In this document: positions 1-64,000 of the stretch, piece after piece
How positions within the stretch are numbered: the stretch's first letter is position 1
How the letters are laid out: each line of letters begins with the position of its first letter
Translations under genes and position numbers: made by a program
Notes under the pieces: generated by a model
Told to the model about the DNA's origin: nothing
The model's input: only the letters and a program-made list of their open reading frames with translations
Database searches by the model: none
Assembly: GCA_963826975.1 (NCBI GenBank)
Contig: CAWGZJ010000005.1
Location: forward strand, 302,959-366,958
Direction: 5' to 3'
Length of the DNA stretch: 64,000 bases
DNA from: an uncultured Alphaproteobacteria bacterium
GTDB taxonomy: Bacteria; Pseudomonadota; Alphaproteobacteria; Acetobacterales; Acetobacteraceae

Positions 1-290
1 CGCGCATGAAGGTCTTCTGGTCGCCGTCGACGATGGTGCCCGGCGGGATTGTGCCGGCGGGGATCGTACCGGGGGGGTTGTCGGTCGCCATGCCGGCGGG
101 TCCCGCGGCGACGCCGGGCGCGGCAACGTTCTGGCCGATGATCACGTTCATTGGGTCAAGCTTCCTGGCATTCGCGTTGGTGCCATAGATGTTACACCGA
201 CGGCGCTTGGCAAGCACCGGGCGGCATTGTGCTGGAACCATGCCGCCCCGCGCGAACGCCGTCCAGCCCACGCGGCCGAGGCCAACCGCA

Positions 291-378
291 TACCTCTCCC
301 GCAAGCGGGAACCGTACACCTCTCCCGCTTGCGGGAGAGGTCGAGCCGCGAAGCGTCGAGGGTGAGGGTCGAGCCGCC
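291..378. repeat. Dispersed palindromic repeat family A (ACCTCTCCCGC-N-GCGGGAGAGGTCGAGGCGCGAAGCG-CGAGGGTGAGGG), copy 1
   Basis: The same ~60-90 bp unit recurs at 22600-22656, 33627-33684, 48430-48850 (x3) and 59296-59390. Confidence 0.8.
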
Positions 379-540
379 CGCACCAGCCCTCCAAGTCCCC
401 GGCCACTACCACACCCCAACCCACAGGGCATGCCCTCGGGCGCTTGACCCGAGGGTCGTTGCGCGATTTCGCCAATTCCCTGCCCGCCCACGGCGAGAGA
501 GGTTCTCCCCCTCCCCTTGAGGGTGTACAGACCGGGGACA

Positions 541-1874
541 TGGGTAACAGCTGTTCGGAGACATGGGTGACACTGGTTCGGCCGGATTTGGCCGGATTGA
601 GGAACACTCGATGCCTTTGTGGGAGCTGTCGGTGGTGGAGCAACGGGAGACGTTCGTGAAGCTTGCCCTGGCGAGCGGCGCGAACCGAAGCGAGTTGTGC
701 CGGGAATTCGGGATCAGCCGGAAGGCCGGCTACAAATGGCTTGAGCGGTATCGAGCGGCGGGCGGCGCAGGTCTTGGCGATCGCTCGCGTCGTCCGCACG
801 CGAGCCCATCGCGGACGGCTGATGCGACGGTGGCCGAGGTGCTGCGTATCCGGGCGTCGAGCAATAACGCCTGGGGTGGACGCAAGATCGCCTGGACGCT
901 GGCCAGCCATGGCTGGCGGCCAGTGCCAGCATTGAGCACGATCACCGAGATCCTGCGTCGCCACGGCAAGCTGGATCGCCAGGCGCAGCATCCCGGGCCG
1001 CATGTTCGATTTGAGCGCGCTGAACCCAACGAATTGTGGCAGATGGACTTCAAGGGGCATTTCGCGCTGGCGCTGGGGCGCTGCCATCCGCTCACGGTGC
1101 TCGATGATCACTCGCGGTATTCGCTGTGCCTCGAGGCCTGCGACAACGAGCAGGACCTGACAGTTCGCGACCGCCTGAGGACGTTGTTTCGCCGCTACGG
1201 ACTGCCGTTTGCGATGCTGATGGACAATGGCGCGCCATGGGGTGACTGCGGCGGCCAACCCTTCACCATCTTCACGGCATGGCTGATGCGCCATGGCATC
1301 AGGGTCAGCCACGGGCGTGCCTACCATCCGCAGACGCAAGGCAAAGAGGAGCGTTTCCATCGTTCGTTGAAGGCGGAGGTTCTCGACCGCAACAGCTTTG
1401 CCGATCTCACGGCGTGTCAGCGCGCCTTCGACCGATGGCGGCCGATCTATAATCATGAGCGGCCGCATGAGGCGCTTGGCCTCAAGCCGCCGGCGGCGCG
1501 CTATCGCCCCAGCCCGCGGGCGTTCTGCGAGGATTTGCCGCCGATCGAGTACGGGCCTGGCGATATTGTTCGCAAGGTCGACAGCGAAGGTGTGATCAGT
1601 TTCAGGAACCGGCCCATTCGCATCGGCAAGGCGTTCCGCAAGCAACCCGTGGCGCTGCGGCCCAGTTCGGACGATGGCGTCTTCGACGTGCACTACTGCG
1701 TCCATCGCATCGGCCAGCTGGATTTGCGACCCCTCGCCGCGGCCGCCTGTGGATTTGTGGACATCGCAAGAGCGATGCCCACAAATCCACAGGCGCAGCA
1801 TCAACACCAGGTCAAAAATGGACTTTGACCCAAAGTGGAGAAGTGTCACCCATGTCTCCGAACACCTGTCACCC
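541..1874 (+). mobile_element. IS481-family insertion sequence, ~1.33 kb, with imperfect terminal inverted repeats (left GGGTAACAGCTGTTCGGAGACATGGGTGACAC, right reverse-complement GGGTGACAGGTGTTCGGAGACATGGGTGACAC)
   Basis: Terminal inverted repeats read directly at 541-573 and 1843-1874; a single transposase ORF sits between them; the element interrupts a family-B palindromic repeat (505-536 and 1875-1992). Confidence 0.7.
611..1828 (+). CDS. IS481 family transposase (N-terminal HTH, DDE integrase core with WQMDFKGH motif)
   Basis: Translation MPLWELSVVEQRETFVKLALASGANRSELCREFGISRKAGYKWLERY...WQMDFKGH...YNHERPHEALG is typical of IS481/rve transposases; the C-terminal ~30 aa are probably read-through into the right IR. 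Confidence 0.8.
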   Translation: MPLWELSVVEQRETFVKLALASGANRSELCREFGISRKAGYKWLERYRAAGGAGLGDRSRRPHASPSRTADATVAEVLRIRASSNNAWGGRKIAWTLASHGWRPVPALSTITEILRRHGKLDRQAQHPGPHVRFERAEPNELWQMDFKGHFALALGRCHPLTVLDDHSRYSLCLEACDNEQDLTVRDRLRTLFRRYGLPFAMLMDNGAPWGDCGGQPFTIFTAWLMRHGIRVSHGRAYHPQTQGKEERFHRSLKAEVLDRNSFADLTACQRAFDRWRPIYNHERPHEALGLKPPAARYRPSPRAFCEDLPPIEYGPGDIVRKVDSEGVISFRNRPIRIGKAFRKQPVALRPSSDDGVFDVHYCVHRIGQLDLRPLAAAACGFVDIARAMPTNPQAQHQHQVKNGL

Positions 1875-2261
1875 TTGACTCCGGTCCAAACAGAGGGGGG
1901 GGGTGGGGGGAGGGGTTCGGCGCGGCGTGGACCTTCGGTGGGACCCTGGCACCAACCCCTCCCCCCAACCCCCGCCCTCAAGGGGAGGGGCAGAATGCTT
2001 TGCCCCGGTCCGCCCTTATCCTGATGTCTATGGCGCACCCCTGGCCTCGCGAACACCACGCCTGGCGCGGCGGTGCCGGCCGCGCCATGAGCCTGTCCCG
2101 CGCGTCCGGCCCCCCGCCCCATAGGGTCTTTGTCGCGATTTCGACGTTCGGCGGTCTGCGAGTGGCGCACCGCCGCCCACAAGACGGCCAGCACCATCGC
2201 CAGCCGCGGCGCTATCATACACCTCGCCCGGTTGCGGGCTTGGGCCGCGAAGAGCGGACGA

Positions 2262-3878
2262 TCACCGCGTCCGCCGTCCCGCACCAGCCTGCGCGAAGGG
2301 TCGTTGCACACAATCCCTACCAAACACTGCGGTCGCACCCACCGGCGTCACCGGCGACGCACTTCGACCCGGCGCCACCGTCCGACCCACCCGCGCCGTC
2401 GCCCCGAACAGCACATCGAGTTCCGCGCGCACGCTCGGTTGCCACGTCCCGGCCGGCGTCGTGCTCCGCAGCACCGCAGCCAGGCTCGGCGCCAGCCGCC
2501 CAGGCCCACTATCGTGGCCTGGCGCAGCGGCACGCTGCTGCACTGGGCATGCCCCGGGCACCGCGGGGCATACCCCCGGCCGCTCATCCGGAGGGTTGTT
2601 GCGCAAATCTCGCAGCGGCCACTTTACCCGCACGGCGGCCTCGGGCCGGGCGGCGCTGATCAGCGTCGGGCCGCGCGGCGACGCGGGTAAGGACGAGTCC
2701 CCCGGCGATCCAGCCGCCGCCGCCTCGCCCCGAGGGTTGTTGCGCAAATCTCGCAGCGGCCACTTTACCCGCGCGGCGGCCTCGGGCCGGGTGGCGCCCA
2801 CCACGGTCGGGCCACCCGGCGACGCGGGCAAGGACGCGTCGCCCGGCGATCCAACCGCCGCCGCCTCGCCCCGAGCGCATGCCCCCGCGCGCTTGCTCGG
2901 AGGGTTGTTGCGCAAATCCTGCAGGGGCCAATGTGCCCACCCCGCGGCCCCAGGCTGGGTGGCGCTCACCAGCGTCGGGTCGCGCCACGACGTGCGCAAG
3001 GACAAGTCCCCCGGCGATCCAACCACCGCCGCCTCGTCCCGAGGGCATGCCCCCGGCCGCTCGTCCCGAGGGTCGTTGCGCAAATCGCGCGCGGCGCCAT
3101 CGCCCGACTGCCCCGCGTTCCCCCGTGCCTCCCGCTTCGCCGCGCGGGCGAACGCGATCGCCGCCTTCCACGGCGCCCGGACGGCAGCCTCGGCCCGCGC
3201 CGCCAGCCGTTCGGCCACCCGGCGCGCGGGCGTTATCGGTATCCCCTCGATCGGCGCCTGCTCCCCAGCCGCCGGTCCGTCTGCGTCCACTCCGCAGGCA
3301 TGCCCCTCGGCGCTTGACCCGAGGGTTGTTGCGGAATTCAGCAAATCCGCCAAATCGGCCGCCAACTGCGGCGCCGAATGCGACCAATGCGGCGACGCCG
3401 CCAACTCCAGCACCGGCAACGCCAGCCGAGCCGCCATCGCCGCCGGCAAATACGCCCGCAAATCCGACGCCGCGCTCAACAGCTGGCCGCGCACGATCAC
3501 GCGTCGCACGGCAAGCTCCGCCGCCCGCTTCGGCGCGCCCGCCGGCCCATCCCGCCCGTGCGTCGTCTTCGAGGCGATCATCCGCGCCATCCCCTCCATG
3601 GTGCGCGGCCCGGTGCTGGTGCCGCCATGGATGCGGCACCGCCCGTTCGCCATCGGCGGCGCGCCGCACGGCGCGCCGCAGCGCGTCCGCGCCCCGCAGC
3701 ACACCGCCGGATCGCCCGGTCCCGCAGGCTCGCCGGCGAGCGCCAACCGTCCCTCGCCCGCCTGGCCGGCCACGGACGTGCCCGGCGGCGCGCCCGGCGG
3801 CACCTCCGCCACTGGGCCAGCCTCGGCGGGATTTGCCGCCATCGGGCACAGCTTCGTCGGGTCTACGGTCACACCCAC
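2262..3878 (-). CDS. Hypothetical Cys-rich protein (zinc-ribbon-like CCGARTRCGAPCGAPPMANGRCRIHGGTSTGPRT) whose C-terminal half is encoded by the 150-bp tandem repeats (WPLRDLRNNP... units)
   Basis: ORF in the high-GC repeat region; the repeat-encoded part may be non-coding; could be a frameshifted continuation of 3869..5008. Confidence 0.3.
   Translation of the reverse strand: MGVTVDPTKLCPMAANPAEAGPVAEVPPGAPPGTSVAGQAGEGRLALAGEPAGPGDPAVCCGARTRCGAPCGAPPMANGRCRIHGGTSTGPRTMEGMARMIASKTTHGRDGPAGAPKRAAELAVRRVIVRGQLLSAASDLRAYLPAAMAARLALPVLELAASPHWSHSAPQLAADLADLLNSATTLGSSAEGHACGVDADGPAAGEQAPIEGIPITPARRVAERLAARAEAAVRAPWKAAIAFARAAKREARGNAGQSGDGAARDLRNDPRDERPGACPRDEAAVVGSPGDLSLRTSWRDPTLVSATQPGAAGWAHWPLQDLRNNPPSKRAGACARGEAAAVGSPGDASLPASPGGPTVVGATRPEAAARVKWPLRDLRNNPRGEAAAAGSPGDSSLPASPRGPTLISAARPEAAVRVKWPLRDLRNNPPDERPGVCPAVPGACPVQQRAAAPGHDSGPGRLAPSLAAVLRSTTPAGTWQPSVRAELDVLFGATARVGRTVAPGRSASPVTPVGATAVFGRDCVQRPFAQAGAGRRTR
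2560..3110. repeat. Tandem array of ~4 units of ~150 bp, each containing the family-D motif GCATGCCCCCGG..CCCGAGGGTTGTTGCGCAAATC
   Basis: Near-identical 150-bp units read directly; family-D units also occur singly at 425-480 and 3297-3345, and partially at 29612-29650 and 59395-59440. Confidence 0.75.
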
Positions 3879-5008
3879 ACCGCCACCCCGCTACCCGCGA
3901 CCTGGCGCGGCCCACCGCGGGCGGCACCGCCGCCATCCCGCGGCGCGGCCGCGGTGCCGTCGGGCCGGCGAGACACCAGGCCCGCGTGGTCCGCCGCCGC
4001 ACCAACGTTCTCAGCATCGCCCCGCGGCTCCCGGCCAGGCTGGCCATCCGGTTCGGCTGCGCCGGCTCCCGCCCGCGCACCCGGCCGGGCAGGCCAAACC
4101 TCCAGCGTCCAGCCATCGCCTTGTTCCACGGTCACGCCATCCACGCGCGCGACCTGTCCGGATGACGGTATGCTGGGCCTGCTGGGCGGACCCTCAGCCG
4201 CCACTGCGACCGGCGCCGCCGGCCCGCCCGCTGCCGTCTCGGCCCGCGGCTCTACCCTTTCCGTCGTGGCGCGCCCGGGGGCAGGCTCCGCCGGGCGAGC
4301 CACGGCGTCTTGCTCCCCAACCGCCGACCCCGGGACCGCCGTTTCACGCCGCCGAGGGCTTGCCGCCGGGTTGTCCACTGGGTTTCCCACAGGACTTTCC
4401 ACTGGGTTGCCCACCGGGTTGTCCACGCGATTTCCCCCCGACTTGCCCACTGCGCTTCCCTCTGGGCTTCCCACTGCACCTCCCACCAGTTTGCCCACTG
4501 AATTTCCCACTAAATTTCCCACCGGGCCCGCGCCAAGGAGCGGACCGTCGGCCGGCTCGCGCCGGCACCAGACCGCGTCCATCGCGTCGAGATCGAACCC
4601 GTCCACCGCCCGCACGTCGCGGAACGGCATCACCCGGAATTGCCGCCGCTCCAGCGAGCGCTCCAGCCGAGCCACCGTCTGCGCCAACGCATCCATCAGG
4701 CGGGTCAGCCGGTACATCTCCAACATGTCCAACCCCGGTGCGTGGATCTGCGCCGCAAGACCGTCCGCCATGAACTGGAACACCGCGATCTGCGCCGCCA
4801 GGTGCCCCTGTGCCGCGTCCATCGGCACCCGCGCGGCAACCTCCTCGATGACCCGTGTCACCCGCGCGTGGCGCCAGGCGGCGGTCGCCGCGGCGGGCGG
4901 CGGCGGGATGGCAGCAAACACACCGTTCAGCAGATCCGGCGGGATGTGGTACTCCGGCATCAACTCCTGGATGACGCGGAAGGTGATGGCGGCGGGATCT
5001 TCGGACAT
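3869..5008 (-). CDS. Hypothetical protein, N-terminal part (MSEDPAAITFRVIQELMPEYHIPPDLL...), with NPVGNPVESPVGNPVDNP low-complexity repeats; possibly fused by a frameshift to 2262..3878
   Basis: Long ORF preceded by an AT-rich promoter-like stretch at 5040-5100; it overlaps the next ORF by 10 nt in a different frame. Confidence 0.35.
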   Translation of the reverse strand: MSEDPAAITFRVIQELMPEYHIPPDLLNGVFAAIPPPPAAATAAWRHARVTRVIEEVAARVPMDAAQGHLAAQIAVFQFMADGLAAQIHAPGLDMLEMYRLTRLMDALAQTVARLERSLERRQFRVMPFRDVRAVDGFDLDAMDAVWCRREPADGPLLGAGPVGNLVGNSVGKLVGGAVGSPEGSAVGKSGGNRVDNPVGNPVESPVGNPVDNPAASPRRRETAVPGSAVGEQDAVARPAEPAPGRATTERVEPRAETAAGGPAAPVAVAAEGPPSRPSIPSSGQVARVDGVTVEQGDGWTLEVWPARPGARAGAGAAEPDGQPGREPRGDAENVGAAADHAGLVSRRPDGTAAAPRDGGGAARGGPRQVAGSGVAVWV

Positions 5009-5334
5009 GATGATACTCCCAGGCTGAAATCCGGTTGGTCGTTTCCGACAGTTATACTAACTTTGTGGAGAAGTCAAACTAACATTTGAATGGTACCGAT
5101 TTACTGGGTCGGAGTGCCGGTGCCGGTGGTGCAGAGCGGGCCGCGGCAAGCAAGCAACCAGCGGACACAGCGTTTCACCGCGCGCACACGGTGTCACACG
5201 GCGCAGCCCATTGGCCGCAACCAAAACAGGCTCGACCTATGGCGCCGCCATCGACCTGCCGCCGATCCAAGTGGTCGAACCGATGAACCTGTCGCGTTTT
5301 CGGCCATGTGTTGGTGCGAAGGAAGCAAGGATTA

Positions 5335-5437
5335 TTCAGCCGCCGATGAACGCCGATGAACGCCGATGACACCGTGCTGGCCTGTGAGGCGTTGGCCTTA
5401 TCGGCGTTAATCGGCGTTCATCGGCGGCTGAACCAGC
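5335..5437. other. Large intergenic hairpin with ~23-bp perfect stems (TTCAGCCGCCGATGAACGCCGAT ... ATCGGCGTTCATCGGCGGCTGAA)
   Basis: Inverted repeat read directly; it lies in a 1.7-kb region (5010-6780) without a convincing ORF. Confidence 0.6.
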
Positions 5438-5998
5438 TTTGCCGCGCCGGGCACGATCGTGGGCAACAGGCCGGAAGAATAATCTCAATCAAAATGTTAT
5501 CGTCGTGTCAGCGGAAATTCTTCGCGCGGTGCAATGATTCCTGGCGTTAGCCATGCAGCGGCAGCAAATGGCGCTACCCGCAAGGTCGCCGCGGCCGGCG
5601 CACCAGTCACCGGCGCGAAGCGCCATCAAATCTTCTCAGTGCAACTCCGTGCGCACTCGGTGTAACTCCGTGTGCACTTGATTGCTTGACCTGCCCGCCG
5701 CGCTCCCCTCCGGCAACCCACGCACGGAAATCGCGTGCCTCGCTCGGTGCCTGCGCGGGCACCGGCCCATTTGCGTTCTTTGCGGTTAAAAACCTGCCTT
5801 ACTGGCGCAGCCGCCCTCGCGCAGTCAGCCTCCGGCTCATCATCGGACACCGGGGGGCAAGCGAAGAAGATTGAACCGCAAATGAACGCAAATGGGTCCG
5901 TGCCGAGCCGACCTTCCGAGCTAAACCTCGGCTTCGCCCCGGCAAAGTTAGTGGGTAACTTGCCAGCGTTGACCAGCCCCGGTGAAATCCGTGTTTGT

Positions 5999-6099
5999 GA
6001 TAACTATTCGCAATGAATAATCACCTCGGAGACACGGCGAAGAATATCAAGTTGATCACTTGGCTTTTCCGCTCTCTGCCGCCGTGTCTCCGTGGTGAT
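5999..6099. repeat. MITE-like repeat family C, copy 1 (AT-rich arm GATAACTATTNGNAATNAANAATCACC, ~29-bp terminal inverted repeats, core ATCAAG-N-GATCACTTGGCT)
   Basis: Related copies at 15290-15454 (variant), 15613-15715, 29764-29908 and 40147-40256. Confidence 0.75.
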
Positions 6100-6151
6100 C
6101 CTCCCTTGCGGACACGCGGCAGGGCACAGATCCCGGCGAGCATCGGCTATA

Positions 6152-6445
6152 TCAACCGCTGAACCTCGCGCATTGGATGCGCCGCTTCGCGTCCGCTAAT
6201 CGATCGACGAGGTGCTTCGGCAATCGGCGGGCTCGCGCAATGTCGATGGTGTCACGGCCCGCTTCATCCACGATCGTCGGATCCGCGCCCGCCTCGATCA
6301 GCAAGTCGAGGGTCTTCAGCCGTTTGAGGCGAGCAGCGTAGTGCCCGGAGTCCTTCATTTTGCGGGGTTCGAGAAGACGCCGCCCCGCGCACCCAACGCC
6401 GCGAACAGTTCCTGCGAACAGCATAAACCCGGTCAGACCCGACAC
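6152..6445 (-). CDS. Ankyrin-repeat-like fragment (LIEAGADPTIVDEAGRDTIDIA)
   Basis: Short ORF with an ankyrin repeat signature; no clear start context. Confidence 0.25.
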   Translation of the reverse strand: MSGLTGFMLFAGTVRGVGCAGRRLLEPRKMKDSGHYAARLKRLKTLDLLIEAGADPTIVDEAGRDTIDIARARRLPKHLVDRLADAKRRIQCARFSG

Positions 6446-6783
6446 CGGCGTAGTTCAGCATCGGCCACCGGAGCGCATTGCGGTGAACCGCCCAGGCACC
6501 ACGGCACCAAATCATTAGGACCGAATCCCCGCGCTTCTTGGCGTCGTGGCGTCTTGGCGGTTCAACTAACGCGGCGAGCAACTCACTGCCGTGCCGATCA
6601 TCCGAGCTCCCGGTCCACCAACCCAACCGCGCCGCGCACCTCCAACCTACCGCCACGTTAACCCTGCGTCATGCGCCGCCCGCGCAGCCGTCGGCTGCTT
6701 GCAATGCCCGCCGGTTCCGCTATGCCGGCCAGCCGACAGATACCGGCGCATGATCCAGGGGGTCCCGGCGTGGGAGACAAAGT

Positions 6784-7557
6784 GTGACCGACGGCCCGAA
6801 CAACGCCGCGTTGATCGAGATCGAGCATCTGACCAAGCGCTTCGGTCACCTCATCGCGGTGGACGACGTGTCGTTCAGCGTCGCGCGCGGCGAGGTGCTG
6901 GGGTTTCTCGGCCCGAACGGCGCCGGCAAGTCGACCACAATGCGCATGTTGGCCGGCTTCATGCCGCCGACCTCCGGCACGGCGCGGATTTGCGGCCATG
7001 ATGTGGGGACCGACGGCATCGCCGCCCGCCGCATGCTGGGCTTCCTGCCCGAGGGCGCACCGACCTATCCCGACATGACCGTCGAGAGCTTCCTGCGCTT
7101 CGTCGCCAAGGTGCGCGGCTACCGTCGGGCCGAGCTGGACGAACGCGTGGACAAGGCGGTCGGACTGACGCATCTCGACCTGGTGCTGGCCCAACCGATC
7201 GAGACCCTGTCCAAGGGTTTCAAGCGCCGCGTCGGCCTCGCCCAGGCGCTGCTGCACGACCCGCCGGTGCTGGTGCTGGACGAACCGACCGACGGCCTCG
7301 ATCCCAACCAGAAGCGCGAGGTCCGGGCGCTGATCTCGGACATGCGGCGGCACAAGGCGATCGTCATCTCCACGCATATCCTGGAGGAGGTGGACGCCGT
7401 CTGCACCCGCGCGATCATCATCGCCGCGGGGCGCGTGGTGGCGGACGAAACGCCCACCGAACTGCAGACACGCCATCCGTCGGGCAAGCTGGAGGACGTG
7501 TTCCACCAGTTGACGATGGATCAGTTCGCGCGGGAACAGCAGAAGGAAGCCGCCTGA
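6784..7557 (+). CDS. ABC transporter ATP-binding protein (GldA-like, ABC-2 type)
   Basis: Walker A GPNGAGKST, signature LSKGFKRRV and Walker B LVLDEPTDGLD; GTG start. Confidence 0.85.
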   Translation: MTDGPNNAALIEIEHLTKRFGHLIAVDDVSFSVARGEVLGFLGPNGAGKSTTMRMLAGFMPPTSGTARICGHDVGTDGIAARRMLGFLPEGAPTYPDMTVESFLRFVAKVRGYRRAELDERVDKAVGLTHLDLVLAQPIETLSKGFKRRVGLAQALLHDPPVLVLDEPTDGLDPNQKREVRALISDMRRHKAIVISTHILEEVDAVCTRAIIIAAGRVVADETPTELQTRHPSGKLEDVFHQLTMDQFAREQQKEAA

Positions 7558-7559
7558 GC

Positions 7560-8291
7560 ATGCGAACCACGTTCATCGTCGCGCGCCGCGAGCTGGGCGG
7601 CTATTTCGCGACGCCGGTTGCCAGCGTGTTCATCGTCATCTTCCTGGTGTTGCAGGGCGCGCTGACGTTCAACCTCGGCAACTTCTTCGGCCGCGGCCTG
7701 GCCGACCTTAATCCGTTCTTCAGTTTCATTCCGTGGGTGTTCCTGCTGCTGGTCCCCGCGATCACCATGCGGCTATGGGCCGAGGAACGCCGGCTCGGCA
7801 CGATCGAGCTGCTGCTGTCGCTGCCGATCACCCAGGGCCAGGCGGTGGTAGGAAAATTCCTTGCCGCCTGGGCGTTCTGCGCCATCGCCCTGGTGCTGAC
7901 GTTTCCATTTGTGATCACCGTCAATATTCTGGGTAACCCCGACAACGGCGTGATCGCCTCGGGCTATGTCGGCGCGTTGCTGATCGCCGGGGCGTTCCTG
8001 TCGGTGGGATGTGCGCTGTCTGCAACGACGAAGAACCAGGTGATCGCCTTCGTGCTCGCGCTCGCCGTGTGTTTCCTGTTCGCCATGGCGTCATATTCGG
8101 TGGTGACCGACTTCCTCAGCCAGAACATTCCGACCCTGGCGGCGATTGCCCGCCGGCTGGCGGTGATCGACCGGTTCCAGGATTTTACCCGCGGCGTCGT
8201 TAGCGCGCGCGACCTGGTGTTCTTCGCCAGCTTCATCGGGTTCTGGCTGTTCCTCAACACGGTGATCGTCGAGCGCACGAAGGCAGGCTAG
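7560..8291 (+). CDS. ABC-2 type transporter permease (GldF-like)
   Basis: 6-TM hydrophobic 243-aa protein immediately downstream of the ATPase. Confidence 0.8.
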   Translation: MRTTFIVARRELGGYFATPVASVFIVIFLVLQGALTFNLGNFFGRGLADLNPFFSFIPWVFLLLVPAITMRLWAEERRLGTIELLLSLPITQGQAVVGKFLAAWAFCAIALVLTFPFVITVNILGNPDNGVIASGYVGALLIAGAFLSVGCALSATTKNQVIAFVLALAVCFLFAMASYSVVTDFLSQNIPTLAAIARRLAVIDRFQDFTRGVVSARDLVFFASFIGFWLFLNTVIVERTKAG

Positions 8292-8295
8292 ACCG

Positions 8296-10269
8296 ATGCA
8301 GCGTCGCACACTCTCCGCCGTCGTCGCCGTGATCGCGGTTGCCGCCATCGTGATCGGCCTGAACATGTTCGCCGACGCGCGCCTGGCCAACCAGCGCGTC
8401 GATCTGACACAGCAACATCTATATACGCTGTCGCCCGGCACGCGGCAGATCCTGGCGGGGCTGAAGGACCCGGTCACGCTGAAGCTGTTCTACTCGCGCA
8501 AGCTCGGCGCCGCGGTGCCGTCCTACGGCGCCTACGCCGACCGCGTGCGCGAGATGCTGCAACAATACGCCGCCGTGGCGAACGGCAAGATCCGGCTGGA
8601 GTATTACGATCCCGAGCCGTTCAGCGACACCGAGGACCAGGCGCTGTCCTACGGGCTGCAAGGCGTGCCGATCGATCAGTCCGGAGAGCAGGTGTATTTC
8701 GGCCTGGTCGGGGCGAACCTGCTGGACGACGAACGCACCGTCACCTTCTTCCAGCCCGAACGCGAGCCGTTCCTGGAATACGACCTGAGCAAGCTGCTCT
8801 ACGAGCTGTCCAATCCCAAGCGCCCGGTGGTCGGCGTGATGTCGTCGCTACCGCTGGACGGCGATCCGCGCCAGATGATGATGAACCAGGGACGCCCGGG
8901 CGGCGGCGGCCAGCCCTATGCCTCGACCATGCTGTTGCGTCAAACCAATGACGTGCGCACGGTGCCGACCGATGCGCAGGTGATCGACCCCGGTATCCAG
9001 GTGTTGCTGGTGGCCGAGGTGCAGAACATGTCGGAGGCGACCCAATACGCCATCGATCAGTTCGTCATGCGCGGCGGGCGGCTTATGGTGATGGTCGATC
9101 CGTGGAATGAGGCGATGGCCGCGGCGCCCTCGCCCACCGGCATGCCGCCGGAAGACACCGGCGCCGATCTGCCCAAGCTGTTCAAGGCGTGGGGGATCGA
9201 GTTCGATCCGAAACAGGTGCTGGGCGATCTGGACGGTGCGTGGCGCGTGCGTGCCAGCCCCGGCGACCGCGTGCAGGCGGTGGACTACGTCGCCTGGTTC
9301 AACATTCGTGACGGCATCAACCACGACGACCCGGCGACCGCCGATCTGCAGCAGGTCACCGTCGCGTCCCCGGGGTTCATCGCCAAGGCGCCGGGCGCGC
9401 CGATCAGCTTCACGCCGCTGCTGATCTCCGGTCCAAGCAGCGGGCCGGTGCCGGTCGATGAGGTGAAGATGCCGGATCCCGCGAAGGTCCTGGCCAACTT
9501 CAAACCCGCCGGCGGCCCGAGAGTGATCGCGGCGCGGGTGCGCGGGGAGCTGAAATCCGCCTTCACCGGCCCGCCGCCGCTGGCCAAGGACGCGAAGCGG
9601 CCGGATAATTTCCCCGCCTATATCGCCGAGACGAAGGCTCCGGCGAACCTCGTGGTGGTGGCCGATTCCGACATCCTGGACGATCGCTTCTGGGTGCATG
9701 TGCAGGACTTCTTCGGCCAATCCCAGGCCACGCCGTTCAGCGACAACGGCCCGTTCGTTGCCAACCTGATCGATACGCTCGCGGGCGGCGATGCGCTGAT
9801 CGGGCTGCGTGCGCGCGGCGCCTCGGCGCGCCCGTTCACGCTGGTCGATCAGATGCAGAGCGCGGCCGAGGCGCAGTTCCGCCAAACCCAGCAGACGCTG
9901 CAACAGCACCTGGATGCCGTGCAGAAGCAGTTGCAGACGTTGCGCCAGGGCGGCAGCCAGGCCGCCGGTGGACAAGCCGGCGACCAGTCGGCGCAGCCGG
10001 TGATCACCCCCGAACAGCGCAGCGCAATCGACGCCGCGCGGCAGGATATTCTGGCAACGCGGCAGAAGCTGCGCGCCGTGCAATTCGAGCTGAACCGTGA
10101 CATCGCGCGGCTGGAGACCGAGCTGCGGCTCTTCAACATCGTTCTGGTGCCGGCGGTGCTGACGATCCTGGCGATCGGGCTCGGCGTCGTCCGGCGCCGG
10201 CGCCGCGCAAGGGCCGCCGCGCCGGAAACCCGGGCGTCCGAACCACGGGCTTCAGGAGCCCGGGCATGA
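8296..10269 (+). CDS. GldG-like ABC transporter auxiliary component (657 aa, N- and C-terminal TM anchors)
   Basis: Size, position after the GldA/GldF-like genes, a TM helix at each end and a C-terminal coiled-coil (QTLQQHLDAVQKQLQTL). Confidence 0.7.
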   Translation: MQRRTLSAVVAVIAVAAIVIGLNMFADARLANQRVDLTQQHLYTLSPGTRQILAGLKDPVTLKLFYSRKLGAAVPSYGAYADRVREMLQQYAAVANGKIRLEYYDPEPFSDTEDQALSYGLQGVPIDQSGEQVYFGLVGANLLDDERTVTFFQPEREPFLEYDLSKLLYELSNPKRPVVGVMSSLPLDGDPRQMMMNQGRPGGGGQPYASTMLLRQTNDVRTVPTDAQVIDPGIQVLLVAEVQNMSEATQYAIDQFVMRGGRLMVMVDPWNEAMAAAPSPTGMPPEDTGADLPKLFKAWGIEFDPKQVLGDLDGAWRVRASPGDRVQAVDYVAWFNIRDGINHDDPATADLQQVTVASPGFIAKAPGAPISFTPLLISGPSSGPVPVDEVKMPDPAKVLANFKPAGGPRVIAARVRGELKSAFTGPPPLAKDAKRPDNFPAYIAETKAPANLVVVADSDILDDRFWVHVQDFFGQSQATPFSDNGPFVANLIDTLAGGDALIGLRARGASARPFTLVDQMQSAAEAQFRQTQQTLQQHLDAVQKQLQTLRQGGSQAAGGQAGDQSAQPVITPEQRSAIDAARQDILATRQKLRAVQFELNRDIARLETELRLFNIVLVPAVLTILAIGLGVVRRRRRARAAAPETRASEPRASGARA

Positions 10270-11596
10270 GGACACGCGGGCTTGTGGTGCTGTGCGTGCT
10301 GGGCGCTGCGGCGCTGGGCGGCGGGTGGTATTTCGGCACGGCGCGCGAGCCGGCCATGCAGACCAGCGTCGCCGGTGGCACGCTGATGTTCCCCGGCCTG
10401 ACCGCGCACCTGGCCGATGCCGCGCGGATCGAGATCACCCACCAGGGCACGACGATCGCCCTGGTGCGGCTGGGCGACAAACCCAAATCGCCCTGGGGCC
10501 TGCAGCAGCGCGGCAATTACCCAGTGCAGGTCACCAAGTTGCGCGGGATGCTGACCGCACTGACCGAACTGCGGCTGGTCGAACCGCGCACCACCGATCC
10601 GACGATGTTCGGCCGGCTCGGGCTGGCGGACACCGACCAAAAGGACAGCTCGGCCGATCTGCTGCGCGTGTTCGACAGCTCGGCCAAGCCGATCGCCGAG
10701 CTGCTGGTCGGGCATCGCCGGGTGCGCACCGCGGGCAATGTGCCGGACCAGGTGTTCGTGCGCCGGCCGGGTGAATTGCAGACCTGGCTGGCCGAGGGCA
10801 GCCTGCAGGTGGACGCCGATCCGCAGCTTTGGCTCGATCGCGACATCATGAACATCGATCACGCGCGCATCGCCGGCGTCGTGGTGCATCGTGGCGATAC
10901 CGAACTGGATTTCGCGGCCAAGGACGGCAAGCTGGTGCTGACCGCGCCGGCCAATCCTCCCCCGCTCGAGGACTACAAGCTGGACGACCTGGAGCGTGGA
11001 TTGGAACTGCTGACGTTTGAGGATGTCACGCCCGACAAGGACGCGGCGGCGAGCAAGGTGGGCGATCCGATCGGCACCTCGGTGTTCACCACCTCGGATG
11101 GGCTGGCGGTGCACGTGACGCTGCTGAAGGGCGAGAAGGATATCTGGGCGCGGTTCAGTGCTGCCGCCAGCGACAAGGCCCCCACCGACAAGGCTGCCAA
11201 CGATAAGGCTGCCAGCGACAAGACCGCCAGCGACAAGACCCCCAGTGACAAGACCCCCAGTGACAAGACCCCCAGCGACAAGGCCGCCAATGACAAGACC
11301 CCCAACGACAAGACCAAGGACGAGGCGGCGAAGCTGAATGCCAAGCTGGCCGGATGGACGTTCCAGCTCGGGTCGTGGAAACAGGCGGCGCTGACACCGG
11401 ACCTGGATGCGCTGAAGGCGCCGCCCCCTGCCCCCGCGCCGACCGCTAACCCTGCCCCGCCCTCTGCCTCTACCCCACCCGCCGCGCCGAACGCTGCGCC
11501 CGCCGCGCCGCCCGCTGCGCCCACCGCGGCTCCGCCTGCCGCGCCGGCCGCGGCGCCCACCGCGGCTCCGTCCCGCGCGCCAACCGCGCGGAAGCC

Positions 11597-11600
<4 letters not shown>
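10266..11600 (+). CDS. DUF4340-like protein with C-terminal K/D/T/P and Pro-Ala-rich low-complexity tail
   Basis: ATGA overlap with the upstream gene; N-terminal signal/anchor; tandem 15-bp coding repeats (SDKTP/NDKAA) at 11190-11300 and a PAAP-rich tail. Confidence 0.55.
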
Positions 11601-12028
<428 letters not shown>

Positions 12029-12071
12029 CGTTCGCGACCGGCCCTGTCGCAAGGATCAATACCGACCCGGA

Positions 12072-12809
12072 CTATTTTGTTTGCGCCGCTTTCCAGGCCT
12101 CGTATTCCGGTCGCGCCGCATCCGAAAGCGGATAATAGCGGCGCAGGTCACCACCTTCGCTGAGCCGCAGACGGGAGAACTCCTCCCATTCGTGATGCAC
12201 GCTCGCCTTCGCCAACAGCGACGGCGCCAGCTTGGCCGGGACCACCACCGCGCCGTCATCGTCCGCCACGATGATGTCGCCGGGCATCACCAGCCGGTTG
12301 CCGCAGGCCACGGGCACGTTGACCGCAAATGGAAAAATACCAGTCTGCGTGTGGAAGTTCGGCGTGGCACCGCGCATCCACAGGCCAAGGTCGAGCTTTT
12401 TAGCTTCGGGCAAATCGCGGATGCAACCATCGATCACCACGCCGGCACCGCCGCGGCCCATGAAGTAGGTCAGCATCATCTCGCCGAATACACCGCTGCG
12501 CATGTCCGCGCGCGCATCCACGACAACGATGTCGCCGGGCTGGGTGTGATACAGCACATGCCGGTGCAGTTGCTTTTCCGGATCGGCGTATTCGTCGGCG
12601 CCGTAGAGATCCTCACGGATCGGCATGAATTGCAGCGTCAGCGCGGGACCCGCGACGCACTTGCCGGGTGTGAAGGACACCGGGCCGCTCATGTGCGAGT
12701 TGCGGATGCCCAGGCGGCTGAGTTCGGCGCTGGCGGTCGCGCTGCCGATAGCGGCCAGCCCCTCGGTCAGGTGCCTGGGTGGGCGCGTGATGTCCGGTGT
12801 ATGGGTCAT
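12072..12809 (-). CDS. RraA family protein (ribonuclease E inhibitor RraA / 4-hydroxy-4-methyl-2-oxoglutarate aldolase-like)
   Basis: MTHTPDITRPPRHLTEGLAAIGSATASAELSRLGIRNSHM...GDIVVVDA...GEMMLTYFMGRGGAGVVIDGCIRD fits the RraA/DlpA fold; start chosen at the internal Met. Confidence 0.7.
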   Translation of the reverse strand: MTHTPDITRPPRHLTEGLAAIGSATASAELSRLGIRNSHMSGPVSFTPGKCVAGPALTLQFMPIREDLYGADEYADPEKQLHRHVLYHTQPGDIVVVDARADMRSGVFGEMMLTYFMGRGGAGVVIDGCIRDLPEAKKLDLGLWMRGATPNFHTQTGIFPFAVNVPVACGNRLVMPGDIIVADDDGAVVVPAKLAPSLLAKASVHHEWEEFSRLRLSEGGDLRRYYPLSDAARPEYEAWKAAQTK

Positions 12810-13146
12810 TTGTTTCGTCCTCGGCGGGCGATGCGATAGGGCATCCGGTTCATAATGCCACGGCTGCGGCGCGACGTCGCTCTGCCGACGGTGACAGGCG
12901 GCATGGCCACTTTTGGCCGTGGGCAATTTATGTGTCATGGCCGGATAGGCCATCGCCACCGGGCTTGACCCGGTGGTTGGCCCGGCCACTCACGACTGTC
13001 TTTGTGGCGAGCGGCAAAGTCGGGGTGACCGGGCTGATCCCCGGGTCAAGATGCCCGGGGACGATCATGACACGGGATACTACAACCGATCCCCAGTCGA
13101 TTCGGTTATTCCGCTACCGCCCCTGAAACCTGCACATCCCCCGCGG

Positions 13147-13662
13147 CTAACGCCCGTCCGGCCCCGCGACCTCCGGCATGACCGCGCTCACGGCAAGCAG
13201 CGCCGGAACCGCAAGCTGAGCAATCAGCCGCACACGCGAAAAATCGCTCTCCGTATAGTGCCCGGCCCGGTGGCACAGGTTCAATGTGCCCAGCGTCTGG
13301 CCGCGCCAACGGGCCGGCATGTTCAGGATCGATTGGCAGCCCAGCGAATCGATCAGCGCATGATCGAAGAAATGCGCCGCGATGTCCTCGGCGGTGCGGC
13401 CGATATACGGCTCACCGCCATGGATCATACGCCGCATCCAGGCGCTGTCGCTCACCGGCTTGCGTCCGCCGATCGGATAGGCCTCCGGCTTGTTGGTGTA
13501 GAAACGTTCCGATTGCCGCAGCGCCGGGTGGTGCACCAGGATGGTGAACAGGATGTGGCCCGGCGCCTCGGCGAGCGCGGCCTCGACGGCGCGAAACGTG
13601 ACGCCCGGCTGGTCAGGATCAGCGTGCGCCGCGAGAATGGTCTCCATAGTATCGTCCTCCAT
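13147..13662 (-). CDS. GAF domain-containing protein
   Basis: Standalone ~170-aa GAF-like sequence. Confidence 0.55.
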   Translation of the reverse strand: MEDDTMETILAAHADPDQPGVTFRAVEAALAEAPGHILFTILVHHPALRQSERFYTNKPEAYPIGGRKPVSDSAWMRRMIHGGEPYIGRTAEDIAAHFFDHALIDSLGCQSILNMPARWRGQTLGTLNLCHRAGHYTESDFSRVRLIAQLAVPALLAVSAVMPEVAGPDGR

Positions 13663-13694
13663 CCCGGCGGCTCAAAGGCTTGATCCGCCGACTT

Positions 13695-13722
13695 ATGTTA
13701 GTTATCGCATGTTAACTAACTA
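13695..13722. promoter_or_regulatory. AT-rich inverted repeat GTTAGTTA-N7-TTAACTAAC in the promoter region of the amidohydrolase gene (candidate operator)
   Basis: Palindrome read directly in a rare AT-rich island between two minus-strand genes. Confidence 0.35.
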
Positions 13723-15165
13723 GTTCAGCCCCCTAACCATCGACAGGCTCAACGGCGTCAGTTGGTCGGCGCTACGTTTCCCCCAGTCGTATTGCGGCAC
13801 GGCGGCGATCATGCGCGCCTGGGCCTCGGTCAGCGCTTCCAAGGCGGCCGCATGGTCCAGCGTCAGCACCCTTCCGCGATCCACCACCAGGCGCCCATCG
13901 ATGAACACCTGCTGAATGGCGCGGTCCGCGGCGGTGTAAACCAGCGACCGCAGCGGGTCGCGGGCCGGCATCATCCAGGGGTTCTTCAGGTCCACCAGCA
14001 CCAAATCGGCTTTCGCGCCAGGCTCCAGGCGGCCGATGTCGGTGCGCCCCAGCGCCTGGGCGCCGCCGGCGGTGGCGGCGTGGAAGATATCGGTCAGGCT
14101 GGTCGTCGTGATGTCCTCGGCGGCAACGCGGGCCAGGGTGGCGGCGAGACGCATTTCCTCGATCAGGTTGTGCGGGGCGACATCGGTCCCCATGCCGATG
14201 TTGACGCCCTTTCTGCGGTATCGCCCAAAGTCTTCCAGGGTCTGGCCGTAGCGCGCGAATGGCGATGGGCAGTGCGCGATGGATGTTTCGGTCGCGACAA
14301 GAATATCAACGTCCCGGCGCGTGTACCAGCGCAGCCAGGAGTGCTCATCGATGAAGATGGCGTGGCCGAGGATGCTGTTGCGGTTGAGGATGCCAAGGTC
14401 GTGCGCCCACTGCACCGGGGTGATGCCGTGGCGGTTGGTCATCTCGTGAAATTCATTCACGCTCTGCGAGCAGTGGGTGGTGAACGGAAGGTTTCTGCCA
14501 ACAGCGGCGTCGTGGCTGTCGCGCAACAAATCCGCGGTGCAGGTGTCGATCTGCGCGGGGGACACGATGCCCGACAGGCGGCCGCTGGGGTCGGCCTGGG
14601 CCGCGTCGATCAGCTTGAGCGCGGCATCCAGGCCGCGGCGGCCGGCCGCTTCGTCCCAGGCGTATTTAAGTTGCCAGTTGTTTTCCAGGTGCCAGCGGGC
14701 CGAGGCATAGCTGGGGGCAAGGAAAACCCGCAGGCCGGAGCGGGACGCCAGATCGATCCAGCCCTGGTCCGTGCCAGACAGGTCGGCCACGCTGGTGATG
14801 CCGGTCAACAGCATCTCGCAATAGGCGGTGGTCTTGCCGGACAGGCGGCCGGGCGCGTCGGGGCGGAAGGCGAAGCCGCGTTCGTACAGGCCGGACATGA
14901 ACATGGTCGGCAGGCCGTGTTCCTCGCGAATGCCGCGGAAGAACGGTTCGGTGCTGGGGTGGGAATGGATGTCCACCAGGCCGGGCATGACCAGCAGGTT
15001 GTGGCCGGGGATTTCGCTGTCGAAGGCACCGGGGTAGAGGCGGCCGATGAAGGTGATCCGGTCAGCTTCGAAGACCAAGTCAGCGTCTTTCAGATACGCG
15101 TGTCGCCCGATGGCGGGGTCCCAGGCGATGATCCAGGCGGCATTTCGGATGCAGGTTATAGGCAT
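13720..15165 (-). CDS. Amidohydrolase family protein (chlorohydrolase / deaminase-like, metal-dependent)
   Basis: HxH metal motif (GLVDIHSHP) and overall similarity to the AtzB/TrzA/8-oxoguanine deaminase family. Confidence 0.75.
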   Translation of the reverse strand: MPITCIRNAAWIIAWDPAIGRHAYLKDADLVFEADRITFIGRLYPGAFDSEIPGHNLLVMPGLVDIHSHPSTEPFFRGIREEHGLPTMFMSGLYERGFAFRPDAPGRLSGKTTAYCEMLLTGITSVADLSGTDQGWIDLASRSGLRVFLAPSYASARWHLENNWQLKYAWDEAAGRRGLDAALKLIDAAQADPSGRLSGIVSPAQIDTCTADLLRDSHDAAVGRNLPFTTHCSQSVNEFHEMTNRHGITPVQWAHDLGILNRNSILGHAIFIDEHSWLRWYTRRDVDILVATETSIAHCPSPFARYGQTLEDFGRYRRKGVNIGMGTDVAPHNLIEEMRLAATLARVAAEDITTTSLTDIFHAATAGGAQALGRTDIGRLEPGAKADLVLVDLKNPWMMPARDPLRSLVYTAADRAIQQVFIDGRLVVDRGRVLTLDHAAALEALTEAQARMIAAVPQYDWGKRSADQLTPLSLSMVRGLN

Positions 15166-15289
15166 GGGGACTCCGGAGTTGTGGCCTAGGGTCGGATTGA
15201 GTTGGCCAAGCAGCGAGGCCAAGGTCGTCGTGGTCGATTAAAGCACGATATCGGCCGGCAGGGGTCGTGTGTTGCAACGAGCAAGCAAG

Positions 15290-15454
15290 CCAAGGAAGCA
15301 AGGATTCCACCACAGAGGCACGGAGACACGGAGAAGGAATTGATGCATTTCGCGCGGTGCCTGAACGGACACCAGCGCGAAGCGCCCAAAATTCCTGCTT
15401 CTCCGTGTCTCCGTGCCTCTGTGGTGGAATCCTTGCTTCCTTGGTTTGCTTGCG
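15290..15454. repeat. MITE family C, variant copy with ~45-bp terminal inverted repeats
   Basis: CCAAGGAAGCAAGGATTCCACCACAGAGGCACGGAGACACGGAGAAG ... reverse complement at the other end. Confidence 0.7.
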
Positions 15455-15612
15455 ATGGAGCGAATATCCCCGATATCCGGTCACCGGAGCGCTTGGGGCA
15501 GGCTTCGCAGCTGCTCAGGCCGGGCCTGCGGGTGGGCCATGGCGCAAGGCAGCGCCAGTGGGGCATTCATTCGGGCGCATGGTACACCGTTCGCTCGCGG
15601 AAATCAGTATTT

Positions 15613-15715
15613 TTGATAACTATTTGTAATAAATAATCACCGCAGAGGCACAGAACCCAGGAGAAAAATATCAAGCTGATCACTTGGCTCTTCTACTCCG
15701 TGCCTCCGTGGTGAT
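15613..15715. repeat. MITE family C, copy 3
   Basis: TTGATAACTATTTGTAATAAATAATCACC arm followed by the conserved core and TIR. Confidence 0.7.
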
Positions 15716-15821
15716 ACTTGCCAGCGGGCATGCGGCCAGGCACAGCTTCCTGCAAGCATCGGGCATATCAGCTCGCTACCAACCCCATGCCTGTCCACCC
15801 CACGCGCACGCCCGCACCCCG

Positions 15822-18548
15822 CTACCCCACGAACTGGCGTTGCGCTGCCAGCTCGGCCAACGCAGCGGCGGTGGCAATGGCAAACTCGTGACACCGCGCC
15901 AGCGCGGTGGCCTGATCGCCGCCGCGGCAGGTCTGCTCGACCAGGCGGGCAAGCGCGCTGGCCCGGCGACCGCCCAGGTTGCCGATCAGCGCCACAAGGT
16001 CGTGCGCCTCCTGTGTCGCTACCGGAAGGTCCTCGGCCGCCAATCGTTCTGTCAGCCGGACGACCCGTTGCGGAATATCATCCAGCGCGTCGGCCAGGAA
16101 GCTGTCGAACTGTTCAGCGTCGAAGATACGGCGCAACTCCGCGACCACCGCCGGGTCAAGCTCCGGCCCGATCGTCGACGCGCCAATCTCCGACGCGCCC
16201 ATCTCCTGCGTGCCAATCTCCGGCGCACCAAGCCCCACCAACCGCCCCCCCAACGCATCAACCGACAACGTATCCGCGGCCGTCACCACCATGTCGCGCC
16301 TCCCCGCGGTCATCCTCCCAAGCGCAGCCTGCAGCGTCGCTGGTGTGATAGGCTTGGCAAGATAGGCGTCCACGCCAACGGCCAGATAGCGCTCCTCCGC
16401 GCCCGCGATTGCATCGGCAGTCAGTGCCAGGATGGGAATGGAGCACAACGGTTCAGGCATGGCACGGATACGCCGGATGGCGCCGACGCCGTCAAGTACC
16501 GGCATCTGGATATCCATCAGCACAAGGTCGAAGCCGCCCCTTCCAACCGCAGCCACGGCGTCCTCACCGTTGCCCACCACGTCCACCCGGTGCCCCGCGG
16601 CGCCCAGCAGCATCACGATCAGCCGCTGGTTGATCTTGTTGTCCTCCGCCACCAGGACATGCATCGGCGAAAGGTTGGGCATCGGCGACAGGTTGGGCAT
16701 CGGCAACAGGTTCGCCACACCCTGCCCGACATCCGGCGCCGCCGGCACCGGATCACCAGGCGTGCCCAGGCCGAACAACCGGCCCAGTGTGTCAAGCAGC
16801 GACTGCTCGCGCACCGGTTTGGTCAGCACCGCGTCGATCAGCGGTTCCAGCCCCGGCGGCAGCGCGTCGCGATCAACCGAACTGACAACCACCAGCCGAA
16901 GCTCCCCAATCCCCGGCAGGTCGCGGATCCGCCGCACCAGCGCGTCACCTCCCAGCGCATCATCCCCCAGCGCGGGCTCATCAAGCTCGATCATTGCCAG
17001 ATCGAACGGATGGCCGCGTCGCCAGCCTTGCTCAAGCTCGACGATCGCCTGCGCGCTGTCGCAAGCGGCGGTGATTTCCATGCCGAGTCCAGCCAACTCG
17101 CCGCGCAGCACACTGCGACTGATGTCAGTGCCATCGACCAGCAGCACGCGCAGATCGCGCAATTTCTCGGCCAGCGAACGGCTGGTCAGCACCGGCGCGC
17201 TGGCGTGGGCCAGGGGCACTTCGAAGAAGAAGCAGGTGCCGCGCCCGGGCGTGGAGGTCATGCCGATCGTGCCGCCCATCAGTTCCACCAGTTGGCGGCA
17301 AATGGCCAGCCCAAGGCCGGTCCCGCCGAACCGCCGCGAGATCGAACTGTCGGCCTGGGTGAACGGCTCGAACAACCGCGGCCAGACGCTCTCCGGGATC
17401 CCCGGCCCGGTGTCGGTCACCTCCACCCGCAGGCGCTCCAGCGGCTCACCCCCCTTTCCCGCCTGTTGCGACATCACCTCGACCGTTACGCCGCCGGCGT
17501 CGGTGAACTTGATCGCATTGCCCACCAGGTTGAGCACCACCTGACGCAGCCGCGTCGGATCGCCACGGAAGCCGACCCGAGCCGCCGGATGGATGACGGT
17601 GAACAGGGCGATCGCCTTCTCGCGCGCCTGCGGTGTGAACAGCCCGACCGCCCCCTCGATCAGATCGACCAGATCGAAATCAACCGTCTCCAGTTCCAGG
17701 CGCCCGGCCTCCAGCTTGGAGATATCGAGAATGTCATCGATCACCGCGAGCAGTGCGTCCGCGCTTTCGCGCACCGCCACCGCGCATTCGCGCTGCTCGT
17801 CGCCAAGCTGGGACCCAAGCAGGATGGCGGTCATGCCGATGATGCCGTTCATCGGCGTGCGGATCTCGTGCGACATGCGCGCCAGGAAATCGGTTTTCGC
17901 GCGGCTCGCCTCCTCCGCCAGCGCACGGGCCTGCTCGGCCTGTTCGCTCGCCTGCGCGACACGCTCCTCAGCAAGCTTGCGCTCGGTGATGTCGGTGTAG
18001 GTGCGCACGATGCCGCCATCCGGCATCGGCACGCTGTGCACTTCCAGCATTCGCCCATCGGGGCGCCGCCGTTCGTAGACATGCGGCTGGTCCAGAATGC
18101 CGCCGGCGCGGACGAACTCCTGGACGTCTTCCGGCGTGTGCTTGAACTCGTCGATGCTCCACTGATAGGCCAGGATGTCGGCGAACGGCGTGCCTGGTGT
18201 GCCCAGCGCCGCGGGCAGGCCGAGCATTTCGACCGTGCGCTGGTTGCAAACCGCAACGGTGCGGTTGGCCGCGATCATCATGATGCCCTGACCCATGAAC
18301 TCCAGCGTGGTCTCCAGCAGGGCGGACTTCTCGGCGATAAGACGTTCGCTCTGGGTCAGCGCGCCGCTGGTGTGCCGCAGTTCGGTGGCCTGCATCTGCA
18401 GCCGCCGCTGGGTCTGCTCGAGATCGGCGTTCTTCTGGGCGAGCGATTGCTCCGAGGTCGCCAGCCGCCGGAACCGACGCGCCAGCACCAGGAACAGCAG
18501 CACGATCGCCAGCCCGACCGCGAGCGCACCCAGCATGACCCGGATCAC
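15822..18548 (-). CDS. Hybrid sensor histidine kinase/response regulator (TM, PAS, HisKA, HATPase_c, two receiver domains, C-terminal Hpt)
   Basis: H-box [15 protein letters not shown] boxes, two D-containing receiver segments and an Hpt-like C-terminus. Confidence 0.85.
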
Positions 18549-18759
18549 GTCGCGCCACCATGCGGCCCACGCCCATGCGGCACACGCTTGCCAGACGCGG
18601 TGCCCAAGCCATTCGACGTCGATGACGGTGACGGCTCGGACATGTCCAGCGGCGGCCTAGCCTCCTATGGCGTGCCGTGAGCGGCCAAACGCTTGTATCA
18701 TGCCGTCACGCGCGCTACCGGGTTGTTCCGCGCACGCATCACGCTGGCGAGTGCTCGGA

Positions 18760-19071
18760 TCAGAATCGACGCTGCCTGGGACGTTCGGCGCGCCGGTTCT
18801 GTGGCAGCGTGAACGAGAGACCGGCGCAGATCAAACCCAGCCCAGCCGGCAGCAGCCAGGCCGGCCGCACCAGGACCGGCAACAAGACCTCGGTCCACAA
18901 CCAGGGTGTGATGGCGCGCTCCACCGCGGATTGCAGTACATCCAGCACGCGGTGATCGATGGCCAGCAGCGCCTGGCCGAGCGGCATGCCCGGCGGCGCG
19001 AGCAACGCCACGGCCACCGCGCCGACCAAAAATGCCGCCGCCAGAATCGCCAGGATACGTCGCGCAATCAC
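18760..19071 (-). CDS. Small hydrophobic hypothetical protein co-transcribed with msrP (not recognisable as MsrQ)
   Basis: ATGA start/stop overlap with msrP; 103 aa, two or three TM segments. Confidence 0.35.
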   Translation of the reverse strand: MIARRILAILAAAFLVGAVAVALLAPPGMPLGQALLAIDHRVLDVLQSAVERAITPWLWTEVLLPVLVRPAWLLPAGLGLICAGLSFTLPQNRRAERPRQRRF

Positions 19072-20033
19072 ATGAACAATTTCTCGCCCTTGAGGTCCTG
19101 GTACAGGCCCCCGACAAACTCACCATAACCATTATACAGCCGCGTTGGCACGCGTTCATCACTGCCAAGCAGCCGTTCGGTCGCCTGGCTCCAACGCGGG
19201 TGCGCCACCGCCGGGTTGACGTTGGCCCAGAAGCCATACTCGGCGGGCTGAATCGCCTCCCAGAAGGTGTGCGGACGCTGGTCGGTGAAGCTGACCTTCA
19301 CGATCGCCTTGGCCGATTTGAAGCCGTATTTCCAGGGCAGTGCGAGCCGAAGCGGACCACCGTCCTGCGGCGGCACCGGCTTGCCATACATGCCCGTCAC
19401 CATGAACGCGAGGTCCGTCATCGCCTCGTCCATCGTTACGCCCTCGGTATACGGCCACGGATAGAACGGCGCACTCAGGCCGGGCATCGATTTGTCCTGA
19501 ATGGTCTCGAACGTCACATACTTGGCCGAGCCGAGCGGTTCCGCCAGCTTCACCAGCGCGCTGAGCGGAAAGCCGGTCCACGGCACCGTCATCGCCCAGG
19601 CCTCGACGCAGCGATGGCGATAGACCCGCTCCTCGAGCTGCACCTGTTTCAGCAGGTCGTCGATGTCGAGGGTCCGCGGCTTGGCCAGCATGCCGGCCAG
19701 CTCGATCGACCAGGGACGCTGGTGCAACGCCTGCGCATCGCGCCACAAGTCCTTGTCATCACTGAATTCATAGTAGTTGTTGTAGGTGGTGGAGTACTTC
19801 TCGTCGGTCAGCGGGCGATCGACGGTGTATTTCGGATTCCGCACCACCGCCGTGGTGTCGGCTCTGGCCCTCCCCATCATCGCGCGCGTGGCGACGGCCA
19901 GCGCGACAGCCCCGGCCACCACGTCGCGGCGGCCCAAGTCACGGCGGCCCACGTCGCGGCGACCCAGCACCACCGCCTCCGGCGTCGCCTCGCGTTCGGG
20001 TATCTCCCACCCACGGCGTCGCATGATAAGCAT
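19068..20033 (-). CDS. msrP: Protein-methionine-sulfoxide reductase catalytic subunit MsrP (YedY-like molybdopterin oxidoreductase)
   Basis: Twin-arginine-like leader, then conserved YedY core ([41 protein letters not shown]). Confidence 0.8.
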
Positions 20034-20245
20034 CGCGTGATCCCTTCCTGTTGGTCAGCATACAAACGCCCGACAAGACAAGCCATTCCCATCCGTCCCG
20101 CAATTCGCCTGCCCCCGCGATTCACCCGTCTCCGACGCCCGCTGCATTGTCGGACGCAGCAGGATCGGGAACATTACAGGCGCCCCCCGGGATTGCCGGC
20201 ATTTGGCAACCCCGGCGGGCGGCCCCTGACAGAGGAGTTACGGCG

Positions 20246-21256
20246 ATGCACCTCGCCCGGTTTCCCCGCGCCCGCATGTTTCCCACCCCGACGCCGCTCG
20301 AGCGGCTGGACAACCTGACCCGCGCGCTGGGCGGGCCGGAGATCTGGATCAAGCGCGACGACTGCACGGTCGTGGCGACCGGCGGCAACAAAATTCGAAA
20401 ACTGGAGTATCTGGTCGGCGAGGCCCGCGCCCAGGGCGCCGACCACCTCGTGACCCAGGGCGCCGTGCAGTCCAACCACGTGCGCCAGACCGCCGCGGTG
20501 GCACGCCGCTTCGGCATGAAGTGCACTGCGCTGCTCGAGCACCGGATCGAGACCAACGACCGCGACTACCTCAACAGCGGCAACGTGCTGCTGGACCGGC
20601 TGTTCGACTGCGCGATCGAGTATCGCCCCGCCGGCCTCGACATGAACGCCGAGGCCGAGGCCAAGGGCGCCGCCCTGCGCGAGGCCGGCGCCAAGCCGTA
20701 CGTGATCCCGGGCGGCGGCTCGAACACTGTCGGCGCGCTCGGCTATGTCGGCTGCGCCCAGGAACTGATGCAGCAAGCCGACGAGATGGGCCTGAAGATC
20801 GACCGCATCGTCACGGCGACCGGCAGCGCGGGGACGCAGGCGGGCCTGGTGGTCGGCCTGCAAGGCTGCAACGCCGGCGTGCCCGTGCTGGGCATCGGCG
20901 TGCGCCTGCCGAAAGACCGCCAGGAAGCCAACGTGCACCGCCTTGCCGAGGCAACCGCCGAATTCGTCGGCGTGCGCGGCGGCATCCCCCGCGCCGCGGT
21001 CGAGGCGAACTGCGACTACGTGGGCCCCGGCTACGGCCAGCCGACCCCCGGCATGATCGATGCGGTCCTGATGCTATCGCGCCAGGAGGGCCTGCTGCTC
21101 GACCCGGTCTATTCCGGCAAGGCAATGGCCGGAATGATCGACCTCATCCGCAAAGGCACGATCGGCAAAACCGAGACGGTAGTCTTCCTGCACACCGGCG
21201 GTGCCGTCGGCCTATTCGGCTACGCAGGCATCTTCGAGCAAGCAATGGGCGTGTGA
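20246..21256 (+). CDS. PLP-dependent D-cysteine desulfhydrase / ACC deaminase family protein
   Basis: [14 protein letters not shown]-lysine motif and family-wide conservation. Confidence 0.75.
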
Positions 21257-21261
21257 CTCCA

Positions 21262-21340
21262 GCTTAACTACTCCCCCTCCCCTTGAGGGAGGGGGTTGGG
21301 GGGAGGGGTCGGCGCACAATCGGGGGAGGGGTCGGCGCAC
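21262..21340. repeat. Palindromic repeat family B (CTCCCCTTGAGGGAGGGGGTTGGGGGGAGGGGTC), copy 2
   Basis: Other copies at 505-536+1875-1992 (split by IS481), 57676-57785 and 60956-61078. Confidence 0.8.
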
Positions 21341-21429
21341 AATCAGGCGAAGCATCACCACCCCAAACCGAGAACCACCAACACCCACCGCACCCGCCTC
21401 ATCCCGACCCACAAACCGGGGGAAACGCC

Positions 21430-22596
21430 ATGCTGAAAAGCGACACACGCATCCTGACCACACACACCGGCAGCCTGCCGCGCCCACCGGCGCTCACCGA
21501 ACTCTACGTCCAACGCAGCCACGGACAACCAGTAGACCCCGCCGCCCTCGACGCACTAGGCAAAGCCGCCCTAACCGACGTAGTCCGCAAACAGCTCGCC
21601 GCCGGGATCGACATCGGCAACAACGGCGAGCAGCAGCGCGAGGCCTTCTTCCTATACGTCCTCCGCCGCATGAGCGGCTTCGGCGGCGGCTGGACCCGGC
21701 GCACCATGGCCGACATCACGCGCTACCCCGGCTACGCCGCCGCAACCGGCGTGGACGACACCGGCAAGCGCGTGGTGAGCAATCGCGGCCGCCTGCCGCA
21801 GGCGGTGGCCGAGGTGCGCTACCTCGATCGAGCGCTGATCGACGCGGAATGCGCCGACTTCCGCGCCACCCTCGACGCCGCGGGAGGCGGATTCGCAGAG
21901 CCATTCATGACCGCCCCATCTCCCGGCATCATCGCTGCCGCGATGGCGAATGCCTGGTACGACACCGACGCCGCCTACCTGACCGCCCTCGGGCAGGCAC
22001 TGCGCATCGAGTATGAGGCAATCGTGCAAGCCGGGTTCCTGCTGCAGATCGACGCGCCGGACCTCGCGCTGGAGCGCCACGTCTCCTACCAGGACCGCCC
22101 GCTCGCGGACTTCGTAGCCTTCGCCGAAAACGTCGTAGCCACCATCAACGCGGCACTGGTGAACGTGCCGCGCGACCGGGTGCGCATGCATGTGTGCTGG
22201 GGCAACTACGAGGCACCACACGACTGCGACGTCGAACTCCGAGAAATCCTGCCCGCGATCAAGCAGGCGCATGTCGGCGGCTTCGTGCTGCCCTTCGCCA
22301 ATCCCCGCCACGCACACGAGCACCGCTGCCTGGCCGAGCTGCCCCTCGATGCCGGCCAGGTCATCGTCGCCGGCGTGATCGACCCCCTGACCAACTTCGT
22401 CGAACACCCCGAAGTCGTTGCCGACCGCATCGAGGCGGTCGCGCGCGCGGTCGGCGACCCAACGCGCGTGCTGGCGGGAACCGACTGCGGCTTCGACACC
22501 TCGGCCGGCCGCGGCCGGGTGGCTGACGACGTAGTCTGGGCCAAGCTGACCGCACTACGCGACGGCGCCAGGATAGCCTCACAAAGACTATTCTAA
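21430..22596 (+). CDS. Cobalamin-independent methionine synthase (MetE C-terminal domain)-like protein
   Basis: MLKSDTRILTTHTGSLPRP... and zinc-ligand context typical of the MetE-like UROD/MetE superfamily. Confidence 0.65.
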   Translation: MLKSDTRILTTHTGSLPRPPALTELYVQRSHGQPVDPAALDALGKAALTDVVRKQLAAGIDIGNNGEQQREAFFLYVLRRMSGFGGGWTRRTMADITRYPGYAAATGVDDTGKRVVSNRGRLPQAVAEVRYLDRALIDAECADFRATLDAAGGGFAEPFMTAPSPGIIAAAMANAWYDTDAAYLTALGQALRIEYEAIVQAGFLLQIDAPDLALERHVSYQDRPLADFVAFAENVVATINAALVNVPRDRVRMHVCWGNYEAPHDCDVELREILPAIKQAHVGGFVLPFANPRHAHEHRCLAELPLDAGQVIVAGVIDPLTNFVEHPEVVADRIEAVARAVGDPTRVLAGTDCGFDTSAGRGRVADDVVWAKLTALRDGARIASQRLF

Positions 22597-22802
22597 CTTA
22601 ACCTCTCCCGCCCTTACGCGGGAGAGGTCGAGGCGCAAAGCGCCAAGGGTGAGGGTGCCCCCCACCACCACCCCATCAACAGCCGCCCACCACAGCTTAC
22701 TGATCCCCGGCAGGGCGGAAAAGCGAAGCGCCTACCGCCTCTCTCACCCCATTGCCGCGTTCAAGGACGATATCGCCAACCGGTGCTTCCCACGCAACCG
22801 CC

Positions 22803-23525
22803 TCAGGCCGGCGATCGCAGCAAGGCCAGCGTCTCCTCCGGCTCCGGCCGGCGCGTGTAGTCCGGGTCCGCCTCGATCCCCAATACCGCGCCGCCTCTCG
22901 CCAGCACAACGCGGGCCGGCACCGGCAAGCGCCAACTGCTGTCGCCGTCGAACGTCGGCAGGTCAATGCCAAAGCGGGCGTAGATCTTGATCAGGTCATC
23001 AGGCAACTGCATCGCGATGCCATAGGCTTCGGCCACCTTGTTGCCGGCGTCGAACAGCAAATCGAAACCCAGCTTCATCTGCGCGCGCATCTCCAGCGAG
23101 ATCGCCGGCAGTTGCGGCGAGATCACCACCAGTTCGGCGCCGAGAGCGTGAATATCCGGAAGTACTGCGTTCAGAGCTGACAGCTCATGTCGGCAGTAGG
23201 GTCACCATCGGCCTCGGAAGAACGAGACCAACAGCGGTCCACGCGCCACCAGCGCGGCCGAGGACACATCCACCCCGTCCTGGTTGGCCAACGTGAACGC
23301 CGGACCGGGCTGGCCCGGCTTCGGCATGCGCGCCTGAAAGCCCGAGGCACGCTGGTCCGCGGTCACGCGATGCATGATCTTCAGGTCGTCGGGCGATATC
23401 CGGCCCGGCTTGGTGCCGTCGCCTTCCCCCGCGCGGCGGATTGTGTCGAGCGCATCCTTGAGCGAGGCCATCGGCACTCCTTCCCCAATGCGCCGAACGT
23501 TAGGCCGCCCGACGGCTCCCGGCAA
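22803..23525 (-). CDS. Peroxiredoxin-like (AhpC/TSA thioredoxin-fold) protein with an in-frame TGA at the first Cys of the WCPYC motif (W-TGA-PYC): candidate selenoprotein or TGC-to-TGA pseudogene
   Basis: ORF 23202..23525 ends ...LLVSFFRGRW at TGA (23202-23204). The same frame continues PYCRHELSALNAVLPDIHALGAELVVISPQ... into ORF 22803..23129, and both halves match the peroxiredoxin-like family continuously. Confidence 0.5.
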
Positions 23526-23660
23526 GATCGGCCCTTCCGGGTCGACCTTCCGGGGTCACGCGCCCATTCCTCGTGCCGCCGTCGCGAAGGAAGAGTTTTA
23601 GCGCGGACGCAAGCGACCCTGGCGCAAGCGACCCGGGCGCAAGCGACCGGGCGCAAGCGC

Positions 23661-24062
23661 TCAGGCGCGCCAGAACGGCTTGTTCGCCTCAGCCTCGGCT
23701 TCGGTGAAGCTGACGCCGATGTCCTTCAACGTGTCCGCATCCAGTTGGCGGATGCGCTGGCGAGACCGGTGACGTTGCCACATGGCACTGACGCGCTGCC
23801 GGATCGACGGCCCGGTGGCGCGCGGCGACCGGCGCCGGCGCGACCCACCGTCCCACGGAAAACGGTCCATCTCGGCCAGCGCTGCACCGCGCGTGACGCC
23901 GATATCGGCGAGCATATGGTCGTCAAGCTCCGCCAGCTCGTTACGCGTGACAGCATTGCGCCAGGTGTGGTTGGCGACCCGCGTCATCGCGCCCCATGTG
24001 GAGCGCACAAGGTCGAGCCAGGGAGTGTGTGCGGCATGGGCCGCATGCGAGCGTAACAGCAT
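23661..24062 (-). CDS. DUF1127-like protein (two LxDIGxxR repeats)
   Basis: DHMLADIGVTRGAA and DTLKDIGVSFTEAE motifs; divergent from a LysR gene, as is common. Confidence 0.55.
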   Translation of the reverse strand: MLLRSHAAHAAHTPWLDLVRSTWGAMTRVANHTWRNAVTRNELAELDDHMLADIGVTRGAALAEMDRFPWDGGSRRRRSPRATGPSIRQRVSAMWQRHRSRQRIRQLDADTLKDIGVSFTEAEAEANKPFWRA

Positions 24063-24183
24063 CGGACCCTCCTTCTTGCTGTTTGGCCAACCGGGTGGTT
24101 GGCCTGTGTGACAGGCAGCAATATGGGGTCGAATTAGCAATCAGTAAAACGACTTGTATTTATGTCCGCCATCAATAATATTG

Positions 24184-25104
24184 ATGCCCATGAGCATGCC
24201 CCACGCGCTTGATGCCGATCTCTTGCGAGCCTTCGTGCTGGTCGCCGAACGCCGCAGCTTCACCGAGGCCGCCGAGATGGTGGGCCGCACCCAATCCGCC
24301 GTGTCGATGCAGATCAAGCGCCTCGAGGAGACTTTGGGCCAAAAGGTCCTGAACCGCGGCAAGGGCGGCGACGTCGAGCTGACACCGCACGGGGACATCC
24401 TGCTCACCCATGCAAGGCAGATCCTGACGCTGAACGACGAGGTCATGGCGCTGTTCCGCGCCCCGGCACTCGCCGGCACGGTGCGGCTGGGCACACCGGA
24501 CGATTACGCGTTCGGCTACCTGCCACCGATCCTGAAGCGCTTCTCGGACACCCACCCGGCGGTGCAGGTGGATGTGCTGTGCGCGCCGTCGAATGAACTG
24601 ATCAAACGCCTGAAGGAGGACGATCTCGACCTGACGCTGACCTCGGAAGGCCATGAGCCCAGGCACTGGCCGACGGTGCAGTTGTGGCGTGGACCGCTGG
24701 TGTGGGTGACGTCATCACGGTATGCGCCACACCGGCTGGACCCACTGCCACTGGCGCTGGCGCAAGCCGGCACCAACGCGTCGCACAACTGCGACTGGGC
24801 GCGCGCCGCGATGACCGCGCTGGACCATGCCGGGCGGCGTTATCGGCTGGCCTATTCGTCGGGATCCCAGGTCGGCACGCACGCACCGGTGCTGGCGGGG
24901 CTGGCAGTGACGGTGTCCACCCTGTCGTGGCTGCCCGACGGCCTGCGGCCAATGCGCGCGGACGAGGGGCTGCCGCCATTGCCGGAGTTCGGGATTCTGC
25001 TGCTGAAGGGCCGCCACCCGCGCCAGCCGATGACCAACGCGCTGGCGCTGGAGATCGAGGCGGGATTCCGTGCGGTCGGGCTGCAGCGGGCCAAGGCGGC
25101 GTGA
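24184..25104 (+). CDS. LysR family transcriptional regulator
   Basis: N-terminal HTH LRAFVLVAERRSFTEAAEMVGRTQSAVSMQIKRLEE and LysR substrate-binding domain. Confidence 0.85.
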   Translation: MPMSMPHALDADLLRAFVLVAERRSFTEAAEMVGRTQSAVSMQIKRLEETLGQKVLNRGKGGDVELTPHGDILLTHARQILTLNDEVMALFRAPALAGTVRLGTPDDYAFGYLPPILKRFSDTHPAVQVDVLCAPSNELIKRLKEDDLDLTLTSEGHEPRHWPTVQLWRGPLVWVTSSRYAPHRLDPLPLALAQAGTNASHNCDWARAAMTALDHAGRRYRLAYSSGSQVGTHAPVLAGLAVTVSTLSWLPDGLRPMRADEGLPPLPEFGILLLKGRHPRQPMTNALALEIEAGFRAVGLQRAKAA

Positions 25105-25254
25105 CAGCGACGTCGATCCATTCTTCGATACCGACAACCCGCGCTTCAGTGGGCTGTGATATCTTGGCGTCTTGGCGGTTCAACTAACGCGGCGACCGTA
25201 ACGGCGCGAAGCACATCGTAGCGATTTTGCCATGACGCAAAGGCCGAGCACCGC

Positions 25255-26031
25255 ATGGCAACCCCCGAAGTGTTGTCGTATTACGCCGACCAGGGAGACG
25301 TGACGGACCCACGGGAACACGCGCGCATGTTTGATGAGGTCCCACGCGACATCGCCGGACTGTGCTGCGTCGCTCAGGGGTTGGTTGTCCACGCCGGATG
25401 GGCTCGTGCCTACGGGATCGTACCGACCGATGAGCGTTTGCAGGCGTTGTCGAGCCGATCGGTGGCCGAACAGCTTCGCTACATCCAGGCGGCGGACGAT
25501 CGACCGCTCGCGGTGCCTCGTCCGGTGTCGTCGCGCCTGCTCGGGTCGTGCCGTGACTTCGCCCTGCTGGTGTGCGGGGTGCTGCGGCACCACGGTGTTC
25601 CCGCCCGTGTGAGATGCGGTTTCGCAACCTACCTCGGTCCCAATCGCTATGAAGATCATTGGATCTGCGAGCACTGGATGCAACGTCAGAACCGCTGGAG
25701 CATTGTCGATGCGCAGATCGACGCATTGCAGCGCGGTCACCTGAACGTCGCGTTCGATACAACCGACGTGCCGCGCGATCGATTTCTGACGGCGGGGCAG
25801 GTATGGCGGATGTGTCGCGCCGGTGAGGCAACGCCCGCCGATTGCGGTAATGCGGCTGCGACCGGGCTGTGGTTTATCCGCGTGAATGTCGTGCGGGACC
25901 TCCTCGCGCTCACCAAGACGGAGATTTCGCCGTGGGACTCCTGGCGCCAGATAAGCCCGGCGAGTTCGAGCGCTCGACGACGAAACGATCGCCGCATGCG
26001 ACAATCTTGCCAGTATGACACTCGATGCTGA
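25255..26031 (+). CDS. Transglutaminase-like cysteine peptidase domain protein
   Basis: Cys-His-Asp arrangement (SCRDFALL...HWICEHW...IVDAQ). Confidence 0.6.
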   Translation: MATPEVLSYYADQGDVTDPREHARMFDEVPRDIAGLCCVAQGLVVHAGWARAYGIVPTDERLQALSSRSVAEQLRYIQAADDRPLAVPRPVSSRLLGSCRDFALLVCGVLRHHGVPARVRCGFATYLGPNRYEDHWICEHWMQRQNRWSIVDAQIDALQRGHLNVAFDTTDVPRDRFLTAGQVWRMCRAGEATPADCGNAAATGLWFIRVNVVRDLLALTKTEISPWDSWRQISPASSSARRRNDRRMRQSCQYDTRC

Positions 26032-26137
26032 CCGTTGGGGTGAACCGGTCATACCGTCGTCAACCCTGACAGGTACACCGATGCCGCCGTCGTGGCACTG
26101 ACGGCGACTTCCGCCGCGGAAGCCACCAGACTCGGCT

Positions 26138-27010
26138 TCAATGTTGCTTGTCGAGAAAGGCGCGCACGGCAGCAACCGTGGCGGCCGGTTGCTCTTCCAT
26201 GAGCCAATGCCCCGAGCCGGCAATGACCACCTCCTCCACGTCCGTCGCGGCGGCGCGCATGACAACCGCCATGGTCGGTCCGAAGGACTTCTCGCCGCCC
26301 ACCGCCAGCACTGGCATGGTCAGCTTGCCTTTAGCCAGGAAGTCGAGGTTGTCGACGGCGTCCTGATCGAAGGCGGCGAACTGGCTGAAGCCGGCGTGCA
26401 TTGCGCCAGGTTGTGCGTACAGCTTGGCGTAGTGTTCGCGCGCGGCCTCGCCGAACGACTTCGGGTCCGCGGAAAACTCGTTCCAGAAGCGGTCGAGATA
26501 GATGCGTTCGCGTCCGGCGACCAGCCGCTCCATATCCGGGCCGCCGAAGCGGAAATGCCACAGCAGTGGGCTCTTCAGTATTGCCTCCCACGGTCCGATC
26601 CCGGGCAGCGGTGCGTTCATCAAGGCGAACCGGGTTACCCGGTCCAGGTACTGGGCGGCGAACGCGTATCCGACCATATTGCCGATGTCGTGCGTGACGA
26701 GGTCCGCCCGTTCAATCCCCAGCGCGTCGAGAACGCCAGCGACATCCTGGCCCTGCGTCTTCTTGTCGTATCCACTGGCAGGGCGGGCGGACAGCCCCAT
26801 GCCGCGCAGGTCGGGGGCGACAATCGTGTGGTCGCGGGCAAGGTCCACCGCCAGGGGTGCCCACATGTCGCCGGTCTCGCCATAGCCGTGCAACAGGATG
26901 ACCGCCGGTCCCTGGCCGCCGACCCGCACATGCAGGGTCGTGCCATTTGTCTGAATGTCCTCGGTGCGGAACCCGGCAGGAAACGGCTGCACGTCTGTCG
27001 CGACTGGCAT
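26138..27010 (-). CDS. Alpha/beta hydrolase (haloalkane dehalogenase / epoxide hydrolase-like)
   Basis: HGYGETGDMW and nucleophile elbow region; C-terminal SGHW. Confidence 0.8.
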   Translation of the reverse strand: MPVATDVQPFPAGFRTEDIQTNGTTLHVRVGGQGPAVILLHGYGETGDMWAPLAVDLARDHTIVAPDLRGMGLSARPASGYDKKTQGQDVAGVLDALGIERADLVTHDIGNMVGYAFAAQYLDRVTRFALMNAPLPGIGPWEAILKSPLLWHFRFGGPDMERLVAGRERIYLDRFWNEFSADPKSFGEAAREHYAKLYAQPGAMHAGFSQFAAFDQDAVDNLDFLAKGKLTMPVLAVGGEKSFGPTMAVVMRAAATDVEEVVIAGSGHWLMEEQPAATVAAVRAFLDKQH

Positions 27011-27240
27011 GGAACCCCCTTCATGAGGCCCAGGGACCTCAACCGACATATGCCACGCCGTCGGGCTGAATGCTTGCAATTACTTGGCAGTTCGGACCCT
27101 TCGCACCTTAAGCGAACGATCCTGGGTACCATCCGTCTGGTTTTCACCACCAGAGGGTGCGAACCAACCCCACCCCGTGACGCCGGCGGGCATTTGGTGT
27201 TCGATACCCCCAGCAGACCCTAGCATGATCGGAGCGCAAC

Positions 27241-29586
27241 ATGCCCCTCGATGACCGCACCCTGTTGGCAGCCTTGCGCGACCCACGCGCGCCCACCGAC
27301 ATCGCCCGCGACGCCGGCATCCCCATCGCCGAGCTGGAAGCCGCCCGCGACGCCTGGCTGCGCCGCCACGCAACGCTCACCGACCAGCGCATCCAGGCCG
27401 CGGTGACCGGCACGGTAGAGATCAAGCGCGACCGCGCCGGGGTGCCGCACATCTACGCCACCACCACCGCCGACCTGTTCTTCGGCCTCGGTATCGCGAC
27501 GGCACAGGACCGCCTGTGGCAGATCGACCGGCTCCGCCGGCGCGCGCTCGGCCGCCAGGCGGAAGTCCTCGGCTCCGCCTACGTGGCCAGCGACGTGGCC
27601 CACCTGACCGTCGGGCTCGACCTGATCGCCGAGCGCGAGGCCACCGCGATGGACGGCACAACCCGCGCGCTCATCGACCGTTTCGTCGCCGGCATCAACC
27701 GCCAGATCGAGCAGATGGGCACCGACCTCCCGCCGGAATTCCGTGTGCTGGACTACGCCCCGGCGCCCTTCACCGTGCGCGACGTCGTGGCGATCGGCCG
27801 CGGCATCTGGTGGTCGTTGAACGGCCGCATCGACCGCCTGGCCGCGGCCGAGGCCGCCCGCCTGTTGCCGACGGAGGCACTCCGCACTCTCTACCTGACA
27901 CCCGAGGCACCCGAGAACCTCGTGGTCCCCTCCACCATCCTGTCGCGCTCCGGCGGTGTCGGCACCGACGACACCACCGGCAGCAACAACTGGGCGCTGA
28001 ACGCTTCGGTCACCGGCACCGGCCACCCAGTCCTGTGCGGCGATCCGCACCAGCCGTTCTGGGTGCCATCCAGTTGGTACGAATACGCCCTGCACGGCCC
28101 GGACGATGACGCCGCGGGCGCCGGCCATCCCGGCTTCCCCGGCATGTGGTGGGGCTGCAACGGCACCACCGCCTGGTCCATAACTAACAACGCCGCCTCC
28201 ACCCGCGACCTGTACCGCGAGACGGTGCATCCCGACGACCCACGGCGCTACCGCGACGGCGACGCGTGGTACGAATTTACCGAGCGCACTGTAACAATCC
28301 CAGTCCGCAACGAGACCTCGCGCACGCGCACCATCCGGTCCACCGCCCGCGGCCCAGTGGTGAACGAGTTGATCACCCCGGTCACCGAGGGCGGCGATCC
28401 TCCGCTGTCGTTGCGCTGGGTCGGCGCCGAGCACATCGACGACCTGCGCGCCGGCATCGCCATCTCCCGCGCAAAGGACTGGCGCGGGTTCCGCGACGCC
28501 CTGCGCGACTGGTCGATCGCGGTATTCAACTTCGTCTACGCCGATAGCACCGGCAACATCGGCTACCAGATGGCCGGCCGCGTGCCGGTACGCGGGCGCG
28601 TAACCCCCGGCTTCCGCGACGCCGACAACCCGGCCGACCAATGGCAGGGCTACATCCCGTTCGACGGCCTGCCCAGCAGCTACAACCCGGCCCGCGGCTA
28701 TGTCGCCAGCGCCAATCAGCGAATTGTCGCCCCGGACTACCAGCACCCGATCTACGGCGCCTACTCGCAGGGCCATCGCGGCGTGCGCATCGACCAGGAA
28801 TTCGCCGGCAAACGCGGCCTCGACCGCGCGGCAAGCATCCGCTTCCAGAACGACCTAAAGAACTGTCGCGCGGAACGCCTGTGCCCGCACATCCTCCGCC
28901 AGCTTGCCGGCAGCACGGACCCCGAGGTCGCGCAGGTGCGCGCCGCCCTGTCCGGCTGGAACCACCGTTACGACCTGGCAAGTAACGCGCCAACAGTGTT
29001 CGAGACATTCATGGCGCTATGGACGCGTCACGTCCTGGCCGAGCATCTCCCGCCAAGGCTGCTGGACCTGACCTTACAGCAAACCGGCCTGGCAACCAGC
29101 TTGCTGGAGGACCACGCGCCGGACTATTTCGCCTCCGGCACGGCAACGCAGGCTGTCACCGTGGCAAAGCAGGCGGTGGCCTCGCTGCGCGCGCGACTGG
29201 GCGCCGATCCCGCCGGCTGGCAGTGGGAACGCGTGCACATCGCGCATTGGCGCCACCCGCTATCCTCACCGGTGCTAAGCACGGCATTCGATATCGGACC
29301 AGCGCCGGTGGACGGCGGTTCGCACACCGTGCGCAACACCGGCGGTGAACTGCCGCCGCACGGCGCAAGCTCCGGCGCCGAGTATCGCATCGTCGTCGAT
29401 TTCACCGATCCCAGCTCGTTCCTGGCAGTACAGAACATCGGCAATTCCGGCATACCCGGCAGCCCGCACTATCGCGACCAGTTCCATCCGTGGATCGACG
29501 GCACCTACCACAAGGTGCATCTGAAACGCGAAGCCGTAGACCAGGACTGCGTCAACACAACGCGCCTGCTGCCAACCGGGGGATAG
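27241..29586 (+). CDS. Penicillin acylase family (S45 Ntn-hydrolase; AHL acylase-like) protein
   Basis: Conserved GVPHIYA, QDRLWQ and the N-terminal nucleophile context GSNNWA. Confidence 0.85.
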   Translation: MPLDDRTLLAALRDPRAPTDIARDAGIPIAELEAARDAWLRRHATLTDQRIQAAVTGTVEIKRDRAGVPHIYATTTADLFFGLGIATAQDRLWQIDRLRRRALGRQAEVLGSAYVASDVAHLTVGLDLIAEREATAMDGTTRALIDRFVAGINRQIEQMGTDLPPEFRVLDYAPAPFTVRDVVAIGRGIWWSLNGRIDRLAAAEAARLLPTEALRTLYLTPEAPENLVVPSTILSRSGGVGTDDTTGSNNWALNASVTGTGHPVLCGDPHQPFWVPSSWYEYALHGPDDDAAGAGHPGFPGMWWGCNGTTAWSITNNAASTRDLYRETVHPDDPRRYRDGDAWYEFTERTVTIPVRNETSRTRTIRSTARGPVVNELITPVTEGGDPPLSLRWVGAEHIDDLRAGIAISRAKDWRGFRDALRDWSIAVFNFVYADSTGNIGYQMAGRVPVRGRVTPGFRDADNPADQWQGYIPFDGLPSSYNPARGYVASANQRIVAPDYQHPIYGAYSQGHRGVRIDQEFAGKRGLDRAASIRFQNDLKNCRAERLCPHILRQLAGSTDPEVAQVRAALSGWNHRYDLASNAPTVFETFMALWTRHVLAEHLPPRLLDLTLQQTGLATSLLEDHAPDYFASGTATQAVTVAKQAVASLRARLGADPAGWQWERVHIAHWRHPLSSPVLSTAFDIGPAPVDGGSHTVRNTGGELPPHGASSGAEYRIVVDFTDPSSFLAVQNIGNSGIPGSPHYRDQFHPWIDGTYHKVHLKREAVDQDCVNTTRLLPTGG

Positions 29587-29763
29587 TGGCCGAGCAGTCG
29601 AGTTCTCTCCACCCGTCATGGCCGGCCCCCGGGTCAAGCGCCCGAGGACAGGCTCCACCCGTCATGGCCGGCGAAGGCCGGCCATGACGCGGGGTGGGCA
29701 GCGTACGTCAATACTTTCGACCGCTGGTATACCCCTTGCTCGAAGGAATCTATGCTCTGCCGT

Positions 29764-29908
29764 ATGATAGGAAGCAGAGAATCACCACAGAGGCACAGAG
29801 ACACAGAGACACAGAGACACAGAGACACAGAGCAGAAAGAGCAAGTCGTCAGCTGGATATTCTTCTCTGTGTCTCTGTGTCTCTGTGGTGATTCTTTGTT
29901 TCTATCAT
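29764..29908. repeat. MITE family C, copy 4 (internal CAGAGA microsatellite)
   Basis: TIRs ATGATAGGAAGCAGAGAATCACCACAGAGG / CCTCTGTGGTGATTCTTTGTTTCTATCAT. Confidence 0.7.
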
Positions 29909-29966
29909 TCATCGAAAGGACGGATTTCCATGGATAAGTGGTATATAACGCAATGACAGCCAGTGC

Positions 29967-30416
29967 CTACGCCACTGGCCCCAGCCGCTTCCGCAGGAAA
30001 TACCGCGACTGGCCGGGCGGATAATCCTCCAGCACGCCGAATCTCTCATAGCCCAGCTTCTCGTAAAAACCGCTCGCCTGAAACGTGTCCAACCACACGG
30101 AATGGCAATCCTTCCCGCGCGCGCAGTCCTCGGCGGCGGTCATCAGCGCGCGACCGATGCCGCGGCCACGCAGATCGTCGCTGACCCACAGAGCCTGGAC
30201 GAACAACCAGCCCCAAAACAACGCACCGCACAATCCCGCCACGAGTTCCCCCATATCGTCACGCAGCAGCAACGCAAAGCGTTCGGTATCCAGCGGCACG
30301 GTGCGCGCGTTGAACGCATCGATCGCCGCGCCCAGCGCCCGGCGCGTCTCGACCGAGGGGTCCGGATCGAACGCCATATGCAGTCCGCTCGGCAAGCCGG
30401 TTGGGTCGCGCGCCAT
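29967..30416 (-). CDS. GNAT family N-acetyltransferase
   Basis: Motif A region RGRGIGRALM. Confidence 0.7.
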   Translation of the reverse strand: MARDPTGLPSGLHMAFDPDPSVETRRALGAAIDAFNARTVPLDTERFALLLRDDMGELVAGLCGALFWGWLFVQALWVSDDLRGRGIGRALMTAAEDCARGKDCHSVWLDTFQASGFYEKLGYERFGVLEDYPPGQSRYFLRKRLGPVA

Positions 30417-30478
30417 GGGTCCGTCCTGATCGACCATTAGTCATCGTGATGTTATGCCACGCCGGCCTGCGGCGACGA

Positions 30479-31321
30479 ATGCCGCGATGGAGCCGGATGA
30501 TGTGTGGATACTGCATGTGCCCGCGCGTATCGCAAGGTGCGTCGCAACACGTATCGCAACGCGTGTCGCAACACGTATCGCGACGCGGCTTCTGCCGCGC
30601 CGCGGTGGGCACCGCCGCAAGCCTGTCGATCACCCCCGGCCACGCCGCCGATCGCGATGCGCCGGTGGAACCGCGGATCCGCCTGGCCAATACACCGGCG
30701 GACAAACGGGTCATCGCGCTGACCTTCGATTGCTGCCCCGGTGCGTTCGACGCGCGGATCGCAACCGTTCTGATCGCGCAGCGGATCCCCGCAACGATCT
30801 TCGTCACCTGGCTATGGATGCGCCGCAATCCAGACGCGCTCGCGCTGCTGTCGGCGCACGCGGACTTGTTCTCGATCCAAAACCACGGCGAGTTGCACAT
30901 TCCCCCGGTACTGGGCGACCGCACGATATTCGGCATCCGCGTCGCGGGCGACCTGCCCACGATCCGGCGCGAGATCGATCGCGGCGCGCAGGCGATCCGC
31001 TCGGCCACCGGCTCCGCGCCGCGCTGGTATCGCGCCGCCACCGGCTTCTACACACCCAGCGTGATCCCGGAAATCGAGGCCATGGGTTGCGCCATCGGCG
31101 GCTACTCGCTCAGCGCCGACCAGGGCGCGTCGCTACCCGCGGCACGGGTCGCCGCGCGCATGGCGAACGCCAACGGCGGCGACGTGATCGTTGCGCACCT
31201 AAACCAGCCGTCGCGACCCAGCGGTCAAGGCGTGGTCGAAGGCCTGCGCGCGCTACAAAACCAGGGCGTAACGTTCGCGCGGCTTGACCAGGTCGCGACG
31301 ACACCGCCGACTTTCGGCTGA
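30479..31321 (+). CDS. Polysaccharide deacetylase family protein (start uncertain)
   Basis: NodB-homology motifs (TFDCCP, HGELH); upstream alternative starts overlap the GNAT gene. Confidence 0.65.
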   Translation: MPRWSRMMCGYCMCPRVSQGASQHVSQRVSQHVSRRGFCRAAVGTAASLSITPGHAADRDAPVEPRIRLANTPADKRVIALTFDCCPGAFDARIATVLIAQRIPATIFVTWLWMRRNPDALALLSAHADLFSIQNHGELHIPPVLGDRTIFGIRVAGDLPTIRREIDRGAQAIRSATGSAPRWYRAATGFYTPSVIPEIEAMGCAIGGYSLSADQGASLPAARVAARMANANGGDVIVAHLNQPSRPSGQGVVEGLRALQNQGVTFARLDQVATTPPTFG

Positions 31322-31424
31322 GCGCGGCGGCAAGGACCGCGCTGTACGCACCGGCCTCGTAACGGTCACCGCGCCGAACACAGACAAAAGGCCGCGCCGT
31401 TGCCGACGCGGCCCCTGTCCACCG

Positions 31425-32558
31425 TCACGCCGCCTCGCGCGGGCCGAACCGCACAAGCTGCGTCAGCAGCGCATCGAGACCCTGCCCCTCGCCGGTGTGC
31501 AGATCGATCCGACCGACCTTCTCCACCAACCGCTCGAGGCTCTCCAGCTCCTTGAGCCGCAGGAGAAGCGGGTTCTCCTCCATCAACTTGGCGGTGTTCA
31601 GCAGCGACCGCGTCGCCGCGGTCTCCTCCTGCCGGCGGATCAGGTTGGCCTTCGCCGTCCGTTCCGCCTCCACCACCTTGTTCACCAGCTCACGGATTTC
31701 CCCAGGCAGGATCACGTCCTTCACGCCGAGCTCCGTCACCTCGATGCCCGTCTCGCCGAGGCGCTCGCGCACGTAGGCACGCAGCTCCGCGTCGAGCGCG
31801 CTCTTGGCCGACAGCACCTCGTCCAGCGTCCGCGCGGCCACCGCCTCACGGATCGCGAACTGCACCAACCGGTACAGCCACGCATCGACATCCGCGACCG
31901 TGCTCACCGCACGCTCGGGATCGGCGATCCGCCGGAACGCGGTCAAGGTCACCCGCAGCGCGATGCGATCCTTGGTCAGCATCTCCTGCGCGGTGATCTC
32001 CAGCGCCTGCGGCCGCAGGTCTACACGCTTCACCTCGACCTTGCGGTTGACCGTCCAGAAGGCGTGCCGCCCCGGTGCGAGCCGTTCCACCAGCCTGCCC
32101 TCGATGAACAACAGGCCGGCTTCGTGGTTCTCCACCACCGTCTCGGACACGTAAGGAACGCGCGCGCGATCGAGCAACGTCAGGTGCCGCGCGTCCAGCT
32201 TCGGCCGCGCGGCCACGTCGATGCGCTCGACCGTCACCGCGGTCGCGACCTTCCAGAACACCCGCACCTGCCACGGACCCAGCAGATGCGCCGGACGACC
32301 GTCCAGGCTGACGACGGCGACCTCGTTCGCCACCGTCTCCACCGCCTCGAACAGCGCCGCGGCCAGCTCCGGCCGTTCCGCCTTCATCACGGCGTAGCGG
32401 TCCGCCGGGAATTCCGCATGCACCACCTGCAAAGTCTCGACCGTCAGCTCGCGCTTCAGGTCGAGCAGCCGGTGCCGGCCCGGGCCGAGCACGCGTTCAT
32501 ACCCGCCGTTGCGCATCAGCAACGCACGCTCGCCGTCCTTCACCGTCACGCGCAGCAT
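31425..32558 (-). CDS. SPFH / band-7 (slipin) family protein
   Basis: SPFH domain followed by a long coiled-coil C-terminus. Confidence 0.8.
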   Translation of the reverse strand: MLRVTVKDGERALLMRNGGYERVLGPGRHRLLDLKRELTVETLQVVHAEFPADRYAVMKAERPELAAALFEAVETVANEVAVVSLDGRPAHLLGPWQVRVFWKVATAVTVERIDVAARPKLDARHLTLLDRARVPYVSETVVENHEAGLLFIEGRLVERLAPGRHAFWTVNRKVEVKRVDLRPQALEITAQEMLTKDRIALRVTLTAFRRIADPERAVSTVADVDAWLYRLVQFAIREAVAARTLDEVLSAKSALDAELRAYVRERLGETGIEVTELGVKDVILPGEIRELVNKVVEAERTAKANLIRRQEETAATRSLLNTAKLMEENPLLLRLKELESLERLVEKVGRIDLHTGEGQGLDALLTQLVRFGPREAA

Positions 32559-32905
32559 CAGCCGCTGCCTGGTCACGACACATCTCCCATTGTTGGCCGC
32601 ACGGCGGCGCCGCGCGGCGAGGCTGCAAGGCGGAAAGACGGGTTCCGGGCACGCAACTTCCCACAAGACCGGCGGGCCGAGGCTTCAGCCCGTGCGCGGT
32701 CAGGCGCACGCCGTCCGCGACCATGCCGAGGCACGATGCGGCAAGCATGAACCGTCAACCGCGCGCGAGCGGTATCCGCCGCGGCGCAGAGCCGATCTCA
32801 AGGTGTCAGGTTCGAACGAAAGGCCTTTCGGCCAGGCGACCGGACCGCGACTGAAGCGCGCGCCCGGTTCCCTGCAGAGGAATTCAGCGTTACAGGCTGA
32901 ACCGG

Positions 32906-32982
32906 AGCGTTGGAGCGGGATTCGAACCCGCGACACGATGTTTATCAGACATCTGCTCTACCCATCTGAGCTATCCTTTCCG
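32906..32982 (-). tRNA. tRNA-like sequence with Ile(GAT)-type anticodon loop CTGATAA, good D- and T-arms, but the acceptor stem does not pair as read
   Basis: Minus-strand GGATAGCTCAGATGGGTAGAGCAGATGTCTGATAAACATCGTGTCGCGGGTTCGAATCCCGCTCCAACGC; D-arm GCTC/GAGC and T-arm GCGGG-TTCGAAT-CCCGC are canonical. Confidence 0.4.
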
Positions 32983-33058
32983 AGCAATCGACCGGACTCG
33001 AACCGATATTCCCGGGACAATCCCGGTGCTCTGCCCTTGAGCTACGACCACACCCTTC
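32983..33058 (-). tRNA. Second tandem tRNA-like sequence (canonical D-arm and GGTTCGAGTCC T-arm, atypical anticodon arm, GU-rich acceptor)
   Basis: Minus-strand GTGGTCGTAGCTCAAGGGCAGAGCACCGGGATTGTCCCGGGAATATCGGTTCGAGTCCGGTCGATTGCT. Confidence 0.3.
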
Positions 33059-33278
33059 GAACAGCGGAACACGAAAGCGCACAGCGCCTCGCGCCAGCCG
33101 GGATCTCACGAGCCCGGACACGGGGCTGAACGACGGGAGCGGCCGTATGGCGGAGATGATTTCACAATGCAAGAGAAAAAACGCGGGGCAAGAGAAAAAA
33201 CGCGGGGCAAGAGAAAAAATGCGGGACGACGCAATCGACAAAAAACGACCCTCGCACAAGGCAACGTTGTCCGCCGCA

Positions 33279-33605
33279 CTACCCGCCGGAACCAGCCTCG
33301 ATCGCCTGGATCACCTCGAACCCCTCGAACTCGGGATGCCCGAGATACAGCGGCCAATTCTGCCCGGCATCCCGATGCGCGGCGCGAAACGCCTCCGACC
33401 GTGTCCAGGCCTCGAACTCCGCTTTGCCGCGCCACAGCGTGTGCGAGGCATACAGCACATGATCGTCGCGTTCCGGCCCACGCAGCAGGTGAAACGCAAC
33501 AAATCCCTCCACCTCCCGCAGATGCGTATCACGCAAGGCCCAAACCTGCTCGAACGCCGCCTCCGAGCCGCGGACGACCTTGAAACAATTCATGGCAATG
33601 AACAT
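33279..33605 (-). CDS. Antibiotic biosynthesis monooxygenase (ABM/Dabb) family protein
   Basis: MFIAMNCFKVVRGSEAAFEQVW... ferredoxin-like ABM fold signature. Confidence 0.55.
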   Translation of the reverse strand: MFIAMNCFKVVRGSEAAFEQVWALRDTHLREVEGFVAFHLLRGPERDDHVLYASHTLWRGKAEFEAWTRSEAFRAAHRDAGQNWPLYLGHPEFEGFEVIQAIEAGSGG

Positions 33606-33755
33606 CGGGCACCTCCGATGACAGTACACCTCTCCCGCGCTTGCGGGAGAGGTCGCGGAGTACTTACGACGCGGGTGAGGGTAGTCCACGCGAAACCACA
33701 GCACCCCTCACCGTCCCGGTTCAACCCCGCGACGGCGAGGGGCGTCAGCAAAACC

Positions 33756-35415
33756 TCAGCTATGCCAACGGAACTCCTGCGGCTTCCGCGCCGAGCCCAG
33801 ACTGAGCTTGACGTTGACCAGCGCCGGCCCCCTGAAGTTCATCGCCTCATCCAGCGCACCGCGCAGGTCCTTCGGGTCCTCGACATAGAACCCCTTGCCG
33901 CCGAACGCCTCCATCATCAGGTCGTAACGAGCGCCCCAGATCAGCGAGTTCGGCCGCATATTCAGCATCGGGTTGTGCGGAATTTCCTCCATCCCCGGCC
34001 CGATGCCGCCGTTGTTGAACACGACGATCTTCGCCGGCATTCCGTAACGACACAGCGTCTCCATCTCCATGCCGGAGAAGCCGATCGCCGAGTCCCCCGA
34101 GACGTGCACCACCGGCCGATCAGGATGCACGACGCACGCGGCGATGACGATACCCAGGCCGACGCCCATCGTGCCATAGCTGCCGGCGTCCAACCGCGAG
34201 CGCGGCAGGAAATTCGGCAACTGAGTGCGGCCGATATCCATCGTGCTGGCGCCCTCGCTGCAAACGATCGCGTTCTTCGGCGTCCAGGCCGCGACATCGC
34301 GCAACAGCCGATAGTAGCCGCCCGGCGCCGAGTTCATCGGCGATCTGCGGCGCGATCAGCGCAGCGTTTTCAGCCGACTTCTTGGTGATCGCCGCGCGCC
34401 ACGGCGTCTCCTTCGGATAGAACCACTGACGGCTTTCCAGCGCCTTGTTCAACTGCCCCACGATCGCCTTGCCGTCACCGCACAGCGCGACCTCGGCCGG
34501 CTTGTTCTGGTGCATCGCTTCCGGTTCGATATCGAGCTGAATGACCCGCACATCCTTGTTGTAGCGCGGCGGCAGGCCGAAATGCATGATCCAGTTGAAG
34601 CGCGCGCCCATCAGGAACACCACATCGGCCTGTTGCAACGCCAGGCTGCGTGACGCGCCGACCGATAGCGGGTGGTCGTCGGGCATCACGCCCTTGCCCA
34701 TGGGCGAGGCCAGGAACGGCACTTGTGTGCGCTCGATGAACGCGCGCACCTCGTCCTCGGCACGCGAGAAGGCCATGCCTTTGCCGATGATCACCAGCGG
34801 CCGCTCGGCCGATTGCAGCACGTCCAGCGCCTGCTCGACGTATTGCGGCATCGTCTGGATGCGCGGCGGCTCCGGGCATTTCGCGACCTGCATCGCCTTG
34901 TCCACGTCACAGCCGCCGGTGATGATGTCGTCCGCGATGTCAAGATAGGTGGCGCCCGGCCGGCCGTAGATCGATTGCCTGACCGCCATCTCGACGTAGA
35001 ACGGGATGCGGTGCACGTGCTCGATGCCGTGCGCCCATTTGCACAGCGGCGTCGCGGCCAGAACCTGGCGCTCTTCCTGGAAGGCGCCCATGCCGTTGCG
35101 GTAGGTTTCCGATGCGCCGCCGATCAACAGCATCGGCCAGCAATTCTGCTGCGCATTCGCCAGGCCAGCCAGACCGTGGATGACGCCCGGACCGGTCACG
35201 ACGATGCACGAGCCCGGGCGCCCCGTCAGGTAGCCGACGGCACCGGCGGCGTACGACGCGGTCTGCTCGTTGCGCATCCCGATATAGGGGAGGCCAACCT
35301 TCTGCGCTGCCTCGGCGAGCGGACCCACCGGGAACCCCACCACGCCGAACATGAATTGCACGCCTTGTTCCTTGAGGCTTTTCGCCAGCAAGTCAGCGCC
35401 TTTGATCTCAGCCAT
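33756..35415 (-). pseudogene. oxc: Oxalyl-CoA decarboxylase (ThDP-dependent), split by a single frameshift near 34330-34390
   Basis: N-terminal 431-aa ORF (34120..35415) and C-terminal 193-aa ORF (33756..34337) together match full-length Oxc; the junction is ...ENAALIAPQIADE / MNSAPGGYYRLL. Confidence 0.75.
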
Positions 35416-35848
35416 GTTTCCTCCTGTCAGCGGGCGGTTACGATCGGGCCCGTTACGAAAAACTCCGAACGACGATCACATTACGCATATTTGGCTCCGC
35501 GGCAACTCGAGGCGCCCCCCGGGGAGAGTCCAAGGTCGAAAAGCCGCGCGGCCCGGCCCGCATCCAGGCGCGGAACCCGTAAGAACAGGCTGTCGTTCGA
35601 GCGCCGGCCGAGCGTGCGGGCCGGCGTGGCGTATCCGATTGTGACACCGATCCGACGCACCATGTCGCGAAGAATGCGCAGCATGGTCGCGCGCGCGACC
35701 ATTCGCAGACCACGGTCATCGTGGGATTAGTAGTAATACCCGGTGTCCGAATGATCGACCGTCGGCGATACACACACCGTCATGCCGGCGAAAGCCGATA
35801 TCCACGCCTTTTTCGGTTCTTCGCTGATTTGTGTGAGTAGCAACGAGT

Positions 35849-36064
35849 TCAGACTGGCAGCCTGAGATCAAGCTTTCCGGCGAGTGGATAGACCATGGGC
35901 TTGAGGTTCCTGGTTGAGCGATAGCCGCGCGCCTTTGCCTTGGCGGCCTGAACGAGGCTGTTGATGCCTTCGATCCGACCGTTGGCGATCTTGCTATCGA
36001 ACCAACGCAGGATGCCGTCCCAGTGGTGCTTGACGGTGTGTGCTGCATCGCCAGGTTCCAGCAA
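35849..36064 (-). pseudogene. ISL3 family transposase C-terminal fragment
   Basis: HWDGILRWFDSKIANGRIEGINSLVQAAKAKARGYRSTRN matches the conserved ISL3 transposase C-terminus; no upstream remainder. Confidence 0.6.
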
Positions 36065-36197
36065 TTCCCAATAGGCCTCGGCATCCCGTAGTGTCTCAGC
36101 ATCAAACTAAAGACTGCTGATACCCGGAAGTTTTCCTATTTGCCTTCCGGTAAGCGCGCCGCGGTCTCGACGCAGTAGGCGATCTGGGCGCCCGAGG

Positions 36198-36866
36198 TCA
36201 CTCCTTCCGCACGATCCATTTCGGTCCCGCGACGCGGAGCGGCGCGGCGATCGACAAGGAAAACTCGTCCGCAGCCTTGACGACGCCCGGCCAACTCGGG
36301 CCGTAATCGTCGCCCATCAGACTGCCGCCGGGCGCAAGGATTTTCCAGTAGGCCCGCGCATCTGCCAGGACGGCTTCATAGTCGTGCGCGGCATCAATGT
36401 GGATCAGGTTGGGCCGGATGCCCGCGTGCCAAAGCAACTCCGCAGCGCCCGTCGAGGCTTGTGCCAGCGGCACCACTCTGTCCTGCATGCGCGAGCGCAC
36501 CACGTTGGACAGGAACTGCTCGTACAGCATGGGGCGCCCGAACTGGCGCGGGATCAAATCGAAGAACCGCCTGCCGGGCATGCAGTGTTCAGGGCTGCCG
36601 AGGAACGTATCAACTGCGATCACGGCGCCGTCGATCTCGCGCTTGCGCATCAGGTCCGCCAGGAACAGCGTCGATGCGCCCTTCCAGACGCCGACATCGA
36701 CGATGATGCCAGGCCGCGTCTCGGCAACGATTTCCTCGAACACGGGCGAGGTCGAGTTCCATCCTTGCAGGTCCAGCGCGAATGTCGGCACGAAGCCGGC
36801 GTAGATATCGGCGCCATGCAGCTTTTGCATGACATCGGCGGCGCGGGTAGTTTGTTCGGGATCCAT
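36198..36866 (-). CDS. Class I SAM-dependent methyltransferase (O-methyltransferase-like)
   Basis: GIIVDVGVWKGASTLFLA SAM-binding motif. Confidence 0.7.
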   Translation of the reverse strand: MDPEQTTRAADVMQKLHGADIYAGFVPTFALDLQGWNSTSPVFEEIVAETRPGIIVDVGVWKGASTLFLADLMRKREIDGAVIAVDTFLGSPEHCMPGRRFFDLIPRQFGRPMLYEQFLSNVVRSRMQDRVVPLAQASTGAAELLWHAGIRPNLIHIDAAHDYEAVLADARAYWKILAPGGSLMGDDYGPSWPGVVKAADEFSLSIAAPLRVAGPKWIVRKE

Positions 36867-36976
36867 GTAGATCTCTCCAATGGTCAATTTAGCCGGGATC
36901 GGCGGGGCTTCCACACACCGCCGGCCCCAATCTATATGCGGAGATTGATAATGAGCAGAGATGGCGACGGCGCGCT

Positions 36977-37167
36977 AGCCCGCATTTCTCACACTGTTGC
37001 GGGATGATGGCCCAGGGCAGTGTCGGGCATTGTCGCGCCAGCAGGTTTTCGCGCCGCCGCCAATACCGGGTGTATTCGCCCAATGGGTACATGAGCAACG
37101 TGCGAAAACCTGTTGGCGCGGCAAGGACCAAGCCAGCACCCGCGAGAGTGTGAGAAATGCGCGCTAG
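36977..37167. repeat. MITE family E copy 1 (~190 bp; TIRs GCCCGCATTTCTCACACTGTTGCGGG / CCCGCGAGAGTGTGAGAAATGCG)
   Basis: Second copy in opposite orientation at 62080-62256. Confidence 0.8.
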
Positions 37168-37472
37168 TGGCCTGAAGTCGATCACAACGTTGGGTATAGC
37201 CTCTTCAGTTTGATGCGAGCGTTGGCGGTGGTGAACTGCCAATCGGCTTTGGCGTGGTTCTTGTTGCGATCGTCCTCCCAGGCGGCGACTTCCTCGATCA
37301 GGGTCTGCTTGTCGGCGATGCGCCGGTGTTGCCTGACGACGCTTTCAGTCCCTCGACACCGGCTTAGATGGCTGGCTATGTATGGGGCGTTAGGGCATTC
37401 TCGCGCGTTCGGTGGGCACACGGGGCAAGTTCAGTCTCGCCTGATCTGCAATGCACAAGGGGGGAACAAGCC

Positions 37473-37712
37473 ATGAGCTTCACCGACATCTCGCCCGACG
37501 CCCTGCGCATCGAGGCCGTAGCCAAGCGGCTGTGCCATCTGATGACCGTGAACAATCACGGGCGCCCCTGCCGCGTCGAGATGGACGGCTCGGGCCGGTT
37601 CGACTGCGCCTGCGGCCAGTGGCGTCGCGCCATGGATTGGGCCGCCACCATTGTCCGCGCGCACGATGCTGTGGACCCGCTGCGCATGTTCTGCAAGCCG
37701 CCGTCTGAATAA
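37473..37712 (+). CDS. Small hypothetical protein (MSFTDISPDALRIEAVAKRLCHLMTVNNHGRPCRVEMDGSGRFDCACGQWRRAMDW...)
   Basis: ORF with Cys/His-rich segment in the accessory patch; weak. Confidence 0.25.
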   Translation: MSFTDISPDALRIEAVAKRLCHLMTVNNHGRPCRVEMDGSGRFDCACGQWRRAMDWAATIVRAHDAVDPLRMFCKPPSE

Positions 37713-38011
37713 CGATCACGCCGGCCGAGGTCGCGCAGACATACGCGGCGCCTTCGGCTGTGCGACTGCCTTGCGAATCCATAACGATGTCGGAATGAGA
37801 CTTGACGCCAGGCGATGCTTGCGAGTCAACGCGACCATGACGTGCCTCGGCGGTTCCCTCGCGGCCGCATTGCTGGTAGATTGCCCCAGAACTTTATGAG
37901 GTCTCTGGCGCCAGAAGGCGGCCAAACACGCGGCAAGGGGAGTTACACGGCCGGTCGAACGTCGATCATCATCGGCAATGCAGGGAATGTGGGTTTCGAG
38001 TTCGAAGAGGT

Positions 38012-38944
38012 TTGCAGGTGATGCCGGATGACCCATTGTCACAAACGGGACAGGCGCTCTGGGCGGAAGTGTTGGTGCGATTCCCGGACCCAGCCGCGGC
38101 ATGCCCGCGTGCGGCCACGATGCTGCAACGGTTCGATGAAGCGGGAGACGTCCTTCGGCAGGCGATGGAGCTGTTGCCAACTAATCGGAGTGTGATCTTT
38201 GCGCACGCGGAACTTGCGACGCGCCGCAACGACTGGGCTGGTGCCTTGGCGTGCCGGAACTCGCGGCATGGCTTTGCCCAGGCGCTCACCGTTCGCACCG
38301 GGTGGCCGCTTGATGTGTCTGGGCCGGAATGGTTCTTGAGAATGACTTCAGCACGGGAGAGTCTGATGATCGGTCCGATTGCCTATGATGTAGGAATGAA
38401 CAACGGGGATGACAGTGACTACTATCTCAAGAAGGGTTACAACGTCGTCGGAATAGATGCCAATCCGATTGTGTGCGAACAGGCGGCACGTCGTTTCGAT
38501 GTTGGTATCAAGGCGGGTAGGATCACCATCCTGAACCTTGGTGTAGGGTCGCAGCCGGGGCGCATGACCTTCTACGTCCACAAAGGACATTCGGTCCTCA
38601 GCACGTTTTGTCCGGAGCAGATCTTGTCAGGCGATAAGAACGATCTCAATCCAGAGGTATGGCAGCCAATCGACGTAGAGGTTCGACGTCTGTCGGATAT
38701 CGTGCGTTTCTTTGGTACCGGAGAATATATCAAGATTGATGTAGAGGGATTTGATGTCGTCGCTCTGAAGGATCTGAACGTGAATAAAATCTACCCGAAG
38801 TATATATCGGCTGAGGCGCACCAGGTAGATACATTCTGCCATCTGGTTGCCATGGGCTACACGGAATTCAAGTTCGTTCAGGGTGCGACCGGTACCACAC
38901 CCTGTTCAGCGACCACGAAATCGGCTTGCTCGGAGGTGGGGTGA
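38012..38944 (+). CDS. FkbM family methyltransferase with N-terminal helical (TPR-like) extension
   Basis: AYDVGMNNGDDSDYYLKKGYNVVGIDANP...IKIDVEGFDVVAL; the gene body is markedly lower GC than its surroundings. Confidence 0.7.
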   Translation: MQVMPDDPLSQTGQALWAEVLVRFPDPAAACPRAATMLQRFDEAGDVLRQAMELLPTNRSVIFAHAELATRRNDWAGALACRNSRHGFAQALTVRTGWPLDVSGPEWFLRMTSARESLMIGPIAYDVGMNNGDDSDYYLKKGYNVVGIDANPIVCEQAARRFDVGIKAGRITILNLGVGSQPGRMTFYVHKGHSVLSTFCPEQILSGDKNDLNPEVWQPIDVEVRRLSDIVRFFGTGEYIKIDVEGFDVVALKDLNVNKIYPKYISAEAHQVDTFCHLVAMGYTEFKFVQGATGTTPCSATTKSACSEVG

Positions 38945-39448
38945 CGAGGCACGCATTCCCCGGGCACTCCGCGGGGCCGTTCGGGGAGGACATTCCTGGT
39001 CCTTGGCTAGACAAGAAGACGATCCTTGCGTTATGGCAGCAGCGTGGAGGGGGATGGTGTGACCTCCACGCGCGCATGTCGCCGGTCAGTCCAGAATGAT
39101 GTTGCCATGGGCTCCTGGCCGGATATCCGCATAATTCGATACGGAATGCGGCTAGTCACGCCACGTCCTTGATTTTGGCGCCAATCCCCAAATCGATGTC
39201 TCCGCACTGTCGGAGACGTATCGTGACCGCGAAACAAACCGCCACAAAGAATGGTTCTTTGCTTCGACAAAGGCAAGCCGTGAATACCGGCCGGAATCTG
39301 TCCCCTGCGCAGGCGGGGGGTTCGTCGTCATCACGCAACGACGCGTGAACGCCGTCGCCAAATCGCAACAAAGGCGGGGCGAGAAGCCGCGGCCCCCCGC
39401 CCCGCCCCGAACTGCGGCGCAAAGCCGAACGCTGCCGCACGGGTCGCT

Positions 39449-39757
39449 TCAGAGCACCGAATACTGCATCCGTTCGCGCCGCGTCAGCTTCGGCAACCCC
39501 TGCTCCAGCACCAACGACTTGAAGTGCGCTGTCTGCTGGTGCGCCGCAAACGCCGCCTCATCCTCGAACAGCTCATAGAACAGGAAATGCCCGGGATTCG
39601 CCGCACCACGATGCACCAGAAACAGTTTCACCCTCGGTTCATTGCGCGCCGCTTCGCCCAGCCGCGCGAGGATCCCCGCCACCGCGTCCTCCTCGCCCGC
39701 CTTCGCTTCCCAGATCGCCGAGATCGCGACCCCGCTCGTGTATTGCTGTGACTGCAT
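39449..39757 (-). CDS. ABM-domain putative monooxygenase (YgiN-like)
   Basis: ~100-aa ABM fold sequence. Confidence 0.65.
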   Translation of the reverse strand: MQSQQYTSGVAISAIWEAKAGEEDAVAGILARLGEAARNEPRVKLFLVHRGAANPGHFLFYELFEDEAAFAAHQQTAHFKSLVLEQGLPKLTRRERMQYSVL

Positions 39758-39892
39758 GGTGTCCTCCTGTCGTGCATGACCACGCCACGGACCCTAGTCG
39801 CTATGCGGCGGCTTATGTTTCGGGCAACGCCGAACCAAGCGGTATCGCAGCACGCTTGGCGTCAGGCTGTTCCATCTGGCATACAGCGTCGC

Positions 39893-40114
39893 ATGACCAG
39901 CAGCATCGTCAGACGTTCAACGATCACTTGCCCGCGGTGCGGCACATCGAAGGCCGAGACGATGCCGACCGACGCCTGCCAGTTCTTTTATGATTGCAGC
40001 GGTTGCGGCACGCTGCTGCGCCCGCTTCCTGGCGATTGTTGCGTATTCTGCTCATTCGGCGACATGCCGTGCCCGCCGATCCAGTGCGGCGGCGGCAAGG
40101 GCAGCGCTGCCTGA
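39893..40114 (+). CDS. Small zinc-ribbon protein (CPRCGTSKAE...CSGCGTLLRPLPGDCCVFCSFGDMPCPP)
   Basis: Two CxxC pairs plus a conserved GDCCVFCSFG motif. Confidence 0.45.
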   Translation: MTSSIVRRSTITCPRCGTSKAETMPTDACQFFYDCSGCGTLLRPLPGDCCVFCSFGDMPCPPIQCGGGKGSAA

Positions 40115-40146
40115 TCCACCATTCGCCCGCGGAAATACGTGTCCTC

Positions 40147-40256
40147 GATAACTATTAGCAATAAAGAATCACCACAGAGGCACAGAGACACGGAGAAGAA
40201 CATCAAGTCGATCACTTGGCTTTTCTGCTCCGTGTCTCCGTGTCTCCGTGGTGATT
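40147..40256. repeat. MITE family C, copy 5 (ends in a T-run)
   Basis: GATAACTATTAGCAATAAAGAATCACCACAGAGGCACAGAGACACGGAG...CTCCGTGTCTCCGTGTCTCCGTGGTGATTTTCTG. Confidence 0.75.
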
Positions 40257-40334
40257 TTCTGCTTACGGACATGCGGCCCGGTACCGATTCCGGCAAGCAC
40301 TGCCTGACACCACCCGCGCGCCCGCAGGCGCCCG

Positions 40335-41192
40335 CTAATCCGCCCGGATCAACCCGCGATGGCTCGGCGCGTCGATGAACGCCAGCACCTCGGCGATCAG
40401 CTCATCCTCGCCATACGCCGCCCGCGTCTCCTCCAGCCGCTGCTTGAACACGCCCTCATGGCGGAACAGCATGCGAAACGCCGTATGCAGCCGGCCAACC
40501 TGCGCCTTGTCGAAGCCACGCCGCTTCAACCCGATCACGTTCAACCCGGCCAGCCGCGCGCGGTTGCCGATCACGCTGCCGAACGGGATCACGTCGGCCT
40601 CCACCCCGGAAACCCCGCCGATCATCGCCGCCCGCCCGATGCGCACGAACTGATGGATCGCCGCCGCGCCGCCGATCACCGCGTGGTCGGCGATGCTGAC
40701 ATGCCCGCCCATCACCGCGTTGTTCGCGATGATCACGTGATCGCCCACCTGGCAGTCGTGCGCGACATGCGCCACCGCCATGATCAGGCAATCCGCGCCG
40801 ACGCGGGTGACGCCGCGTCCCGTCACCGTGCCGCGATGGATCGTGCAGTGCTCGCGGATCTGCGTGCGCGCGCCGATCTCGCAACGAGTCGGCTCGCCCT
40901 GGTATTTCAGGTCCTGCGGCTCCAGCCCGACGGTGCAGAATGGGAACAGCACCACGTCGGGTCCGATCACCGTGTGGCCATCCACCACCACATGCGAAAC
41001 CAGGCGCGTCCCATCGTCGATCACCGCGTTGGCCCCGACGCTGCACCACGGCCCAATGCTGACGCCGCTCCCAAGCTCCGCCCCGCGCGCCACGATCGCG
41101 CTCGGATGGATCGAGACCGGCTTCGCCTTCGGGGCAAGCGCTCGTGTTCCAAGCACCGTTGCGGCAAGCACTGGGGTCATTGGGGGTGGCAC
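40335..41192 (-). CDS. lpxA: Acyl-ACP--UDP-N-acetylglucosamine O-acyltransferase
   Basis: Hexapeptide-repeat left-handed beta-helix and LpxA C-terminal domain. Confidence 0.85.
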   Translation of the reverse strand: MPPPMTPVLAATVLGTRALAPKAKPVSIHPSAIVARGAELGSGVSIGPWCSVGANAVIDDGTRLVSHVVVDGHTVIGPDVVLFPFCTVGLEPQDLKYQGEPTRCEIGARTQIREHCTIHRGTVTGRGVTRVGADCLIMAVAHVAHDCQVGDHVIIANNAVMGGHVSIADHAVIGGAAAIHQFVRIGRAAMIGGVSGVEADVIPFGSVIGNRARLAGLNVIGLKRRGFDKAQVGRLHTAFRMLFRHEGVFKQRLEETRAAYGEDELIAEVLAFIDAPSHRGLIRAD

Positions 41193-41384
41193 TCGCCTTG
41201 GTTGTTGCGCTGCGGCACCCTAGGTGGAGGCCCCGGGGTGGCCAACACAATCATTGTTGCTTCGTGTTTCGCCGATCGGCCTGTAACTGTTTGTTTCATA
41301 TAGAATTCCGGCGGAATTGCGGCCGCCCCCCAACCGATCCGGCCCAACCGATCCGGCATGATCCGTGGGAGCGCGCGCGGTGGT

Positions 41385-41891
41385 TCATCCGATCGATGGT
41401 GCGCGATCCATGATCATCGCCGTATAGGTGGCCTCGGCGACCGAGATGCCGTCGACCCGTGCCACCGCCACGAACTTCCAGACATTGCCGCGGTTGCGCT
41501 GCTTGGTGCAGTGGATGCGAAGCTGGTCGCCCGGCACCACCGGGCGGCGGAACTTGGCACCCTCCACCGACATGAAATAAACCACCCGGCCGGCGGCGTC
41601 GGGGCCCAGCGTCTCAACCACCAGGATCGCCGCGGTCTGCGCCATCGCCTCGATGATCAGCACCCCCGGCATCACCGGGTGGTTGGGAAAGTGGCCCTGG
41701 AAGAACAACTCGTTGACCGACACGTTCTTGATGCCGATCGCCGACTGGTTGGTCACCAGGTCCACCACGCGGTCGATCATCAGGAACGGATAGCGATGCG
41801 GAATCGCCTGCAGGATGCGGGCAATGTCCACCACTTCCACCACCGAGCCCGCCGGCGGTGCCAAGGTCGTTGCAATTGCCGATGCGTCCAT
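41385..41891 (-). CDS. fabZ: 3-hydroxyacyl-ACP dehydratase FabZ
   Basis: HRYPFLMIDRV...FFQGHFP...PGVLIIEAMAQ. Confidence 0.9.
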   Translation of the reverse strand: MDASAIATTLAPPAGSVVEVVDIARILQAIPHRYPFLMIDRVVDLVTNQSAIGIKNVSVNELFFQGHFPNHPVMPGVLIIEAMAQTAAILVVETLGPDAAGRVVYFMSVEGAKFRRPVVPGDQLRIHCTKQRNRGNVWKFVAVARVDGISVAEATYTAMIMDRAPSIG

Positions 41892-41896
41892 CGCGG

Positions 41897-43054
41897 TCAG
41901 TCCGTGTCCGTCCTCTTGCTCGCGGCATCCAAGCCGCCAGCATTCCCATCGCCACGTACCTCTTCGGCGCTTACCCCGTCGGCGCGTATCCGGTCGGCGC
42001 GAGACTTATCGCCGGCCGCCGCCTTGCCACCTCCTTTCGCCAGGCGGCGCAAAATTGCCACCTCGCGAAAGAACGCCCAACGGGACTGCGCCGGGCTGCC
42101 GACCACTTCCGTCCCGGCCGCCACGTCCGCCATCACCCCGGCCTGCGCGCCGATCCGCGCCGTGCGGCCGATCCTCAGATGCCCGGTCAGCCCCGCCTGG
42201 GGGCCGACCATCACGTGGTCTTCCAGGATCGTGGAGCCAGACACACCCGCCTGTGAAACGATCACACAGCCCAGACCCAGGCGCGCGTTGTGCCCGATCT
42301 GCACCAGGTTGTCGAGCCGCGAGCCGGCGCCGATCACCGTGTCCTGCAAGGAGCCGCGGTCGATCGTGGAGTTGGCGCCGACCTCGACGTCGTCCTCCAG
42401 GATGACCCGGCAGAGTTGCGGCACGCTGTGGAACCCCTCGCCGGTGATGGCGAACCCGAAGCCCTCCTGGCCAATGCGCGCACCGGGATAGACATAGACC
42501 CGGGCACCCAGCAGCGCGTGGCTGAGGCTGGCGTGCGACCCGATCCGGCAATCCGGGCCAAGCACCACGCCCGGGCCGATCACCGCCAGCCCGCCGATGC
42601 GGCAGCGCGGGCCGATCTCGGCACGCTCGCCGATCACCGCCAGCGGACCGATCTCGGCCGAGGGATCGATGATCGCGTCCGCGCCGATCACCGCCGTCGG
42701 GTGGATGCCGGCGCGAGCCGGCGGCACCGGGTGAAACAGCGCGGCGACCTTGGCCCAGGCAGCGTACGGCTCCGCGGTGACGATCGCCACACCACCGGCG
42801 GGCACGCGCGACGCCATGTCGGGGTGCACGATCACCGCCCCGGCGCGTGTGGCATCAAGCGCCAGCGCGTATTTGCGGTTGTCGAGGAAGCTCACCTGAT
42901 CGGCGGCGGCGGTCCGCAGCGGCGCCACGCCGGCCAGCATCAGCCGCCGTGGCTGCGCCTCGGCTTCCGCGGCATCCGCCACCGCGGCCAGCGTGAACGG
43001 ACCAGCGCGCTGAAAAAATCGTGGATCGCCGACAATCTCCGGCCAGTCCGTCAC
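41897..43054 (-). CDS. lpxD: UDP-3-O-(3-hydroxyacyl)glucosamine N-acyltransferase, with a Gly/Ala/Asp-rich C-terminal extension
   Basis: LpxD N-terminal domain plus hexapeptide repeats. Confidence 0.85.
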   Translation of the reverse strand: MTDWPEIVGDPRFFQRAGPFTLAAVADAAEAEAQPRRLMLAGVAPLRTAAADQVSFLDNRKYALALDATRAGAVIVHPDMASRVPAGGVAIVTAEPYAAWAKVAALFHPVPPARAGIHPTAVIGADAIIDPSAEIGPLAVIGERAEIGPRCRIGGLAVIGPGVVLGPDCRIGSHASLSHALLGARVYVYPGARIGQEGFGFAITGEGFHSVPQLCRVILEDDVEVGANSTIDRGSLQDTVIGAGSRLDNLVQIGHNARLGLGCVIVSQAGVSGSTILEDHVMVGPQAGLTGHLRIGRTARIGAQAGVMADVAAGTEVVGSPAQSRWAFFREVAILRRLAKGGGKAAAGDKSRADRIRADGVSAEEVRGDGNAGGLDAASKRTDTD

Positions 43055-43070
43055 ACTGGCTTCACCGAAT

Positions 43071-43896
43071 TCAGGGCTTCTTCGCCGGCGCGGGCTTCGC
43101 CGGGCTCGCTCCGCCAGCCGGGGCCGCCGCGGCTTGCGGCTTCAACTGCAGGACCGAAACCCCATCCGGCGGGATGGTCACCGAGGGCAGTACAGTGTTC
43201 ATCTCCGTGGCCACCTGGCCCGTGATGTCGAACTCGGGCAAATAGAGCGCGGTCTGCGGCGCATGCAGCACGAGGTTCATCCCGTGGGAGACCGCGACCT
43301 GCTGCACCACGTCGCGCAGCGTGCGCTCGATCTGCGCCAGCGCGTACTGGCCGGCTTCCTGGATGATCCGGTTGCGCTCGGCGAATTTGCGTCGCGACTC
43401 GGCGATCCGGTCCTGCAACTCGCGCTCCTTGGCGCGGATCTGCTCCGCGGTCATCTTGCCGCGGTCATTGGTCAGCGTCTGGCCAAGATCGCGCAACGTG
43501 GTCTGCTCCTTCTGGGCATCCTCGTTCAGCTTCTGGCGCCGTGTGCCCAGTTCCTTGTCAACCGCCTGATACGCGGTGGACCCGCGCATCACGTCTGGCA
43601 CCGAAATAACGCCCATGATCGCGGCCGGCGGGAAGTTGCCCTTCGGGATTTGCGGCACCACGGCGGGCGGCGGCAGCACCAACTGCAGTTGCTGCGGCGT
43701 GATCGCCGATTGATCCGCCTCCGCCCCCGCCCCACCCTCGACACCCGCGGCCGGGGCGGGCGCGGACGTTGGAGCGCCGGCGCTCGGTCGCGGCGCCGGG
43801 CGGGCCGCCGGCCGGGACTGTCCGGGGATGAAATAGTCCGGTGTCTGCGCCGGTGCCTGCTGCGCACGGCTCGCGGCAAGCGGAACCAGCAGCATG
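43071..43896 (-). CDS. OmpH/Skp family periplasmic chaperone
   Basis: Signal peptide then a long coiled-coil typical of Skp; positioned between bamA and lpxD. Confidence 0.7.
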
Positions 43897-43919
43897 GCGG
43901 CTATGGCGACCGTCGTCGC

Positions 43920-43990
43920 AAGCCAGGGATGGGCAAGCCAAGGATGGGCAAGCCAGGGATGGGCACGGCAGGGATGGGCAAGGCAGGAAT
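43920..43990. repeat. 15-bp tandem repeat (GCCAGGGATGGGCAA, about 4.5 units) in the bamA-skp spacer
   Basis: Read directly; it would encode an AHPWL repeat if the upstream Met of the ORF were used. Confidence 0.8.
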
Positions 43991-43997
43991 GGCGCAC

Positions 43998-46670
43998 TTA
44001 GAACCTCGTACCAAAACCAAAGCGGAATATCTGCGTCTGATCGCCCGGCTGCTTCACGACGAAGGGCGTCAGGTCGATGTTGATCAGCCCAAACGGCGTC
44101 TTCCACGAGACGCCGACGCCAACGCCGATACGCGGGGTCGATGATGCCAGGATCGGCGGGCAGCCGCCGGCCTCGCCGGGGCAGGAGTTGTGCTCGAAAT
44201 TCGCCTGGGTCAGTCCGCCGACATCAACGAACGTGCGCCCGCTCAGCCCCAGATCGGGCGACACCGGCAGCGGGAAGCGCAGCTCGGCGGTTCCCGTCCA
44301 GATGAACCGTCCGCCAAGTGGATCGCCCTGCGTATCGTGCGGGCCGGCGCCACCCTCTTCGAAGCCGCGCAGGTTGTCGCCGCCAAGGTAGAACCGGTCG
44401 ATCAACTGCTCCTGCTGGCCTAGGTTGAACAAGTAGCCGGCACCGGCGGACAACGCCAACACCCAGGCGGGATCGCCCATCAGCCGCTCCAGCGGGACGT
44501 AATACGACACGTCTGCATGGGTGCGAACGAACTGGGCATTGCCGCCAAGTCCGGCGAAGTCGGTGCCGAGCCGGTACACGCCCCCGCTGTGCGGATCGAC
44601 CTTGCTGTCCCGATAGTCCAGCGCCAATTGCTGGCTGACCTGCGACAGCAACGTGTAGCCCTGTGCATCAACGATGAAGATGCTGGCACCGGGCTGGACA
44701 TTGGAGACCGTGCGTCCGACCAGCGAATAGCTCCAGGTCTGGCTTAGGTTCTCATTGTAATTGTAACCCATCGTCAGGGCGAAACCAACACGCTTCTCGT
44801 CGTACGGCTCGGTGCCGAGAAAGTTCGTCTGCACCAGGAAAACGTTCGCGCCGGCCACCAGGTTGCGGTCAAGGAAATACGGATCGGTGACAGAGATGTT
44901 GATCGAACTGTCATGCTGGGCCAGCACGCCATTGATCCCGGCGTTGACCCCGGTGCCGATGAAATTGCTCTCGGTAATGCCGGCATCGACCAACGCCCCG
45001 GCGTCGGTCGCGTAGCCGCCACCAAGCGTGACCGACCCGGTCGACTTCTCCGTCACCGTGGTGGTCAGGACCGTCTTGTCGGGCGCCGATCCCGGAGTCG
45101 GTTCTACCGTCACGGTGTTGAAGTAGCCCAGATCCTGCAGGCGCTGACGACTGCGGCGCACCGCCTCGGCGTTGAACGCATCGCCTTCGGCCACACGGAA
45201 CTCACGGCGGATGACCTTGTCCTTGGTTCGCACGTTGCCGACAATGTCGATGCGCTCGACATACCCGCGCGGTCCCTCGTCGACATTGAAAGCCAGGTCG
45301 ATGATGTGCTTGTCGGTATGTCGGGTGACGTCGGGTTTGACGTCAACAAAGGAGTAGCCGCGCGATCGCACGTCCTCGTCGATCTTGTCCGCCGTGCGCC
45401 CCACCGCGTCGCCGTCGTACCAGTCGCCCTCGTCAAGCTGCAGGTCCTTGCGCAGCGACTCGCCATCCAGGCCACGCAGGTGCGAGTTGATGGTGATTTT
45501 CCCGACCCGGTAGCGCTCGCCCTCGTTCAGGCTGAACGTCAGGAACAACGCCGACCGATCGGGCGACAGTTCGGTCGTCGAGTCGGTAACCTCGACGTCG
45601 GCATAGCCGTTCTTCAGGTAAAACCGGCGCAGCAACTCCTTGTCGAAGTTGATCCGGGCCGGGTCATATTCGTCGGCTGTCGACAGGAACCGCCACCAGG
45701 TGTGTTGGCGCGTGTTGATCACATCGTCCAGCCGGCCCTCGCTGAACGCATGGTTCCCGACAAACCCGATATGGGCGATGAACGCACTCGGCCCGTCGGC
45801 GATCTGGAACACCGCATCGACGCGATTCTCGCTCAGGCGGATGATTTGCGGCGTCACCACCGTCGCGAACCGCCCGCGCTTGGCGTAGGCCGCCAGAATC
45901 CGCTGCCGGTCGGCCTCGGCGGCGGCCGGCGTGAACACCGCGCGCGGACGCAACTGCACCACATCTTTCAGTTGGTCGTCGCTCTCCAGGTGGTTGCCCT
46001 CGAAGGCAACCCGGTTGACCAGCGGGTTCTCCACCACCTTCACCACCAGCGTGTCGCCCTGGCGCGTCAGGTCCACGTCCTGGAACAGCCCGGTCGCATA
46101 CAGGGTCTTCAGGCTGCGATCGATGCGTGCGGGATCGAACGGGTCGCCGGGCCGCACCAGCATGTAGGACAGGATGGTCCCGCCCTCGATTCGCTGGTTG
46201 CCCTGGATTTGGATCGACTGGATCGTGCCGGGCGCCGCAATCGGCGTAACCGGTCCGGCCGCCGGGGCCGCGGCACGCGCACCGGCGCCTGGGGTGCCAG
46301 GGGCACGGGAACCGGTGCCAGGGGAACCGGTCACTGGGGAACCGGTCACTGGGGAACCGGTCACTGGGGCAGCCGCGGCAGGGCCACCGGCGCCGGGCGC
46401 TGCCGCCGGCAGTTGCGGCACCGGCGTCGCACGCGGCGGCACCTGGACGGTCGGCAGGGGCGGCGCGCTTTGAGCGGCGGCCGGGTTGGCCTGCAACGCA
46501 AGCGGCACCAACGCGAGGGCCAGCAGCACGGCGCGGATGCAAAGCAAAAACCAAACCCCCCAATCTATCCCCAGACCCCGAGCTCGCGCCGCCTCGGTCA
46601 GGGCGGGGTTTGTCAGGCGAGCGGACCATAGCCGCGCTCGGCGCGCGATGCTAGCCGAGGGAGTTGTCAC
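43998..46670 (-). CDS. bamA: Outer membrane protein assembly factor BamA (POTRA domains + Omp85 barrel); N-terminal Pro/Ala-rich linker with VTGSP x3
   Basis: POTRA repeats, C-terminal barrel ending in the aromatic terminal motif (RF); true start within 46480-46670 is uncertain. Confidence 0.85.
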   Translation of the reverse strand: MTTPSASIARRARLWSARLTNPALTEAARARGLGIDWGVWFLLCIRAVLLALALVPLALQANPAAAQSAPPLPTVQVPPRATPVPQLPAAAPGAGGPAAAAPVTGSPVTGSPVTGSPGTGSRAPGTPGAGARAAAPAAGPVTPIAAPGTIQSIQIQGNQRIEGGTILSYMLVRPGDPFDPARIDRSLKTLYATGLFQDVDLTRQGDTLVVKVVENPLVNRVAFEGNHLESDDQLKDVVQLRPRAVFTPAAAEADRQRILAAYAKRGRFATVVTPQIIRLSENRVDAVFQIADGPSAFIAHIGFVGNHAFSEGRLDDVINTRQHTWWRFLSTADEYDPARINFDKELLRRFYLKNGYADVEVTDSTTELSPDRSALFLTFSLNEGERYRVGKITINSHLRGLDGESLRKDLQLDEGDWYDGDAVGRTADKIDEDVRSRGYSFVDVKPDVTRHTDKHIIDLAFNVDEGPRGYVERIDIVGNVRTKDKVIRREFRVAEGDAFNAEAVRRSRQRLQDLGYFNTVTVEPTPGSAPDKTVLTTTVTEKSTGSVTLGGGYATDAGALVDAGITESNFIGTGVNAGINGVLAQHDSSINISVTDPYFLDRNLVAGANVFLVQTNFLGTEPYDEKRVGFALTMGYNYNENLSQTWSYSLVGRTVSNVQPGASIFIVDAQGYTLLSQVSQQLALDYRDSKVDPHSGGVYRLGTDFAGLGGNAQFVRTHADVSYYVPLERLMGDPAWVLALSAGAGYLFNLGQQEQLIDRFYLGGDNLRGFEEGGAGPHDTQGDPLGGRFIWTGTAELRFPLPVSPDLGLSGRTFVDVGGLTQANFEHNSCPGEAGGCPPILASSTPRIGVGVGVSWKTPFGLINIDLTPFVVKQPGDQTQIFRFGFGTRF

Positions 46671-46725
46671 AGATTGCTACTGGCGCCGTTACGGCCGAAA
46701 CGGCACCCGCCCGGGCGTTTACGCT

Positions 46726-46790
46726 GGTAAAAGCGGGCGTTTACGCTGATAAAGGGGGCGTTTACGCTGGTAAAAGCCGGCTGGCCCGGG
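46726..46790. repeat. 22-bp tandem repeat (GGGCGTTTACGCTGGTAAAAGC x3) in the divergent bamA/lpxI intergenic region
   Basis: Read directly. Confidence 0.75.
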
Positions 46791-47154
46791 TCAAAGCAGG
46801 CCGGCCCGTGAGAAAAAGCCCGCCGGCGCTTCGGCGTAATCGCGCCGCGCCGCGCCTACTGGGCCCGATGCAGACGCGCCGGAGTCGCATTGGTTTCGCG
46901 CTCCCCGCCCTCGGCCTCGCAAATCCTCAGCACTTGGCATATTGCCAGGTAGGTTCGCGCCAGCCCGAGGCGCGCCGCGTCGTCTGCCAGCAGCAGAAGG
47001 CATTCAATAATCCCGTCGGCCGCCGAGCCGACATGGGGGCCGACATGGGGGCCGACATTGGGAAGGGGGGCGTCCCTGGTCATGCAGCGCTTGTCCTTGG
47101 CGTGAAGCGACGAATGTCAGCTTCCGGCCATCATGCGCCCGCGATGGTTGCCGC

Positions 47155-48045
47155 GTGGTTGCCGTGACGCCGGGGGGAAACCGCGCCGATCCGGGGACGC
47201 GGCCGGCGCTGGGCATTCTCGCCGGCGGCGGACGGTTGCCTGGCAGGGTCGCCGCCGCCGCCGCCGCTGCGGGCCGCCCGGTGTTCATGGTCGGCCTCGA
47301 CGGCTTCGCCGACCCTCCCGTGCTGGCGCCCTGGCCGCACGAGGTGATCCGAATCGGCGCCGCCGGACGGATCCTGGCGGCGTTGCGCGCCAATCGGTGC
47401 GCCGACCTCGTGCTGATCGGCACGGTGCGGCGGCCATCCCTGCTTGCCCTCCGCCCGGATGCCGAAGGCGCCCGCATCCTGGCGCGAATTGGCCGCGCCG
47501 CGTTCGCCGGGGACGACGGGCTGCTCGCCGCGGTCATCAAGGTGCTCGGCGAGGAAGGCTTCCGCGTCGTCGGCGCGCACGAAGTTATCAACGAGGCGCT
47601 CGCCCCCTCCGGCGTGTTGGGCGCCGTGACGCCGGACGCCCAGGCGATGGCCGACATCGATCGCGGGATCGCCGTGGCACGCGCGCTGGGCGCGGTGGAT
47701 GTCGGTCAGGGCTGCGTGGTGCAGCAGGGCCTGGTCCTGGCGGTCGAGGCGGCCGAGGGCACCGACGCCATGCTCGCGCGCTGTGCCGCGTTGGCGCGAT
47801 CGGGGCCGGGCGGCGTGCTGGTCAAGCTGGTCAAGCCGGCGCAGGACCGCCGCGCCGACCTGCCGACCATCGGCCCGGGATCAGTTGGCGCCGCCGCCGC
47901 CGCCGGATTGCGCGGGATCGCCTTCGCCGCCGGGGCCACATTGCTGGCCGATCGCGCGGCGGCGATCGACGCGGCGGACAGGGCAGGCCTGTTTCTGCTA
48001 GGCCTGGATCCGGCGACCATATCCGAAGGAGGAGAACACACATGA
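47155..48045 (+). CDS. lpxI: UDP-2,3-diacylglucosamine pyrophosphatase LpxI (DUF1009)
   Basis: [11 protein letters not shown]...VFMVGL...[27 protein letters not shown]...[19 protein letters not shown] conserved LpxI blocks. Confidence 0.75.
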
Positions 48046-48428
48046 GCAGCTTTCTGCACACCATGATTCGCGTCGGCGATCTGCAGCGCAGCGTCGATTT
48101 CTACACCAAGGCGTTCGGCATGAAGGAGCTGCGCCGGCGCGACGTGCCGGACGGCAAATACACCCTGGCGTTCGTCGGCTACGGCGACGAGGACAGCAAC
48201 ACCGCGATCGAGCTGACCTACAACTACGGCGTGGAAAAATACGAGATGGGCAGCGCGTTCGGCCATCTGGCGGTTGGCGTACCGGACGTGGCAGCAGCGT
48301 GCCAGATTGCCGCGAGTGCCGGCGGCACGATCACCCGCCCGGCCGGCCCGGTAAAGTTCGGCACCACCATCATCGCCTTCGTGAAGGACCCGGACGGCTA
48401 CCTGATAGAACTGGTCCAGCGCCACTGA
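48042..48428 (+). CDS. gloA: Lactoylglutathione lyase (glyoxalase I)
   Basis: GGAGGAG RBS 7 nt upstream; [16 protein letters not shown]...ELTYNYG...GHLA glyoxalase I signature. Confidence 0.85.
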
Positions 48429-48850
48429 CATCCCCAACGTTCACCTCTCCCGCTCTTCGCGGGAGGTCGAGGCGCGAAGCGACGAGGGTGAGGGCGCGGA
48501 GACCAATATGTCCCACCGCGGCCGCGCCGGTTCGTCAAGGACCCGGACGGCTACCTGATCGAGCTGGTCCAGCGCCACTGACATCCCCAATGTTCACCTC
48601 TCCCGCTCTTCGCGGGAGAGGTCGAGGCGCGAAGCGACGAGGGCGAGGGCGCGGAGACCAATATGTCCCACCGCGGCCGCGCCGGTTCGTCAAGGACCCG
48701 GACGGCTACCTGATCGAACTGGTCCAGCGCCACTGACATCCCCAATGTTCACCTCTCCCGCTCTTCGCGGGAGAGGTCGAGGCGCGAAGCGACGAGGGTG
48801 AGGGCGCGGAGACCAATATGTCCCACCGCGGCCGCGCCGGCCGCCAGGTC
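48421..48850. repeat. Tandem ~153-bp duplication (2.8 units) made of the last 57 bp of gloA plus a family-A repeat element
   Basis: Units start at 48421, 48582 and 48735 and each contains ...GTCAAGGACCCGGACGGCTACCTGATCGAGCTGGTCCAGCGCCACTGA. Confidence 0.85.
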
Positions 48851-49111
48851 ACCCCATTCAACGAAGCCAATCGCCGTTGATCCAGACTAAGGCAGCACCT
48901 TCGCACCGGTATCAGCCTGCCACCATGTGTCTCACCAATCTGATTGCAACCTCGGATCAGCCTGTAGCGCGCCGCACCAACGATCCGGTAGCGCCACGGG
49001 CGACGGCGCGACCGCAGTCGCCACGCGAGGTGCGGACGTTTCTTCCCCGTGTCTCTATAATAAACGTTGCGTGTTCGCGAACCGTCCGCGATTCGCAATG
49101 GGGTGATAGAC

Positions 49112-49678
49112 ATGGACGTGGTCGAACTGTCCCGCCTGCAATTCGGCCTAACGGCGATGTACCACTTCCTCTTCGTCCCCCTGGCCCTAGGCCTAGCCAT
49201 CCTGCTCGCCATCATGGAGAGCATCTACGTCACCACCGGCCGCACCATCTGGCGCGACATCACCAAATTCTGGGGCCTGCTGTTCGGCATCAACTTCGCC
49301 ATGGGCGTCGCCACCGGCCTGACCATGGAATTCGAGTTCGGCACCAACTGGGCCTACTACGCGCACTACGTGGGCGACATCTTCGGCGCCCCCCTGGCGA
49401 TCGAGGGCCTGATGGCCTTCTTCCTGGAAGCCAGCTTCATCGGCCTGTCCTTCTTCGGCTGGAACCGGATGACCCGCGTGCAGCACCTGATCGCCACCTG
49501 CCTGATGGCGATCGGCACCAACCTCTCGGCCCTGTGGATCCTGATCGCCAATGGCTGGATGCAGAACCCGGTCGGCGCGCGGTTCAACATCGCCACCATG
49601 CGCATGGAGGTCACCGACTTCTTCGCCGTCCTGGAGATCAGTTTCCCAGGCTTACAAGTCGAACGGGTAAGGAGGTAG
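49112..49678 (+). pseudogene. cydA: Cytochrome bd ubiquinol oxidase subunit I (CydA), N-terminal ~185 aa only; truncated at ~49640 where sequence composition changes
   Basis: [27 protein letters not shown]...GWNRMT...[10 protein letters not shown] matches the CydA N-terminus; full CydA is ~450-520 aa and no cydB follows. Confidence 0.7.
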
Positions 49679-49845
49679 ATGGTGATCCAATTCGATGCTG
49701 CGCCCGCGGTTTCGATTAGCTACCCGCGCCTGAAGGCCCTCAATTCGTCAGAGATCGACCGGGCGCGAGCTTCGGGTTATGCTGCCGATGACGTGGACCC
49801 AAAGGCGCCTGTCCGACGTGCGGGCTGAATAACTACGACGCCCCA

Positions 49846-50136
49846 ATGCCCGAAGAGGATCTTCGAGATTGGCGCGCACGAATGTATGTCGTTTGGTTCT
49901 GCTATATTTACGAAAATTTCCGAGTCATACATAAACCCCTATTTGCTCTCGAGGAACTTGCATTAGAGTTCAAAGCCCTGTACCTCCTTGATCCGAGATT
50001 TGGCAGTTTATACGCTGGCGCGGGCGGCTTGGAACCTGCGTCGCTCGCTGTGCGAGAAAAACAACTGGAGCTCCTAAAGCCGCTCTATATCAAGGCAATT
50101 CAGTTGCTTGAGACATGGAATACCTCTCATGGCTAG
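49846..50136 (+). CDS. Hypothetical 96-aa protein in a low-GC (~50%) patch
   Basis: ORF with atypical composition; its position immediately upstream of the Rhs-tip fragment is compatible with an orphan immunity-type gene. Confidence 0.3.
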   Translation: MPEEDLRDWRARMYVVWFCYIYENFRVIHKPLFALEELALEFKALYLLDPRFGSLYAGAGGLEPASLAVREKQLELLKPLYIKAIQLLETWNTSHG

Positions 50137-50308
50137 AAAGATGCTTGCTCTGTTAACCCGCATTTGTCACTCAGCGGAGTGTTGGACGTTTCGGCGGCGA
50201 TGAATTGAGCGTTGGACGCGTCGTGTCGTTGGCCGGCGGTTCTGTTCGAAAAAGAGGCCAAACCTGACCGGTTCCAGCATTTTAAAGTCCGAGACAGCGT
50301 TCTGGCGT

Positions 50309-50869
50309 TTGGCTCGGGGGGAAGGAGGTGAACACTTGGGCCGCGCCGCCGGTATCAAGCTATATGCATATGTCGGAAATACCCCGCTGAACCGCATAGA
50401 CCCAGTCGGTCGTTGCGACAATCTATCGGGGTGTGCCGCCGGTTCGAGCGACCAGCTCAATATGGCCGATGAGCCGTCGATCTGGCCTCGCCACGCCGAC
50501 ATCACCGACCACAACCGGCTCAACAACGGCGCACGACGGTGTTCTCCTCTGGAGGTCAACTGGTTGACGGCTTCGAGCCGCAAGCGCAGGTCTCGGTCGG
50601 GCCAATGCTTGCCTTCCTCGAACGCCAGTGCGTCGATGCTGAATTACAGCGCGCACCACGCTGACCAGGACGCCAAGGTTTGGCTGGGCCAACCCTGGGC
50701 CGCGGCGGCACTCCTGATTGAGCTGCCGCAGGCGTTGGTGGTTGCTCGCAGCCAGCACTATATTGCCCCCATGGACACCGCCCCACCCCCCCCCGCGCCA
50801 ACTCAGCCACAATCCGCGTCGACACCCAGGCGGAGACCCGGCGCCGGATCGCCCGGGAGGCCGAAATGA
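50309..50869 (+). CDS. Orphan Rhs/YD-repeat C-terminal tip fragment (LYAYVGNTPLNRIDPVG core-end motif followed by a ~100-aa variable toxin-like domain); 3' part of the ORF is probably read-through
   Basis: The YxYxGNxPLNxxDPxG motif marks the end of Rhs core domains; no upstream Rhs core is present. Confidence 0.5.
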   Translation: MARGEGGEHLGRAAGIKLYAYVGNTPLNRIDPVGRCDNLSGCAAGSSDQLNMADEPSIWPRHADITDHNRLNNGARRCSPLEVNWLTASSRKRRSRSGQCLPSSNASASMLNYSAHHADQDAKVWLGQPWAAAALLIELPQALVVARSQHYIAPMDTAPPPPAPTQPQSASTPRRRPGAGSPGRPK

Positions 50870-50987
50870 TCGCCGAGGCGCGCGCGTCGGCTGCCGCCGG
50901 GCGCGTCGTGTCGTCGGAAGAGGTCGACGCCTGGATCGATAGCCTCGACACGGACCACGAGCGACCGGCACCCCGTTCCGGGCGCTG
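50812..50987 (+). pseudogene. Fragment of a ribbon-helix-helix type antitoxin (C-terminal ...IAREAEMIAEARASAAAGRVVSSEEVDAWIDSLDTDHERPAP)
   Basis: The frame is open back to a stop at 50719 but has no start codon, and no partner toxin gene follows. Confidence 0.35.
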
Positions 50988-51298
50988 AGGCGGTACGAAT
51001 AAGCGCGCACAGTGCGAACGTCACGCGGCTCTCGGGTAGGCTTCCGGCGCCGCAGTTAGCGGCCTCAATCCGTCGGTGTTTTCCGACATGCTATGCGAAA
51101 CTCCCCAGACGTAGTCCCCGTCAGGTTGACGTGCTCCCAGCCGAGCGGCGAAAGGTGGGCAAGCAGATGATCGGGGATGTCCTCGCTCTCCCGCAGAACG
51201 GCCATGGCGCGCTCCATCCTGTGCAATACGCGCTACCTGTAATCCCGCTTGCAAACCTGCTTGCAACCCATCGGAATCCGAACCAATATGGCTGACCG

Positions 51299-51922
51299 AT
51301 GGAGAACCGCATGCACTGCTTTGGCAAGATTCCCGGGATCGCCGTCGGCGCCATCCTGGTCCTATCAGTTTCGACTGGGACGGCATCAGCGGCCTTATTT
51401 GATTGGACCCTTTCCGGCGGCGGCGACACTGGCTCTGGCACGCTGACGACAGGTGCTGCCGACGGCCACGGCTATGATGTTCTCAGTTTTTTGGGGACAA
51501 TAGATGGTCATGCGGTCGCCCTCTCCGGTGGACAACCTGGTCCCGGTGGCAGCGGCTCCCCGGGACCATTCTATTTCGACAATATAATCTATCCTGCTTT
51601 GAATTCCGGGACGCCCAGCTGTGCTGGCGGCAATACCTTCCTCGATGGGTGCGGCATCGCTTTTACGATCGATGGCGGGTACGGAAACATCTTCGATAAT
51701 TATTCTGGAACCGGCACCGGTGCGTACGTTTATTCGATCGTGGCTGCATCAAGTTCCAACAATTTCGATGCTAACTTTGCTATCACGCAAGTTCCGGAGC
51801 CCTCCTCGCTATCGTTGCTCGTTGTTATGGTCGCCGGTCTCGGTCTGATATGTTGGCGCAACCGCCCGCTGTCTGTCCGCCAAGACGGGCCTGGGGGCCA
51901 ATCGCCGAGCATATCGGTGTAG
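51299..51922 (+). CDS. PEP-CTERM sorting domain-containing secreted protein
   Basis: N-terminal signal peptide and C-terminal VPEPSSLSLLVVMVAGLGLICWRNR (PEP motif + TM + basic tail). Confidence 0.7.
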   Translation: MENRMHCFGKIPGIAVGAILVLSVSTGTASAALFDWTLSGGGDTGSGTLTTGAADGHGYDVLSFLGTIDGHAVALSGGQPGPGGSGSPGPFYFDNIIYPALNSGTPSCAGGNTFLDGCGIAFTIDGGYGNIFDNYSGTGTGAYVYSIVAASSSNNFDANFAITQVPEPSSLSLLVVMVAGLGLICWRNRPLSVRQDGPGGQSPSISV

Positions 51923-52229
51923 CGCGAATTCTATCGTCGCGTTTGTGCCCATAAAATAATCTCGGCGTCAGCTGCGGTGCGCAGGCCAAGGTCGATCGCA
52001 TGCACTGCGTCGTGGCCCTGCTGCAAAAGCCACGCCGCTCGCCACGCCCTGCCGCACCGCCGCGCTGGTCGCTTGACGGCTGATCTTCTATCAGTGGGAT
52101 AATACCGGGCGGCAGAACTACCGGCGGACGCAACCCCGCCACCGGACCGTCACCCCAACCGGTCAAATGACCGGGTGTCAGACCAACCAAGCGGCGATAA
52201 ACGTCCCCAGGACCGATCGGTAGGACACC

Positions 52230-53384
52230 ATGAGAACACGGCTAGGAAGCCTCTGTATCTTGGCCGTAGCCGCGCTCGCACCGCCGGTCATCGCCCCCGC
52301 GCAAACCGCGCCACCGGCGCCACAGGTGACGGTCGCCACCCCCCTCGCCAGCCACGTGGCCCAATGGGACGAATTCACCGGGCGGTTTGAGGCGGTGGCG
52401 AGGGTCGACGTCCGCCCACGCGTCTCCGGCTACATCACCGAGGTGCATTTCCGCGACGGCGCCACCGTCAAACAGAACGATCTGCTGTTCACCATCGACC
52501 AGCGGCCGTTCCAGCTCGCCGTCGACTCCGCCCAGGCCGACGTCGTTCGCACCCAGGCGCAGGTCGTGCTGGACGTCGCCGACTACGCGCGCGCCCAGGA
52601 GTTGGTGAAGACCGCCGCCACCCCGGTGCGTGAACTCGACCAGCGCAAGGCGAATCTCGACATCGCGCGGGCCCAGCTTCTCTCCGCCGAGGCGGCATTG
52701 CACACCGCGCAGCTCAATCTGGAATGGACCGAGGTGCGGGCGCCCGTCGCCGGGCGGGTGTCGGACCGGCGGGTCGATCCCGGCAACCTTGTCGCCGGCG
52801 GACAAAGCGGCTCGACCCTGCTGACCACGATCATCAGCCTGGATCCGATCTATTTCGTCTTCGATGGATCGGAGGCCGACTACGTCCGCTACAGGCGCCT
52901 CGATGCCGAAGGGAAACGCGGCTCGTCGCGCGATACCCCGAACCCCGTCCGAGTGCGCCTCGCCGACGAAACCACCTGGCCCCACGCCGGAGTGATGAAT
53001 TTCGTCGACAACGAAATCAATCCACACACCGGGACGATCCGCGGACGCGCGATATTCGACAACAAGGACGGCTTTCTCACGCCGGGCACCTTCGGCCGGC
53101 TGCGCCTCTACGGCGGGGCAATCGACGCATTGCTGATCCCCGACGCCGCGATCGTCTCCGACCAGGCCAACAAGGTCGTGCTGCTCGTCGGCGCCGACAA
53201 CAAGGTGCTTGCCAGGCCGGTGACGCTCGGCGGCATGGCGCGCGGATTGCGCGTCGTCGCATCCGGGATTGCGCCCACCGATCGCATAGTGATCACCGGC
53301 CTCGCCAATCCGTTCGTCCGTCCCGGTGTGACCGTCGCGCCGCGACAAGGTGAGATCCATCCGGCCGACGACAACGCCGACTGA
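52230..53384 (+). CDS. Efflux RND transporter periplasmic adaptor (membrane fusion protein)
   Basis: Lipoprotein/signal N-terminus, coiled-coil hairpin, beta-barrel and MP domain conservation. Confidence 0.85.
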   Translation: MRTRLGSLCILAVAALAPPVIAPAQTAPPAPQVTVATPLASHVAQWDEFTGRFEAVARVDVRPRVSGYITEVHFRDGATVKQNDLLFTIDQRPFQLAVDSAQADVVRTQAQVVLDVADYARAQELVKTAATPVRELDQRKANLDIARAQLLSAEAALHTAQLNLEWTEVRAPVAGRVSDRRVDPGNLVAGGQSGSTLLTTIISLDPIYFVFDGSEADYVRYRRLDAEGKRGSSRDTPNPVRVRLADETTWPHAGVMNFVDNEINPHTGTIRGRAIFDNKDGFLTPGTFGRLRLYGGAIDALLIPDAAIVSDQANKVVLLVGADNKVLARPVTLGGMARGLRVVASGIAPTDRIVITGLANPFVRPGVTVAPRQGEIHPADDNAD

Positions 53385-53389
53385 TTCGG

Positions 53390-53505
53390 GGCCGACTGAT
53401 TTGGGGCCGACTGAACCGGGCCCGCCTGAACCGGGCCAGACTGAACCAAGGCCGACTGAACCAAGGCCGACTGAACCAAGGCCGACTGAACCACGGACGC
53501 GGCCG
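53390..53505. repeat. 16-bp microsatellite (GGCCGACTGAACCAAG-like, about 7 units) between the adaptor and RND genes
   Basis: Read directly. Confidence 0.85.
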
Positions 53506-53536
53506 GCTCGCGGACCGCACCGCCAGGGAGCATCAA

Positions 53537-56500
53537 ATGCGATTCTCGCATTTCTTCATCGAGCGGCCGATCTTCGCCGCGGTTCTGTCGATCGTCATCA
53601 CCATCGCCGGCGCGCTGGTCCAGCGGGCGCTGCCGATCTCGGAATATCCCGATATCGCGCCGCCCACGGTCAACATCCGCGCCAACTATCCCGGCGCCTC
53701 CGCCCAGGTGCTCGCCGAAACCGTGGCGACGCCGATCGAGCAGCAGGTGAACGGCGTCGACGACATGCTGTACATCACCAGCCAGTCGGTCGGCGACGGC
53801 ACGCTGTCGATCGACGTGGTGTTCAAGCCCGGCACCGATATCGACATCGCGCAAGTGCTGGTGCAGAATCGGGTCTCCGTCGCCACGCCGCGACTGCCGG
53901 CTGAAGTGCAGCAGCTCGGCATCACGGTGCGCAAGGCCTCGCCCGACCTGATGATGGTCGTGCACATGATTTCGCGGGATGGCTCGCGCGACCAGCAATA
54001 CATCTCGAACTATGCAACGCTCTACATCAAGGATGCGCTGGCGCGGGTCGATGGCGTGGGCGACGTCAATGTCTTCGGCGCCCGCGATTATTCGATGCGC
54101 GTATGGCTCGATCCCGCCAAGGTAGCGGCGCGCGGGCTGACCGCTGGCGACGTGGTGAACGCGCTGCGCGCCGCAAACCTTCAGGTCGCCGCGGGCGCGA
54201 TCAACCAGCCGCCGGCGACCTCGCCGGGCGCGTTCCAGATATCGGTGCAGACGCTGGGCCGGCTGCGCGATGTCGAGCAGTTCGGCGACATCGTGGTGCG
54301 CGCCGATCCGGGCACCGGGTTCGTGCGCATCCGCGACATCGCCCGGGTCGAACTCGGCGCCCAGGACTACACGGTCAACGCCTATCTCAACAAAGCCGTG
54401 GCAACCGCCATCGTGATCTATCAGCGCCCAGGCTCCAACGCGCTCTCTACCGCGGCCGCGATCAAACAGGCGATGGCGGAGGCCAAGCGGAATTTCCCGC
54501 CCGGCCTCGATTATTCGATCGTCTACAATCCGACCGAGTTCATCCAGCAATCCGTCAATGAGGTCGTGCGCACCCTGTTCATCGCAATCGGCCTCGTTGT
54601 CTGCGTCGTGATCCTGTTCCTGCAAACCTGGCGCGCCGCGATCATTCCGGTGGTGGCCATTCCGGTGTCGCTGATCGGCTGCTTCCTGGTCATGGGGATG
54701 GTCGGAATCGGCTTCAACACCCTGTCGCTGTTCGGCCTGGTGCTGGCGATCGGCATCGTGGTGGACGACGCGATCGTCGTGGTCGAGAACGTCGAGCGCT
54801 ATCATCCGCGAGGGCATGACGCCGAAGGACGCCGCGCATGAGACGATGGACGAGGTCGGCAGCGCGCTGATCGCCATCGCCCTGGTGCTGTGCGCGGTGT
54901 TCATCCCGACCGCTTTCATCAGCGGATTGCAGGGCTCGTTCTACCGCCAGTTCGCCATCACCATCGCCGCGCGCGACGGTGATCTCCGCCATGGTGTCGC
55001 TGACCCTGTCGCCGGCGCTGGCGGCGCTGCTGTTGAAACCGCACGACGCGGCGCCAAAGCCGACACTGATGCATCGCCTGGCCACGCCGCTGCGTGGATT
55101 CTTCGCCGGTTTCAACTGGGCGTTCGACCGCGTGTCGCTGGGCTATGGCCGGCTGGTCGGCCGGCTGGTGCGGATCGGCGCCATCGTGCTGGTGGTCTAC
55201 GCGGCGCTGATCTATGCCGCCTACAATCGGCTGGCCGCGACGCCCACCGGACTTATCCCGCAGCTCGACCGCGGCTATCTGATCGCCGCGTTCCAGCTTC
55301 CGCCGGGCGCCTCGCTCGCGCGCACCGACGCAGTGATCCGCCGGGCGTCCGAGATCATTCTGCAACGACCGGGCGTGCAGAACTCCGTCGCATTCACCGG
55401 ATTTGACGGCGCGACCTTCACCAACGCGCCCAACGCCGGCGTGATCTTCGTGCCGTTGAGCCCGTTCGAGGAACGCGTGTCGCGCGGCCTGACTGCGCCG
55501 CGCATCCTCGCCGATTTGCGCCAGCAGCTAGCCCAGATCGACGACGCCTTCGCCTTCGTGCTCGAGCCGCCCTCGGTTCCCGGCATCGGCACCGGCGGCG
55601 GGCTGAAGCTGTACGTCCAGGACCGCACCGGGCAGGGCTTGCCCGCGCTGGAGCAGGCTACCTGGATCGTTGCCGGCTCGGCGGCGCAGACCCCTGGCTT
55701 CACCCAGGCCTTCACCCTGTTCAACACGCATACGCCGCAGATCTACGCCGATATCGACCGCACCAAGTCGGAGTTGTTGCAGGTGCCGATCGGGCGCGTG
55801 TTCGAAGCGCTGTCGGTCTACATGGGGTCGTCCTACATCAACGACTTCAACCTGGCCGGACGCACCTATCAGGTGATGGCGCAGGCCGACAACCCGTACC
55901 GGCTGACCCTGCGCGACGTCGAAAACCTGAAGACGCGCAACGCCGGCGGCGACATGGTGCCGATCGGTGCGGTGGCGACATTCCGTGACACGACCGGACC
56001 GTTCCGCGTGCCGCGCTACAACCTCTATCCGGCGGCCGAGGTGCAGCTTGGCCTGGCGCGCGGCTTTTCCACCGGCCAGGCGATCGCCGCGATCGAGAAG
56101 ATCGCCGCCGAGCGTCTGCCCCCCGGCTTCGGGTTCGAATGGACCGAGATCGCGCTGCAGGAGAAGCTCGCCGGCAACACCGCGCTCTGGCGTTCGGCCT
56201 CGCGGTCGCCTTCGTCTTCCTGCTGCTGGCGGCGCTGTACGAGAGCTGGCTGCTGCCGCTCGCCGTCGTGCTGATCGTGCCCATGTGCATTCTGGCGGCG
56301 ATGCTCGGGGTGAACGCGCGCGGGCTGGACCGCAACATCCTGGTCGAGATCGGGCTGGTGGTGCTGGTCGGACTGGCCGCCAAGAACGCCATTCTGATCG
56401 TGGAATTCGCCAAGCAGGCCGAGAACGAGGGCATGACAAGGTTCGAAGCGGCGGTTGCCGCGGCGCGTACGCGGTTGCGGCCGATCCTGATGACCTCGAT

Positions 56501-56723
56501 GGCGTTCATTCTCGGCGTCGTGCCGCTGGCCGTCGCGGTCGGCGCCGGCGCGGAGATGCGCCAGTCGCTGGGAACCGCGGTGTTCACCGGCATGCTGGGC
56601 GTTACGCTGTTCGGACTGGTATTCACGCCGGTGTTCTACGTGCTGGTGCGGCGGATGGCGTTGCTGTTGCCGCACAAGCGCGCCCACCACACAACGCGAG
56701 CGGACGGTGCCGATCTGGGGTGA
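53537..56723 (+). pseudogene. RND efflux permease (AcrB/MexB-like) interrupted by at least three frameshifts (~54800, ~54970, ~56190)
   Basis: ORFs 53537..54841, 54816..55406, 54979..56274 and 56139..56723 are collinear with a single ~1050-aa RND protein; the junctions fall in GC-rich short repeats. Confidence 0.8.
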
Positions 56724-56815
56724 GCGACTGCCGGGACGTTCGGTTCACCCCAATCGGAACAGCGAAGCTCGCGACGGCGTTTCGAGACGGCCGCTTAGGG
56801 CACAGCCACGCCACC

Positions 56816-57277
56816 CTACCGGCTGGCATCCAGCGCCGCCTGCAGCATCCACGCCGCCGCCGCCCGATCCACCACCCGCGCCCGCCGCTTGCGGCTGAGA
56901 TCGGCCTCCTGCACCAGCATCCGGTTCACCGCGGCACTCGACAGCCGCTCGTCCCACATCGCCGCCGGCAGCCCCGCCATTTCCGACAGCGCCATCGCCC
57001 AGTCGCGCGCCGCCTGCGCCGCCGGCCCGACGCTGCCGTCCATCGACAGCGGCAGCCCCACCACCAGCCCGCCCGCCCCCTCCTTCCGCGCGATCGTCAC
57101 GATGGCGTCCGCGATCGCCCGCAGCCGGATCCGCGGCAGGCTGCCATACGGGCTGGCCAACGTCAGCGACACGTCCGACAGCGCCACCCCGATCACTTTC
57201 GCGCCAGGATCGAGGCCGATCAGCCGCTGCTCCCGCGCCAGCATCCCGCGCAGTTCGGTCAGGTTGAACAGTGCCAT
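56816..57277 (-). CDS. ruvX: Holliday junction resolvase-like protein RuvX (YqgF)
   Basis: LIGLDPGAKVIGVALSD...GLPLSMDGS conserved YqgF motifs. Confidence 0.8.
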   Translation of the reverse strand: MALFNLTELRGMLAREQRLIGLDPGAKVIGVALSDVSLTLASPYGSLPRIRLRAIADAIVTIARKEGAGGLVVGLPLSMDGSVGPAAQAARDWAMALSEMAGLPAAMWDERLSSAAVNRMLVQEADLSRKRRARVVDRAAAAWMLQAALDASR

Positions 57278-57328
57278 CCCCGCCGTTATGGTCCGCCCCC
57301 TTCTCGCAGCCAAGGTTGGTGGAGCCCC

Positions 57329-57616
57329 ATGTCGCTCGACGCCGCGACCATCCGTCGCATCGCCTCGCTCGCCCGCATTCACGTCGATGATGCCGAGGTC
57401 GCCACGCTGCAAACCGAGCTGAACTCGATCCTCGGCTGGATCGAGCAGCTCAACGAGGTGAACGTCGACGGCGTCGAGCCGCTGACCGGCGCCGCGCAGA
57501 TGGCGCTGAAGATGCGCGAGGACGTGGTGACCGACGGCGGCTACCCCGAGAAGGTGCTGGCCAACGCGCCGGAGCGGGCGGGGAACTTCTACGCCGTTCC
57601 GAAGGTGGTGGAGTGA
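57329..57616 (+). CDS. gatC: Asp-tRNA(Asn)/Glu-tRNA(Gln) amidotransferase subunit C
   Basis: ~95-aa GatC sequence immediately upstream of gatA. Confidence 0.85.
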   Translation: MSLDAATIRRIASLARIHVDDAEVATLQTELNSILGWIEQLNEVNVDGVEPLTGAAQMALKMREDVVTDGGYPEKVLANAPERAGNFYAVPKVVE

Positions 57617-57675
57617 TGCGGGTGCCGTATGCGACCCCGAAGGTGGTGGAGTGATGCGGGTGCCATATGCGACCA

Positions 57676-57785
57676 CTTCTCCCCCTCCCCTTGAGGGAGG
57701 GGGTTGGGGGGAGGGGTCAATCCCCCACCGACGTTGCGCGCTCAACCCCTCCCCCCACCCCCCTCCCTCAAGGGGAGGGGGAGTA
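57676..57785. repeat. Palindromic repeat family B, copy 3 (gatC-gatA spacer), preceded by a 44-bp direct duplication at 57595-57680
   Basis: Read directly. Confidence 0.8.
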
Positions 57786-57804
57786 GCGCACCCAGAACCA
57801 CCCC

Positions 57805-59287
57805 GATGACCCTCACCGACCTCACCCTCGCCGCCGCCCGGGACGGCTTGCGCGCCAGGCACTTCACCGCCGAAGCCCTCACCCGCGCGCACCTCGAAGC
57901 GATCGAGGCCCTCAACCCGCGCCTGAACGCCTACACCACCGTCAGCCACGCCCGCGCGATGGATCAGGCGCGCGCCGCCGACGCCGCTATCGCGCGCAAC
58001 GACACCCGCCCCCTCACCGGCATTCCGCTCGCCATCAAGGACCTGTTCTGCACCGAAGGCGTGCGCACCACCGCCGGCAGCAAGATCCTCGGCCCCTTCG
58101 TCCCACCCTACGAAAGCACCGTCACCGCCAACCTGCTGCGTGACGGCGCGGTCTTCCTCGGCAAGGCGAACATGGACGAGTTCGCCATGGGCTCGTCCAA
58201 CATGACCTCGGCCTGGGGCGCGGTGGAGAACCCGTGGAAGCGCCGCCAGGACAGCAGTGCCGTGCTGGTGCCCGGCGGGTCCTCCGGCGGATCGGCATCC
58301 GCGGTCGCCGCGCGGCTGGCACTGGGTGCGACCGGCACCGACACCGGCGGATCGATCCGCCAGCCGGCGTCGTTCTGCGGCATCGTCGGCGTCAAGCCGA
58401 CCTACGGCCGTTGCTCGCGCTGGGGCGTGGTGGCGTTCGCGTCGTCGCTGGACCAGGCCGGCCCGTTCGCCCGCACGGTCGAGGACTGCGCCATCCTGCT
58501 CGGCTCGATGGCCGGCCACGATCCGAAGGATTCCACCAGCGCCGACGTTCCGGTACCGGACTTTGCAGCTGCCTGCCGGCGCGGCGTGCAGGGCATGCGC
58601 ATCGGCGTGCCGCGCGAATACCGGCTCGACGGCATGCCCGACGATATCGAGCGCCTGTGGCAGCAGGGCGTTGCCTGGCTGCGCGACGCCGGCGCCGAAA
58701 TCGTCGACGTATCGCTGCCGCACACCAAATACGGCCTGACCACCTACTACATCGTTGCCCCGGCCGAGTGCTCGTCAAACCTGGCACGCTACGACGGCGT
58801 GCGCTTCGGCCTGCGCGAGGACGGCGCCGATCTGCGCGACCTTTATGAGAAGACGCGTGCCGCCGGGTTCGGCGCCGAGGTACGCCGGCGCATCATGATC
58901 GGCACCTACGTGCTGTCCGCCGGCTACTACGACGCTTATTACTTGCGCGCACAGAAGGTGCGGGCGCTGATCCTGCGCGATTTCACCGAGGTGTTCACCA
59001 AGGTGGATGCGCTGCTGACCCCGACCGCGCCCTCGGCCGCGTTTGCGCAGGGCGACAACATGGACGACCCGATCAAGATGTATCTGAACGACGTGTTCAC
59101 CATCCCGGCCAGCATGGCGGGTGTGCCCGGCATATCGGTGCCGGCCGGGTTGGACGCCAACGACCTGCCGCTCGGCCTGCAGGTGATCGGCAAGCCGTTC
59201 GACGAAGAAACGATCTTCGCGGTTGCCGCAGCAATAGAACGTGCGGCAAAATTCGATGCACTGCCGGCGCTCAGGGCAGCAGGTTGA
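57805..59287 (+). CDS. gatA: Glutamyl-tRNA(Gln)/Asp-tRNA(Asn) amidotransferase subunit A
   Basis: Amidase signature [12 protein letters not shown] and family-wide similarity. Confidence 0.9.
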
Positions 59288-59295
59288 GCGCCTGT

Positions 59296-59390
59296 ACACC
59301 TCTCCCGCGCTTGCGGGAGAGGTCGGCGAGCGGAGCGAGACGGGTGAGGGTTCTTGCCGCATGCACCACCCTCACCCGCATCGCTCCGCG
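59296..59390. repeat. Family A repeat copy in the gatA-gatB spacer
   Basis: ACACCTCTCCCGCGCTTGCGGGAGAGGTCGGCGAGCGGAGCGAGACGGGTGAGGG plus an adjacent palindrome. Confidence 0.8.
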
Positions 59391-59498
59391 CCGCGACCCC
59401 CGGGTCAAGTGCCCGGGGGCATGCCTTGGTCCGCTCTTCGCGGCCCAAGCCCGCAAAGAGCGAGAGAGGTGCACTACGATGACCGCGGAGACTGAACC

Positions 59499-60947
59499 AT
59501 GACCTACATCCTCGAAGGCACCACCGGCCCCTGGGAAACCGTCATCGGCCTGGAAGTCCATGCCCAGGTCATCAGCGCTGCAAAACTCTTCTCCGGCGCG
59601 TCAACCACCTTCGGCGCCGAGCCAAACACGCAAGTCAGCTTCGTCGACGCCGCGTTCCCCGGCATGCTGCCGGTGATCAACCGCGAGTGCGTCGCCCAGG
59701 CCGTGCGCACCGGCCTGGGCCTGAACGCGCACATCAACATCGTCAGCCGGTTCGATCGCAAGAACTACTTCTACGCCGACCTGCCCGCCGGCTATCAGAT
59801 CAGCCAGTACCAGCACCCAATCGTCGGCGAAGGCACAATCGAGATCGAACTCGCCAACGGCGAAACCAAACAGATCGGCATCACCCGCCTGCACCTGGAG
59901 CAGGACGCCGGCAAGTCGCTGCACGACCAGCACCCAACAAAATCCTACATCGACCTGAACCGTTCCGGTGTCGCGCTGATGGAGATTGTCAGCGAGCCCG
60001 ACCTGCGCAGCCCGGAGGAAGCCGGCGCCTATCTGCGCAAGCTGCGCACCATCATGCGCTATCTCGGCACTTGCGACGGCAACATGGAGGAAGGCTCCAT
60101 GCGTGCCGACGTCAACGTCTCGGTGCGCAAGCACGGCGAACCGTTCCGCACACGGTGCGAGGTTAAGAACGTCAACTCGATCCGCTTCGTCATGCTGGCG
60201 ATCGAGGCCGAGGCCAAGCGCCAGATCGAGGTCTGGGAATCCGGCGGCACCGTCAGCCAGGAAACCCGGCTCTACGACGTGGCGCGCGGCATGACGCGAT
60301 CGATGCGTTCCAAGGAGGACGCGCATGATTACCGCTACTTCCCCGACCCGGACCTGCTGCCGCTGGTGCTGGACGAGGACTGGATCGCCGAGCTGAAATC
60401 CCACCTGCCGGAACTGCCCGACGCCAAGAAAGCGCGCTTCATCCAGGACTACGGGTTACCTGCATATGATGCGGGCGTGCTGGTCGCTGACCAGGCTACG
60501 GCTGAGTACTACGAGAAAATGGCCGAAGGTCGTGACCCCAAGATGGCCGCTAATTTGCTGATGGGCGATGTCTTCGCCGCGCTCAATCGGGTGAGCAAGA
60601 CCATCGAACAGAGTCCGGTGACGGCGGCTGCCAATAATCAACTTCTCGACCTGATCTCCGATGGCACGATCAACGGCCGCATCGCCAAGGAAGTGTTCGA
60701 GGCCATGGTCGATACCGGTCAGAGTCCGGATGTAATCATCAAAGAGAAGGGCCTGCGCCAAGTCACAGACACCAGCGCGATCGATACGGCAGTGGACAAA
60801 GTCCTGGCCGCCAACGCCGACAAGGTAGCCGAATACAAATCCGGCAAGGACAAGCTGTTCGGCTTCTTCGTCGGCCAAGTAATGAAGGCAATGGCCGGCA
60901 AGGGCAACCCCGCGCTGGTGAACGAGGCGTTGAGAAAGAAGCTTTAG
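59499..60947 (+). CDS. gatB: Asp-tRNA(Asn)/Glu-tRNA(Gln) amidotransferase subunit B
   Basis: GLEVHAQV...GMLPVINRE...[13 protein letters not shown] conserved GatB blocks. Confidence 0.9.
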
Positions 60948-60955
60948 GTTGGGCA

Positions 60956-61078
60956 TTTCTTCTCCCCCTCCCCTTGAGGGAGGGGGCTGGGGGGAGGGGT
61001 CGGTGCGGCAAGTCATTATCAGCCTGGGCGCCGCTCTGACCCCTCCCCCCAACCCCCTCCCTCAAGGGGAGGGGGAGT
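60956..61078. repeat. Palindromic repeat family B, copy 4 (both arms)
   Basis: CTCCCCTTGAGGGAGGGGGCTGGGGGGAGGGGTC ... GACCCCTCCCCCCAACCCCCTCCCTCAAGGGGAGGGGG. Confidence 0.8.
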
Positions 61079-61088
61079 ATTGTCATCA

Positions 61089-62063
61089 CTAACACCCCAG
61101 CGCCTGCATCACCCCGCGAATATACCCATAGCAATACGCAAACGCCGTCCCCGACGGATCGCGTCCATCGATTTCCGGCACATGGTCCGGCATCACCATG
61201 TACTGATACCCAACCTCCTTGTACACCGCCAGAGAGCGCGCCATATCCATATCACCCTCATCCGGAAACACCTCCATAAAACTCAGCTTCCCTCCCCGAA
61301 TATTACGGAAATGCACATTGAACAGCTTGCCCCGCCCGCCAAACCACCGGATCACATCAAAAATCTCCCGCCCCGGATCATCCAGCATCTCCCCAACCGT
61401 ACCCTGGCAGAAATTCAACCCATGGTACGGGCTTTCATGCATCGTCACGAAACGCTGCAACCCCGCCACCGTCCCCAGCACCCGAGTCACACCACGATAC
61501 CCCGGCGGCGTATACGGATCGTGCGGGTGGCACGCCAACCGCACCTTCGCCGCCGTCGCCACCGGCACCACCGCCGCCAGGAACGTATCGATCCGCTCCC
61601 AGTTCTCATCCTCGCTCACGGTCCCGGCCAGGCCCGGCGCCACCGCCTGGTCCGCCTTCTCCCAGCGGAACGCCGCATTGCGCGACCCGCCACGACCCGC
61701 CTCCTTCTCGGTGCGCGGAATCCCAATCAGGTTCAGATTGTATTTCGCTGCCGGAATGCCCGCCGCGCCGATCCGCTCGATCAGCCGGCAGATCGAGTCC
61801 AACTCGCGCCGCCGCTCCGGATCACGACCCAGCAGCACATGCGGGCTTTGCGCCTGCTCGATCGGGCGTGAGGCCAGCGGCAACTGCACCATATCCAGCG
61901 TCAACCCAAACGATTCGACATGCTCGCGGACCCGCACCAAATCAGCCAAACTCCAGTCGTGCGGATTGCCCGGCGGATCGACGCAAACATGCGTGACCCC
62001 AAGCTGCGCCCACACCCGATAATCCTGATCATCGCGCGGCGCGATCTGCGTGCCGACATACAT
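61089..62063 (-). CDS. uxuA: Mannonate dehydratase
   Basis: UxuA-like xylose-isomerase-fold sequence. Confidence 0.75.
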   Translation of the reverse strand: MYVGTQIAPRDDQDYRVWAQLGVTHVCVDPPGNPHDWSLADLVRVREHVESFGLTLDMVQLPLASRPIEQAQSPHVLLGRDPERRRELDSICRLIERIGAAGIPAAKYNLNLIGIPRTEKEAGRGGSRNAAFRWEKADQAVAPGLAGTVSEDENWERIDTFLAAVVPVATAAKVRLACHPHDPYTPPGYRGVTRVLGTVAGLQRFVTMHESPYHGLNFCQGTVGEMLDDPGREIFDVIRWFGGRGKLFNVHFRNIRGGKLSFMEVFPDEGDMDMARSLAVYKEVGYQYMVMPDHVPEIDGRDPSGTAFAYCYGYIRGVMQALGC

Positions 62064-62079
62064 CCCCTGCCCTCCCCCA

Positions 62080-62256
62080 AGCCCGCATTTCTCATACTCT
62101 CGCGGATGCTGGCTTGGTCCTTGCCGCGCCAACAGGTTTTCGCACCTCGCTTACACTCATTGGGCCAATACACCCGGTATTGGCGTCGGCGCGAAAACCC
62201 GTTGGCACGACAATGACCGGCGCCATCATCCCGCAACAGTATGAGAAATGCGGGCT
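62080..62256. repeat. MITE family E copy 2 (inverted relative to copy 1)
   Basis: Lies 17 bp upstream of the uxuA start; its distal end contributes the stop codon of the citrate-synthase-like gene. Confidence 0.8.
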
Positions 62257-63413
62257 ACACGCCAACCGGCGACCCAACATAGGCCGCCGTCGGACGATAC
62301 ATCCGCCCGGTTTTCGCCTGCTCCATCGCCTGCGCCAGCCAGCCCGGCCCGCGCCCCACCGCGAACACCGCGGTGAACGCGTCGCGCGGAAACTCCAGCG
62401 CGTCCAGCAGCAACGCAGCCGCGATCTCCAGGTTCGCCGGCAGCCGACGCCCCGGCTTCACCCGCGCCAGCACCACTTGCAGCCGCCGCTCCACCTCATT
62501 GGCGAACTCCAGCCGGCTCGCCCCCGGACCCAGCCGGCGCAGCGCCGCACGAATCGCGGCCGACCGCGGATCGTTCCCGTCAGGGAACAGCCGATGCCCG
62601 AATCCCATCAGCCGTTCGCCGGCCACCAGCTTCCGTTCCAGCCACGCATCAAGGTCCTCAACCCAAGCCGCCTCATCCAGCAGATCGAGCGTCGGCCCCG
62701 GCGCCCCGCCATGCAGCGCCCCGGTAAACGCACACCACGCCCCAAGCGCCGCGGACACCAGCGACGCCCGCGTCGACGCCACCACGCGCGCGGTGAAACT
62801 CGACGCATTCAGCCCGCTGTCCATCATTACGGTGTAATACGCATCCAGCGCCGCCACCCGCACCGCATCTTGCGCCGTCCCGTGCGTCATGCGCAGCACA
62901 TCCGCCGCAGTGCCCAACGACGCATCCGGCGCCACCGGCGCATCCCCCCGCCGCGCGCGGATCAGCGCCGGCACGCCCACACTCAACGCGCCGATGATCG
63001 CCGCCGGCGTGCTGTCATCCGCCAGCTCGGCCAGGCAACGCCGCACCGCCGCGTCCATCGGTCGCCGCGCCGCCCCGTCCAGCCACAACGGCAGCGCGGC
63101 AAACGCCGCCACCCTGGCCGCACCCAGCGCATCGCGCACGCCCGTGCGCGTCAGCCCGTCACCGGCAAATCCCTCCCACAGCAGCGCGATGGTGCCCTCA
63201 TAGCCATAATCCACCACCAGGTCCGGCACCGCGACGCCACGCATCCACAGCATGTTGCGCTTCGGATCGGCGGTGCTCAGCACCGTCTCCGCCGCAACGA
63301 CCCCTTCCAGCCCCGGCTGCATCCCGCCTCTCCCCCGTCGCGCCCCGATCATGGCCGCGTCGGCCGCCCGAGTCACACCGTCCGAGTCACACTGGCGGTC
63401 GATCTCGAACATC
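62255..63413 (-). CDS. Citrate synthase family protein (citrate / 2-methylcitrate synthase-like)
   Basis: GFGHRLF..D.R conserved catalytic-region motif and overall family similarity. Confidence 0.65.
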
Positions 63414-63579
63414 CCGGACGATTGACGCGGCCCCAGCCCAAGGTTACACCGCGCGCCCACCCGATCGCCCGCCCAGCGGGTTGCCGGATGCCCAGGTGGC
63501 GGAATTGGTAGACGCGCAGGTTTCAGGTACCTGTGGCCGCAAGGTCGTGGAAGTTCGAGTTTTCTCCTGGGCACCAGAA

Positions 63580-63750
63580 GCAGTTGTCAGTGATCGGTTT
63601 TCAGTTTTCAACCGCGGTGGATAGGCTTTGAGCAGCACGCAGTTCATGCCGGGCGGGACCAGTCAGTTGTCAGTGATCGGTTTTCAGTTGCCAGACGCGG
63701 CGGGTAAGCTTTGAGCAGCACGCAGTTCATGCCGGGCGGGACCATTCATC
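63580..63750. repeat. ~88-bp tandem duplication (2 units) spanning the rnd translational start region
   Basis: AGTTGTCAGTGATCGGTTTTCAGTT...GAGCAGCACGCAGTTCATGCCGGGCGGGACCA occurs twice. Confidence 0.8.
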
Positions 63751-64000
63751 TGCATCGGCACGATCTGCCGGATGGGTTGGCGCTCGGGCCAGTCGTCGCA
63801 GTCGATACCGAGACGATGGGGCTCAATCCGCATCGCGATCGGCTCTGCCTGGTGCAGCTTTCCGGCGGCGATGGCCAGGCCCATCTGGTGCAACTGGTGC
63901 CGGCCGCACTCGGCGGGCACGGCTACGACTGCCCCAACCTGGCGCGCATGTTGGCCGACCCGGCGGTCGTCAAGCTGATGCATTTCGCGCGCTTCGACGT
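63728..64000 (+). CDS. rnd: Ribonuclease D (N-terminal 3'-5' exonuclease domain; partial, runs off the window)
   Basis: VDTETMGLNPHRDRLCLVQL DEDDy motif. Confidence 0.6.

Follow-up and report, generated by a model that had tools for sequence, protein, structure and literature searches.

Family C, a dispersed palindromic repeat, probably of the MITE/ERIC/Correia type, in uncultured soil Acetobacteraceae

Background

Several families of small palindromic repeats have been described from bacterial genomes. For the Correia elements a TA duplication has been demonstrated, and they contain an IHF site and promoters directed outwards. In the alphaproteobacteria, the Rhizobium-specific intergenic mosaic elements (RIME) combine palindromic modules into intergenic mosaics. 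The ERIC and YPAL palindromes are said, by De Gregorio et al., to act as RNA hairpins on termination or on mRNA stability. A bacterial MITE, by the definition of PMC3733652, measures 70–300 bp, has terminal inverted repeats (TIRs) of 15–30 bp and no coding capacity, and is mobilised in trans; the same paper describes MITEs as adjoining genes, as being transcribed and as stabilising or destabilising mRNA through their hairpins, and places REPs mostly downstream of genes. Correia elements and some BIME elements carry IHF sites, and Correia hairpins form in mRNA and show terminator or promoter activity depending upon their context (PMC2229807 and general background).

The repeat described here, family C, comes from a 64,000-nucleotide stretch of DNA (hereafter the window) of an uncultured member of the Acetobacteraceae (GCA_963826975.1, contig CAWGZJ010000005.1, positions 302,959 to 366,958). 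A sequence-only reading of the window had taken it to be either a MITE-like element or a family of small structured RNAs. The first half of that proposal broadly stands, since the copies are non-coding palindromes scattered over unrelated loci in several genomes; the small-RNA half finds no support. Family C is probably a palindromic repeat of the MITE/ERIC/Correia type, dispersed, without coding capacity and confined to one lineage, which would have spread by past transposition and which may possess terminator-like activity.

Results and Discussion

Copies in the window

All five copies named by the sequence-only reading are present in the sequence at the positions given for them; their full extents, parts and neighbours are collected in Table 1. 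The arm motif CTCCGTGTCTCCGTGGTGAT, with up to three mismatches allowed, was matched by seven arms against 0.01 expected by chance. The string GATAACTATT gave three exact matches, and four with at most one mismatch, against a chance expectation of 0.30, while the loop core GATCACTTGGCT was matched exactly in copies 1, 3 and 5. Judged against the chance expectations, these matches mean that the repeat is real. When the family profile was run over the window with nhmmer it recovered exactly four full copies together with copy 2, the latter as a weak match. Copy 4 is unequal in its two arms, with six octamer units on one and three on the other.

Table 1. Family C copies, their parts and their neighbouring genes. 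For the copies, the strand given is the one which reads GC arm, hairpin, U-rich arm. Coding regions were placed by GC3 and verified with Pfam. L numbers designate loci outside the window.
Feature	Position	Strand	Description	Found by
Copy 1	5978..6154	-	full element without the left (AT-side) terminus	nhmmer, E=2e-55
Copy 1, AT arm	5999-6019
Copy 1, inner stem-loop	6020-6099
Copy 1, upstream gene	6152-6454	-	weak ankyrin-like ORF; TCA at 6152-6154 is its TGA stop
Copy 2	15281..15453	.	hairpin-only relative	repeat search; weak nhmmer matches, E ~1e-4
Copy 3	15581..15770	-	full element	nhmmer, E=4e-55
Copy 3, AT arm	15615-15635
Copy 3, inner stem-loop	15636-15715
Copy 3, upstream gene	stop 15822	-	hybrid histidine kinase, stop 52 nt before copy 3
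Copy 3, other flank		-	amidohydrolase; copy 3 lies upstream of it
REP-like hairpin CGTCATGGCCGGCGAAGGCCGGCCATGACG and outer module GGGCAGCGTACGTCAATACTTTCGACCGCTGGTATA	29661..29731	+	abut copy 4 and form a mosaic with it
Copy 4	29725..29946	+	full element, inverted, most diverged (78% to consensus)	nhmmer, E=4e-35
Copy 4, inner stem-loop	29781-29892
Copy 4, AT/U-rich arm	29893-29915
Copy 4, first flank	stop 29586		penicillin amidase, convergent with the GNAT gene
Copy 4, second flank	stop 29967		GNAT, convergent with the penicillin amidase gene
Copy 4 against copy 5, inverted module	29810-29952 against 40108-40250		76% complementary	repeat search
Copy 5	40114..40305	-	full element	nhmmer, E=1e-60
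Copy 5, AT arm	40147-40167
Copy 5, inner stem-loop	40168-40255
Copy 5, upstream gene	stop 40335		lpxA; copy 5 is 30 nt downstream
Copy 5, other flank	39776-40114	+	small Cys-rich ORF, stop abutting copy 5
L001, upstream gene			629-aa ORF
L003, upstream gene			163-aa ORF
L004, upstream gene			EAL-domain protein; ORF runs 43 codons into the element
L006, upstream gene			amidase
L010, upstream gene			metallophosphoesterase
L011, upstream gene			alpha-amylase-family gene

Anatomy of the full element

The anatomy was derived from alignments of 14 copies, these being the four full window copies and ten from other genomes. A full copy is an imperfect palindrome of 180–220 bp (177–222 bp as measured). 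Alignment of the flanks of copies 1, 3 and 5 showed that conservation reaches well past the limits originally drawn around them, and the repeats of approximately 29 bp, which had been regarded as terminal, proved to be the inner stem of a larger palindrome. Beyond this stem the palindrome adds some 55–60 nt per side and has CTGRTATACCATTCGCTCGGGGAAATCCGTGTC ... GGCACAGATTCCGGCGAGCATTGGGTATATCA as its outer ends. Outermost are the ends CTGRTATACCATTCGCTCGGGGAAATCCGTGTC and GGCACAGATTCCGGCGAGCATTGGGTATATCAG, which are mutually inverted and begin CTGRTATACC; the element ends also read GTATACC/GGTATATCA and may be written as CTGRTATACCMATKCGCTCGG ends.

The sub-terminal arms are asymmetric, with AT-rich TTTGATAACTATTTGCAATAAAGA opposite GC-rich CCTTGCTTGCGGACATGCGGCAGGGC, the AT arm being one half of the asymmetric outer stem. 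At the base of the stem ATCACC and GGTGAT are invariant across the aligned copies; they are the only invariant blocks, and both had been required by the two search patterns. The inner stem is composed of 8-nt CACAGAGA/CACGGAGA units in variable number, and encloses a loop of about 20 nt (ATCAAGnnGATCACTTGGCT) containing a 4-bp CAAG/CTTG mini-stem.

Both the loop core and the AT arm had been attributed to three copies. Copies 1, 3 and 5 do have both, but the more diverged copy 4 also has the loop and, inverted as it is, the arm as well, which makes four copies with an arm. The description of the arm as nearly invariant does not hold across the family, where its mean pairwise identity is 0.78 as against 0.74–0.87 for the other segments, that is, a flat profile.

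Copy 2 has arms of 56 nt which are 98% complementary and are built of the family C 8-nt units. Each of its two sides has a base of the GC type (GCAAGCAAG..GGATTCCACC); the AT arm is missing and the loop is not that of the full copies. By its sequence it is a separate hairpin subfamily. A decayed hairpin of the copy 2 kind adjoins the L009 copy. In addition, some copies are flanked by an outer module (GTCAATnCTTTCGnCCGCTGGTATA) and by a hairpin of the REP kind, each of which is also found separately; the module adjoins the copies in L008, L001, L006 and L009 and stands alone in L023–L027 and L028. The elements therefore lie in mosaics of repeated modules and have a fuzzy outermost boundary.

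When the translated element was compared with 5.8 billion proteins only its own locus was matched. Indels of 8 nt between the copies shift every reading frame, and the element has no coding capacity. A spurious 75-aa "gene" has been called over copy 5.

Distribution

Ten further copies were located, some in a single MAG of a soil Acetobacteraceae and the others in metagenomes of acid or forest soils. The arm-plus-hairpin pattern, searched against one genome per species (185,579 species), was found in a single organism, Acetobacteraceae bacterium SMAG_U4398, at five loci; two other matches to the pattern, in AT-rich genomes, were dismissed as chance. The loop-only pattern was matched in five soil contigs of the JGI metagenomes, and all five also have the AT arm. 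Proteins identical or nearly identical to those of the window are encoded on JGI, ENA and NCBI contigs of up to 606 kb, although for GatB, and for LpxA read from its first start, no exact product was on record. More distant homologues of the window proteins carry the name Rhodopila sp., and 42 kb from two Rhodopila sp. relatives with approximately 83% nucleotide identity yielded no copy of family C.

No member of the family was detected among 72,556 plasmids, nor among viral contigs. The short matches which these collections did yield are due to low-complexity sequence or to plain tandem arrays of (CTCCGTGT)n, such as those of Burkholderia stagnalis, and a Thiodictyon hairpin in the plasmid collection has units of the family C type and is otherwise unrelated. 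Rfam, at its gathering threshold, returned two tRNAs only, and at E values up to 10 it added only sub-threshold matches to generic miRNA hairpins. A literature search for family C sequence strings matched no paper. As judged from these searches, family C appears to be restricted to an uncultured lineage of soil Acetobacteraceae.

Neighbouring genes and orientation

In ten copies a gene lying on the strand which reads from the GC arm through the hairpin to the AT(U)-rich arm ends 0–190 nt before the element. The 163-aa ORF at L003 is, as recognised by eye, presumably DUF3775-like. At three loci (copy 1, L003 and L010) the terminal TGA of the element is itself the stop codon of the gene. The copies had been thought to lie only beside accessory or regulatory genes; copy 5, which follows lpxA, does not conform to this.

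Among informative loci, seven have the orientation GC arm, hairpin, U-rich arm relative to the gene and one has the reverse (two-sided binomial p ~0.07), so that the bias is suggestive and not significant. Copies 4 and 5 and L006 are convergent and uninformative; L008 is the one that runs the other way, L005 has divergent genes on its two sides and L009 was left unassigned. Copy 4 is flipped relative to copies 1, 3 and 5 inside a window of monotonic GC skew, and orientation therefore follows the gene and not replication.

The AT-rich arm and the hairpin

The sequence-only reading had offered, as one of two options, that each copy is the gene of a small structured RNA, in which the AT arm is a sigma-70 promoter (TTGATA...TAAATAAT) firing into the hairpin; in such a model the hairpin plus U-run of copy 5 would be the terminator. 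It is true that the arm accompanies every hairpin, even in the copies retrieved with the loop-only pattern, and that TTGATA is the consensus at its position. However, a scan of the four full window copies for the sigma-70 consensus returned no sites, TTGATA is found in only 7 of 13 aligned copies, and the best -10-like hexamer is merely 13–14 nt from it where the promoter criterion is a spacer of 16–18 nt. The strand favoured by that reading folds slightly better in about half of the copies; summed over all copies the minimum free energies of the two strands are -1131 and -1136 kcal/mol, and copy by copy there is no consistent winner. The RNAalifold covariation term of +1.2 indicates that covariation is absent, and Rfam offers no relevant match.

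Copy 5 does end in GGTGATTTTCTG, giving a hairpin plus U-run, but the U-run is private to this copy and polymorphic: the 99.9% identical L013 has GGTGATTCTTGC at this point and the other copies have CCTTGCTTGC. Against the small-RNA proposal there are, furthermore, the drift of the copy 3 orthologue at or above the synonymous rate (see below), an arm no better conserved than the other segments, and the position of that arm, which on the transcribed strand mostly comes after the hairpin as a U-rich tail. We consider it extremely unlikely that the copies are RNA genes with their own promoter.

One might also see in the arm a protein-binding site, either an IHF-like bending site or the operator of a metalloregulator, which would join the genes beside the copies in one regulon. 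Amid GC-rich DNA the arm forms a partial palindrome (TGATAAC...ATAATCA), and IHF sites are present in Correia and some BIME elements. Yet WATCAANNNNTTR, read by eye, is unmatched on either strand of the consensus. The neighbours (lpxA and genes for histidine kinase, amidase, EAL, alpha-amylase and phosphoesterase) are functionally unrelated, the copies mostly come after genes and not before them, and the arm drifts neutrally with no more conservation than other segments have. There is scarcely any likelihood of a regulon of this kind. When the arm was compared by eye with the consensus sequences of attC, dif, IHF, DnaA-box, Fur/Irr/RirA-box and the Tn3-type 38-bp inverted repeat, none appeared to fit. 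Integron attC sites were likewise rejected for the element as a whole, its ends fitting neither RYYYAAC nor GTTRRRY and the copies being 10–15 kb apart beside housekeeping genes.

In the explanation that we favour, the "promoter-like" arm, as transcribed, would be the U-rich tail of the hairpin. Read along the gene strand, the inner stem (-30 to -63 kcal/mol) leads into UCUUUAUUGC, where 5–7 of 10 nt are U; the opposite strand has CCUUGCUUGC after the stem and mostly 3–4 T in 10 nt. An mRNA passing through a copy would thus contain the GC arm, a long hairpin (-30 to -60 kcal/mol) and then the U-rich tract. Co-transcribed as part of the 3'-UTR, such a hairpin, if it acts at all, would most likely terminate transcription or protect the 3' end of the upstream gene, for which in some copies the terminal TGA also provides the stop codon. 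A simple terminator consensus scan of the gene strand called none in the window copies, and there is partial pairing between the U-rich tail and the GC arm. At L003 a co-directional gene starts approximately 50 nt past the element, from which it follows that termination at that locus cannot be complete.

Evolution of the copies

Copies 2 and 3 share the hybrid-kinase/amidohydrolase locus. The SMAG species has this locus in synteny (L023, L024), and both hairpins are found there. Copy 3 and its L023 orthologue are 82.6% identical as compared with 86.1% and 87.3% for third codon positions in the flanking genes, so that the drift of the element is no slower than that of synonymous sites. In the AT arm the two differ at 8 positions in about 42 nt. 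The L023 orthologue of copy 2 is 91.9% identical to it and has in addition a 12-nt insertion of octamer repeats.

A comparison of empty sites in relatives had been suggested. In L028, a more distant relative, neither family C nor copy 2 occurs in the spacer of the gene pair that flanks copy 3. This spacer does not align at all, because of which the filled and empty junctions are unreadable and the site is not a clean empty one. The slipin encoded between copies 4 and 5 is, at the protein level, some 85% identical across unrelated phyla and uninformative as regards empty sites. Copy 1 sits in a segment which in L019, a relative of 92–95% identity, is swapped for two other genes.

Identity to the family consensus is 78–88% for the window copies and 86–95% for those in relatives, the latter having been retrieved with exact-match patterns and hence biased towards conserved copies. 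Copy 5 differs from its counterpart in the 99.9% identical L013 by one indel at the stem base. We would suggest that family C is an old dispersed repeat which was gained in the lineage and which in the window genome is now decaying in an approximately neutral manner. Given neutral drift, any function would be loose and structural.

Mobility

An alignment of the copies to define their ends and any target-site duplication had been called for; no unambiguous target-site duplication emerged from it. Where the youngest copies (L004, L006, L009 and L010) meet the flanking DNA, inspection revealed no direct repeat of at least 3 bp. TA is present at both junctions and is inseparable from the symmetric TG(R)-TA-TACC inverted ends. 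A partner transposase or IS element with matching TIRs was looked for in the window, the plasmid collection and the 31 loci, and none was found. At L023 an IS630-family element, flanked by a TA duplication, has inserted into the family C copy at its terminal TATA; it was considered as a possible parent and rejected, since its TIRs (TTAATCAGTCCATAAGTA) are unrelated.

Alternatively, family C might belong with the REP/REPIN or TIR repeats and move in single-stranded form through the action of a RAYT or TIRYT (IS200/IS605-like tyrosine transposase), which would explain the lack of target duplications and the mosaic clustering with other palindromes. The lack of a clear target-site duplication and the mosaics with the REP-like hairpin and outer module are in keeping with this. 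Nevertheless, at approximately 200 bp the element is far from the 20–40 bp of a REP, its ends are without an unpaired GTAG or CGTC tag, no Y1-transposase gene lies beside the copies in the annotated loci (pieces of up to 20 kb), and orientation follows the neighbouring gene and not one replication direction. We regard mobilisation by such an enzyme as unlikely.

A more elaborate possibility is a mobile "stop-and-terminate" cassette, which a putative recombinase would insert, by preference, in fixed orientation and without duplicating the target, into the last codons of genes and which would bring with it its own TGA, a hairpin whose length varies as its 8-nt units expand and contract, and a U-rich tail. 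This we hold to be very unlikely; if true, it would represent a mechanistically new small mobile element that remodels C-termini and 3' UTRs.

Returning to the MITE-like interpretation, it appears that a few related soil Acetobacteraceae had an ancestor in which the family became dispersed over unrelated intergenic sites, the copies presumably having been inserted at gene ends by past transposition. A size within 70–300 bp, dispersed copies, terminal inverted repeats and the lack of coding capacity are all properties of family C; as it has these MITE properties and fails as a REP, as an attC site and as a small RNA, it is filed within the known class of bacterial palindromic repeats, in which it is a new family.

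Significance

There is no evidence of a new biological principle in family C, which is an ordinary "junk or terminator-like" bacterial repeat. It has practical consequences nonetheless. Palindromic repeats break assemblies, and the contigs of two relatives end at a family C locus; the copies also yield spurious ORF calls. The 3' ends of genes can be altered, three copies giving the stop codon and one extending the EAL-domain protein. A profile of the family would improve annotation of the abundant uncultured soil Acetobacteraceae and could serve in strain typing.

Comparison with known systems

Compared by description, RIME differs from family C in the architecture of its modules, and no sequence relationship between the two is evident. 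REP, BIME and REPIN elements and the CGTC/GTAG palindromes resemble family C in being extragenic and mostly 3' of genes, in forming mosaics and in lacking a target duplication (PMC3733652). REPs measure 20–40 bp and are tagged with an unpaired GTAG or CGTC, those with GTAG having a RAYT besides, whereas family C is about 200 bp long and untagged, with no RAYT seen nearby.

The Correia/NEMIS elements of Neisseria share with family C a MITE-like character, long inverted ends starting with TATA, TA at the junctions and a location beside genes. In family C, unlike Correia, the TA is inseparable from the ends, and there is neither an IHF consensus nor a promoter-like site.

ERIC/IRU and YPAL (Enterobacteria and Yersinia; 127–170 bp) are, like family C, non-coding palindromes in transcribed intergenic DNA by the ends of genes (PMC3733652). 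They are also like it in the asymmetry of their arms, as a result of which the two orientations are not equivalent. Family C has no sequence similarity to them, and differs in its greater length (180–220 bp), in its soil Acetobacteraceae host and in a stem made up of 8-nt tandem units in variable number.

Palindromic repeats accompanying family C

The palindromic family C repeats stand beside other short repeats. A REP-like hairpin (CGTCATGGCCGGCGAAGGCCGGCCATGACG) and an outer module of approximately 35 nt (GGGCAGCGTACGTCAATACTTTCGACCGCTGGTATA) both recur, beside family C copies as well as in isolation, and where they adjoin family C the arrangement is a BIME/RIME-like mosaic. CGTC-type repeats have been reported to be absent from the Acetobacteraceae (PMC3733652).

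Location of REP-like hairpins, outer modules and other recurrent palindromes
Feature	Sequence examined	Position	Basis or number
REP-like hairpin (CGTCATGGCCGGCGAAGGCCGGCCATGACG) with outer module	window	29661-29731	recurrence beside family C copies
Hairpin/outer-module recurrence	L008, locus with family C	~560-655	
Hairpin/outer-module recurrence	L001, locus with family C	~2820-2900	
Hairpin/outer-module recurrence	L009, locus with family C	~965-1000	
Hairpin/outer-module recurrence	L023, syntenic to copy 2/3 locus	5690-5912	
Hairpin/outer-module recurrence	L028, distant relative, no family C in the spacer of the gene pair at the copy 3 locus	4590-4625	
REP-like family (CTCTCCCGCTTGCGGGAGAGGTCGAGGCGCGAAGCG..)	window	320-369, 22607-22656, 48446-48805 (3 copies), 59302-59351	n=6 in window
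G/C-run palindromes (CTCCCCCTCCCCTTGAGGGAGGGGG..GGGGGGAGGGGT)	window	1876-2014, 21268-21315, 57676-57804, 60959-61098	

The second REP-like family (CTCTCCCGCTTGCGGGAGAGGTCGAGGCGCGAAGCG..) is also present in the soil Acetobacteraceae genome SMAG_U4398, where it adjoins a family C copy in the right flank of L001. Within the window a REP-like palindrome further forms part of a 155-bp unit repeated three times in tandem (48378-48840; 90-97% identity), and every unit carries the 3' end of a glyoxalase-like ORF (its final ~20 codons with the stop codon) and then the palindrome. The G/C-run palindromes stand singly or in inverted pairs, with 91-98% complementarity, and there is in addition an inverted repeat of approximately 280 bp (36976-37170/62075-62257) whose arms are 89-91% complementary and 25 kb apart.

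Two more long hairpins (5320-5445 and 5768-5897) lie in the strain-variable segment directly to the left of copy 1. Their arms are built of short tandem units, namely the 10-nt GATGAACGCC and CAAATGAACG-like units; the architecture is like that of family C but the sequence is different.

Alterations at family C sites

In one copy from another locus (L004, 7156-7256) the GC arm adjoining the stem has been replaced by AT-arm sequence. GGTGATTCTTTATTGC can be read there on either strand, a pattern that suggests arm-to-arm correction inside the palindrome. The copy 3 orthologue in L023 has been interrupted by an IS630-family insertion sequence (4047-5165; DDE_3 transposase, TIR TTAATCAGTCCATAAGTA, TA duplication) inserted exactly into its terminal TATA, and an extra sequence of ~115 nt follows this insertion sequence.

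The contigs of two close relatives (L019 and L020) both break off, at their position 1, at the equivalent of window ~15234-15247, just upstream of the amidohydrolase gene, where the copy 2 and copy 3 hairpins are located. These shared ends suggest that the repeats interrupt metagenome assemblies.

The lpx cluster and copy 5

Based upon the annotation of the 99.9% identical contig L013, the lpx cluster is rearranged (region considered, window 35400-48100). The genes bamA-ompH-lpxD-fabZ-lpxA are on the minus strand and end at copy 5, with lpxI divergent and upstream of bamA. Downstream of lpxA are ~4.7 kb of low-GC3 accessory DNA, encoding FkbM/TylF-type methyltransferases, an ABM protein and an ISL3 transposase fragment, and copy 5 is situated at the junction. 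A small Cys-rich ORF (39776-40114; ..CPRCG..CSGCG..GDCCVFCSFGD..), for which the Pfam match was weak and to a zinc ribbon only, ends exactly at the end of the copy 5 AT arm. In the window the TPP-enzyme gene (33756-35475) reads as two ORFs that overlap (33756-34355 and 34120-35475), against a single called gene of 552 aa in L013; a frameshift or a sequencing error may account for the difference.

Comparison with a plasmid-borne hairpin

Plasmid pTs485 (146.5 kb) of the gammaproteobacterial Candidatus Thiodictyon syntrophicum carries, at L016 1495-1580, a hairpin composed of the CACAGAGA/CACGGAGA units that also build family C, and there are three such places on the plasmid. This hairpin lies ~20 nt past the stop of the gene for formylmethanofuran dehydrogenase subunit C, with ATTTCTTCTTTC directly after it. 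The likeness to family C may reflect convergence or low-complexity coincidence.

Follow-up and report, generated by a model that had tools for sequence, protein, structure and literature searches.

A candidate selenocysteine-containing peroxiredoxin-like oxidoreductase in Acetobacteraceae

The peroxiredoxin-like (Prx-like) thiol:disulfide oxidoreductases are a family of selenoproteins, listed as predicted, which is defined by a pfam00578 domain together with a UxxC or UxxU motif, where U is selenocysteine (Sec) (PMC9312934). They are treated in papers by Zhang and Gladyshev (PMC1088965, PMC2398784, and PMC1794560) and in reviews (PMC9312934 and PMC13188914), and their reference member is WP_010940744.1 from Geobacter. 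The family, which corresponds to "Prx-like 1" of the GOS study and was one of the most abundant in the GOS data (PMC2398784), is present in Geobacter, Syntrophus, and Desulfotalea (PMC1794560). A 2026 review also mentions a cd02970 "peroxiredoxin-like family protein" that is a selenoprotein with a UxxS motif. In Alphaproteobacteria, FdhA was the only selenoprotein reported in 2006 (PMC1794560). The classic signature of a selenoprotein is the pairing of UGA with Cys at a redox-active site, and the bacterial SECIS is a stable stem-loop directly 3' of the UGA whose small apical loop includes a G (PMC1088965).

The window analyzed here, a 64-kb stretch of Acetobacteraceae DNA, contains on its minus strand one intact gene that very probably encodes a Sec-containing thiol:disulfide oxidoreductase of 222 residues with a peroxiredoxin fold. 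The gene (22803..23471, minus strand) consists of 222 codons, i.e. 221 standard residues and a predicted Sec90, with a redox center U90-P-Y-C93, and finishes with a true stop TGA (22805..22803); its start and its end are both conserved in orthologues. Translation of the frame 23471..22803 gives a single internal stop, the TGA of codon 90 (23202..23204), which replaces the first Cys of WCPYC in the context ...LLVSFFRGRW-TGA-PYCRHELSAL... and is likely to be read as Sec. The initial annotation had joined two adjacent minus-strand ORFs into one continuous protein, and indeed nothing but TGA 23204..23202 breaks the frame. The limits 23525 and 23129 of the two half ORFs are mechanical first-start coordinates. 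The start codon is most likely ATG 23471, because a Shine-Dalgarno-like AAGGAG, read directly from the sequence at 23477..23482 on the minus strand and presumably functional, lies 5 nt upstream, and because the resulting N terminus matches the MASLK start of the orthologues. Codon-position GC content is coding-like in both halves (GC3 of 0.80 and 0.82 in a 65% GC genome), and within the 64-kb window the TGA at codon 90 is the sole in-frame TGA with coding-like sequence on both flanks. No second selenoprotein candidate was found using a regex for FdhA-type Sec motifs and a scan of other TGAs lying in frame between coding-like flanks.

When the TGA is translated as Cys, the protein gives matches to PF00578 (AhpC-TSA; 8e-21, 74.7 bits versus a cut-off of 26) over residues 52-155 and Redoxin (6e-14), in each case across the break, which agrees with the peroxiredoxin-like match originally proposed. 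The TGA also sits exactly where it had been placed, at the first Cys of FYRGxWCPYC; the full-length consensus of 46 homologues reads SFYRGVWCPYC. By its PF00578 domain and its UxxC motif alone, the predicted protein would belong to the published, predicted Prx-like thiol:disulfide oxidoreductase selenoprotein family. As in this family, PF00578 is the best match, UxxC occupies a thioredoxin-like position and is not the TxxU of Sec-peroxiredoxins, the UGA is followed by a SECIS-like hairpin whose small apical loop includes a G, Cys forms predominate among the homologues, and function is predicted only. On the other hand, the published examples come mainly from Deltaproteobacteria (Geobacter, Syntrophus, and Desulfotalea) and marine metagenomes, whereas the window is from Acetobacteraceae, and the window protein differs from the family by an N-terminal helical extension of ∼45 residues and by the FYRGxW(C/U)PYC signature of the "peroxiredoxin-like family protein" group.

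The Cys-containing proteins that NCBI names "peroxiredoxin-like family protein" correspond to CDD cd02970 (PRX_like2). Such Cys forms, e.g. those of Swaminathania salitolerans (P0015) and Skermanella mucosa (P0050), resemble the window protein in length, architecture, the FYRGxWCPYC motif, and a C-terminal DPDYTRRPEPE, and are 42-52% identical to it over the full length. They differ in having Cys (TGC/TGT) in place of the UGA and, with the exception of locus L030, in not having the constrained hairpin codons described below.

A Cys homologue (P0002) that is 52% identical to the window protein was modelled with AlphaFold from a 46-sequence alignment (mean pLDDT of 92). As assessed by Foldseek, the solved structures closest to it in fold are peroxiredoxins of the BCP/PrxQ and AhpE types (Bcp4, AhpE, and BcpB; E ∼1e-11, target-normalised TM ∼0.8), with respect to which the P0002 model has ∼45 extra N-terminal residues, modelled as helices. 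Judging by this Cys-homologue model, the window protein would share the overall fold of these peroxiredoxins. In the P0002 model, the first Cys of WCPYC directly precedes a long helix (84-102), which is where thioredoxin-fold CxxC centers normally have their attacking Cys. In sequence alignments to solved proteins, Sec90 corresponds to the first Cys of the WCxxC motif in ResA-type oxidoreductases (3hdc, 4nmu, and 3c71). In comparison with the BCP of A. pernix (2cx3), Sec90 falls on the Ser/Thr of PxxxT/SxxC, Cys93 on the peroxidatic Cys, and Arg86 replaces the Pro. Because of these positions of Sec90, Cys93, and Arg86, the protein is predicted to carry a U-x-x-C thioredoxin-type center on a peroxiredoxin scaffold, and to be neither a canonical peroxiredoxin nor of the PrxU type (TxxU).

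Other assignments were considered and rejected. A canonical peroxiredoxin does not fit the sequence, in which the PxxxT/SxxC(U) motif is not kept and Cys93, not Sec, is at the peroxidatic position. In PrxU (TxxU), Sec replaces the peroxidatic Cys, whereas Sec90 of the window protein is three residues upstream of that position, and the NCBIfam PrxU model scores 16 bits versus a cut-off of 270. The model for SelL-related redox proteins (NCBIfam NF040769) gives 26 bits versus a cut-off of 120, and NCBIfam ResA and DsbE score far under their cut-offs. The WCxxC center of ResA/TlpA/DsbE-type proteins nevertheless aligns residue for residue with that of the window protein, its first Cys corresponding to Sec90, but these proteins are shorter and are often membrane-anchored in the periplasm.

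Relatives were retrieved by scanning GTDB, one genome per species, with peptide patterns from the C-terminal half of the protein, so that the search has no bias toward TGA. Among the 25 loci returned, codon 90 is TGA in 23, at protein identities of 42-95%, and in none of these 23 is it TAA, TAG, or a sense codon. TGC is found only in the two most distant loci, both gammaproteobacterial (Sedimenticola and Kangiellaceae). The initial annotation had suggested looking for Cys or Sec at this site in close relatives, and the outcome favors Sec: close relatives lack TGC, and the 23 relatives all have TGA. TGA is present in the isolate Rhodopila globiformis DSM 161 and in metagenome-assembled genomes (MAGs) of Rhodopila and other Acetobacteraceae, at 59-95% identity, as well as in distant alphaproteobacterial MAGs (L019, L022, L023, and L026) at 42-45%. 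One of the loci, L003, is syntenic with the window at ∼91% nucleotide identity, which places the window in an Acetobacteraceae bacterium near Rhodopila. Two others, L020 and L021, have a frameshift directly after the motif, which could represent either decay or a long-read assembly error. On one further contig, a metagenome protein printed as WWPYC by the gene caller is encoded by DNA that has TGA at this site.

An ORF identical to the 89-residue N-terminal one of the window is recorded for eight contigs. Four of these, from separate JGI/ENA metagenomes and belonging to the same species, have the same TGA, share the gene order and 98.9-99.97% nucleotide identity with the window, and show 0-1 mismatches across the gene. 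A protein search over 5.8 billion proteins, for which 120 matches were listed, gave a complementary picture. Full-length Cys forms (WCPYC) account for 108 of the 120 listed matches, all of them at ≤52% identity to the window protein. The listed matches above 52% identity (65-89%) are all C-terminal fragments of 123-138 residues, with differing starts just past the motif. In the DNA of two loci (L001 and L002), an ORF of 88-89 codons ending in W-TGA lies upstream of the fragment and in frame with it; their gene neighborhoods are unrelated. None of the 120 listed matches is a full-length Sec form, and we saw no relative annotated as a selenoprotein. In a rough neighbor-joining tree without bootstrap, the Sec forms fall into at least three separate lineages among the Cys forms. 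Clustering of neighboring genes revealed no conserved gene partner across the loci.

Both parts of the frame appear to be under selection. Eight pairwise comparisons against the window gave dN/dS values of 0.09-0.30 before the TGA (codons 1-89) and 0.07-0.25 after it (codons 91-222), indicating that purifying selection downstream of the TGA is as strong as upstream. Because the part after the TGA is as constrained as the part before it, neither a pseudogene nor termination at codon 90 is compatible with these values.

A SECIS-like hairpin (23163..23198, minus strand) is located within the coding sequence, over codons 92-103. Folding predicts a lower stem, UACUGC/GCAGUA (23198..23193 with 23168..23163), followed by an internal loop, an upper stem, CA-(bulged U 23187)-GAGCU/AGCUC-UG (23189..23172), and an apical loop, GUC (23179..23181), in which G24 and U25 (counting the UGA as 1-3) would be the contact for SelB. 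The short palindrome that had been noticed after the UGA, GAGCU-GUC-AGCUC (23186..23174), begins 15 nt past the UGA and turns out to be the top of this two-tier hairpin (23198..23163). The 46 nt starting from the UGA have a minimum free energy of -13.8 kcal/mol (z = -2.47; 4/200 shuffles fold as well), and this is the only distinctive element, since the 81 nt around the UGA fold no better than shuffles (z = -0.22). The same hairpin architecture is found in 20/20 Sec forms analyzed, with energies of -12 to -20 kcal/mol and the loop 20-21 nt past the UGA. In the window hairpin, the GUC loop begins 20 nt beyond the UGA. In bacterial SECIS, the loop is 16-37 nt from the UGA. Many relatives have a second hairpin variant, with a continuous upper stem without bulge and a UGUAU loop (z = -4.6, 0/200 shuffles). 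Across 19 distinct Sec-form sequences, G24 never changes and conservation of U25 is ≥90%.

The strongest evidence for a constraint at the RNA level appears to be the conservation of synonymous sites. Among 22 Sec-form genes, Glu96 is encoded by GAG in 22/22 and Leu97 by CTG in 21/21, Ala102 by GCA in 17/17, and Ala99 by GCT in 22/22, an AT-ending codon despite a GC3 of ∼80% in the genome. Comparable Ala, Gly, Pro, and Leu columns elsewhere in the gene use 3-5 codons. Codons 94-102 have the lowest normalised codon entropy of 203 nine-codon windows (0.215 versus a gene mean of 0.600), and the eight lowest-entropy windows all overlap codons 88-104. At the hairpin sites, six Cys-form genes have mixed codons (GAG/GAA; CTG/CTC/TTG; GCA/GCG/GCT/AGT), and the hairpin is missing from five of these genes; L030, which uses TGT, keeps it. 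The SECIS fold, for which a check had been proposed, is therefore well represented: a hairpin with a G-U apical loop 20-21 nt past the UGA is present in all Sec forms, with synonymous variation suppressed. With so little variation in the element, covariation is weak. Compensatory changes on both sides of a pair occur twice (U-A to A-U in L018; C-G to U-A in L012), and 88% of cells are paired versus 19-46% with partners slid, with no excess over column shuffles; RNAalifold keeps only the top four pairs, without covariation. No Rfam SECIS family was detected, either at the gathering threshold over the window or at E≤10 over 23050..23300, where only chance microRNA/lncRNA matches were obtained.

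As a reference for comparison, we used the SECIS of Escherichia coli fdhF, the sequence of which has a 100% match inside fdhF in 5,419/5,426 E. coli genomes. The G-U of its apical loop contacts SelB. Like the window hairpin, it is directly 3' of the UGA and inside the ORF, and both have a bulge at nt 18 in which the bulged nucleotide is U. The G-U of the loop occupies nt 23-24 in fdhF (loop GGUC, nt 22-25) and nt 24-25 in the window (loop GUC), and the predicted stabilities are similar (-14.9 kcal/mol for fdhF versus -13.8 kcal/mol for the window). The upper helix above the bulge is longer in the window (5 bp versus 3 bp), and the bulge-free variant with the UGUAU loop seen in relatives is a further difference from fdhF.

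We searched for the machinery that would decode the UGA. A Pfam scan of 30 ORFs, ARAGORN, and Rfam identified no selA, selB, selC, selD, or tRNA-Sec within the 64-kb window. ARAGORN found no tRNA-Sec in the window or in the 25 related loci, and tblastn with E. coli SelA/SelB/SelD probes found no selA, selB, or selD in the DNA fetched around 24/25 related loci. In the remaining one, L023, a Rhodospirillaceae MAG whose Sec form is 45% identical to that of the window, selD is located 8 kb from the Sec-form gene. The L023 SelD is 50% identical to E. coli SelD and is supported by Pfam and by its relatives in databases. When it was used as a query, the 120 matches listed contained no SelD from Acetobacteraceae or Rhodopila; they came instead from Rhodospirillales, Betaproteobacteria, and unnamed metagenomes. 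Within Acetobacterales, the order to which the window belongs, selB and selC have been reported in Roseomonas (PMC8124441), so that the Sec-decoding trait would exist nearby.

Several other explanations for the in-frame TGA have to be weighed. A TGC-to-TGA nonsense mutation could have turned an ordinary Cys peroxiredoxin-like gene into a pseudogene, and other genes in the window (AcrB-type, cytochrome bd subunit I, and a TPP enzyme) do look split or truncated, while L020 and L021 are frameshifted past the motif. This is nevertheless extremely improbable: the identical TGA, as the sole stop within the frame, occupies the same codon in 23 species whose identities reach as low as 42%, TGC is found in no close relative, dN/dS is 0.07-0.30 on either side of the TGA, and the hairpin is conserved along with its synonymous sites. 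The conserved TGA and the purifying selection on both halves lead us to exclude a pseudogene. The apparent frameshifts in other genes of the window also suggest an error-prone assembly, in which a base of a TGC codon might have been miscalled, but the chance of this is close to nil. The same TGA is present in four independent same-species metagenome assemblies (JGI, ENA) with 0-1 mismatches, and an isolate and 22 other genomes have it as well. Since independent same-species assemblies carry the TGA, neither a sequencing error nor a nonsense mutation private to the window can account for it.

Gene callers annotate two products of 89 and 108 aa, as if the locus encoded an N-terminal protein of 89 residues ending at the UGA and, from an internal start, a separate C-terminal protein. 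Such an arrangement is hard to credit, considering that it would separate W from PYC in the redox motif of what is a single-domain fold, that the frame is continuous in all orthologues, and that there is no conserved internal start, with callers differing in their choice (MSALNAV, MNAVLP, MKLAFD, MLPDIH, LNAVLP, and others). It is also conceivable that the UGA is recoded, not as Sec but as Cys by a tRNA(Sec)-like tRNA and a SelB-like factor, or is read through by a near-cognate tRNA independently of SECIS. For some bacteria, bioinformatic work has proposed systems that recode to Cys with SelB-like factors, and the loci examined (the window and 25 others) contain no full sel set, selD being found at L023 only. 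However, we consider recoding of this kind very unlikely, given that the hairpin bears the hallmarks of a canonical SelB-binding SECIS, that selD is near the gene in L023, that UGA pairs with Cys at a redox-active site (PMC1088965), and that relatives of the same order possess selB/selC (PMC8124441). The reading of the gene as a candidate selenoprotein, already put forward in the initial annotation, is supported by the conserved TGA, purifying selection on both halves, and the conserved hairpin. A further point in favor of a selenoprotein is that the Sec/Cys exchange falls at a catalytic redox residue of an otherwise Cys-containing family.

For this predicted selenoprotein, the following mechanism can be proposed. 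SelB.GTP.Sec-tRNA(Sec) would bind the hairpin 23198..23163 via the G-U of the apical loop and the bulged U, and Sec would be inserted at codon 90 in place of termination, yielding the 222-residue protein. Sec90, placed where the active-site helix begins, would then stand in for the attacking first Cys, and Cys93 would lie where true peroxiredoxins have their peroxidatic Cys. The likely chemistry is an attack of the Sec90 selenolate on a disulfide or peroxide substrate, the formation of an Se-S bond (selenenylsulfide) with Cys93, and re-reduction of the selenenylsulfide, presumably by a thiol donor.

Our literature search found no report linking Acetobacteraceae or Rhodopila with selenocysteine. 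What is modestly new is the host lineage, with Sec apparently fixed across a whole clade of soil Acetobacteraceae. A bolder proposal is that the Sec forms are an uncatalogued PRX_like2-type clade, fixed in soil/peat Acetobacteraceae (Rhodopila and relatives) and with Sec in at least two other alphaproteobacterial lineages, in mostly aerobic alphaproteobacterial hosts, for which formate dehydrogenase was long regarded as the sole selenoprotein and of which some perhaps do not have the canonical selABCD and decode UGA differently; we regard this as unlikely and give it only a small chance of being correct. No new mechanism or kind of system is revealed, and the value of the finding is in annotation, with some evolutionary interest. 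A corrected annotation would restore a redox enzyme to the proteome of the soil Acetobacteraceae clade, including the type strain of Rhodopila globiformis, and would imply that these organisms use selenium. Because R. globiformis DSM 161 is an isolate with a Sec form, an in vivo test of this still-predicted family may be possible. The family is also well sampled for both Sec and Cys forms (24 Sec genes with a nearly invariant SECIS), and could be used to train selenoprotein finders for Alphaproteobacteria. In public gene calls, the gene is split into fragments named "hypothetical" or "redoxin", and it may be discarded as a pseudogene.

Among the matches listed, the closest full-length Cys form of the peroxiredoxin-like protein is the homologue P0002 (52% identical), encoded at positions 86..736 of locus L030. 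In this gene, the first Cys codon of the WCPYC motif is TGT, not TGC, and folding shows that a good SECIS-like hairpin is kept (GCAGAGC-UGGAG-GCUCUGC, −18.6 kcal/mol). The TGT codon is what a recent conversion from Sec to Cys through a single-base change (TGA to TGT) would be expected to leave. Sec forms can also be concealed by annotation. The JGI metagenome gene call for protein P0029 (L032, 74..727) displays a Trp at the Sec codon, giving WWPYC, yet the underlying DNA is TGA. Selenoproteins can therefore be hidden behind full-length "W" variants in protein databases.

Several relatives carry damaged or additional Sec-form copies. In two Microflora Danica (MFD) MAGs (L020, 10268..10320, and L021, 10268..10330), the W-TGA-PY motif is intact, and a 1-nt insertion or deletion soon after it leaves the rest of the gene frameshifted. 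This reflects either long-read assembly error or decay of the gene in both lineages. In an Alphaproteobacteria MAG (L027), the intact gene is followed 4 kb downstream by a second Sec-form copy (10970..11511, reading ...VVSFFRAQW-TGA...) that is partial, truncated, and frameshifted.

Genes of the TauD family were encountered twice in these neighborhoods. In the Rhodospirillaceae MAG encoding a 45%-identical Sec form (L023), selD and an adjoining TauD-family dioxygenase gene (17211..19189) are found, with selD 8 kb from the peroxiredoxin-like gene. In L002, one of the loci for which the database had a C-terminal fragment only, a TauD-family gene is immediately upstream of the Sec-form gene. The presence of TauD-family genes near selD in one locus and near the Sec-form gene in the other may be a coincidence.

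In the window, three to four copies of a direct repeat of ∼13 nt (GGTCGCTTGCGCC) separate the DUF1127 gene from the selenoprotein gene (23604..23660). At this site, the syntenic relative L003 is ∼880 bp longer than the window, which corresponds to an alignment break between L003 positions 8976 and 9858. In a metagenome contig of the same species (L035), the selenoprotein gene is preceded by a 91%-identical copy of its own 3' end (1..151, corresponding to 22922..22772 in the window), standing in place of the DUF1127 gene. This upstream copy may reflect a rearrangement at the strain level or a chimeric assembly.

Elsewhere in the window, two tandem tRNA-like sequences are found on the minus strand (32912..33051; Rfam tRNA scores of 51 and 43 bits). 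ARAGORN labels one of them "tRNA-???" and gives it an anticodon of two bases, because the anticodon loop seems too short; the other resembles tRNA-Ile(GAU), and its 5' acceptor arm is incomplete. The pair may represent degenerate tRNAs or result from assembly indels. Several protein-coding genes also appear broken: an AcrB-type transporter (53537..56271) split into two ORFs in differing frames (matching 1-412 and 473-866 of the 1021 profile positions), a cytochrome bd subunit I (49067..49675) covering only profile positions 1-168 of 418, and a TPP enzyme (33756..35415) without its C-terminal domain, adjoined by a coding-like ORF in another frame. These split or short genes suggest real pseudogenes or assembly indel errors. 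Finally, an IS481-type transposase with rve and HTH domains (563..1825) precedes a stretch of unusually high GC content (75% at 2001-4000), in which long ORFs overlap on both strands.

Follow-up and report, generated by a model that had tools for sequence, protein, structure and literature searches.

The spacer between oxc and the small ABM monooxygenase gene near lpxA holds a small accessory islet in the window, that is, in the whole stretch of 64,000 nucleotides that was analysed. There is nothing unusual about this islet (35538–39325), a strain-level patch of debris from insertion sequences (IS) in which one methyltransferase gene is intact and another is broken. We consider it likely that this strain- or species-level islet was left behind by several events, namely the arrival of a methyltransferase cassette, its rearrangement by insertion sequences and its spread by recombination. 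The features of the region are as follows.

33756–35415, minus strand: oxc (oxalyl-CoA decarboxylase), left flank, outside the insertion (NF006721, 344 bits, N-terminal 431 aa)
35538–39325, no strand: accessory islet (blastn and MAFFT against the genome L001; colinear in L081, partly in L082)
35538–35814, no strand: unassigned 277 bp from the left junction to the ISL3 end
35815–36046, minus strand: ISL3-family IS fragment, made up of ~65 C-terminal transposase residues, the stop codon and a further ~35 bp whose end is GGTTCTTCG
36047–36087, minus strand: 41-nt scrap encoding LRDAEAYWELLEPGD, like LRDAETYWQLLEPDG in L083
36198–36866, minus strand: intact gene for a class I SAM methyltransferase of 222 aa (Methyltransf_24; TylF/CmcI/NovP-like)
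36976–37167, no strand: MITE-E, ~190 bp, with ~28-nt terminal inverted repeats (TAGCCCGCATTTCTCACACT...)
37182–37400, minus strand: C-terminal fragment (~72 aa) of an IS630-family transposase
37473–37712, plus strand: 79-aa ORF with several Cys residues, of a very small family
38012–38365, plus strand: non-conserved stretch misread as the N-terminus of FkbM, with a sub-threshold TPR signal
38366–39099, plus strand: FkbM-family methyltransferase gene, 243 aa if intact, broken at 38892/38895
39449–39757, minus strand: ABM-domain monooxygenase-like gene (PF03992)
39893–40114, plus strand: GDCCVxC-domain zinc-ribbon protein (NF041374, 99 bits; likely start Met at 39893)
40108–40260, no strand: copy of the hairpin-forming repeat MITE-C (site shared with L001 and L081)
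40335–41192, minus strand: lpxA, conserved right anchor (NF003657, 354 bits)
47155–48045, plus strand: lpxI, 5′ of bamA (tblastn with the L068 LpxI, 62.5% identity, residues 2–276)

The extent of the insertion was defined by reference to L001, the closest separate genome (93% DNA identity). In L001 the patch is absent, oxc and the ABM gene are 432 bp apart, and 184 bp of their spacer stand where the window has 3788 bp, with junctions at 35537/35538 and 39325/39326. The 184 bp are not homologous to the patch at either of its ends. This comparison revealed neither a target-site duplication nor an att site or repeat at the junctions, and no integrase, tRNA/att border or flanking direct repeats were found there; the nearest tRNA-like sequences (32912–33051) are 2.5 kb off and common to L001. 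Since the junctions carry no signature, we can only infer how the islet entered. In these features, and in its size of only 3.8 kb, the patch differs from a classical integrative genomic island. It resembles the strain-specific islets and plasticity zones that arise by repeated IS insertion and decay: it is absent in a close relative, contains truncated transposases of two families, a MITE, one foreign gene and a pseudogene, occupies a spacer between conserved genes, and shows signs of spread via flanking homology. The first 277 bp contain no conserved ORF, Pfam match or repeat.

The GC content of the patch (0.601) is below that of every other 3.8-kb window. The body of the FkbM gene has a GC of 0.540 against a mean of 0.661 for the whole stretch (z = −3.2, lowest 0.2% of windows), as the earlier note had anticipated. 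Its GC3 of 0.63 is the lowest in the window, compared with 0.82–0.88 in core genes, and its closest homologues lie on contigs of 55–58% GC. FkbM is the only compositionally foreign gene of the patch; the Methyltransf_24 gene (GC3 0.81) and the small Cys-containing ORF (0.86) look native. The earlier note would have been refuted by one gene order throughout the genus with uniform composition; this was not seen, so that its central idea of accessory DNA stands.

The left part of the islet contains the ISL3 fragment. The predicted transposase tail was recovered at 35849–36064 (PF01610, E = 3.4e-14), the match spanning only profile positions 189–237 of 240. Homology begins at residue 20–22 of the 85-aa query and stops at 36046; the fragment is 75% identical in DNA and 62% in protein to ISAtc2/ISTfe1. 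A complete element, with a transposase of ~400 aa, two terminal inverted repeats and a target duplication, is not present, ~65 C-terminal codons being left. GGTTCTTCG, at 35815, may be one end of the element, as a putative terminal inverted repeat. The adjoining 41-nt scrap is possibly what is left of another methyltransferase gene, judging from the likeness of its 14 residues to a Methyltransf_24-family motif.

MITE-E copy 1, already described by the earlier note, has a second, inverted copy at 62080–62257, and these two copies are 85% identical over 190 bp. MITE-E resembles IS630/Tc1-mariner-derived MITEs in its size, its non-coding nature, its terminal inverted repeats and its presence in at least two copies; copy 1 lies 14 bp from an IS630 stump. 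TA stands at both ends of copy 1 but at just one end of copy 2 (TA/TT), so that with two copies a TA target-site duplication is no more than a possibility. No parent IS was identified for MITE-E, and the IS630 stump beside it is oriented in a way that does not fit its being the parent copy of the MITE. This stump, missed by the earlier note, is 76–79% identical in DNA to annotated IS630 transposases; at the protein level, identity reaches 74.5% over residues 33–79 and 46% over residues 8–78. Its 79-aa ORF has no Pfam or NCBIfam match and corresponds to a C-terminal tail, not to a complete DDE transposase.

The intact methyltransferase gene lies between these two sets of debris. The SAM methyltransferase of the earlier note, located at 36198–36914, was borne out by a full-length Methyltransf_24 match (PF13578, 61.7 bits for a cut-off of 26.3, profile positions 1–105 of 105); TylF and RMNT_CmcI also gave local matches that exceed their cut-offs. 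The ORF has the length of its homologues and a GGAGAG ribosome-binding site 7 nt 5′ of its ATG. The protein of L081 (P0108) is equally long with one different amino acid, and another homologue (P0109) is 79% identical. Homology to the L084 cluster extends 110 bp past the stop codon, to 36088, and ends there abruptly, 41 nt before the start of the ISL3 homology. Most likely the gene still works as an orphan, predicted SAM-dependent O-methyltransferase. The nearest solved structures are O-methyltransferases, with the sugar O-methyltransferases NovP and MycF among them (E = 2e-5); the similarity to NovP, MycF and CmcI is distant. Some close homologues have GT90 glycosyltransferase genes as neighbours, and others stand alone. 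Single homologous genes are also found in housekeeping surroundings, such as the prfA–prmC interval of L100 or a group of metabolic genes in L102. The predicted substrate is probably a sugar of a cell-envelope glycan, a weakly supported assignment since these neighbourhoods are mixed. In contrast to the TylF/NovP/MycF/CmcI-type enzymes that it resembles in domain content, the protein has low similarity to any characterised enzyme (E about 1e-5), and no antibiotic or polyketide genes are nearby.

The small Cys-rich ORF described by the earlier note is also present, and the gene calls of L081 and L082 include it. It has three short homologues among 1.84 billion representatives, with which it shares the conserved pattern G..C...G...C....W.R. 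It possibly encodes a small protein, which we regard as putative.

The FkbM-family domain was confirmed by scores above the curated cut-offs (PF05050, 43.3 bits for 22.7; TIGR01444, 58.3 bits for 37.7). No solved or characterised close relative was found. The TPR-like N-terminus attributed to this protein by the earlier note was rejected as an artefact of ORF extension. All homologues start at the residue that matches MIGPIAYD (ATG at 38366); their lengths are about 222–362 aa (n = 106, leaving aside the truncated call of L082), the closest ones measuring 243 aa. An extra A at 38258, missing in both near-identical relatives, alone joins the upstream frame to FkbM. The TPR signal in the upstream fragment is sub-threshold (E = 0.005), and the fragment has no homologue beyond its own copy. 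The last ~16 codons of this stretch (GWPLDVSGPEWFLRMT) resemble the C-terminus of a Methyltransf_24-like gene that precedes FkbM in L083. In L083, this gene ends 20 nt before an FkbM gene 77% identical to that of the window, on the same strand; this adjacency is seen on a single 1-kb contig and involves a 55%-identical paralogue. Together, the neighbouring genes of L083 and the C-terminal trace 5′ of the window FkbM support a donor-type arrangement of the two methyltransferases. Members of the 243-aa subfamily occur in small clusters with glycosyltransferase (GT61, GT92) or sulfate-activation genes (CysN/APS kinase; CysD in L087).

The window FkbM gene agrees with this subfamily in length and ends, and differs from the family in its broken frame. 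Extra bases at 38892 (common to L081) and 38895 (window only) interrupt it: the frame is lost after ...FVQGAT, and the 57 C-terminal codons lie in another frame. The gene is most likely dead. Its lesions amount to +2 nt in the window, +1 in L081 and −41 in L082.

These lesions bear on the foremost alternative, in which they would be assembly errors and the patch a working islet whose Methyltransf_24 gene, small ORF and FkbM gene are expressed and decorate a surface glycan. Removal of the two extra bases restores a 243-aa FkbM protein, which then aligns with its homologues over the full length. Over 2.5 kb, the window differs from L082 by 6 indels and 0 substitutions, a ratio typical of technical error, so that the organism itself could have an unbroken FkbM and oxc. 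Of the five window-unique extra bases, those at 34333, 37175, 38258 and 38895 double the adjoining base; that at 39157 does not. The L081 assembly at least is error-prone, with 47 unique indels in 12.9 kb. On the other hand, only 6 indels in this flank are unique to the window, which argues against a high error rate, and the FkbM gene is disrupted in three of three independent assemblies, two of which have the extra G at 38892. Furthermore, the two methyltransferase genes are divergent, with IS debris between them and no common promoter. On balance we find the working islet unlikely, if worth keeping in mind.

The oxc gene presents a similar case. It occupies two minus-strand frames (33756–34337 and 34120–35415), in agreement with the earlier description of a decayed gene, but a single window-unique T at 34333 is responsible for the split. 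The rest is 95–97% identical in protein to the intact gene of L001, and L081 has a single 551-aa call; decay is thus not indicated.

Comparison with L081 (~97% identity), in which the patch is colinear, revealed an uneven distribution of divergence: 4.7% in oxc, 0.63% in 35538–39325, 0.75% in 39326–39990 and 3.2% in lpxA–lpxD. The low-divergence tract shared by the two sequences runs from about 35440 to 40100. Divergence of 0.6% in the patch against 3–5% in its flanks suggests recent spread by homologous recombination. It also points to a young common history of the tract, and thereby weighs against a second alternative, namely that the ancestor of the window/L001 group already had the patch and L001 lost it by deletion, the window retaining a decaying older island. 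In favour of a deletion, the spacer of L001 resembles neither patch end and no target duplication is seen, while the IS copies, already reduced to stumps, indicate some age; the adjacency of oxc and ABM is absent from all outgroups, which cannot polarise the event. Nevertheless, the GC3 of FkbM is strongly foreign, implying that no amelioration has taken place yet. We rate a deletion in L001 as somewhat less probable again than a working islet.

In the preferred reading of an IS-rearranged cassette, a fragment with the Methyltransf_24 and FkbM genes would have arrived, some of it at least from a donor of lower GC. It would then have been cut and rearranged by an ISL3 element, an IS630 element and an IS630-type MITE, leaving only stumps of both transposase genes. 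Finally, the islet and the adjoining ABM and GDCCVxC genes would recently have moved between strains of the population through their conserved flanks. As a unit, the islet would have no function.

The sequences to the right of the islet have a different history. The earlier note had drawn the patch from 35450 to 40330 and closed it with the ABM monooxygenase, the zinc-ribbon protein and a fifth MITE-C copy; its core is accessory, and its limits are over-extended by ~1 kb. The three features exist, and all of them adjoin lpxA in patch-free L001, so that they are older than the insertion. The ABM gene adjoins lpxA in L001 (96% identity), L002 (88%) and L003 (74%). The GDCCVxC gene is 90% identical in L001 and ancestral to the window/L001/L081 group; both genes have a native-like GC3 (0.77–0.81). 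MITE-C likewise predates the patch, since L001 and L081 have it in this very position. Further MITE-C copies lie near 5978, 15577 and 29810; the stretch 15281–15453 forms a related hairpin.

The proposal that the insertion occurred where lpxI and lpxB normally follow lpxA was not upheld. The order lpxD-fabZ-lpxA is kept in nearly all of 80 relatives, and lpxI directly follows lpxA in 45 of the 73 with enough sequence, but not in the nearest ones, L001 to L004. With the L068 LpxI as query (defined by PF06230/PF17930), an intact lpxI was located in the window upstream of bamA, on the other strand, as in L001. Because L001 has this arrangement without the patch, the break between lpxA and lpxI predates the patch and has no connection with it. 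Compared with the alphaproteobacterial lpxD-fabZ-lpxA-lpxI(-lpxB) cluster, the window lineage keeps bamA-skp-lpxD-fabZ-lpxA in the usual order and differs in its divergent lpxI. No lpxB was found among the ORFs scanned. That the whole of 35450–40330 is one acquired block displacing lpxI and lpxB is hardly credible. In its favour, its GC (0.606) is below that of all other windows of this size, the usual place of lpxI is after lpxA, and the tract of low divergence with L081 nearly equals this span, but the synteny of L001 refutes the outer 1 kb and the position of lpxI speaks against any displacement.

A broader possibility is that, in this soil Acetobacteraceae population, the spacer that follows the lipid A genes is a preferred landing and exchange site for envelope-glycan tailoring genes, and that the Methyltransf_24 gene, with FkbM if its frameshifts are assembly errors, forms a mobile capping cassette. 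We regard this as improbable. If true, a two-methyltransferase cassette would have swept recently between strains by recombination, with changed methylation of LPS or EPS and changed phage or host recognition as consequences. The significance of the islet beyond annotation is otherwise small, and the comparison exposes likely indel errors in the assemblies. For these uncultured Acetobacteraceae of peat and soil, the islet is a marker for an accessory site that undergoes recombination, and for an orphan methyltransferase with a possible influence on surface glycans.

The stretch at 35538-39325, between oxc and the ABM-domain gene near lpxA, is a genuine accessory islet made up of IS and MITE remains, though an ordinary one; its cargo consists of an intact orphan methyltransferase gene, a small ORF and a foreign FkbM gene that is probably dead. 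Nearly all of the genes named in the earlier note were borne out by ORF listing and profile searches, and its two repeat families (MITE-E and MITE-C) are both real, extra copies having been found within the window. Its list of mobile elements rightly included the ISL3 tail but overlooked an IS630 tail.

Features between oxc and lpxA (window coordinates).
33756-34337 and 34120-35415, minus strand: oxc, in two frames (ORF listing and profile searches)
35849-36064: ISL3 transposase tail (PF01610, E=3.4e-14)
36198-36914: class I SAM methyltransferase ORF (Methyltransf_24, 61.7 bits; local TylF and CmcI matches)
36976-37167: MITE-E (second copy inverted, at 62080-62257)
37182-37400: IS630 transposase tail (DNA 76-79% and protein up to 74.5% identical to annotated IS630 transposases)
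37473-37712: short ORF (ORF listing)
38012-38944: FkbM-domain ORF as listed (TIGR01444, 58.3 bits)
39449-39757: ABM-domain gene (profile search)
39776-40114: gene for the zinc-ribbon protein, with a GDCCVxC domain (NF041374, 99 bits)
40108-40260: MITE-C (copies near 5978, 15577 and 29810; related hairpin at 15281-15453)
40335-41192: lpxA, with fabZ and lpxD coming next

The IS630 stump was ruled out as the parent of MITE-E because the TIR of the neighbouring MITE is oriented the wrong way. The MITE-C hairpin gave only sub-threshold miRNA-like Rfam matches, and an Rfam scan of 33000-41500 and of the whole window found neither riboswitch nor ncRNA in the patch. No convincing coding remnant or internal repeat was seen in six-frame readings of the spacers at 35538-35814, 37713-38011 and 39100-39448. 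Exact look-up of the lpxA product gave no record. To the left of oxc, a gene at 33279-33704 (minus strand) encodes a HmuQ-type heme-degrading protein (NF053649, 157 bits); within 6 kb there are two ABM-fold genes, this one and the unrelated one adjoining lpxA. Elsewhere in the window, at least six copies of a REP-like G/C-rich palindrome (CTCCCCCTCCCCTTGAGGGAGGGGG...) are present, some of them arranged as inverted pairs (1949-1995, 21268-21315, 57674-57804 and 60959-61098), and in-frame short tandem arrays in long ORFs at 4356-4523, 11149-11328 and 53364-53507 (periods of 12, 15 and 15 nt) probably encode repetitive low-complexity protein segments.

An LpxA scan of species-representative genomes yielded 80 loci, nearly all from uncultured soil or peat Acetobacteraceae. 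The closest, L001 (LpxA 99%, DNA about 93% identical), has the order lpxD-fabZ-lpxA-MITE-C-GDCCVxC-ABM-oxc-hmuQ with an intact oxc, and the window is colinear with it on both sides of the patch. Where the window has the 3788 bp of 35538-39325, L001 has 184 unrelated bases, and neither duplication nor repeat was seen at either junction of this comparison. ABM is likewise the gene after lpxA in the relatives L002 and L003. The proposal that the whole of 35450-40330 is acquired DNA thus holds for the central 3.8 kb but not for the outer 1 kb: ABM, GDCCVxC and MITE-C copy 5 are also in L001, so that the extra DNA is narrower. Which way the change went, a gain here or a loss in L001, is an inference drawn from the composition, the IS content and how little the patch itself has diverged.

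The patch had also been thought to displace lpxI/lpxB from their usual place after lpxA. With the LpxI of Acidisoma (L068) as probe (recognised by PF06230 and PF17930), lpxI was found within about 1 kb after lpxA in 45 of the 73 relatives with enough sequence. It is not there in L001-L004, and the lpxI of the window lies at 47155-48045 (plus strand), divergent from bamA, with an equivalent place in L001, which is without the patch. The break between lpxA and lpxI is therefore older than the patch and unrelated to it, and the displacement was abandoned. Within 47155-48840, a glyoxalase-domain coding region comes after lpxI; its 3′ end, together with a REP-like palindrome, forms three tandem repeats with a period of 155 nt (48378-48840).

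Two other origins were dismissed. A known plasmid segment was dropped, since a search of the whole patch against plasmid DNA matched only the two IS stumps. A tRNA-anchored island was ruled out, the tRNA-like sequences at 32912-33051 being degenerate, 2.5 kb away and inside the block colinear with L001. These are two tandem sequences on the minus strand (Rfam tRNA, 51 and 43 bits), one without acceptor stem and with an Ile-like GAU anticodon loop, the other with a shortened anticodon loop (ARAGORN call tRNA-???); the pair lies in the part of the window alignable to L001 and L081, a strain about 97% identical. Between this pair and hmuQ, at about 33170-33230, a unit of about 19 nt (ttttttctcttgccccgcg) is present in three direct copies.

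The GC content of the 3.8-kb patch (0.601; window mean 0.66) is below that of all other windows of equal size, and that of the FkbM body (0.540, z = -3.2) is in the lowest 0.2% of same-size windows. GC3 is 0.82-0.88 in core genes (lpxA, fabZ, lpxD, bamA, lpxI and oxc) and near-native in the Methyltransf_24 gene (0.81), the small ORF (0.86), ABM (0.81) and GDCCVxC (0.77), as opposed to 0.63 in FkbM, which is therefore alone in being clearly foreign in composition. Another low-GC stretch (about 0.54, at about 49550-50500) equals the FkbM region as the lowest of the window; a Pfam search with its ORFs gave no match.

The Methyltransf_24 gene is intact; it encodes 222 aa from the ATG at 36866, which is preceded by a GGAGAG ribosome-binding site, and the L081 protein is of equal length with one residue different. 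The solved structures nearest to the Methyltransf_24 protein belong to O-methyltransferases, the sugar enzymes NovP and MycF among them (E about 1e-5). A 79%-identical homologue belongs to a cluster encoding a beta-helix protein, the methyltransferase, a 237-aa protein and a GT90 glycosyltransferase (L084-L086); GT90 fusions are present in some members of the family. Other Acetobacteraceae homologues are single genes in housekeeping surroundings, e.g. prfA-MT-prmC. DNA homology to the cluster runs 110 bp beyond the stop codon and stops at 36088, and ISL3 homology begins at 36046, 41 nt past this end. The 41-nt scrap in between (36047-36087) might conceivably be the remnant of a second methyltransferase copy destroyed by the IS, because it encodes LRDAEAYWELLEPGD, resembling a motif of the same family. 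On a contig with a 77%-identical FkbM homologue (L083), the gene 20 nt upstream, on the same strand, has a terminal Methyltransf_24-like domain, and thus the two methyltransferase types are neighbours elsewhere. A trace of the ending of this upstream gene directly precedes the FkbM gene of the window (GWPLDVSGPEWFLRMT versus GYPLEIVGPKWILRRT). In the window the two methyltransferase genes are divergent, with a MITE, the IS630 stump and the small ORF between them. When 1.84 billion representatives were searched exhaustively, three short relatives of this small ORF turned up (45-70% identity) with the common pattern G..C...G...C....W.R, the remaining matches being Cys-rich repeat proteins; the ORF probably encodes a real small protein.

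The FkbM gene had been described with a TPR-like N-terminus, which did not withstand comparison. All 106 homologues are about 222-362 aa long (closest 243 aa), except the truncated gene call of L082, a near-identical assembly covering part of the patch, and their alignment to the 310-aa ORF is confined to residues ~115-290. The homologues start at the residue matching MIGPIAYD (ATG 38366) and end in ...HSAGPFGEDIPGPW...GGGWCD.HAR, an ending found in another frame in the window. Only an extra A at 38258, absent from L081 and L082, puts the long N-terminus in one frame with FkbM, and the TPR match of this N-terminus falls short of the threshold (E=0.005). A homologue search with this 114-aa stretch found nothing beyond its own copy in L082, and on this ground the ideas of a conserved fusion of TPR to methyltransferase and of a TPR gene conserved upstream were given up. 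Three-way alignment with L081 and L082 located an extra G at 38892, which L081 shares, and an additional C at 38895, confined to the window; with both taken out, an uninterrupted 243-aa protein is restored. L082 has a separate lesion, a 41-nt deletion. All three assemblies therefore have a disrupted FkbM, and the disruption differs between them.

Assembly error has to be weighed against true decay. The window differs from L082 by six indels and zero substitutions over 2.5 kb, which looks like assembly error. The low number of window-unique indels in 12.9 kb of flank (six, versus 47 in L081) and the base at 38892 common to two assemblies count against pure error, and from these alignments we consider it fairly likely that FkbM is truly inactive. 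The "decayed" oxc is indeed split in frame, by one window-unique extra T at 34333, but decay was overstated, with 95-97% identity of the remaining protein to its intact counterpart in L001; the reality of this frameshift is an evenly balanced matter. Window-unique single-base insertions relative to the near-identical assemblies lie at 34333, 37175, 38258, 38895 and 39157; indel error at these sites may have occurred, and would touch pseudogene calls elsewhere in the window.

Matches of FkbM against PDB sequences were nil, and a metagenome scan with the repaired protein found only three relatives (32-34% identity), with no added context. Other homologues are near GT61 or GT92 glycosyltransferase genes, near CysN/APS-kinase genes, or alone. 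Two of them (L087 and L097, 56-59% identity) are near sulfate activation genes, with CysN/APS kinase in both and CysD in L087. These surroundings hint that the subfamily may act in pathways for methylated and sulfated glycans.

The whole patch is colinear in L081. Substitution divergence between the window and this strain is 4.7% in oxc, 0.63% in the patch (35538-39325), 0.75% at 39326-39990 (ABM and part of GDCCVxC) and 3.2% from lpxA to lpxD. The common ancestor of a tract of about 4.6 kb, near the span first proposed, is therefore younger than that of its flanks, and this fits the patch having recently been exchanged between strains via homologous recombination. A second low-divergence tract at 31400-33450 shows that mosaicism is common here. 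Over 29979-43045, divergence from L081 varies strongly from block to block (0.5% to 9%), a mosaic that points to homologous recombination being frequent within this population.

Follow-up and report, generated by a model that had tools for sequence, protein, structure and literature searches.

The 64,000-nt stretch of Acetobacteraceae DNA analysed here, which we call the window, contains a block of five genes, lpxA, fabZ, lpxD, skp and bamA, on the minus strand (40335–46670) and lpxI on the plus strand, and profile matches uphold the identities and strands that the initial annotation had given them. LpxA (acyl-ACP–UDP-GlcNAc O-acyltransferase, 40335–41192; NF003657, 354 bits against a cutoff of 226), FabZ (3-hydroxyacyl-ACP dehydratase, 41385–41891; NF000582, 191 bits against 113) and LpxD (UDP-3-O-acylglucosamine N-acyltransferase, 41897–43054; NF002060, 371 bits against 207, and TIGR01853, 325 against 242.5) all exceed NCBIfam equivalog or subfamily cutoffs. 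The product of the skp/ompH periplasmic chaperone gene (43071–43997) had no NCBIfam match in the profile search and is recognised by its OmpH domain (PF03938, 69 bits against 32.4) and by its location between bamA and lpxD, which is kept in relatives whose homologues carry the source name Skp. BamA (43998–46670) has five POTRA domains and a C-terminal Omp85 barrel in Pfam and scores 696.8 bits against the TIGR03303 cutoff of 297; position 46670 is the end of the longest open reading frame, and the true start is likely to be 46529, as called in a JGI metagenome contig of the same species (L161).

On the plus strand, lpxI (UDP-2,3-diacylglucosamine diphosphatase, 47155–48045) encodes the two-domain architecture of its family over residues 19–281 (Pfam LpxI_N, PF17930, 114 bits; LpxI_C, PF06230, 155 bits). 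Its score against the NCBIfam equivalog NF047836 (257 bits) is below the cutoff of 400; nevertheless, given these domains and the name LpxI that NCBI assigns to close Acetobacteraceae homologues (P0033, P0049, and P0086), the product is a predicted LpxI. An exact-sequence look-up of the 296-aa protein returned no match because the public gene call begins three codons later. The gene for glyoxalase I, gloA (48042–48428, plus strand; TIGR00068, 151 bits against 120), shares 4 bp (ATGA) with the end of lpxI, an overlap that also occurs in the closest relatives having gene calls and which suggests translational coupling of the two. Beyond lpxA lie a gene for a small cysteine-rich GDCCVxC-domain protein (39776–40114, plus strand; NF041374, 99 bits against 40) and one of the ABM family (antibiotic biosynthesis monooxygenase-like, 39449–39757, minus strand; PF03992). 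The window also carries a truncated cydA.

The 485-bp interval between bamA and lpxI is not empty. It contains an ORF of 75 aa (46858–47083, minus strand), divergent from lpxI and supported by gene calls and alignment, which is called as a gene in six relatives or same-species contigs (L161, L165, L166, L168, L170, and L172), has 28 invariant residues across eight sequences, matches no Pfam or NCBIfam family, and was found by tblastn between lpxA and lpxI in four collinear genomes (L016, L019, L088, and L104). The ORF belongs with lpxI. On the other side, the region upstream of bamA (46530–46660, minus strand) is conserved at the DNA level in relatives of both layouts, blastn homology extending to window positions 46655–46660 in L100, L165, L166, L168 and the collinear L173; it therefore travels with the block, and presumably contains the promoter and 5′ leader of bamA. 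What is left between these two conserved elements (46661–46857) has no homology to any relative and must hold the right-hand breakpoint. Within it are a 22-bp tandem repeat (3.2 copies, 46712–46781) and, serving the 75-aa ORF, a hairpin and T-run that resemble a terminator (46836–46821, minus strand).

Comparison with relatives shows that the layout is unusual for the family and ordinary for one of its branches. About 29 Acetobacteraceae loci with an LpxI at least 68% identical to that of the window are collinear, the family-wide order being dxr-rseP-bamA-skp-lpxD-fabZ-lpxA-(small ORF)-lpxI-gloA; Limobrevibacterium gyesilva (L014), Acidisoma sp. L85 (L018), and many MAGs are examples. They share with the window its genes, an lpxI directly followed by gloA, the small ORF divergent from lpxI and the lack of a nearby lpxB, and differ only in the orientation of the bamA-to-lpxA segment and in its outer flank. 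Among more distant alphaproteobacterial loci none is inverted, all whose upstream flank is long enough are collinear, and in most of these bamA is preceded by dxr-rseP and lpxI followed by lpxB. The bamA–lpxA block is therefore inverted relative to the Acetobacteraceae ancestor, and to this extent the initial annotation was right. The inversion is not, however, peculiar to this genome: the same-species contig L161 has the same layout, matching the window at 99.6% over the 3372 nt that cover bamA, the small ORF, lpxI, and gloA, and at least five further lineages, whose LpxI proteins are 79–86% identical to that of the window, have it complete with an ABM gene following lpxA. These comprise ENA ERZ25039491 contig_5080 (L165), ERZ26871208 contig_21458 (L166), JGI Ga0370491_0000503 (L168, with L169 and L174), Ga0210390_10039337 (L100), and two JGI 3300067032 contigs. 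The window has the order of L165, L166, L168, and L100, in which ABM, lpxA, fabZ, lpxD, skp, bamA and the small ORF point left and lpxI and gloA point right, so a divergent lpxI is, by the criterion that the initial annotation had itself set, the native arrangement of this lineage. ABM orthologues 81–84% identical adjoin lpxA in L165, L166, and L168, and an ABM-family (PF03992) gene follows lpxA in the contig of P0123 as well. DNA homology with the inverted relatives ends, on the left, at the ABM stop codon (39449, by blastn), and the DNA beyond it is different in every inverted genome.

Because the block is opposite to that of most of the family, and because a MITE-like hairpin and a tandem repeat lie near its two ends, one could envision a recent inversion in this genome, in place and promoted by these elements. 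The hairpin (40167–40256, with 34-nt arms that are 88% complementary) begins 79 nt past the lpxA stop and is one of about five copies in the window, the others lying near 6029–6099, 15308–15426, 15615–15710, and 29772–29897. It had been proposed to mark the lpxA-side breakpoint. However, positions 39837–40322 form a 486-bp homology gap in blastn comparisons, that is, a window-specific insert between ABM and lpxA that includes the MITE and the GDCCVxC gene; the latter was found in none of the relatives' loci compared, and by blastn the corresponding site of L165 and of L168 has no MITE. Since the adjacency of ABM and lpxA is kept in all genomes with the inverted layout, the insert came later, inside an existing linkage, and the MITE is not at the breakpoint. 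The tandem repeat on the bamA side does exist, but it is unique to its spot and to this species; it was rejected as a shared scar or regulatory array because, apart from L161, all 173 other loci lack it. Nor do inverted repeats connect the two ends (40140–40330 against 46680–47150): the best cross pair, 32 nt with 72% complementarity, falls in coding sequence and is at chance level, and cross-junction repeats were likewise not above chance in L166, L168, and L173. With at least five diverged lineages sharing the layout at LpxI identities that exclude a single species, and with a four-fold-site GC skew that is not reversed, a recent inversion is very improbable.

Repeats near the junctions, together with several window genes that appear broken, could also point to a chimeric join or a mis-oriented contig. 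Such an artefact is extremely improbable, as L161 independently covers the 5′ end of bamA, the small ORF, lpxI, and gloA, and both junctions, ABM to lpxA and bamA to small ORF, are seen again in four further assemblies that come from separate projects.

The inversion appears to be old, as indicated by block DNA distances of 0.12–0.23 and by the 100% bootstrap support for the clade that holds the inverted-layout genomes. GC skew at four-fold sites, a noisy signal, is −0.135 ± 0.03 in the block and −0.087 and −0.190 in other genes; the block thus has the same sign as its flanks and no signature of a fresh inversion. Co-orientation with replication was considered as a rationale for the layout and set aside: on the lpxI strand GC skew is negative throughout the window but weakly positive in relatives of both layouts, and no consistent pattern emerges.

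Within this clade only L162 and L163 are collinear, and their placement bears on whether the segment changed orientation more than once, either because the L162 lineage re-inverted or because L168 and the window's group inverted independently. Bootstraps conflict between codon positions on one as against several inversions. Concatenated DNA (92%), third positions (91%), and RY coding (100%) nest the two collinear genomes in the inverted group with L168 basal, whereas codon positions 1+2 recover the inverted genomes as monophyletic (81%); all are neighbour-joining trees with simple models over about 6 kb, and L168 sits on a long branch. An MFS gene is orthologous (80–92%) in L168, L162, and L172, and lies beyond ABM in the inverted L168 and between lpxA-GFA and the small ORF in the collinear L162, as expected from a re-inversion whose left breakpoint lay further out. 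No repeats or recombinase that might drive such changes were found, and we consider more than one change of orientation unlikely. The third-position and RY trees, and an MFS gene that moves with the segment, suggest a more specific version, in which a segment of about 7–9 kb would have flipped more than once, always at the same boundaries, one of them upstream of bamA and the other at the small ORF's 3′ end, and with no recognisable repeats; this is decidedly unlikely. A programmed invertible segment found no support, as the boundaries have no inverted repeats and the neighbouring genes scanned include no recombinase or invertase. An IS-mediated inversion was likewise discarded, because an IS (DDE_Tnp_1) occurs in the bamA–small-ORF spacer of L165 only, where the window has its tandem repeat, with no partner at the other end.

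Whether the block turned in place is a separate question. In seven relatives, L172 of this clade among them, the 3 to 10 kb preceding the small ORF, lpxI, and gloA (all that each contig offers) contain no bamA block, so the junction between lpxA and the small ORF breaks often. Alternatively, then, the block may first have been separated from lpxI, and a second rearrangement may later have brought it back the other way round. In keeping with this, the window contains no rseP, dxr, ispE, or TPR gene, and collinear relatives themselves differ in what precedes bamA (rseP, ispE, or a 167-aa ORF). No window ORF matches the upstream flank of L173, the closest collinear genome (DctPQM and the 167-aa ORF), which also differs from the left flank of L168 (LysR and TauD). 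When the flanks of L162 and L168 were extended, they proved to have nothing in common, either between themselves or with those of the window, and a pre-inversion neighbour of bamA was found beside the ABM/MFS end in none of the relatives examined. With rseP and dxr missing from the window and the flank beyond ABM different in every inverted genome, the contention that the block had been inverted in place found no support. Separation and rejoining would nonetheless require more events than one inversion, and the placement of MFS beside the small ORF in L162 and L172 and in the order MFS-ABM-lpxA in L168 is most simply read as one flip from bamA to MFS; the two-step history is thus improbable, and a single flip in place is what we infer from these gene orders.

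We therefore consider it probable that the layout is the normal gene order of one Acetobacteraceae subclade and goes back to an inversion, or to a rearrangement with two breakpoints to the same effect, that is old and fixed. The flipped segment would have been 7–9 kb long and would have comprised the bamA-skp-lpxD-fabZ-lpxA operon together with the region upstream of it and what follows lpxA, namely ABM and, originally, probably also the MFS transporter; the placement of the MFS orthologues in L168, L162, and L172 indeed sets the left breakpoint on the far side of lpxA. The right flank (small ORF leftward, lpxI and gloA rightward, then cydAB to gatCAB) would have served as a stable frame. Convergent transcription of lpxA and the small ORF would have been the ancestral state in the family, with lpxI already under its own divergent promoter, so that both ends of the segment fell between transcription units and no operon was broken; we infer that the flip was neutral. 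Afterwards, bamA would have followed the small ORF, both on one strand and with the terminator-like hairpin between them. The insert with the MITE and the GDCCVxC gene would be a later, lineage-specific addition, as would the 22-bp repeat and the accessory genes to the left of ABM. As to mechanism, neither flanking inverted repeats nor paired IS elements were seen.

The absence of lpxB from the neighbourhood, which the initial annotation had noted beside the inversion, was borne out: tblastn with four confirmed LpxB proteins found no match in the 64 kb. By the account in PMC3087551, lpxI sits between lpxA and lpxB in Alphaproteobacteria, and outside the Acetobacteraceae most loci whose downstream flank is long enough have lpxB after lpxI, whereas no Acetobacteraceae locus does; throughout the family gloA follows lpxI, in the place lpxB has in other alphaproteobacteria. 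The lack of lpxB near lpxI is an Acetobacteraceae-wide trait, independent of the inversion, in which lpxI is paired with gloA and lpxB is located elsewhere.

All genes at the locus belong to well-known families. In E. coli the cluster is rseP-bamA-skp-lpxD-fabZ-lpxA-lpxB-rnhB-dnaE, and LpxH, encoded elsewhere, is used in place of LpxI. The window shares with it the core order from bamA to lpxA and differs in that E. coli has LpxH, lpxB directly after lpxA, and all genes on one strand. The canonical alphaproteobacterial cluster, of the Caulobacter crescentus type, is rseP-bamA-skp-lpxD-fabZ-lpxA-lpxI-lpxB (Metzger and Raetz 2010, as cited in PMC3087551). With this the window has in common the seven gene families from bamA to lpxI and the order and spacing from bamA to lpxA; unlike it, the window has the five-gene block on the strand opposite to lpxI with the 75-aa gene between, gloA and not lpxB after lpxI, and neither rseP nor dxr upstream of bamA. 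Relative to its inverted relatives, the window has the 486-bp insert and the tandem repeat as extras, a truncated cydA, and a different flank beyond ABM.

The orientation of the block is thus a fixed and apparently neutral gene-order variant of one Acetobacteraceae subclade, and its significance is mostly limited to correct annotation. An apparent local inversion beside a MITE can be an old lineage trait to which the MITE came later, and the boundary between lpxA and the small ORF, like the DNA beyond ABM, is a site of recurrent rearrangement and insertion. In Acetobacteraceae, lpxI forms a unit with gloA and the divergent, so far unannotated 75-aa gene and not with lpxA or lpxB, and operon inference from Caulobacter or E. 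coli is therefore not transferable to this family.

Profile searches matched all of the gene calls and strands of the initial annotation at this locus: lpxA (40335-41192), fabZ (41385-41891), lpxD (41897-43054), skp/ompH (43071-43997) and bamA (43998-46670) form a block on the minus strand, and lpxI (47155-48045) lies on the plus strand, followed directly by gloA (48042-48428, plus); the two genes overlap by 4 bp at the gloA ATG and the lpxI stop codon. LpxI contains both Pfam LpxI domains and scores 257 bits as an NCBIfam equivalog, under the strict 400-bit cutoff. The skp and bamA ORFs have in-frame 15-bp tandem repeats in their N-terminal regions (five copies at 43918-43992 in skp, 4.2 copies at 46307-46369 in bamA); the stretch surrounding the bamA repeat aligns with no relative.

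The window falls in the Acetobacteraceae when scanned against GTDB species, each represented by a single genome. We mapped the window proteins onto 174 fetched loci. Of the loci whose LpxI was 68% identical or more, 29 were collinear (bamA, skp, lpxD, fabZ, lpxA, lpxI and gloA on one strand, in most cases preceded by dxr and rseP), seven had lpxI and gloA with the block absent within 3-10 kb, 14 were of insufficient length to classify, and seven were inverted, a count in which the window is included and one contig, fetched repeatedly, appears more than once. The inverted layout was not found among more distant alphaproteobacterial loci, all of which were collinear where there was enough upstream flank. 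Collinear relatives, too, differ in the upstream neighbor of bamA (rseP, ispE or other genes), and in a neighboring clade a TPR-ispE pair lies directly upstream of bamA in two loci (L002 and L023) and downstream of gloA in two others (L003 and L025), a further rearrangement at this cluster.

The protein database contains an LpxI 100% identical to that of the window, encoded on a 3.4-kb JGI metagenome contig of the same species (L161). This contig is 99.6% identical to window positions 45346-48717 and spans the bamA 5′ end, a small ORF, lpxI and gloA in the same arrangement, which excludes an assembly artefact. L161 terminates inside an array at 48378-48840 in which a 155-bp unit, made up of the last 51 nt of gloA and the downstream spacer, is repeated three times in tandem at 95-97% identity; its end is probably an assembly break at this array. 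The shared inverted order runs from a monooxygenase-like (ABM) gene (39449-39757, minus) through lpxA, fabZ, lpxD, skp, bamA and the small ORF, all pointing away from lpxI and gloA. Inverted layouts are present in L165 (a 1.3-Mb contig; LpxI 83% identical), L166 (82%), L168/L169/L174 (83%) and L100 (79%), as well as on two contigs of JGI sample 3300067032 (LpxI 86%, Skp 80%) that we infer to join into one genome. The same clade includes a collinear member (L162/L163/L173; LpxI 85%), in which GFA and an MFS gene separate lpxA from the small ORF, and a member without the block (L172), with the MFS gene, small ORF and lpxI. Because these genomes differ over the block by DNA distances of 0.12-0.23 substitutions per site and their clade has 100% bootstrap support, the arrangement is an old property of the lineage. 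The inversion proposed in the initial annotation is real relative to the family ancestor, as the 29 collinear loci indicate, but it is lineage-wide, and its reading as a recent event in this genome is refuted by relatives with the same divergent layout, the very outcome that the initial annotation had set as its refutation. As to one flip or several, neighbor-joining trees of 6.2 kb have topologies that conflict between codon positions: with positions 1+2 the inverted group is monophyletic (81% bootstrap), and with third positions and RY coding the collinear L162 is nested inside it (91-100%).

The 485-bp interval between bamA and lpxI holds the small ORF (75 aa, 46858-47083, minus), which had been overlooked. 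It is present as a gene call in six related assemblies, its homologues range from 63 to 89 aa, and an alignment of eight sequences has 28 invariant residues, with the core motif G-I-x-x-C-L-x-L-L-A-x-D-A-x-R-L-G-L-x-R-T-x-L-A-I-C-Q-V-x-x-I-C-E-A-E; it has no family match in Pfam or NCBIfam. In Acetobacteraceae it is always divergent from lpxI, which has its own, highly conserved divergent promoter region, and a terminator-like hairpin with a T-run lies 3′ of it (46836-46821). In collinear relatives (e.g., L016, L019, L088 and L104) the small ORF stands between lpxA and lpxI, facing lpxA, which assigns it to the lpxI side.

The absence of lpxB from the window was borne out by a search with four LpxB proteins taken from distant loci and verified with Pfam, none of which had a match anywhere in the 64 kb; rseP, dxr, ispE and TPR queries likewise had no match there. 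In most distant alphaproteobacterial loci with enough downstream flank, lpxB is immediately 3′ of lpxI, and the order in these loci (collinear, lpxB after lpxI) agrees with the published arrangement (PMC3087551). None of the Acetobacteraceae loci examined has lpxB near lpxI, gloA occupying that place, so the missing lpxB is a family-wide trait, separate from the inversion.

Several other features of the window were recorded. Downstream of gloA, cydA (49067-49678) is truncated, matching the 418-position Cyt_bd_oxida_I profile over its positions 1-168 only, and DNA homology with relatives ends at 49633. Relatives have cydA-cydB-cydX (and Uma2) where the window has about 7 kb of other DNA (49634 to ∼56800) with a PEP-CTERM protein gene, an HlyD-like gene and an RND pump, and synteny picks up at ruvX-gatCAB, near 56.9 kb. 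An AcrB-type RND transporter (53537-56723) is broken up into three ORFs that follow on or overlap one another (matching profile positions 1-412, 473-866 and 864-1021), representing either a pseudogene or sequencing frameshifts. A thiamine-pyrophosphate enzyme divided between two overlapping minus-strand ORFs (33756-35415; N and M domains in one, C domain in the other) suggests a frameshift. ARAGORN called a 97-nt tRNA-His (63025-63121) and an 87-nt tRNA-Leu (63490-63576), both overlapping a 439-aa ORF on the minus strand (62255-63574) whose four-fold-site GC skew is extreme, as well as a tRNA of undetermined type at 32982-33051; false positives may be among these calls.

The ends of the inverted segment do not lie where the initial annotation had placed them. 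On the left, homology between the window and inverted relatives begins at the ABM stop codon (39449), continues to about 39836 and picks up again just past the lpxA stop. Because it skips 39837-40322, the GDCCVxC gene in this gap (NF041374 match) and the hairpin "MITE" (40167-40256), which has about five copies in the window, are a window-specific insertion within a conserved ABM-lpxA linkage, and the MITE does not mark the lpxA-side breakpoint. CACAGAG-rich short hairpins of this family lie at 6029-6099, 15308-15426, 15615-15710, 29772-29897 and 40167-40256; a similar-style hairpin with 59-nt arms stands exactly at the MFS/small-ORF junction of the collinear L173 (16270-16458). On the right, conservation in both inverted and collinear relatives extends about 130 bp upstream of bamA (to 46655-46660), and homology starts again within the small ORF, near 46905, which places the junction within 46661-46857. 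L168, L162 and L172 have orthologous MFS transporter genes (80-92% identity), lying beyond ABM on the inverted strand in L168 and between lpxA-GFA and the small ORF in L162. On the simplest account, the flipped segment would have been bamA…lpxA-X-MFS, with the MFS gene lost later in the window lineage. DNA beyond ABM is different in every inverted genome; this end is a variable hotspot, of which the low-GC methyltransferase "accessory patch" is the local version. Neither the left flank of L168 (LysR, TauD) nor the window has anything in common with the bamA-upstream flank of the collinear L173 (DctPQM and a 167-aa ORF). These flanks lend no support to a flip "in place"; the flip relative to the ancestor stands.

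The inverted repeats envisaged between the two ends are absent from the window, as they are from L166, L168 and L173. Tandem repeats on the bamA-distal side are real (22 bp × 3.2, 46712-46781) but species-specific. In L165, an IS with a DDE_Tnp_1 transposase (8362-9461) occupies the bamA/small-ORF spacer, the interval in which the window has its 22-bp tandem repeat; it is found there in L165 only and lacks a partner element. None of these features reveals the molecular cause. At four-fold sites, the block has a GC skew of −0.135 ± 0.03 (a noisy measure), with the same sign as that of neighboring genes, as would be expected if the block had long been in its present orientation. Replication orientation offered no consistently supported rationale. 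GC skew of the lpxI strand is negative over the whole window, 1-64000 (−0.05 to −0.07), as opposed to +0.01 to +0.04 in the equivalent flanks of relatives, and this genome may therefore carry the larger region in the opposite orientation relative to replication.

Both junctions fall between transcription units, one at the convergent lpxA and small-ORF terminators and the other upstream of the bamA leader. As a result of the flip, bamA is preceded on its own strand by the small ORF, and the terminator-like hairpin separates the two. We infer that the flip was close to neutral. The inversion is an old, lineage-wide and ordinary gene-order variant.

Follow-up and report, generated by a model that had tools for sequence, protein, structure and literature searches.

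A probably neutral, lineage-specific tandem triplication of a 155-bp segment straddling the gloA 3′ end, with a REP-like hairpin repeat as likely passenger, in an uncultured member of the Acetobacteraceae

The 64-kb stretch of DNA analysed here (the window) contains an intact gloA gene encoding lactoylglutathione lyase (glyoxalase I), with lpxI on one side and a fragment of cydA on the other (Table 1). The gene product scored 155 bits against NCBIfam TIGR00068 (cut-off 120), the Pfam domain Glyoxalase was found on the identical product in a second assembly (L001, see below) and the GC content of gloA by codon position was 0.62/0.43/0.87. The final 51 bp of gloA are, at the same time, the first part of the first copy of a tandem repeat. 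TRF, applied to the whole window, described this array with a period of 155, 3.0 copies, 97% matches and a score of 877, which is the top score in the window, and a repeat search together with a three-way alignment gave unit lengths of 153, 155 and 155 bp and spacings of 153 and 155 bp. Each unit is composed of the 51-bp gloA end, a spacer of about 10 bp, a core of about 58 bp that belongs to a dispersed hairpin repeat (family A) and a 36-bp tail. The tail lies outside family A, and a BLAST search against the window matched it to the three array copies only. The array has one orientation, a constant period and a high identity far above chance and is, therefore, a tandem repeat of the minisatellite/VNTR type. 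A preliminary description of this DNA had proposed that the gloA 3′ end and a family-A element were triplicated together, head to tail, and TRF, repeat search and alignment bear this out. Its measures have to be adjusted: the array starts at 48378, within gloA, and not at 48421, it comprises exactly 3.0 units instead of about 2.8, and the duplicated coding part amounts to 51 bp, which is 16 codons plus TGA, instead of 57 bp and 18 residues.

Table 1 Features of the gloA locus and its tandem array (positions in the window)
Feature	Position	Strand	Evidence
gloA, lactoylglutathione lyase / glyoxalase I, 128 aa, intact	48042..48428	+	TIGR00068, Pfam, codon GC
Whole tandem array, 3.0 units of 155 bp	48378..48840	+	TRF, alignment
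Copy 1, 153 bp, holds the functional gloA end	48378..48530	+	repeat search, alignment
Copy 2, 155 bp	48531..48685	+	repeat search, alignment
Copy 3, 155 bp	48686..48840	+	repeat search, alignment
gloA-end fragment, copy 2	48531..48581	+	alignment
gloA-end fragment, copy 3	48686..48736	+	alignment
Family-A core, copy 1: weakened hairpin plus GGTCGAGGCGCGAAGCGACGAGGGTGAGGG	48439..48494	+	alignment, BLAST
Family-A core, copy 2	48592..48649	+	repeat search, BLAST
Family-A core, copy 3; hairpin 48751-48777	48747..48804	+	repeat search, BLAST
36-bp tail CGCGGAGACCAATATGTCCCACCGCGGCCGCGCCGG, closes every unit	48495..48530, 48650..48685, 48805..48840	+	BLAST
Unique right flank up to the cydA start	48841..49111	+	BLAST
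cydA 5′ remnant, residues 1-174 of about 515	49112..49678	+	Pfam, tblastn

The two extra gloA stop regions that had been described are present at 48579-48581 and 48734-48736, and they are untranslated. The copy 2 fragment is in the frame of gloA, because copy 1 has a length of 153 bp, but two TGAs (48426 and 48489) precede it and an in-frame start codon is lacking. The copy 3 fragment ends a 145-aa ORF (48299-48736) which overlaps gloA in a different frame. GC by codon position in this ORF was 0.77/0.67/0.59; with 0.59 at third positions versus 0.87 in gloA the pattern is unlike that of gloA and the ORF is, therefore, spurious. It is also the single ORF with a start codon that ends in the repeated peptide, which leaves one ORF that is not gene-like in place of the small ORFs reported before. 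Read-through or fusion products were considered and ruled out by the two intervening TGAs, the missing start codon in copy 2 and the low GC3 of the 145-aa ORF. Neither of the extra gloA ends can pass for a credible gene. The 51-bp coding part differs between the copies at three sites, each time by a synonymous third-position change, and coding selection on the duplicated ends was considered for this reason. It was discarded as an argument: purifying selection accounts for GTG and ATA, which are exclusive to the functional copy 1, and the remaining difference goes back to one change, which would hit a third position in 1 of 3 cases.

The hairpin CTCCCGC-N2-8-GCGGGAG was found seven times in the window versus 0.02 expected. 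Family A occupies five loci in the window, namely the gloA array and positions ~322, 22605, 33632 and 59302. Alignment and BLAST showed that the latter four have in common only the core of ~55-60 bp; the gloA piece and the 36-bp tail are absent from them. In the array unit, the core consists of the hairpin ACCTCTCCCGC-TCTTC-GCGGGAGAGGT followed by CGAGGCGCGAAGCGACGAGGGTGAGGG. The hairpin of copy 2 (48596-48622) has a perfect 11-bp stem and a 5-nt loop and is followed by the conserved 3′ part, and the copy 2 core matched 22601-22655 and 331-368 in BLAST. The stem starts 4-14 bp behind a stop codon at two of the other loci (22596 to 22600, 59287 to 59297), and at gloA the distance runs from 48428 to 48443. 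Family A is, thus, a real dispersed repeat and REP-like: its copies are multiple and extragenic, share a palindromic core and are positioned just after stops. It resembles REP/BIME repeats in being dispersed and extragenic, in its location directly after stop codons, in its GC-rich, imperfect-to-perfect stem-loop and in its conserved flank. The hairpins are plentiful in this lineage (7 in 64 kb) and nearly missing from ~500 kb of relatives' loci. Two copies deviate in structure. In the copy at 59297-59400, the conserved 3′ part (…GACGGGTGAGGGT) pairs with the downstream sequence ACCCTCACCCG…, forming a second, longer hairpin; the family-A copies of the gloA array are without that right arm and, therefore, look truncated. 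At 284-342, a partial extra hairpin, ACCTCTCCCGCAAGCGGGA, adjoins a complete one, and TRF calls the two a 26-bp x 2 repeat. The loop of the extra hairpin is inverted (AA vs TT) and it is, therefore, not a simple tandem copy.

The units are joined at GCGCCGG|TTCGTC (in fuller form ...CGGCCGCGCCGG|TTCGTCAAGG...), in unique sequence. To the left, the array is flanked by sequence ending with ...ATCGCC, to the right by sequence beginning with CCGCCAGG, which leaves, therefore, 0 bp of microhomology at the join. The family-A core lies 61 bp from the left and 36 bp from the right edge of the unit, so the element is internal cargo and not a boundary, and with a single element per unit there is no pair of elements available for recombination. 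REP-mediated tandem duplications, as known from Salmonella, arise by recombination between two REP copies, with the join within REP. The duplicated gloA segment shares with them a REP-like palindromic repeat but differs in that the unit has one element and the join lies outside of it in unique sequence, and it does not belong to this class. A literature search on the joins of REP-mediated duplications returned nothing directly relevant.

A gene 3′ end that is repeated in direct orientation behind an intact gene also recalls the attL/attR sites of integrative elements, and the gene-end fragment of copy 2 equals the allele of another lineage (L082, see below). Nevertheless, we consider it extremely improbable that the array is the footprint of a mobile or integrative element, be it by att-type repeats, by accretion of miniature elements or by a MITE with a long target duplication. 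What is repeated head to tail is the complete unit of 155 bp, instead of short repeats around a distinct cargo, and the repeat search revealed no inverted repeats at the termini of the unit. No integrase or transposase gene is nearby and no recombinase gene is present from 46 to 56 kb; the IS481-family gene at 563-1828 is the closest one. In BLAST, the non-coding part of the unit was never found together with a gloA piece elsewhere in the window, and nothing comparable was seen in ~85 related loci. The array is unlike att duplications in having neither cargo nor integrase nor distinct attL and attR sites, the repeat being the whole unit, and it is no MITE with a target-site duplication, as the unit ends do not pair as inverted repeats and the 51-bp gene piece lies within the full unit.

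An exact-protein look-up retrieved a second assembly of the locus (L001), a 45-kb contig of the JGI metagenome 3300055389 which ends at window position 50781. It was 99.93% identical to the window over 5740 bp, and all four SNPs are located in lpxI. The array itself was identical, with three copies and all six differences between the copies; therefore, it predates that 0.07% split and has been stable. The same finding makes an artefactual expansion unlikely. It could be argued that the true locus has one or two units which were expanded, or that strain variants were strung in series, since the source contig is metagenome-derived, to judge from its closest relatives and from where the identical protein was found, the unit of 155 bp is near short-read length and nearby genes look frameshifted (an RND pump, 53537-56274, in three frames), which could reflect assembly errors. 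However, the array agrees base for base in two separate assemblies that differ at four nearby SNPs, and no two of the three copies have the same sequence, each combining the variants in its own way, unlike a collapsed or expanded repeat. An assembly artefact is, in our view, highly improbable.

The distribution of the array was determined in a one-genome-per-species scan of 80 GTDB species loci plus the loci L082 to L087 (~85 loci). The closest of the 80 loci belong to uncultured Acetobacteraceae with a GloA identity of 80-94%. More than one gloA 3′ end was found by BLAST of the unit in none of the ~85 related loci, and the downstream sequences of the 80 all differ. With a single gloA end in all relatives, the array is lineage-specific. 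The copy number is three in the window and three in L001, the sole other assembly of the lineage, and the locus structure is missing from distant relatives. Scans of metagenome contigs with the unique tail and the gloA 3′ end yielded no alleles with one or two copies. The closest relative recovered was L082 (P0129), with 124 of 128 GloA residues identical and 93.0% nucleotide identity in gloA. In L082 as well as in L006, gloA is followed by a spacer of ~100 bp and cydA, without family A. Family-A-like hairpins were found directly past gloA in L087 (P0132; degenerate) and in L010, and the position of the element may, therefore, predate the duplication. The P0123 contigs with available DNA (L083-L086) have a gene on the opposite strand ~50 bp past gloA and a different downstream context. 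In L022 (3001-3400; MFD09495.bin.1.74), gloA is apparently frameshifted near codon 114 (…FVEGP*, then …YAIELVQRP* in the other frame), by a 1-bp indel error or as a pseudogene; the spot corresponds to the start of the repeat unit in the window.

Six differences were found among the three copies. Copy 1 has four private states (GTG, ATA, a C at position 61 of the unit and the loss of 2 bp from the right arm of the hairpin), copy 2 has two and copy 3 has none. Being without private changes, copy 3 has the sequence that is central to the other two. A33 and T114 are common to copies 1 and 3, and the four other states are common to copies 2 and 3. This pattern fits neither of the simple two-step models cleanly and would require reversion in copy 2 or gene conversion, two possibilities which so few sites appear unable to separate. 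Pairwise divergence between the copies is 1.3-3.9% (2 to 5 substitutions plus one indel), versus 7% between gloA and its counterpart in L082, which dates the array after the split from L082. The gene-end fragment of copy 2 is identical to the end of the L082 gloA in 51 of 51 positions. This suggests that the untranslated copies have kept an older allele and that the working gloA end has since drifted at silent sites.

Hairpins of the REP type protect upstream mRNA, and three of them in series could act as a selected 3′-UTR module that stabilises the gloA mRNA or insulates it from cydA; that the array is unchanged in two strains would agree with such a role. Yet the array is absent from all relatives and the hairpin of copy 1 is already damaged by its 2-bp deletion. 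Rfam gave no match at E <= 1 in 46000-51000, and a scan for promoters and terminators was negative, with no terminator-like site in 47900-49300; the hairpins run into CGAGGCG and have no T-tract. Further, the downstream cydA is a dead remnant, which leaves nothing to insulate: Pfam Cyt_bd_oxida_I is covered from positions 1 to 168 of 418, CydA of L006 matches by tblastn with residues 1-174 only and the remaining cydA is absent from the window. The unique right flank in front of it resembles neither the unit nor the spacers between gloA and cydA in the relatives; a degenerate fourth copy in this flank was, thus, rejected. The DNA 3′ of gloA is a rearranged, decaying region in this lineage, which makes a selected role of the array as insulator or terminator unlikely, and altogether we regard a selected 3′-UTR module as very improbable. 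Beyond the cydA remnant, 49680-52200 is DNA of lower GC (51-56%) with orphan ORFs and a gene for a PEP-CTERM protein (51299-51922). Farther downstream, an RND efflux pump gene is split over three overlapping frames (53537-54841, 54816-55406 and 54979-56274), either by true frameshifts, as in a pseudogene, or by assembly indel errors.

The preliminary description had also held that family-A elements mediate local tandem amplification and can copy coding sequence. Coding sequence was copied, indeed, but a mediating role of the element does not follow, since the join lies outside the core, each unit contains one element and tandem duplication is absent at three of the four other family-A loci; at the fourth (~284-342) only the abutting partial hairpin was found. 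A search of the window for further amplifications of a gene end plus a repeat revealed two other arrays that copy a stop codon, neither with family A. The first, at 57599-57674, has 2.0 copies of a 38-bp unit (97%) which comprises the last five codons of gatC with TGA (…AVPKVVE*) plus 20 bp, and it adjoins a palindromic element of the GGGAGGG/CCCCTCC type (~57675-57790) that fills the gatC-gatA spacer. The second, at 53376-53492, has 7.8 copies of the 15-bp unit GCCGACTGAnnnGGG, the first of which consists of the last two codons plus TGA of an HlyD-type membrane-fusion gene (52230-53384), and it precedes the RND pump gene. It contains eight TGAs, seven of them at 15-bp spacing in the frame of the gene and one offset by 1 bp, and no palindromic element was found at this array. 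The gene-end arrays within the 64 kb are, thus, gloA x3, gatC x2 and membrane-fusion gene x8. Counting arrays with a period of 12 or more, which cover 5.8% of the window, and 39 stops of gene-like ORFs, three stop-containing arrays were observed versus 2.25 expected. A general process of duplication anchored at stop codons was rejected on this count; gene-end arrays occur as random placement predicts in a repeat-rich genome, and they are tolerated since the gene stays complete in the first copy.

These data also bear on the possibility that the family-A hairpin itself promotes duplication, in that replication stalls at the stem-loop and the nascent strand switches template nearby, which would make family-A loci hot spots. 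The unit does contain a strong hairpin with a stem of 11-13 bp (predicted RNA fold of the 155-bp unit -74.9 kcal/mol, z = -3.1; whole array z = -4.1), a second family-A locus (284-342) has the abutting extra partial hairpin and the 38-bp duplication at gatC adjoins another palindromic element. On the other hand, the joins are 61 and 36 bp away from the element core, three of the four other family-A loci are without duplication, the inverted loop sets the extra hairpin at 284-342 apart from a simple tandem copy, no palindrome accompanies the 15-bp x 7.8 array at the membrane-fusion stop and gene-stop arrays are not in excess. Therefore, promotion by the hairpin appears unlikely. A facilitating role via replication stalling may exist, for which no positive support was obtained, but a family-A-specific mechanism is neither needed nor indicated. 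The more general notion that stem-loop-rich DNA behind stops is a preferred site of template switching, at which REP-like elements would seed gene-end arrays whose copies could be read as datable fossils, is quite improbable.

Taken together, the array is with good probability a tandem triplication, confined to this lineage and most likely neutral, of 155 bp of DNA across the gloA 3′ end, with the hairpin repeat as a passenger. Tandem amplification in bacteria commonly starts with a RecA-independent join at which homology is short or absent, and expansion driven by homology comes next. The gloA array resembles such tandem duplications of the minisatellite/VNTR type in its head-to-tail order, its constant period, the homology-free join, the presence of more than two copies, the slight divergence of the copies and the intact gene at the left edge. 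The selected amplifications that are usually studied span kilobases, whereas the unit of the gloA array is 155 bp and its copy number is the same in two assemblies. A plausible course of events would start from a family-A hairpin that was already present ~13 bp behind the gloA stop, the usual place for family A. An illegitimate, homology-independent join from 36 bp past the element to codon 113 of gloA would then have given rise to two copies, and the 155 bp of perfect homology between them would have allowed unequal sister-strand exchange or replication slippage to produce the third. Since no one- or two-copy allele of this locus was found, the stepwise order, like the mechanism, is one that we infer; neutrality is assumed. 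The array would be tolerated because its left edge within the 3′ end of the gene keeps the first gene copy complete, and the two extra gene ends would persist as fossils that are not translated, within the 3′ untranslated region of gloA.

The array illustrates how a short-range tandem duplication may extend across the end of a gene harmlessly and carry a REP-like element along. It also calls for caution in annotation, as the extra stop regions and the spurious 145-aa ORF could be miscalled, and strains of this uncultured Acetobacteraceae lineage from soil or peat could be typed with it as a VNTR marker. Beyond that, it matters little: it is an ordinary local duplication of a known type and gives no evidence for a new amplification mechanism.

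Other repeats were noticed elsewhere in the window. At the IS481-family transposase gene mentioned above (563-1828; rve, LZ_Tnp_IS481), a 23-bp x 2.1 tandem repeat (533-581) duplicates the region of its start codon (GGAGACATGGGTRACA…). Three to four units of 141/168 bp that are 78-90% identical were found at 2568-3090, within a 538-aa ORF on the minus strand (2262-3878) which has no Pfam match and contains the repeated peptide …WPLRDLRNNP…. Finally, at 15311-15423, 29786-29887 and 40173-40250, arrays of the 8-mers CACAGAGA/CACGGAGA are paired with inverted arrays of TCTCTGTG/TCTCCGTG at a distance of 30-80 bp, and these pairs constitute a third kind of palindromic intergenic element, made of short tandem repeats.
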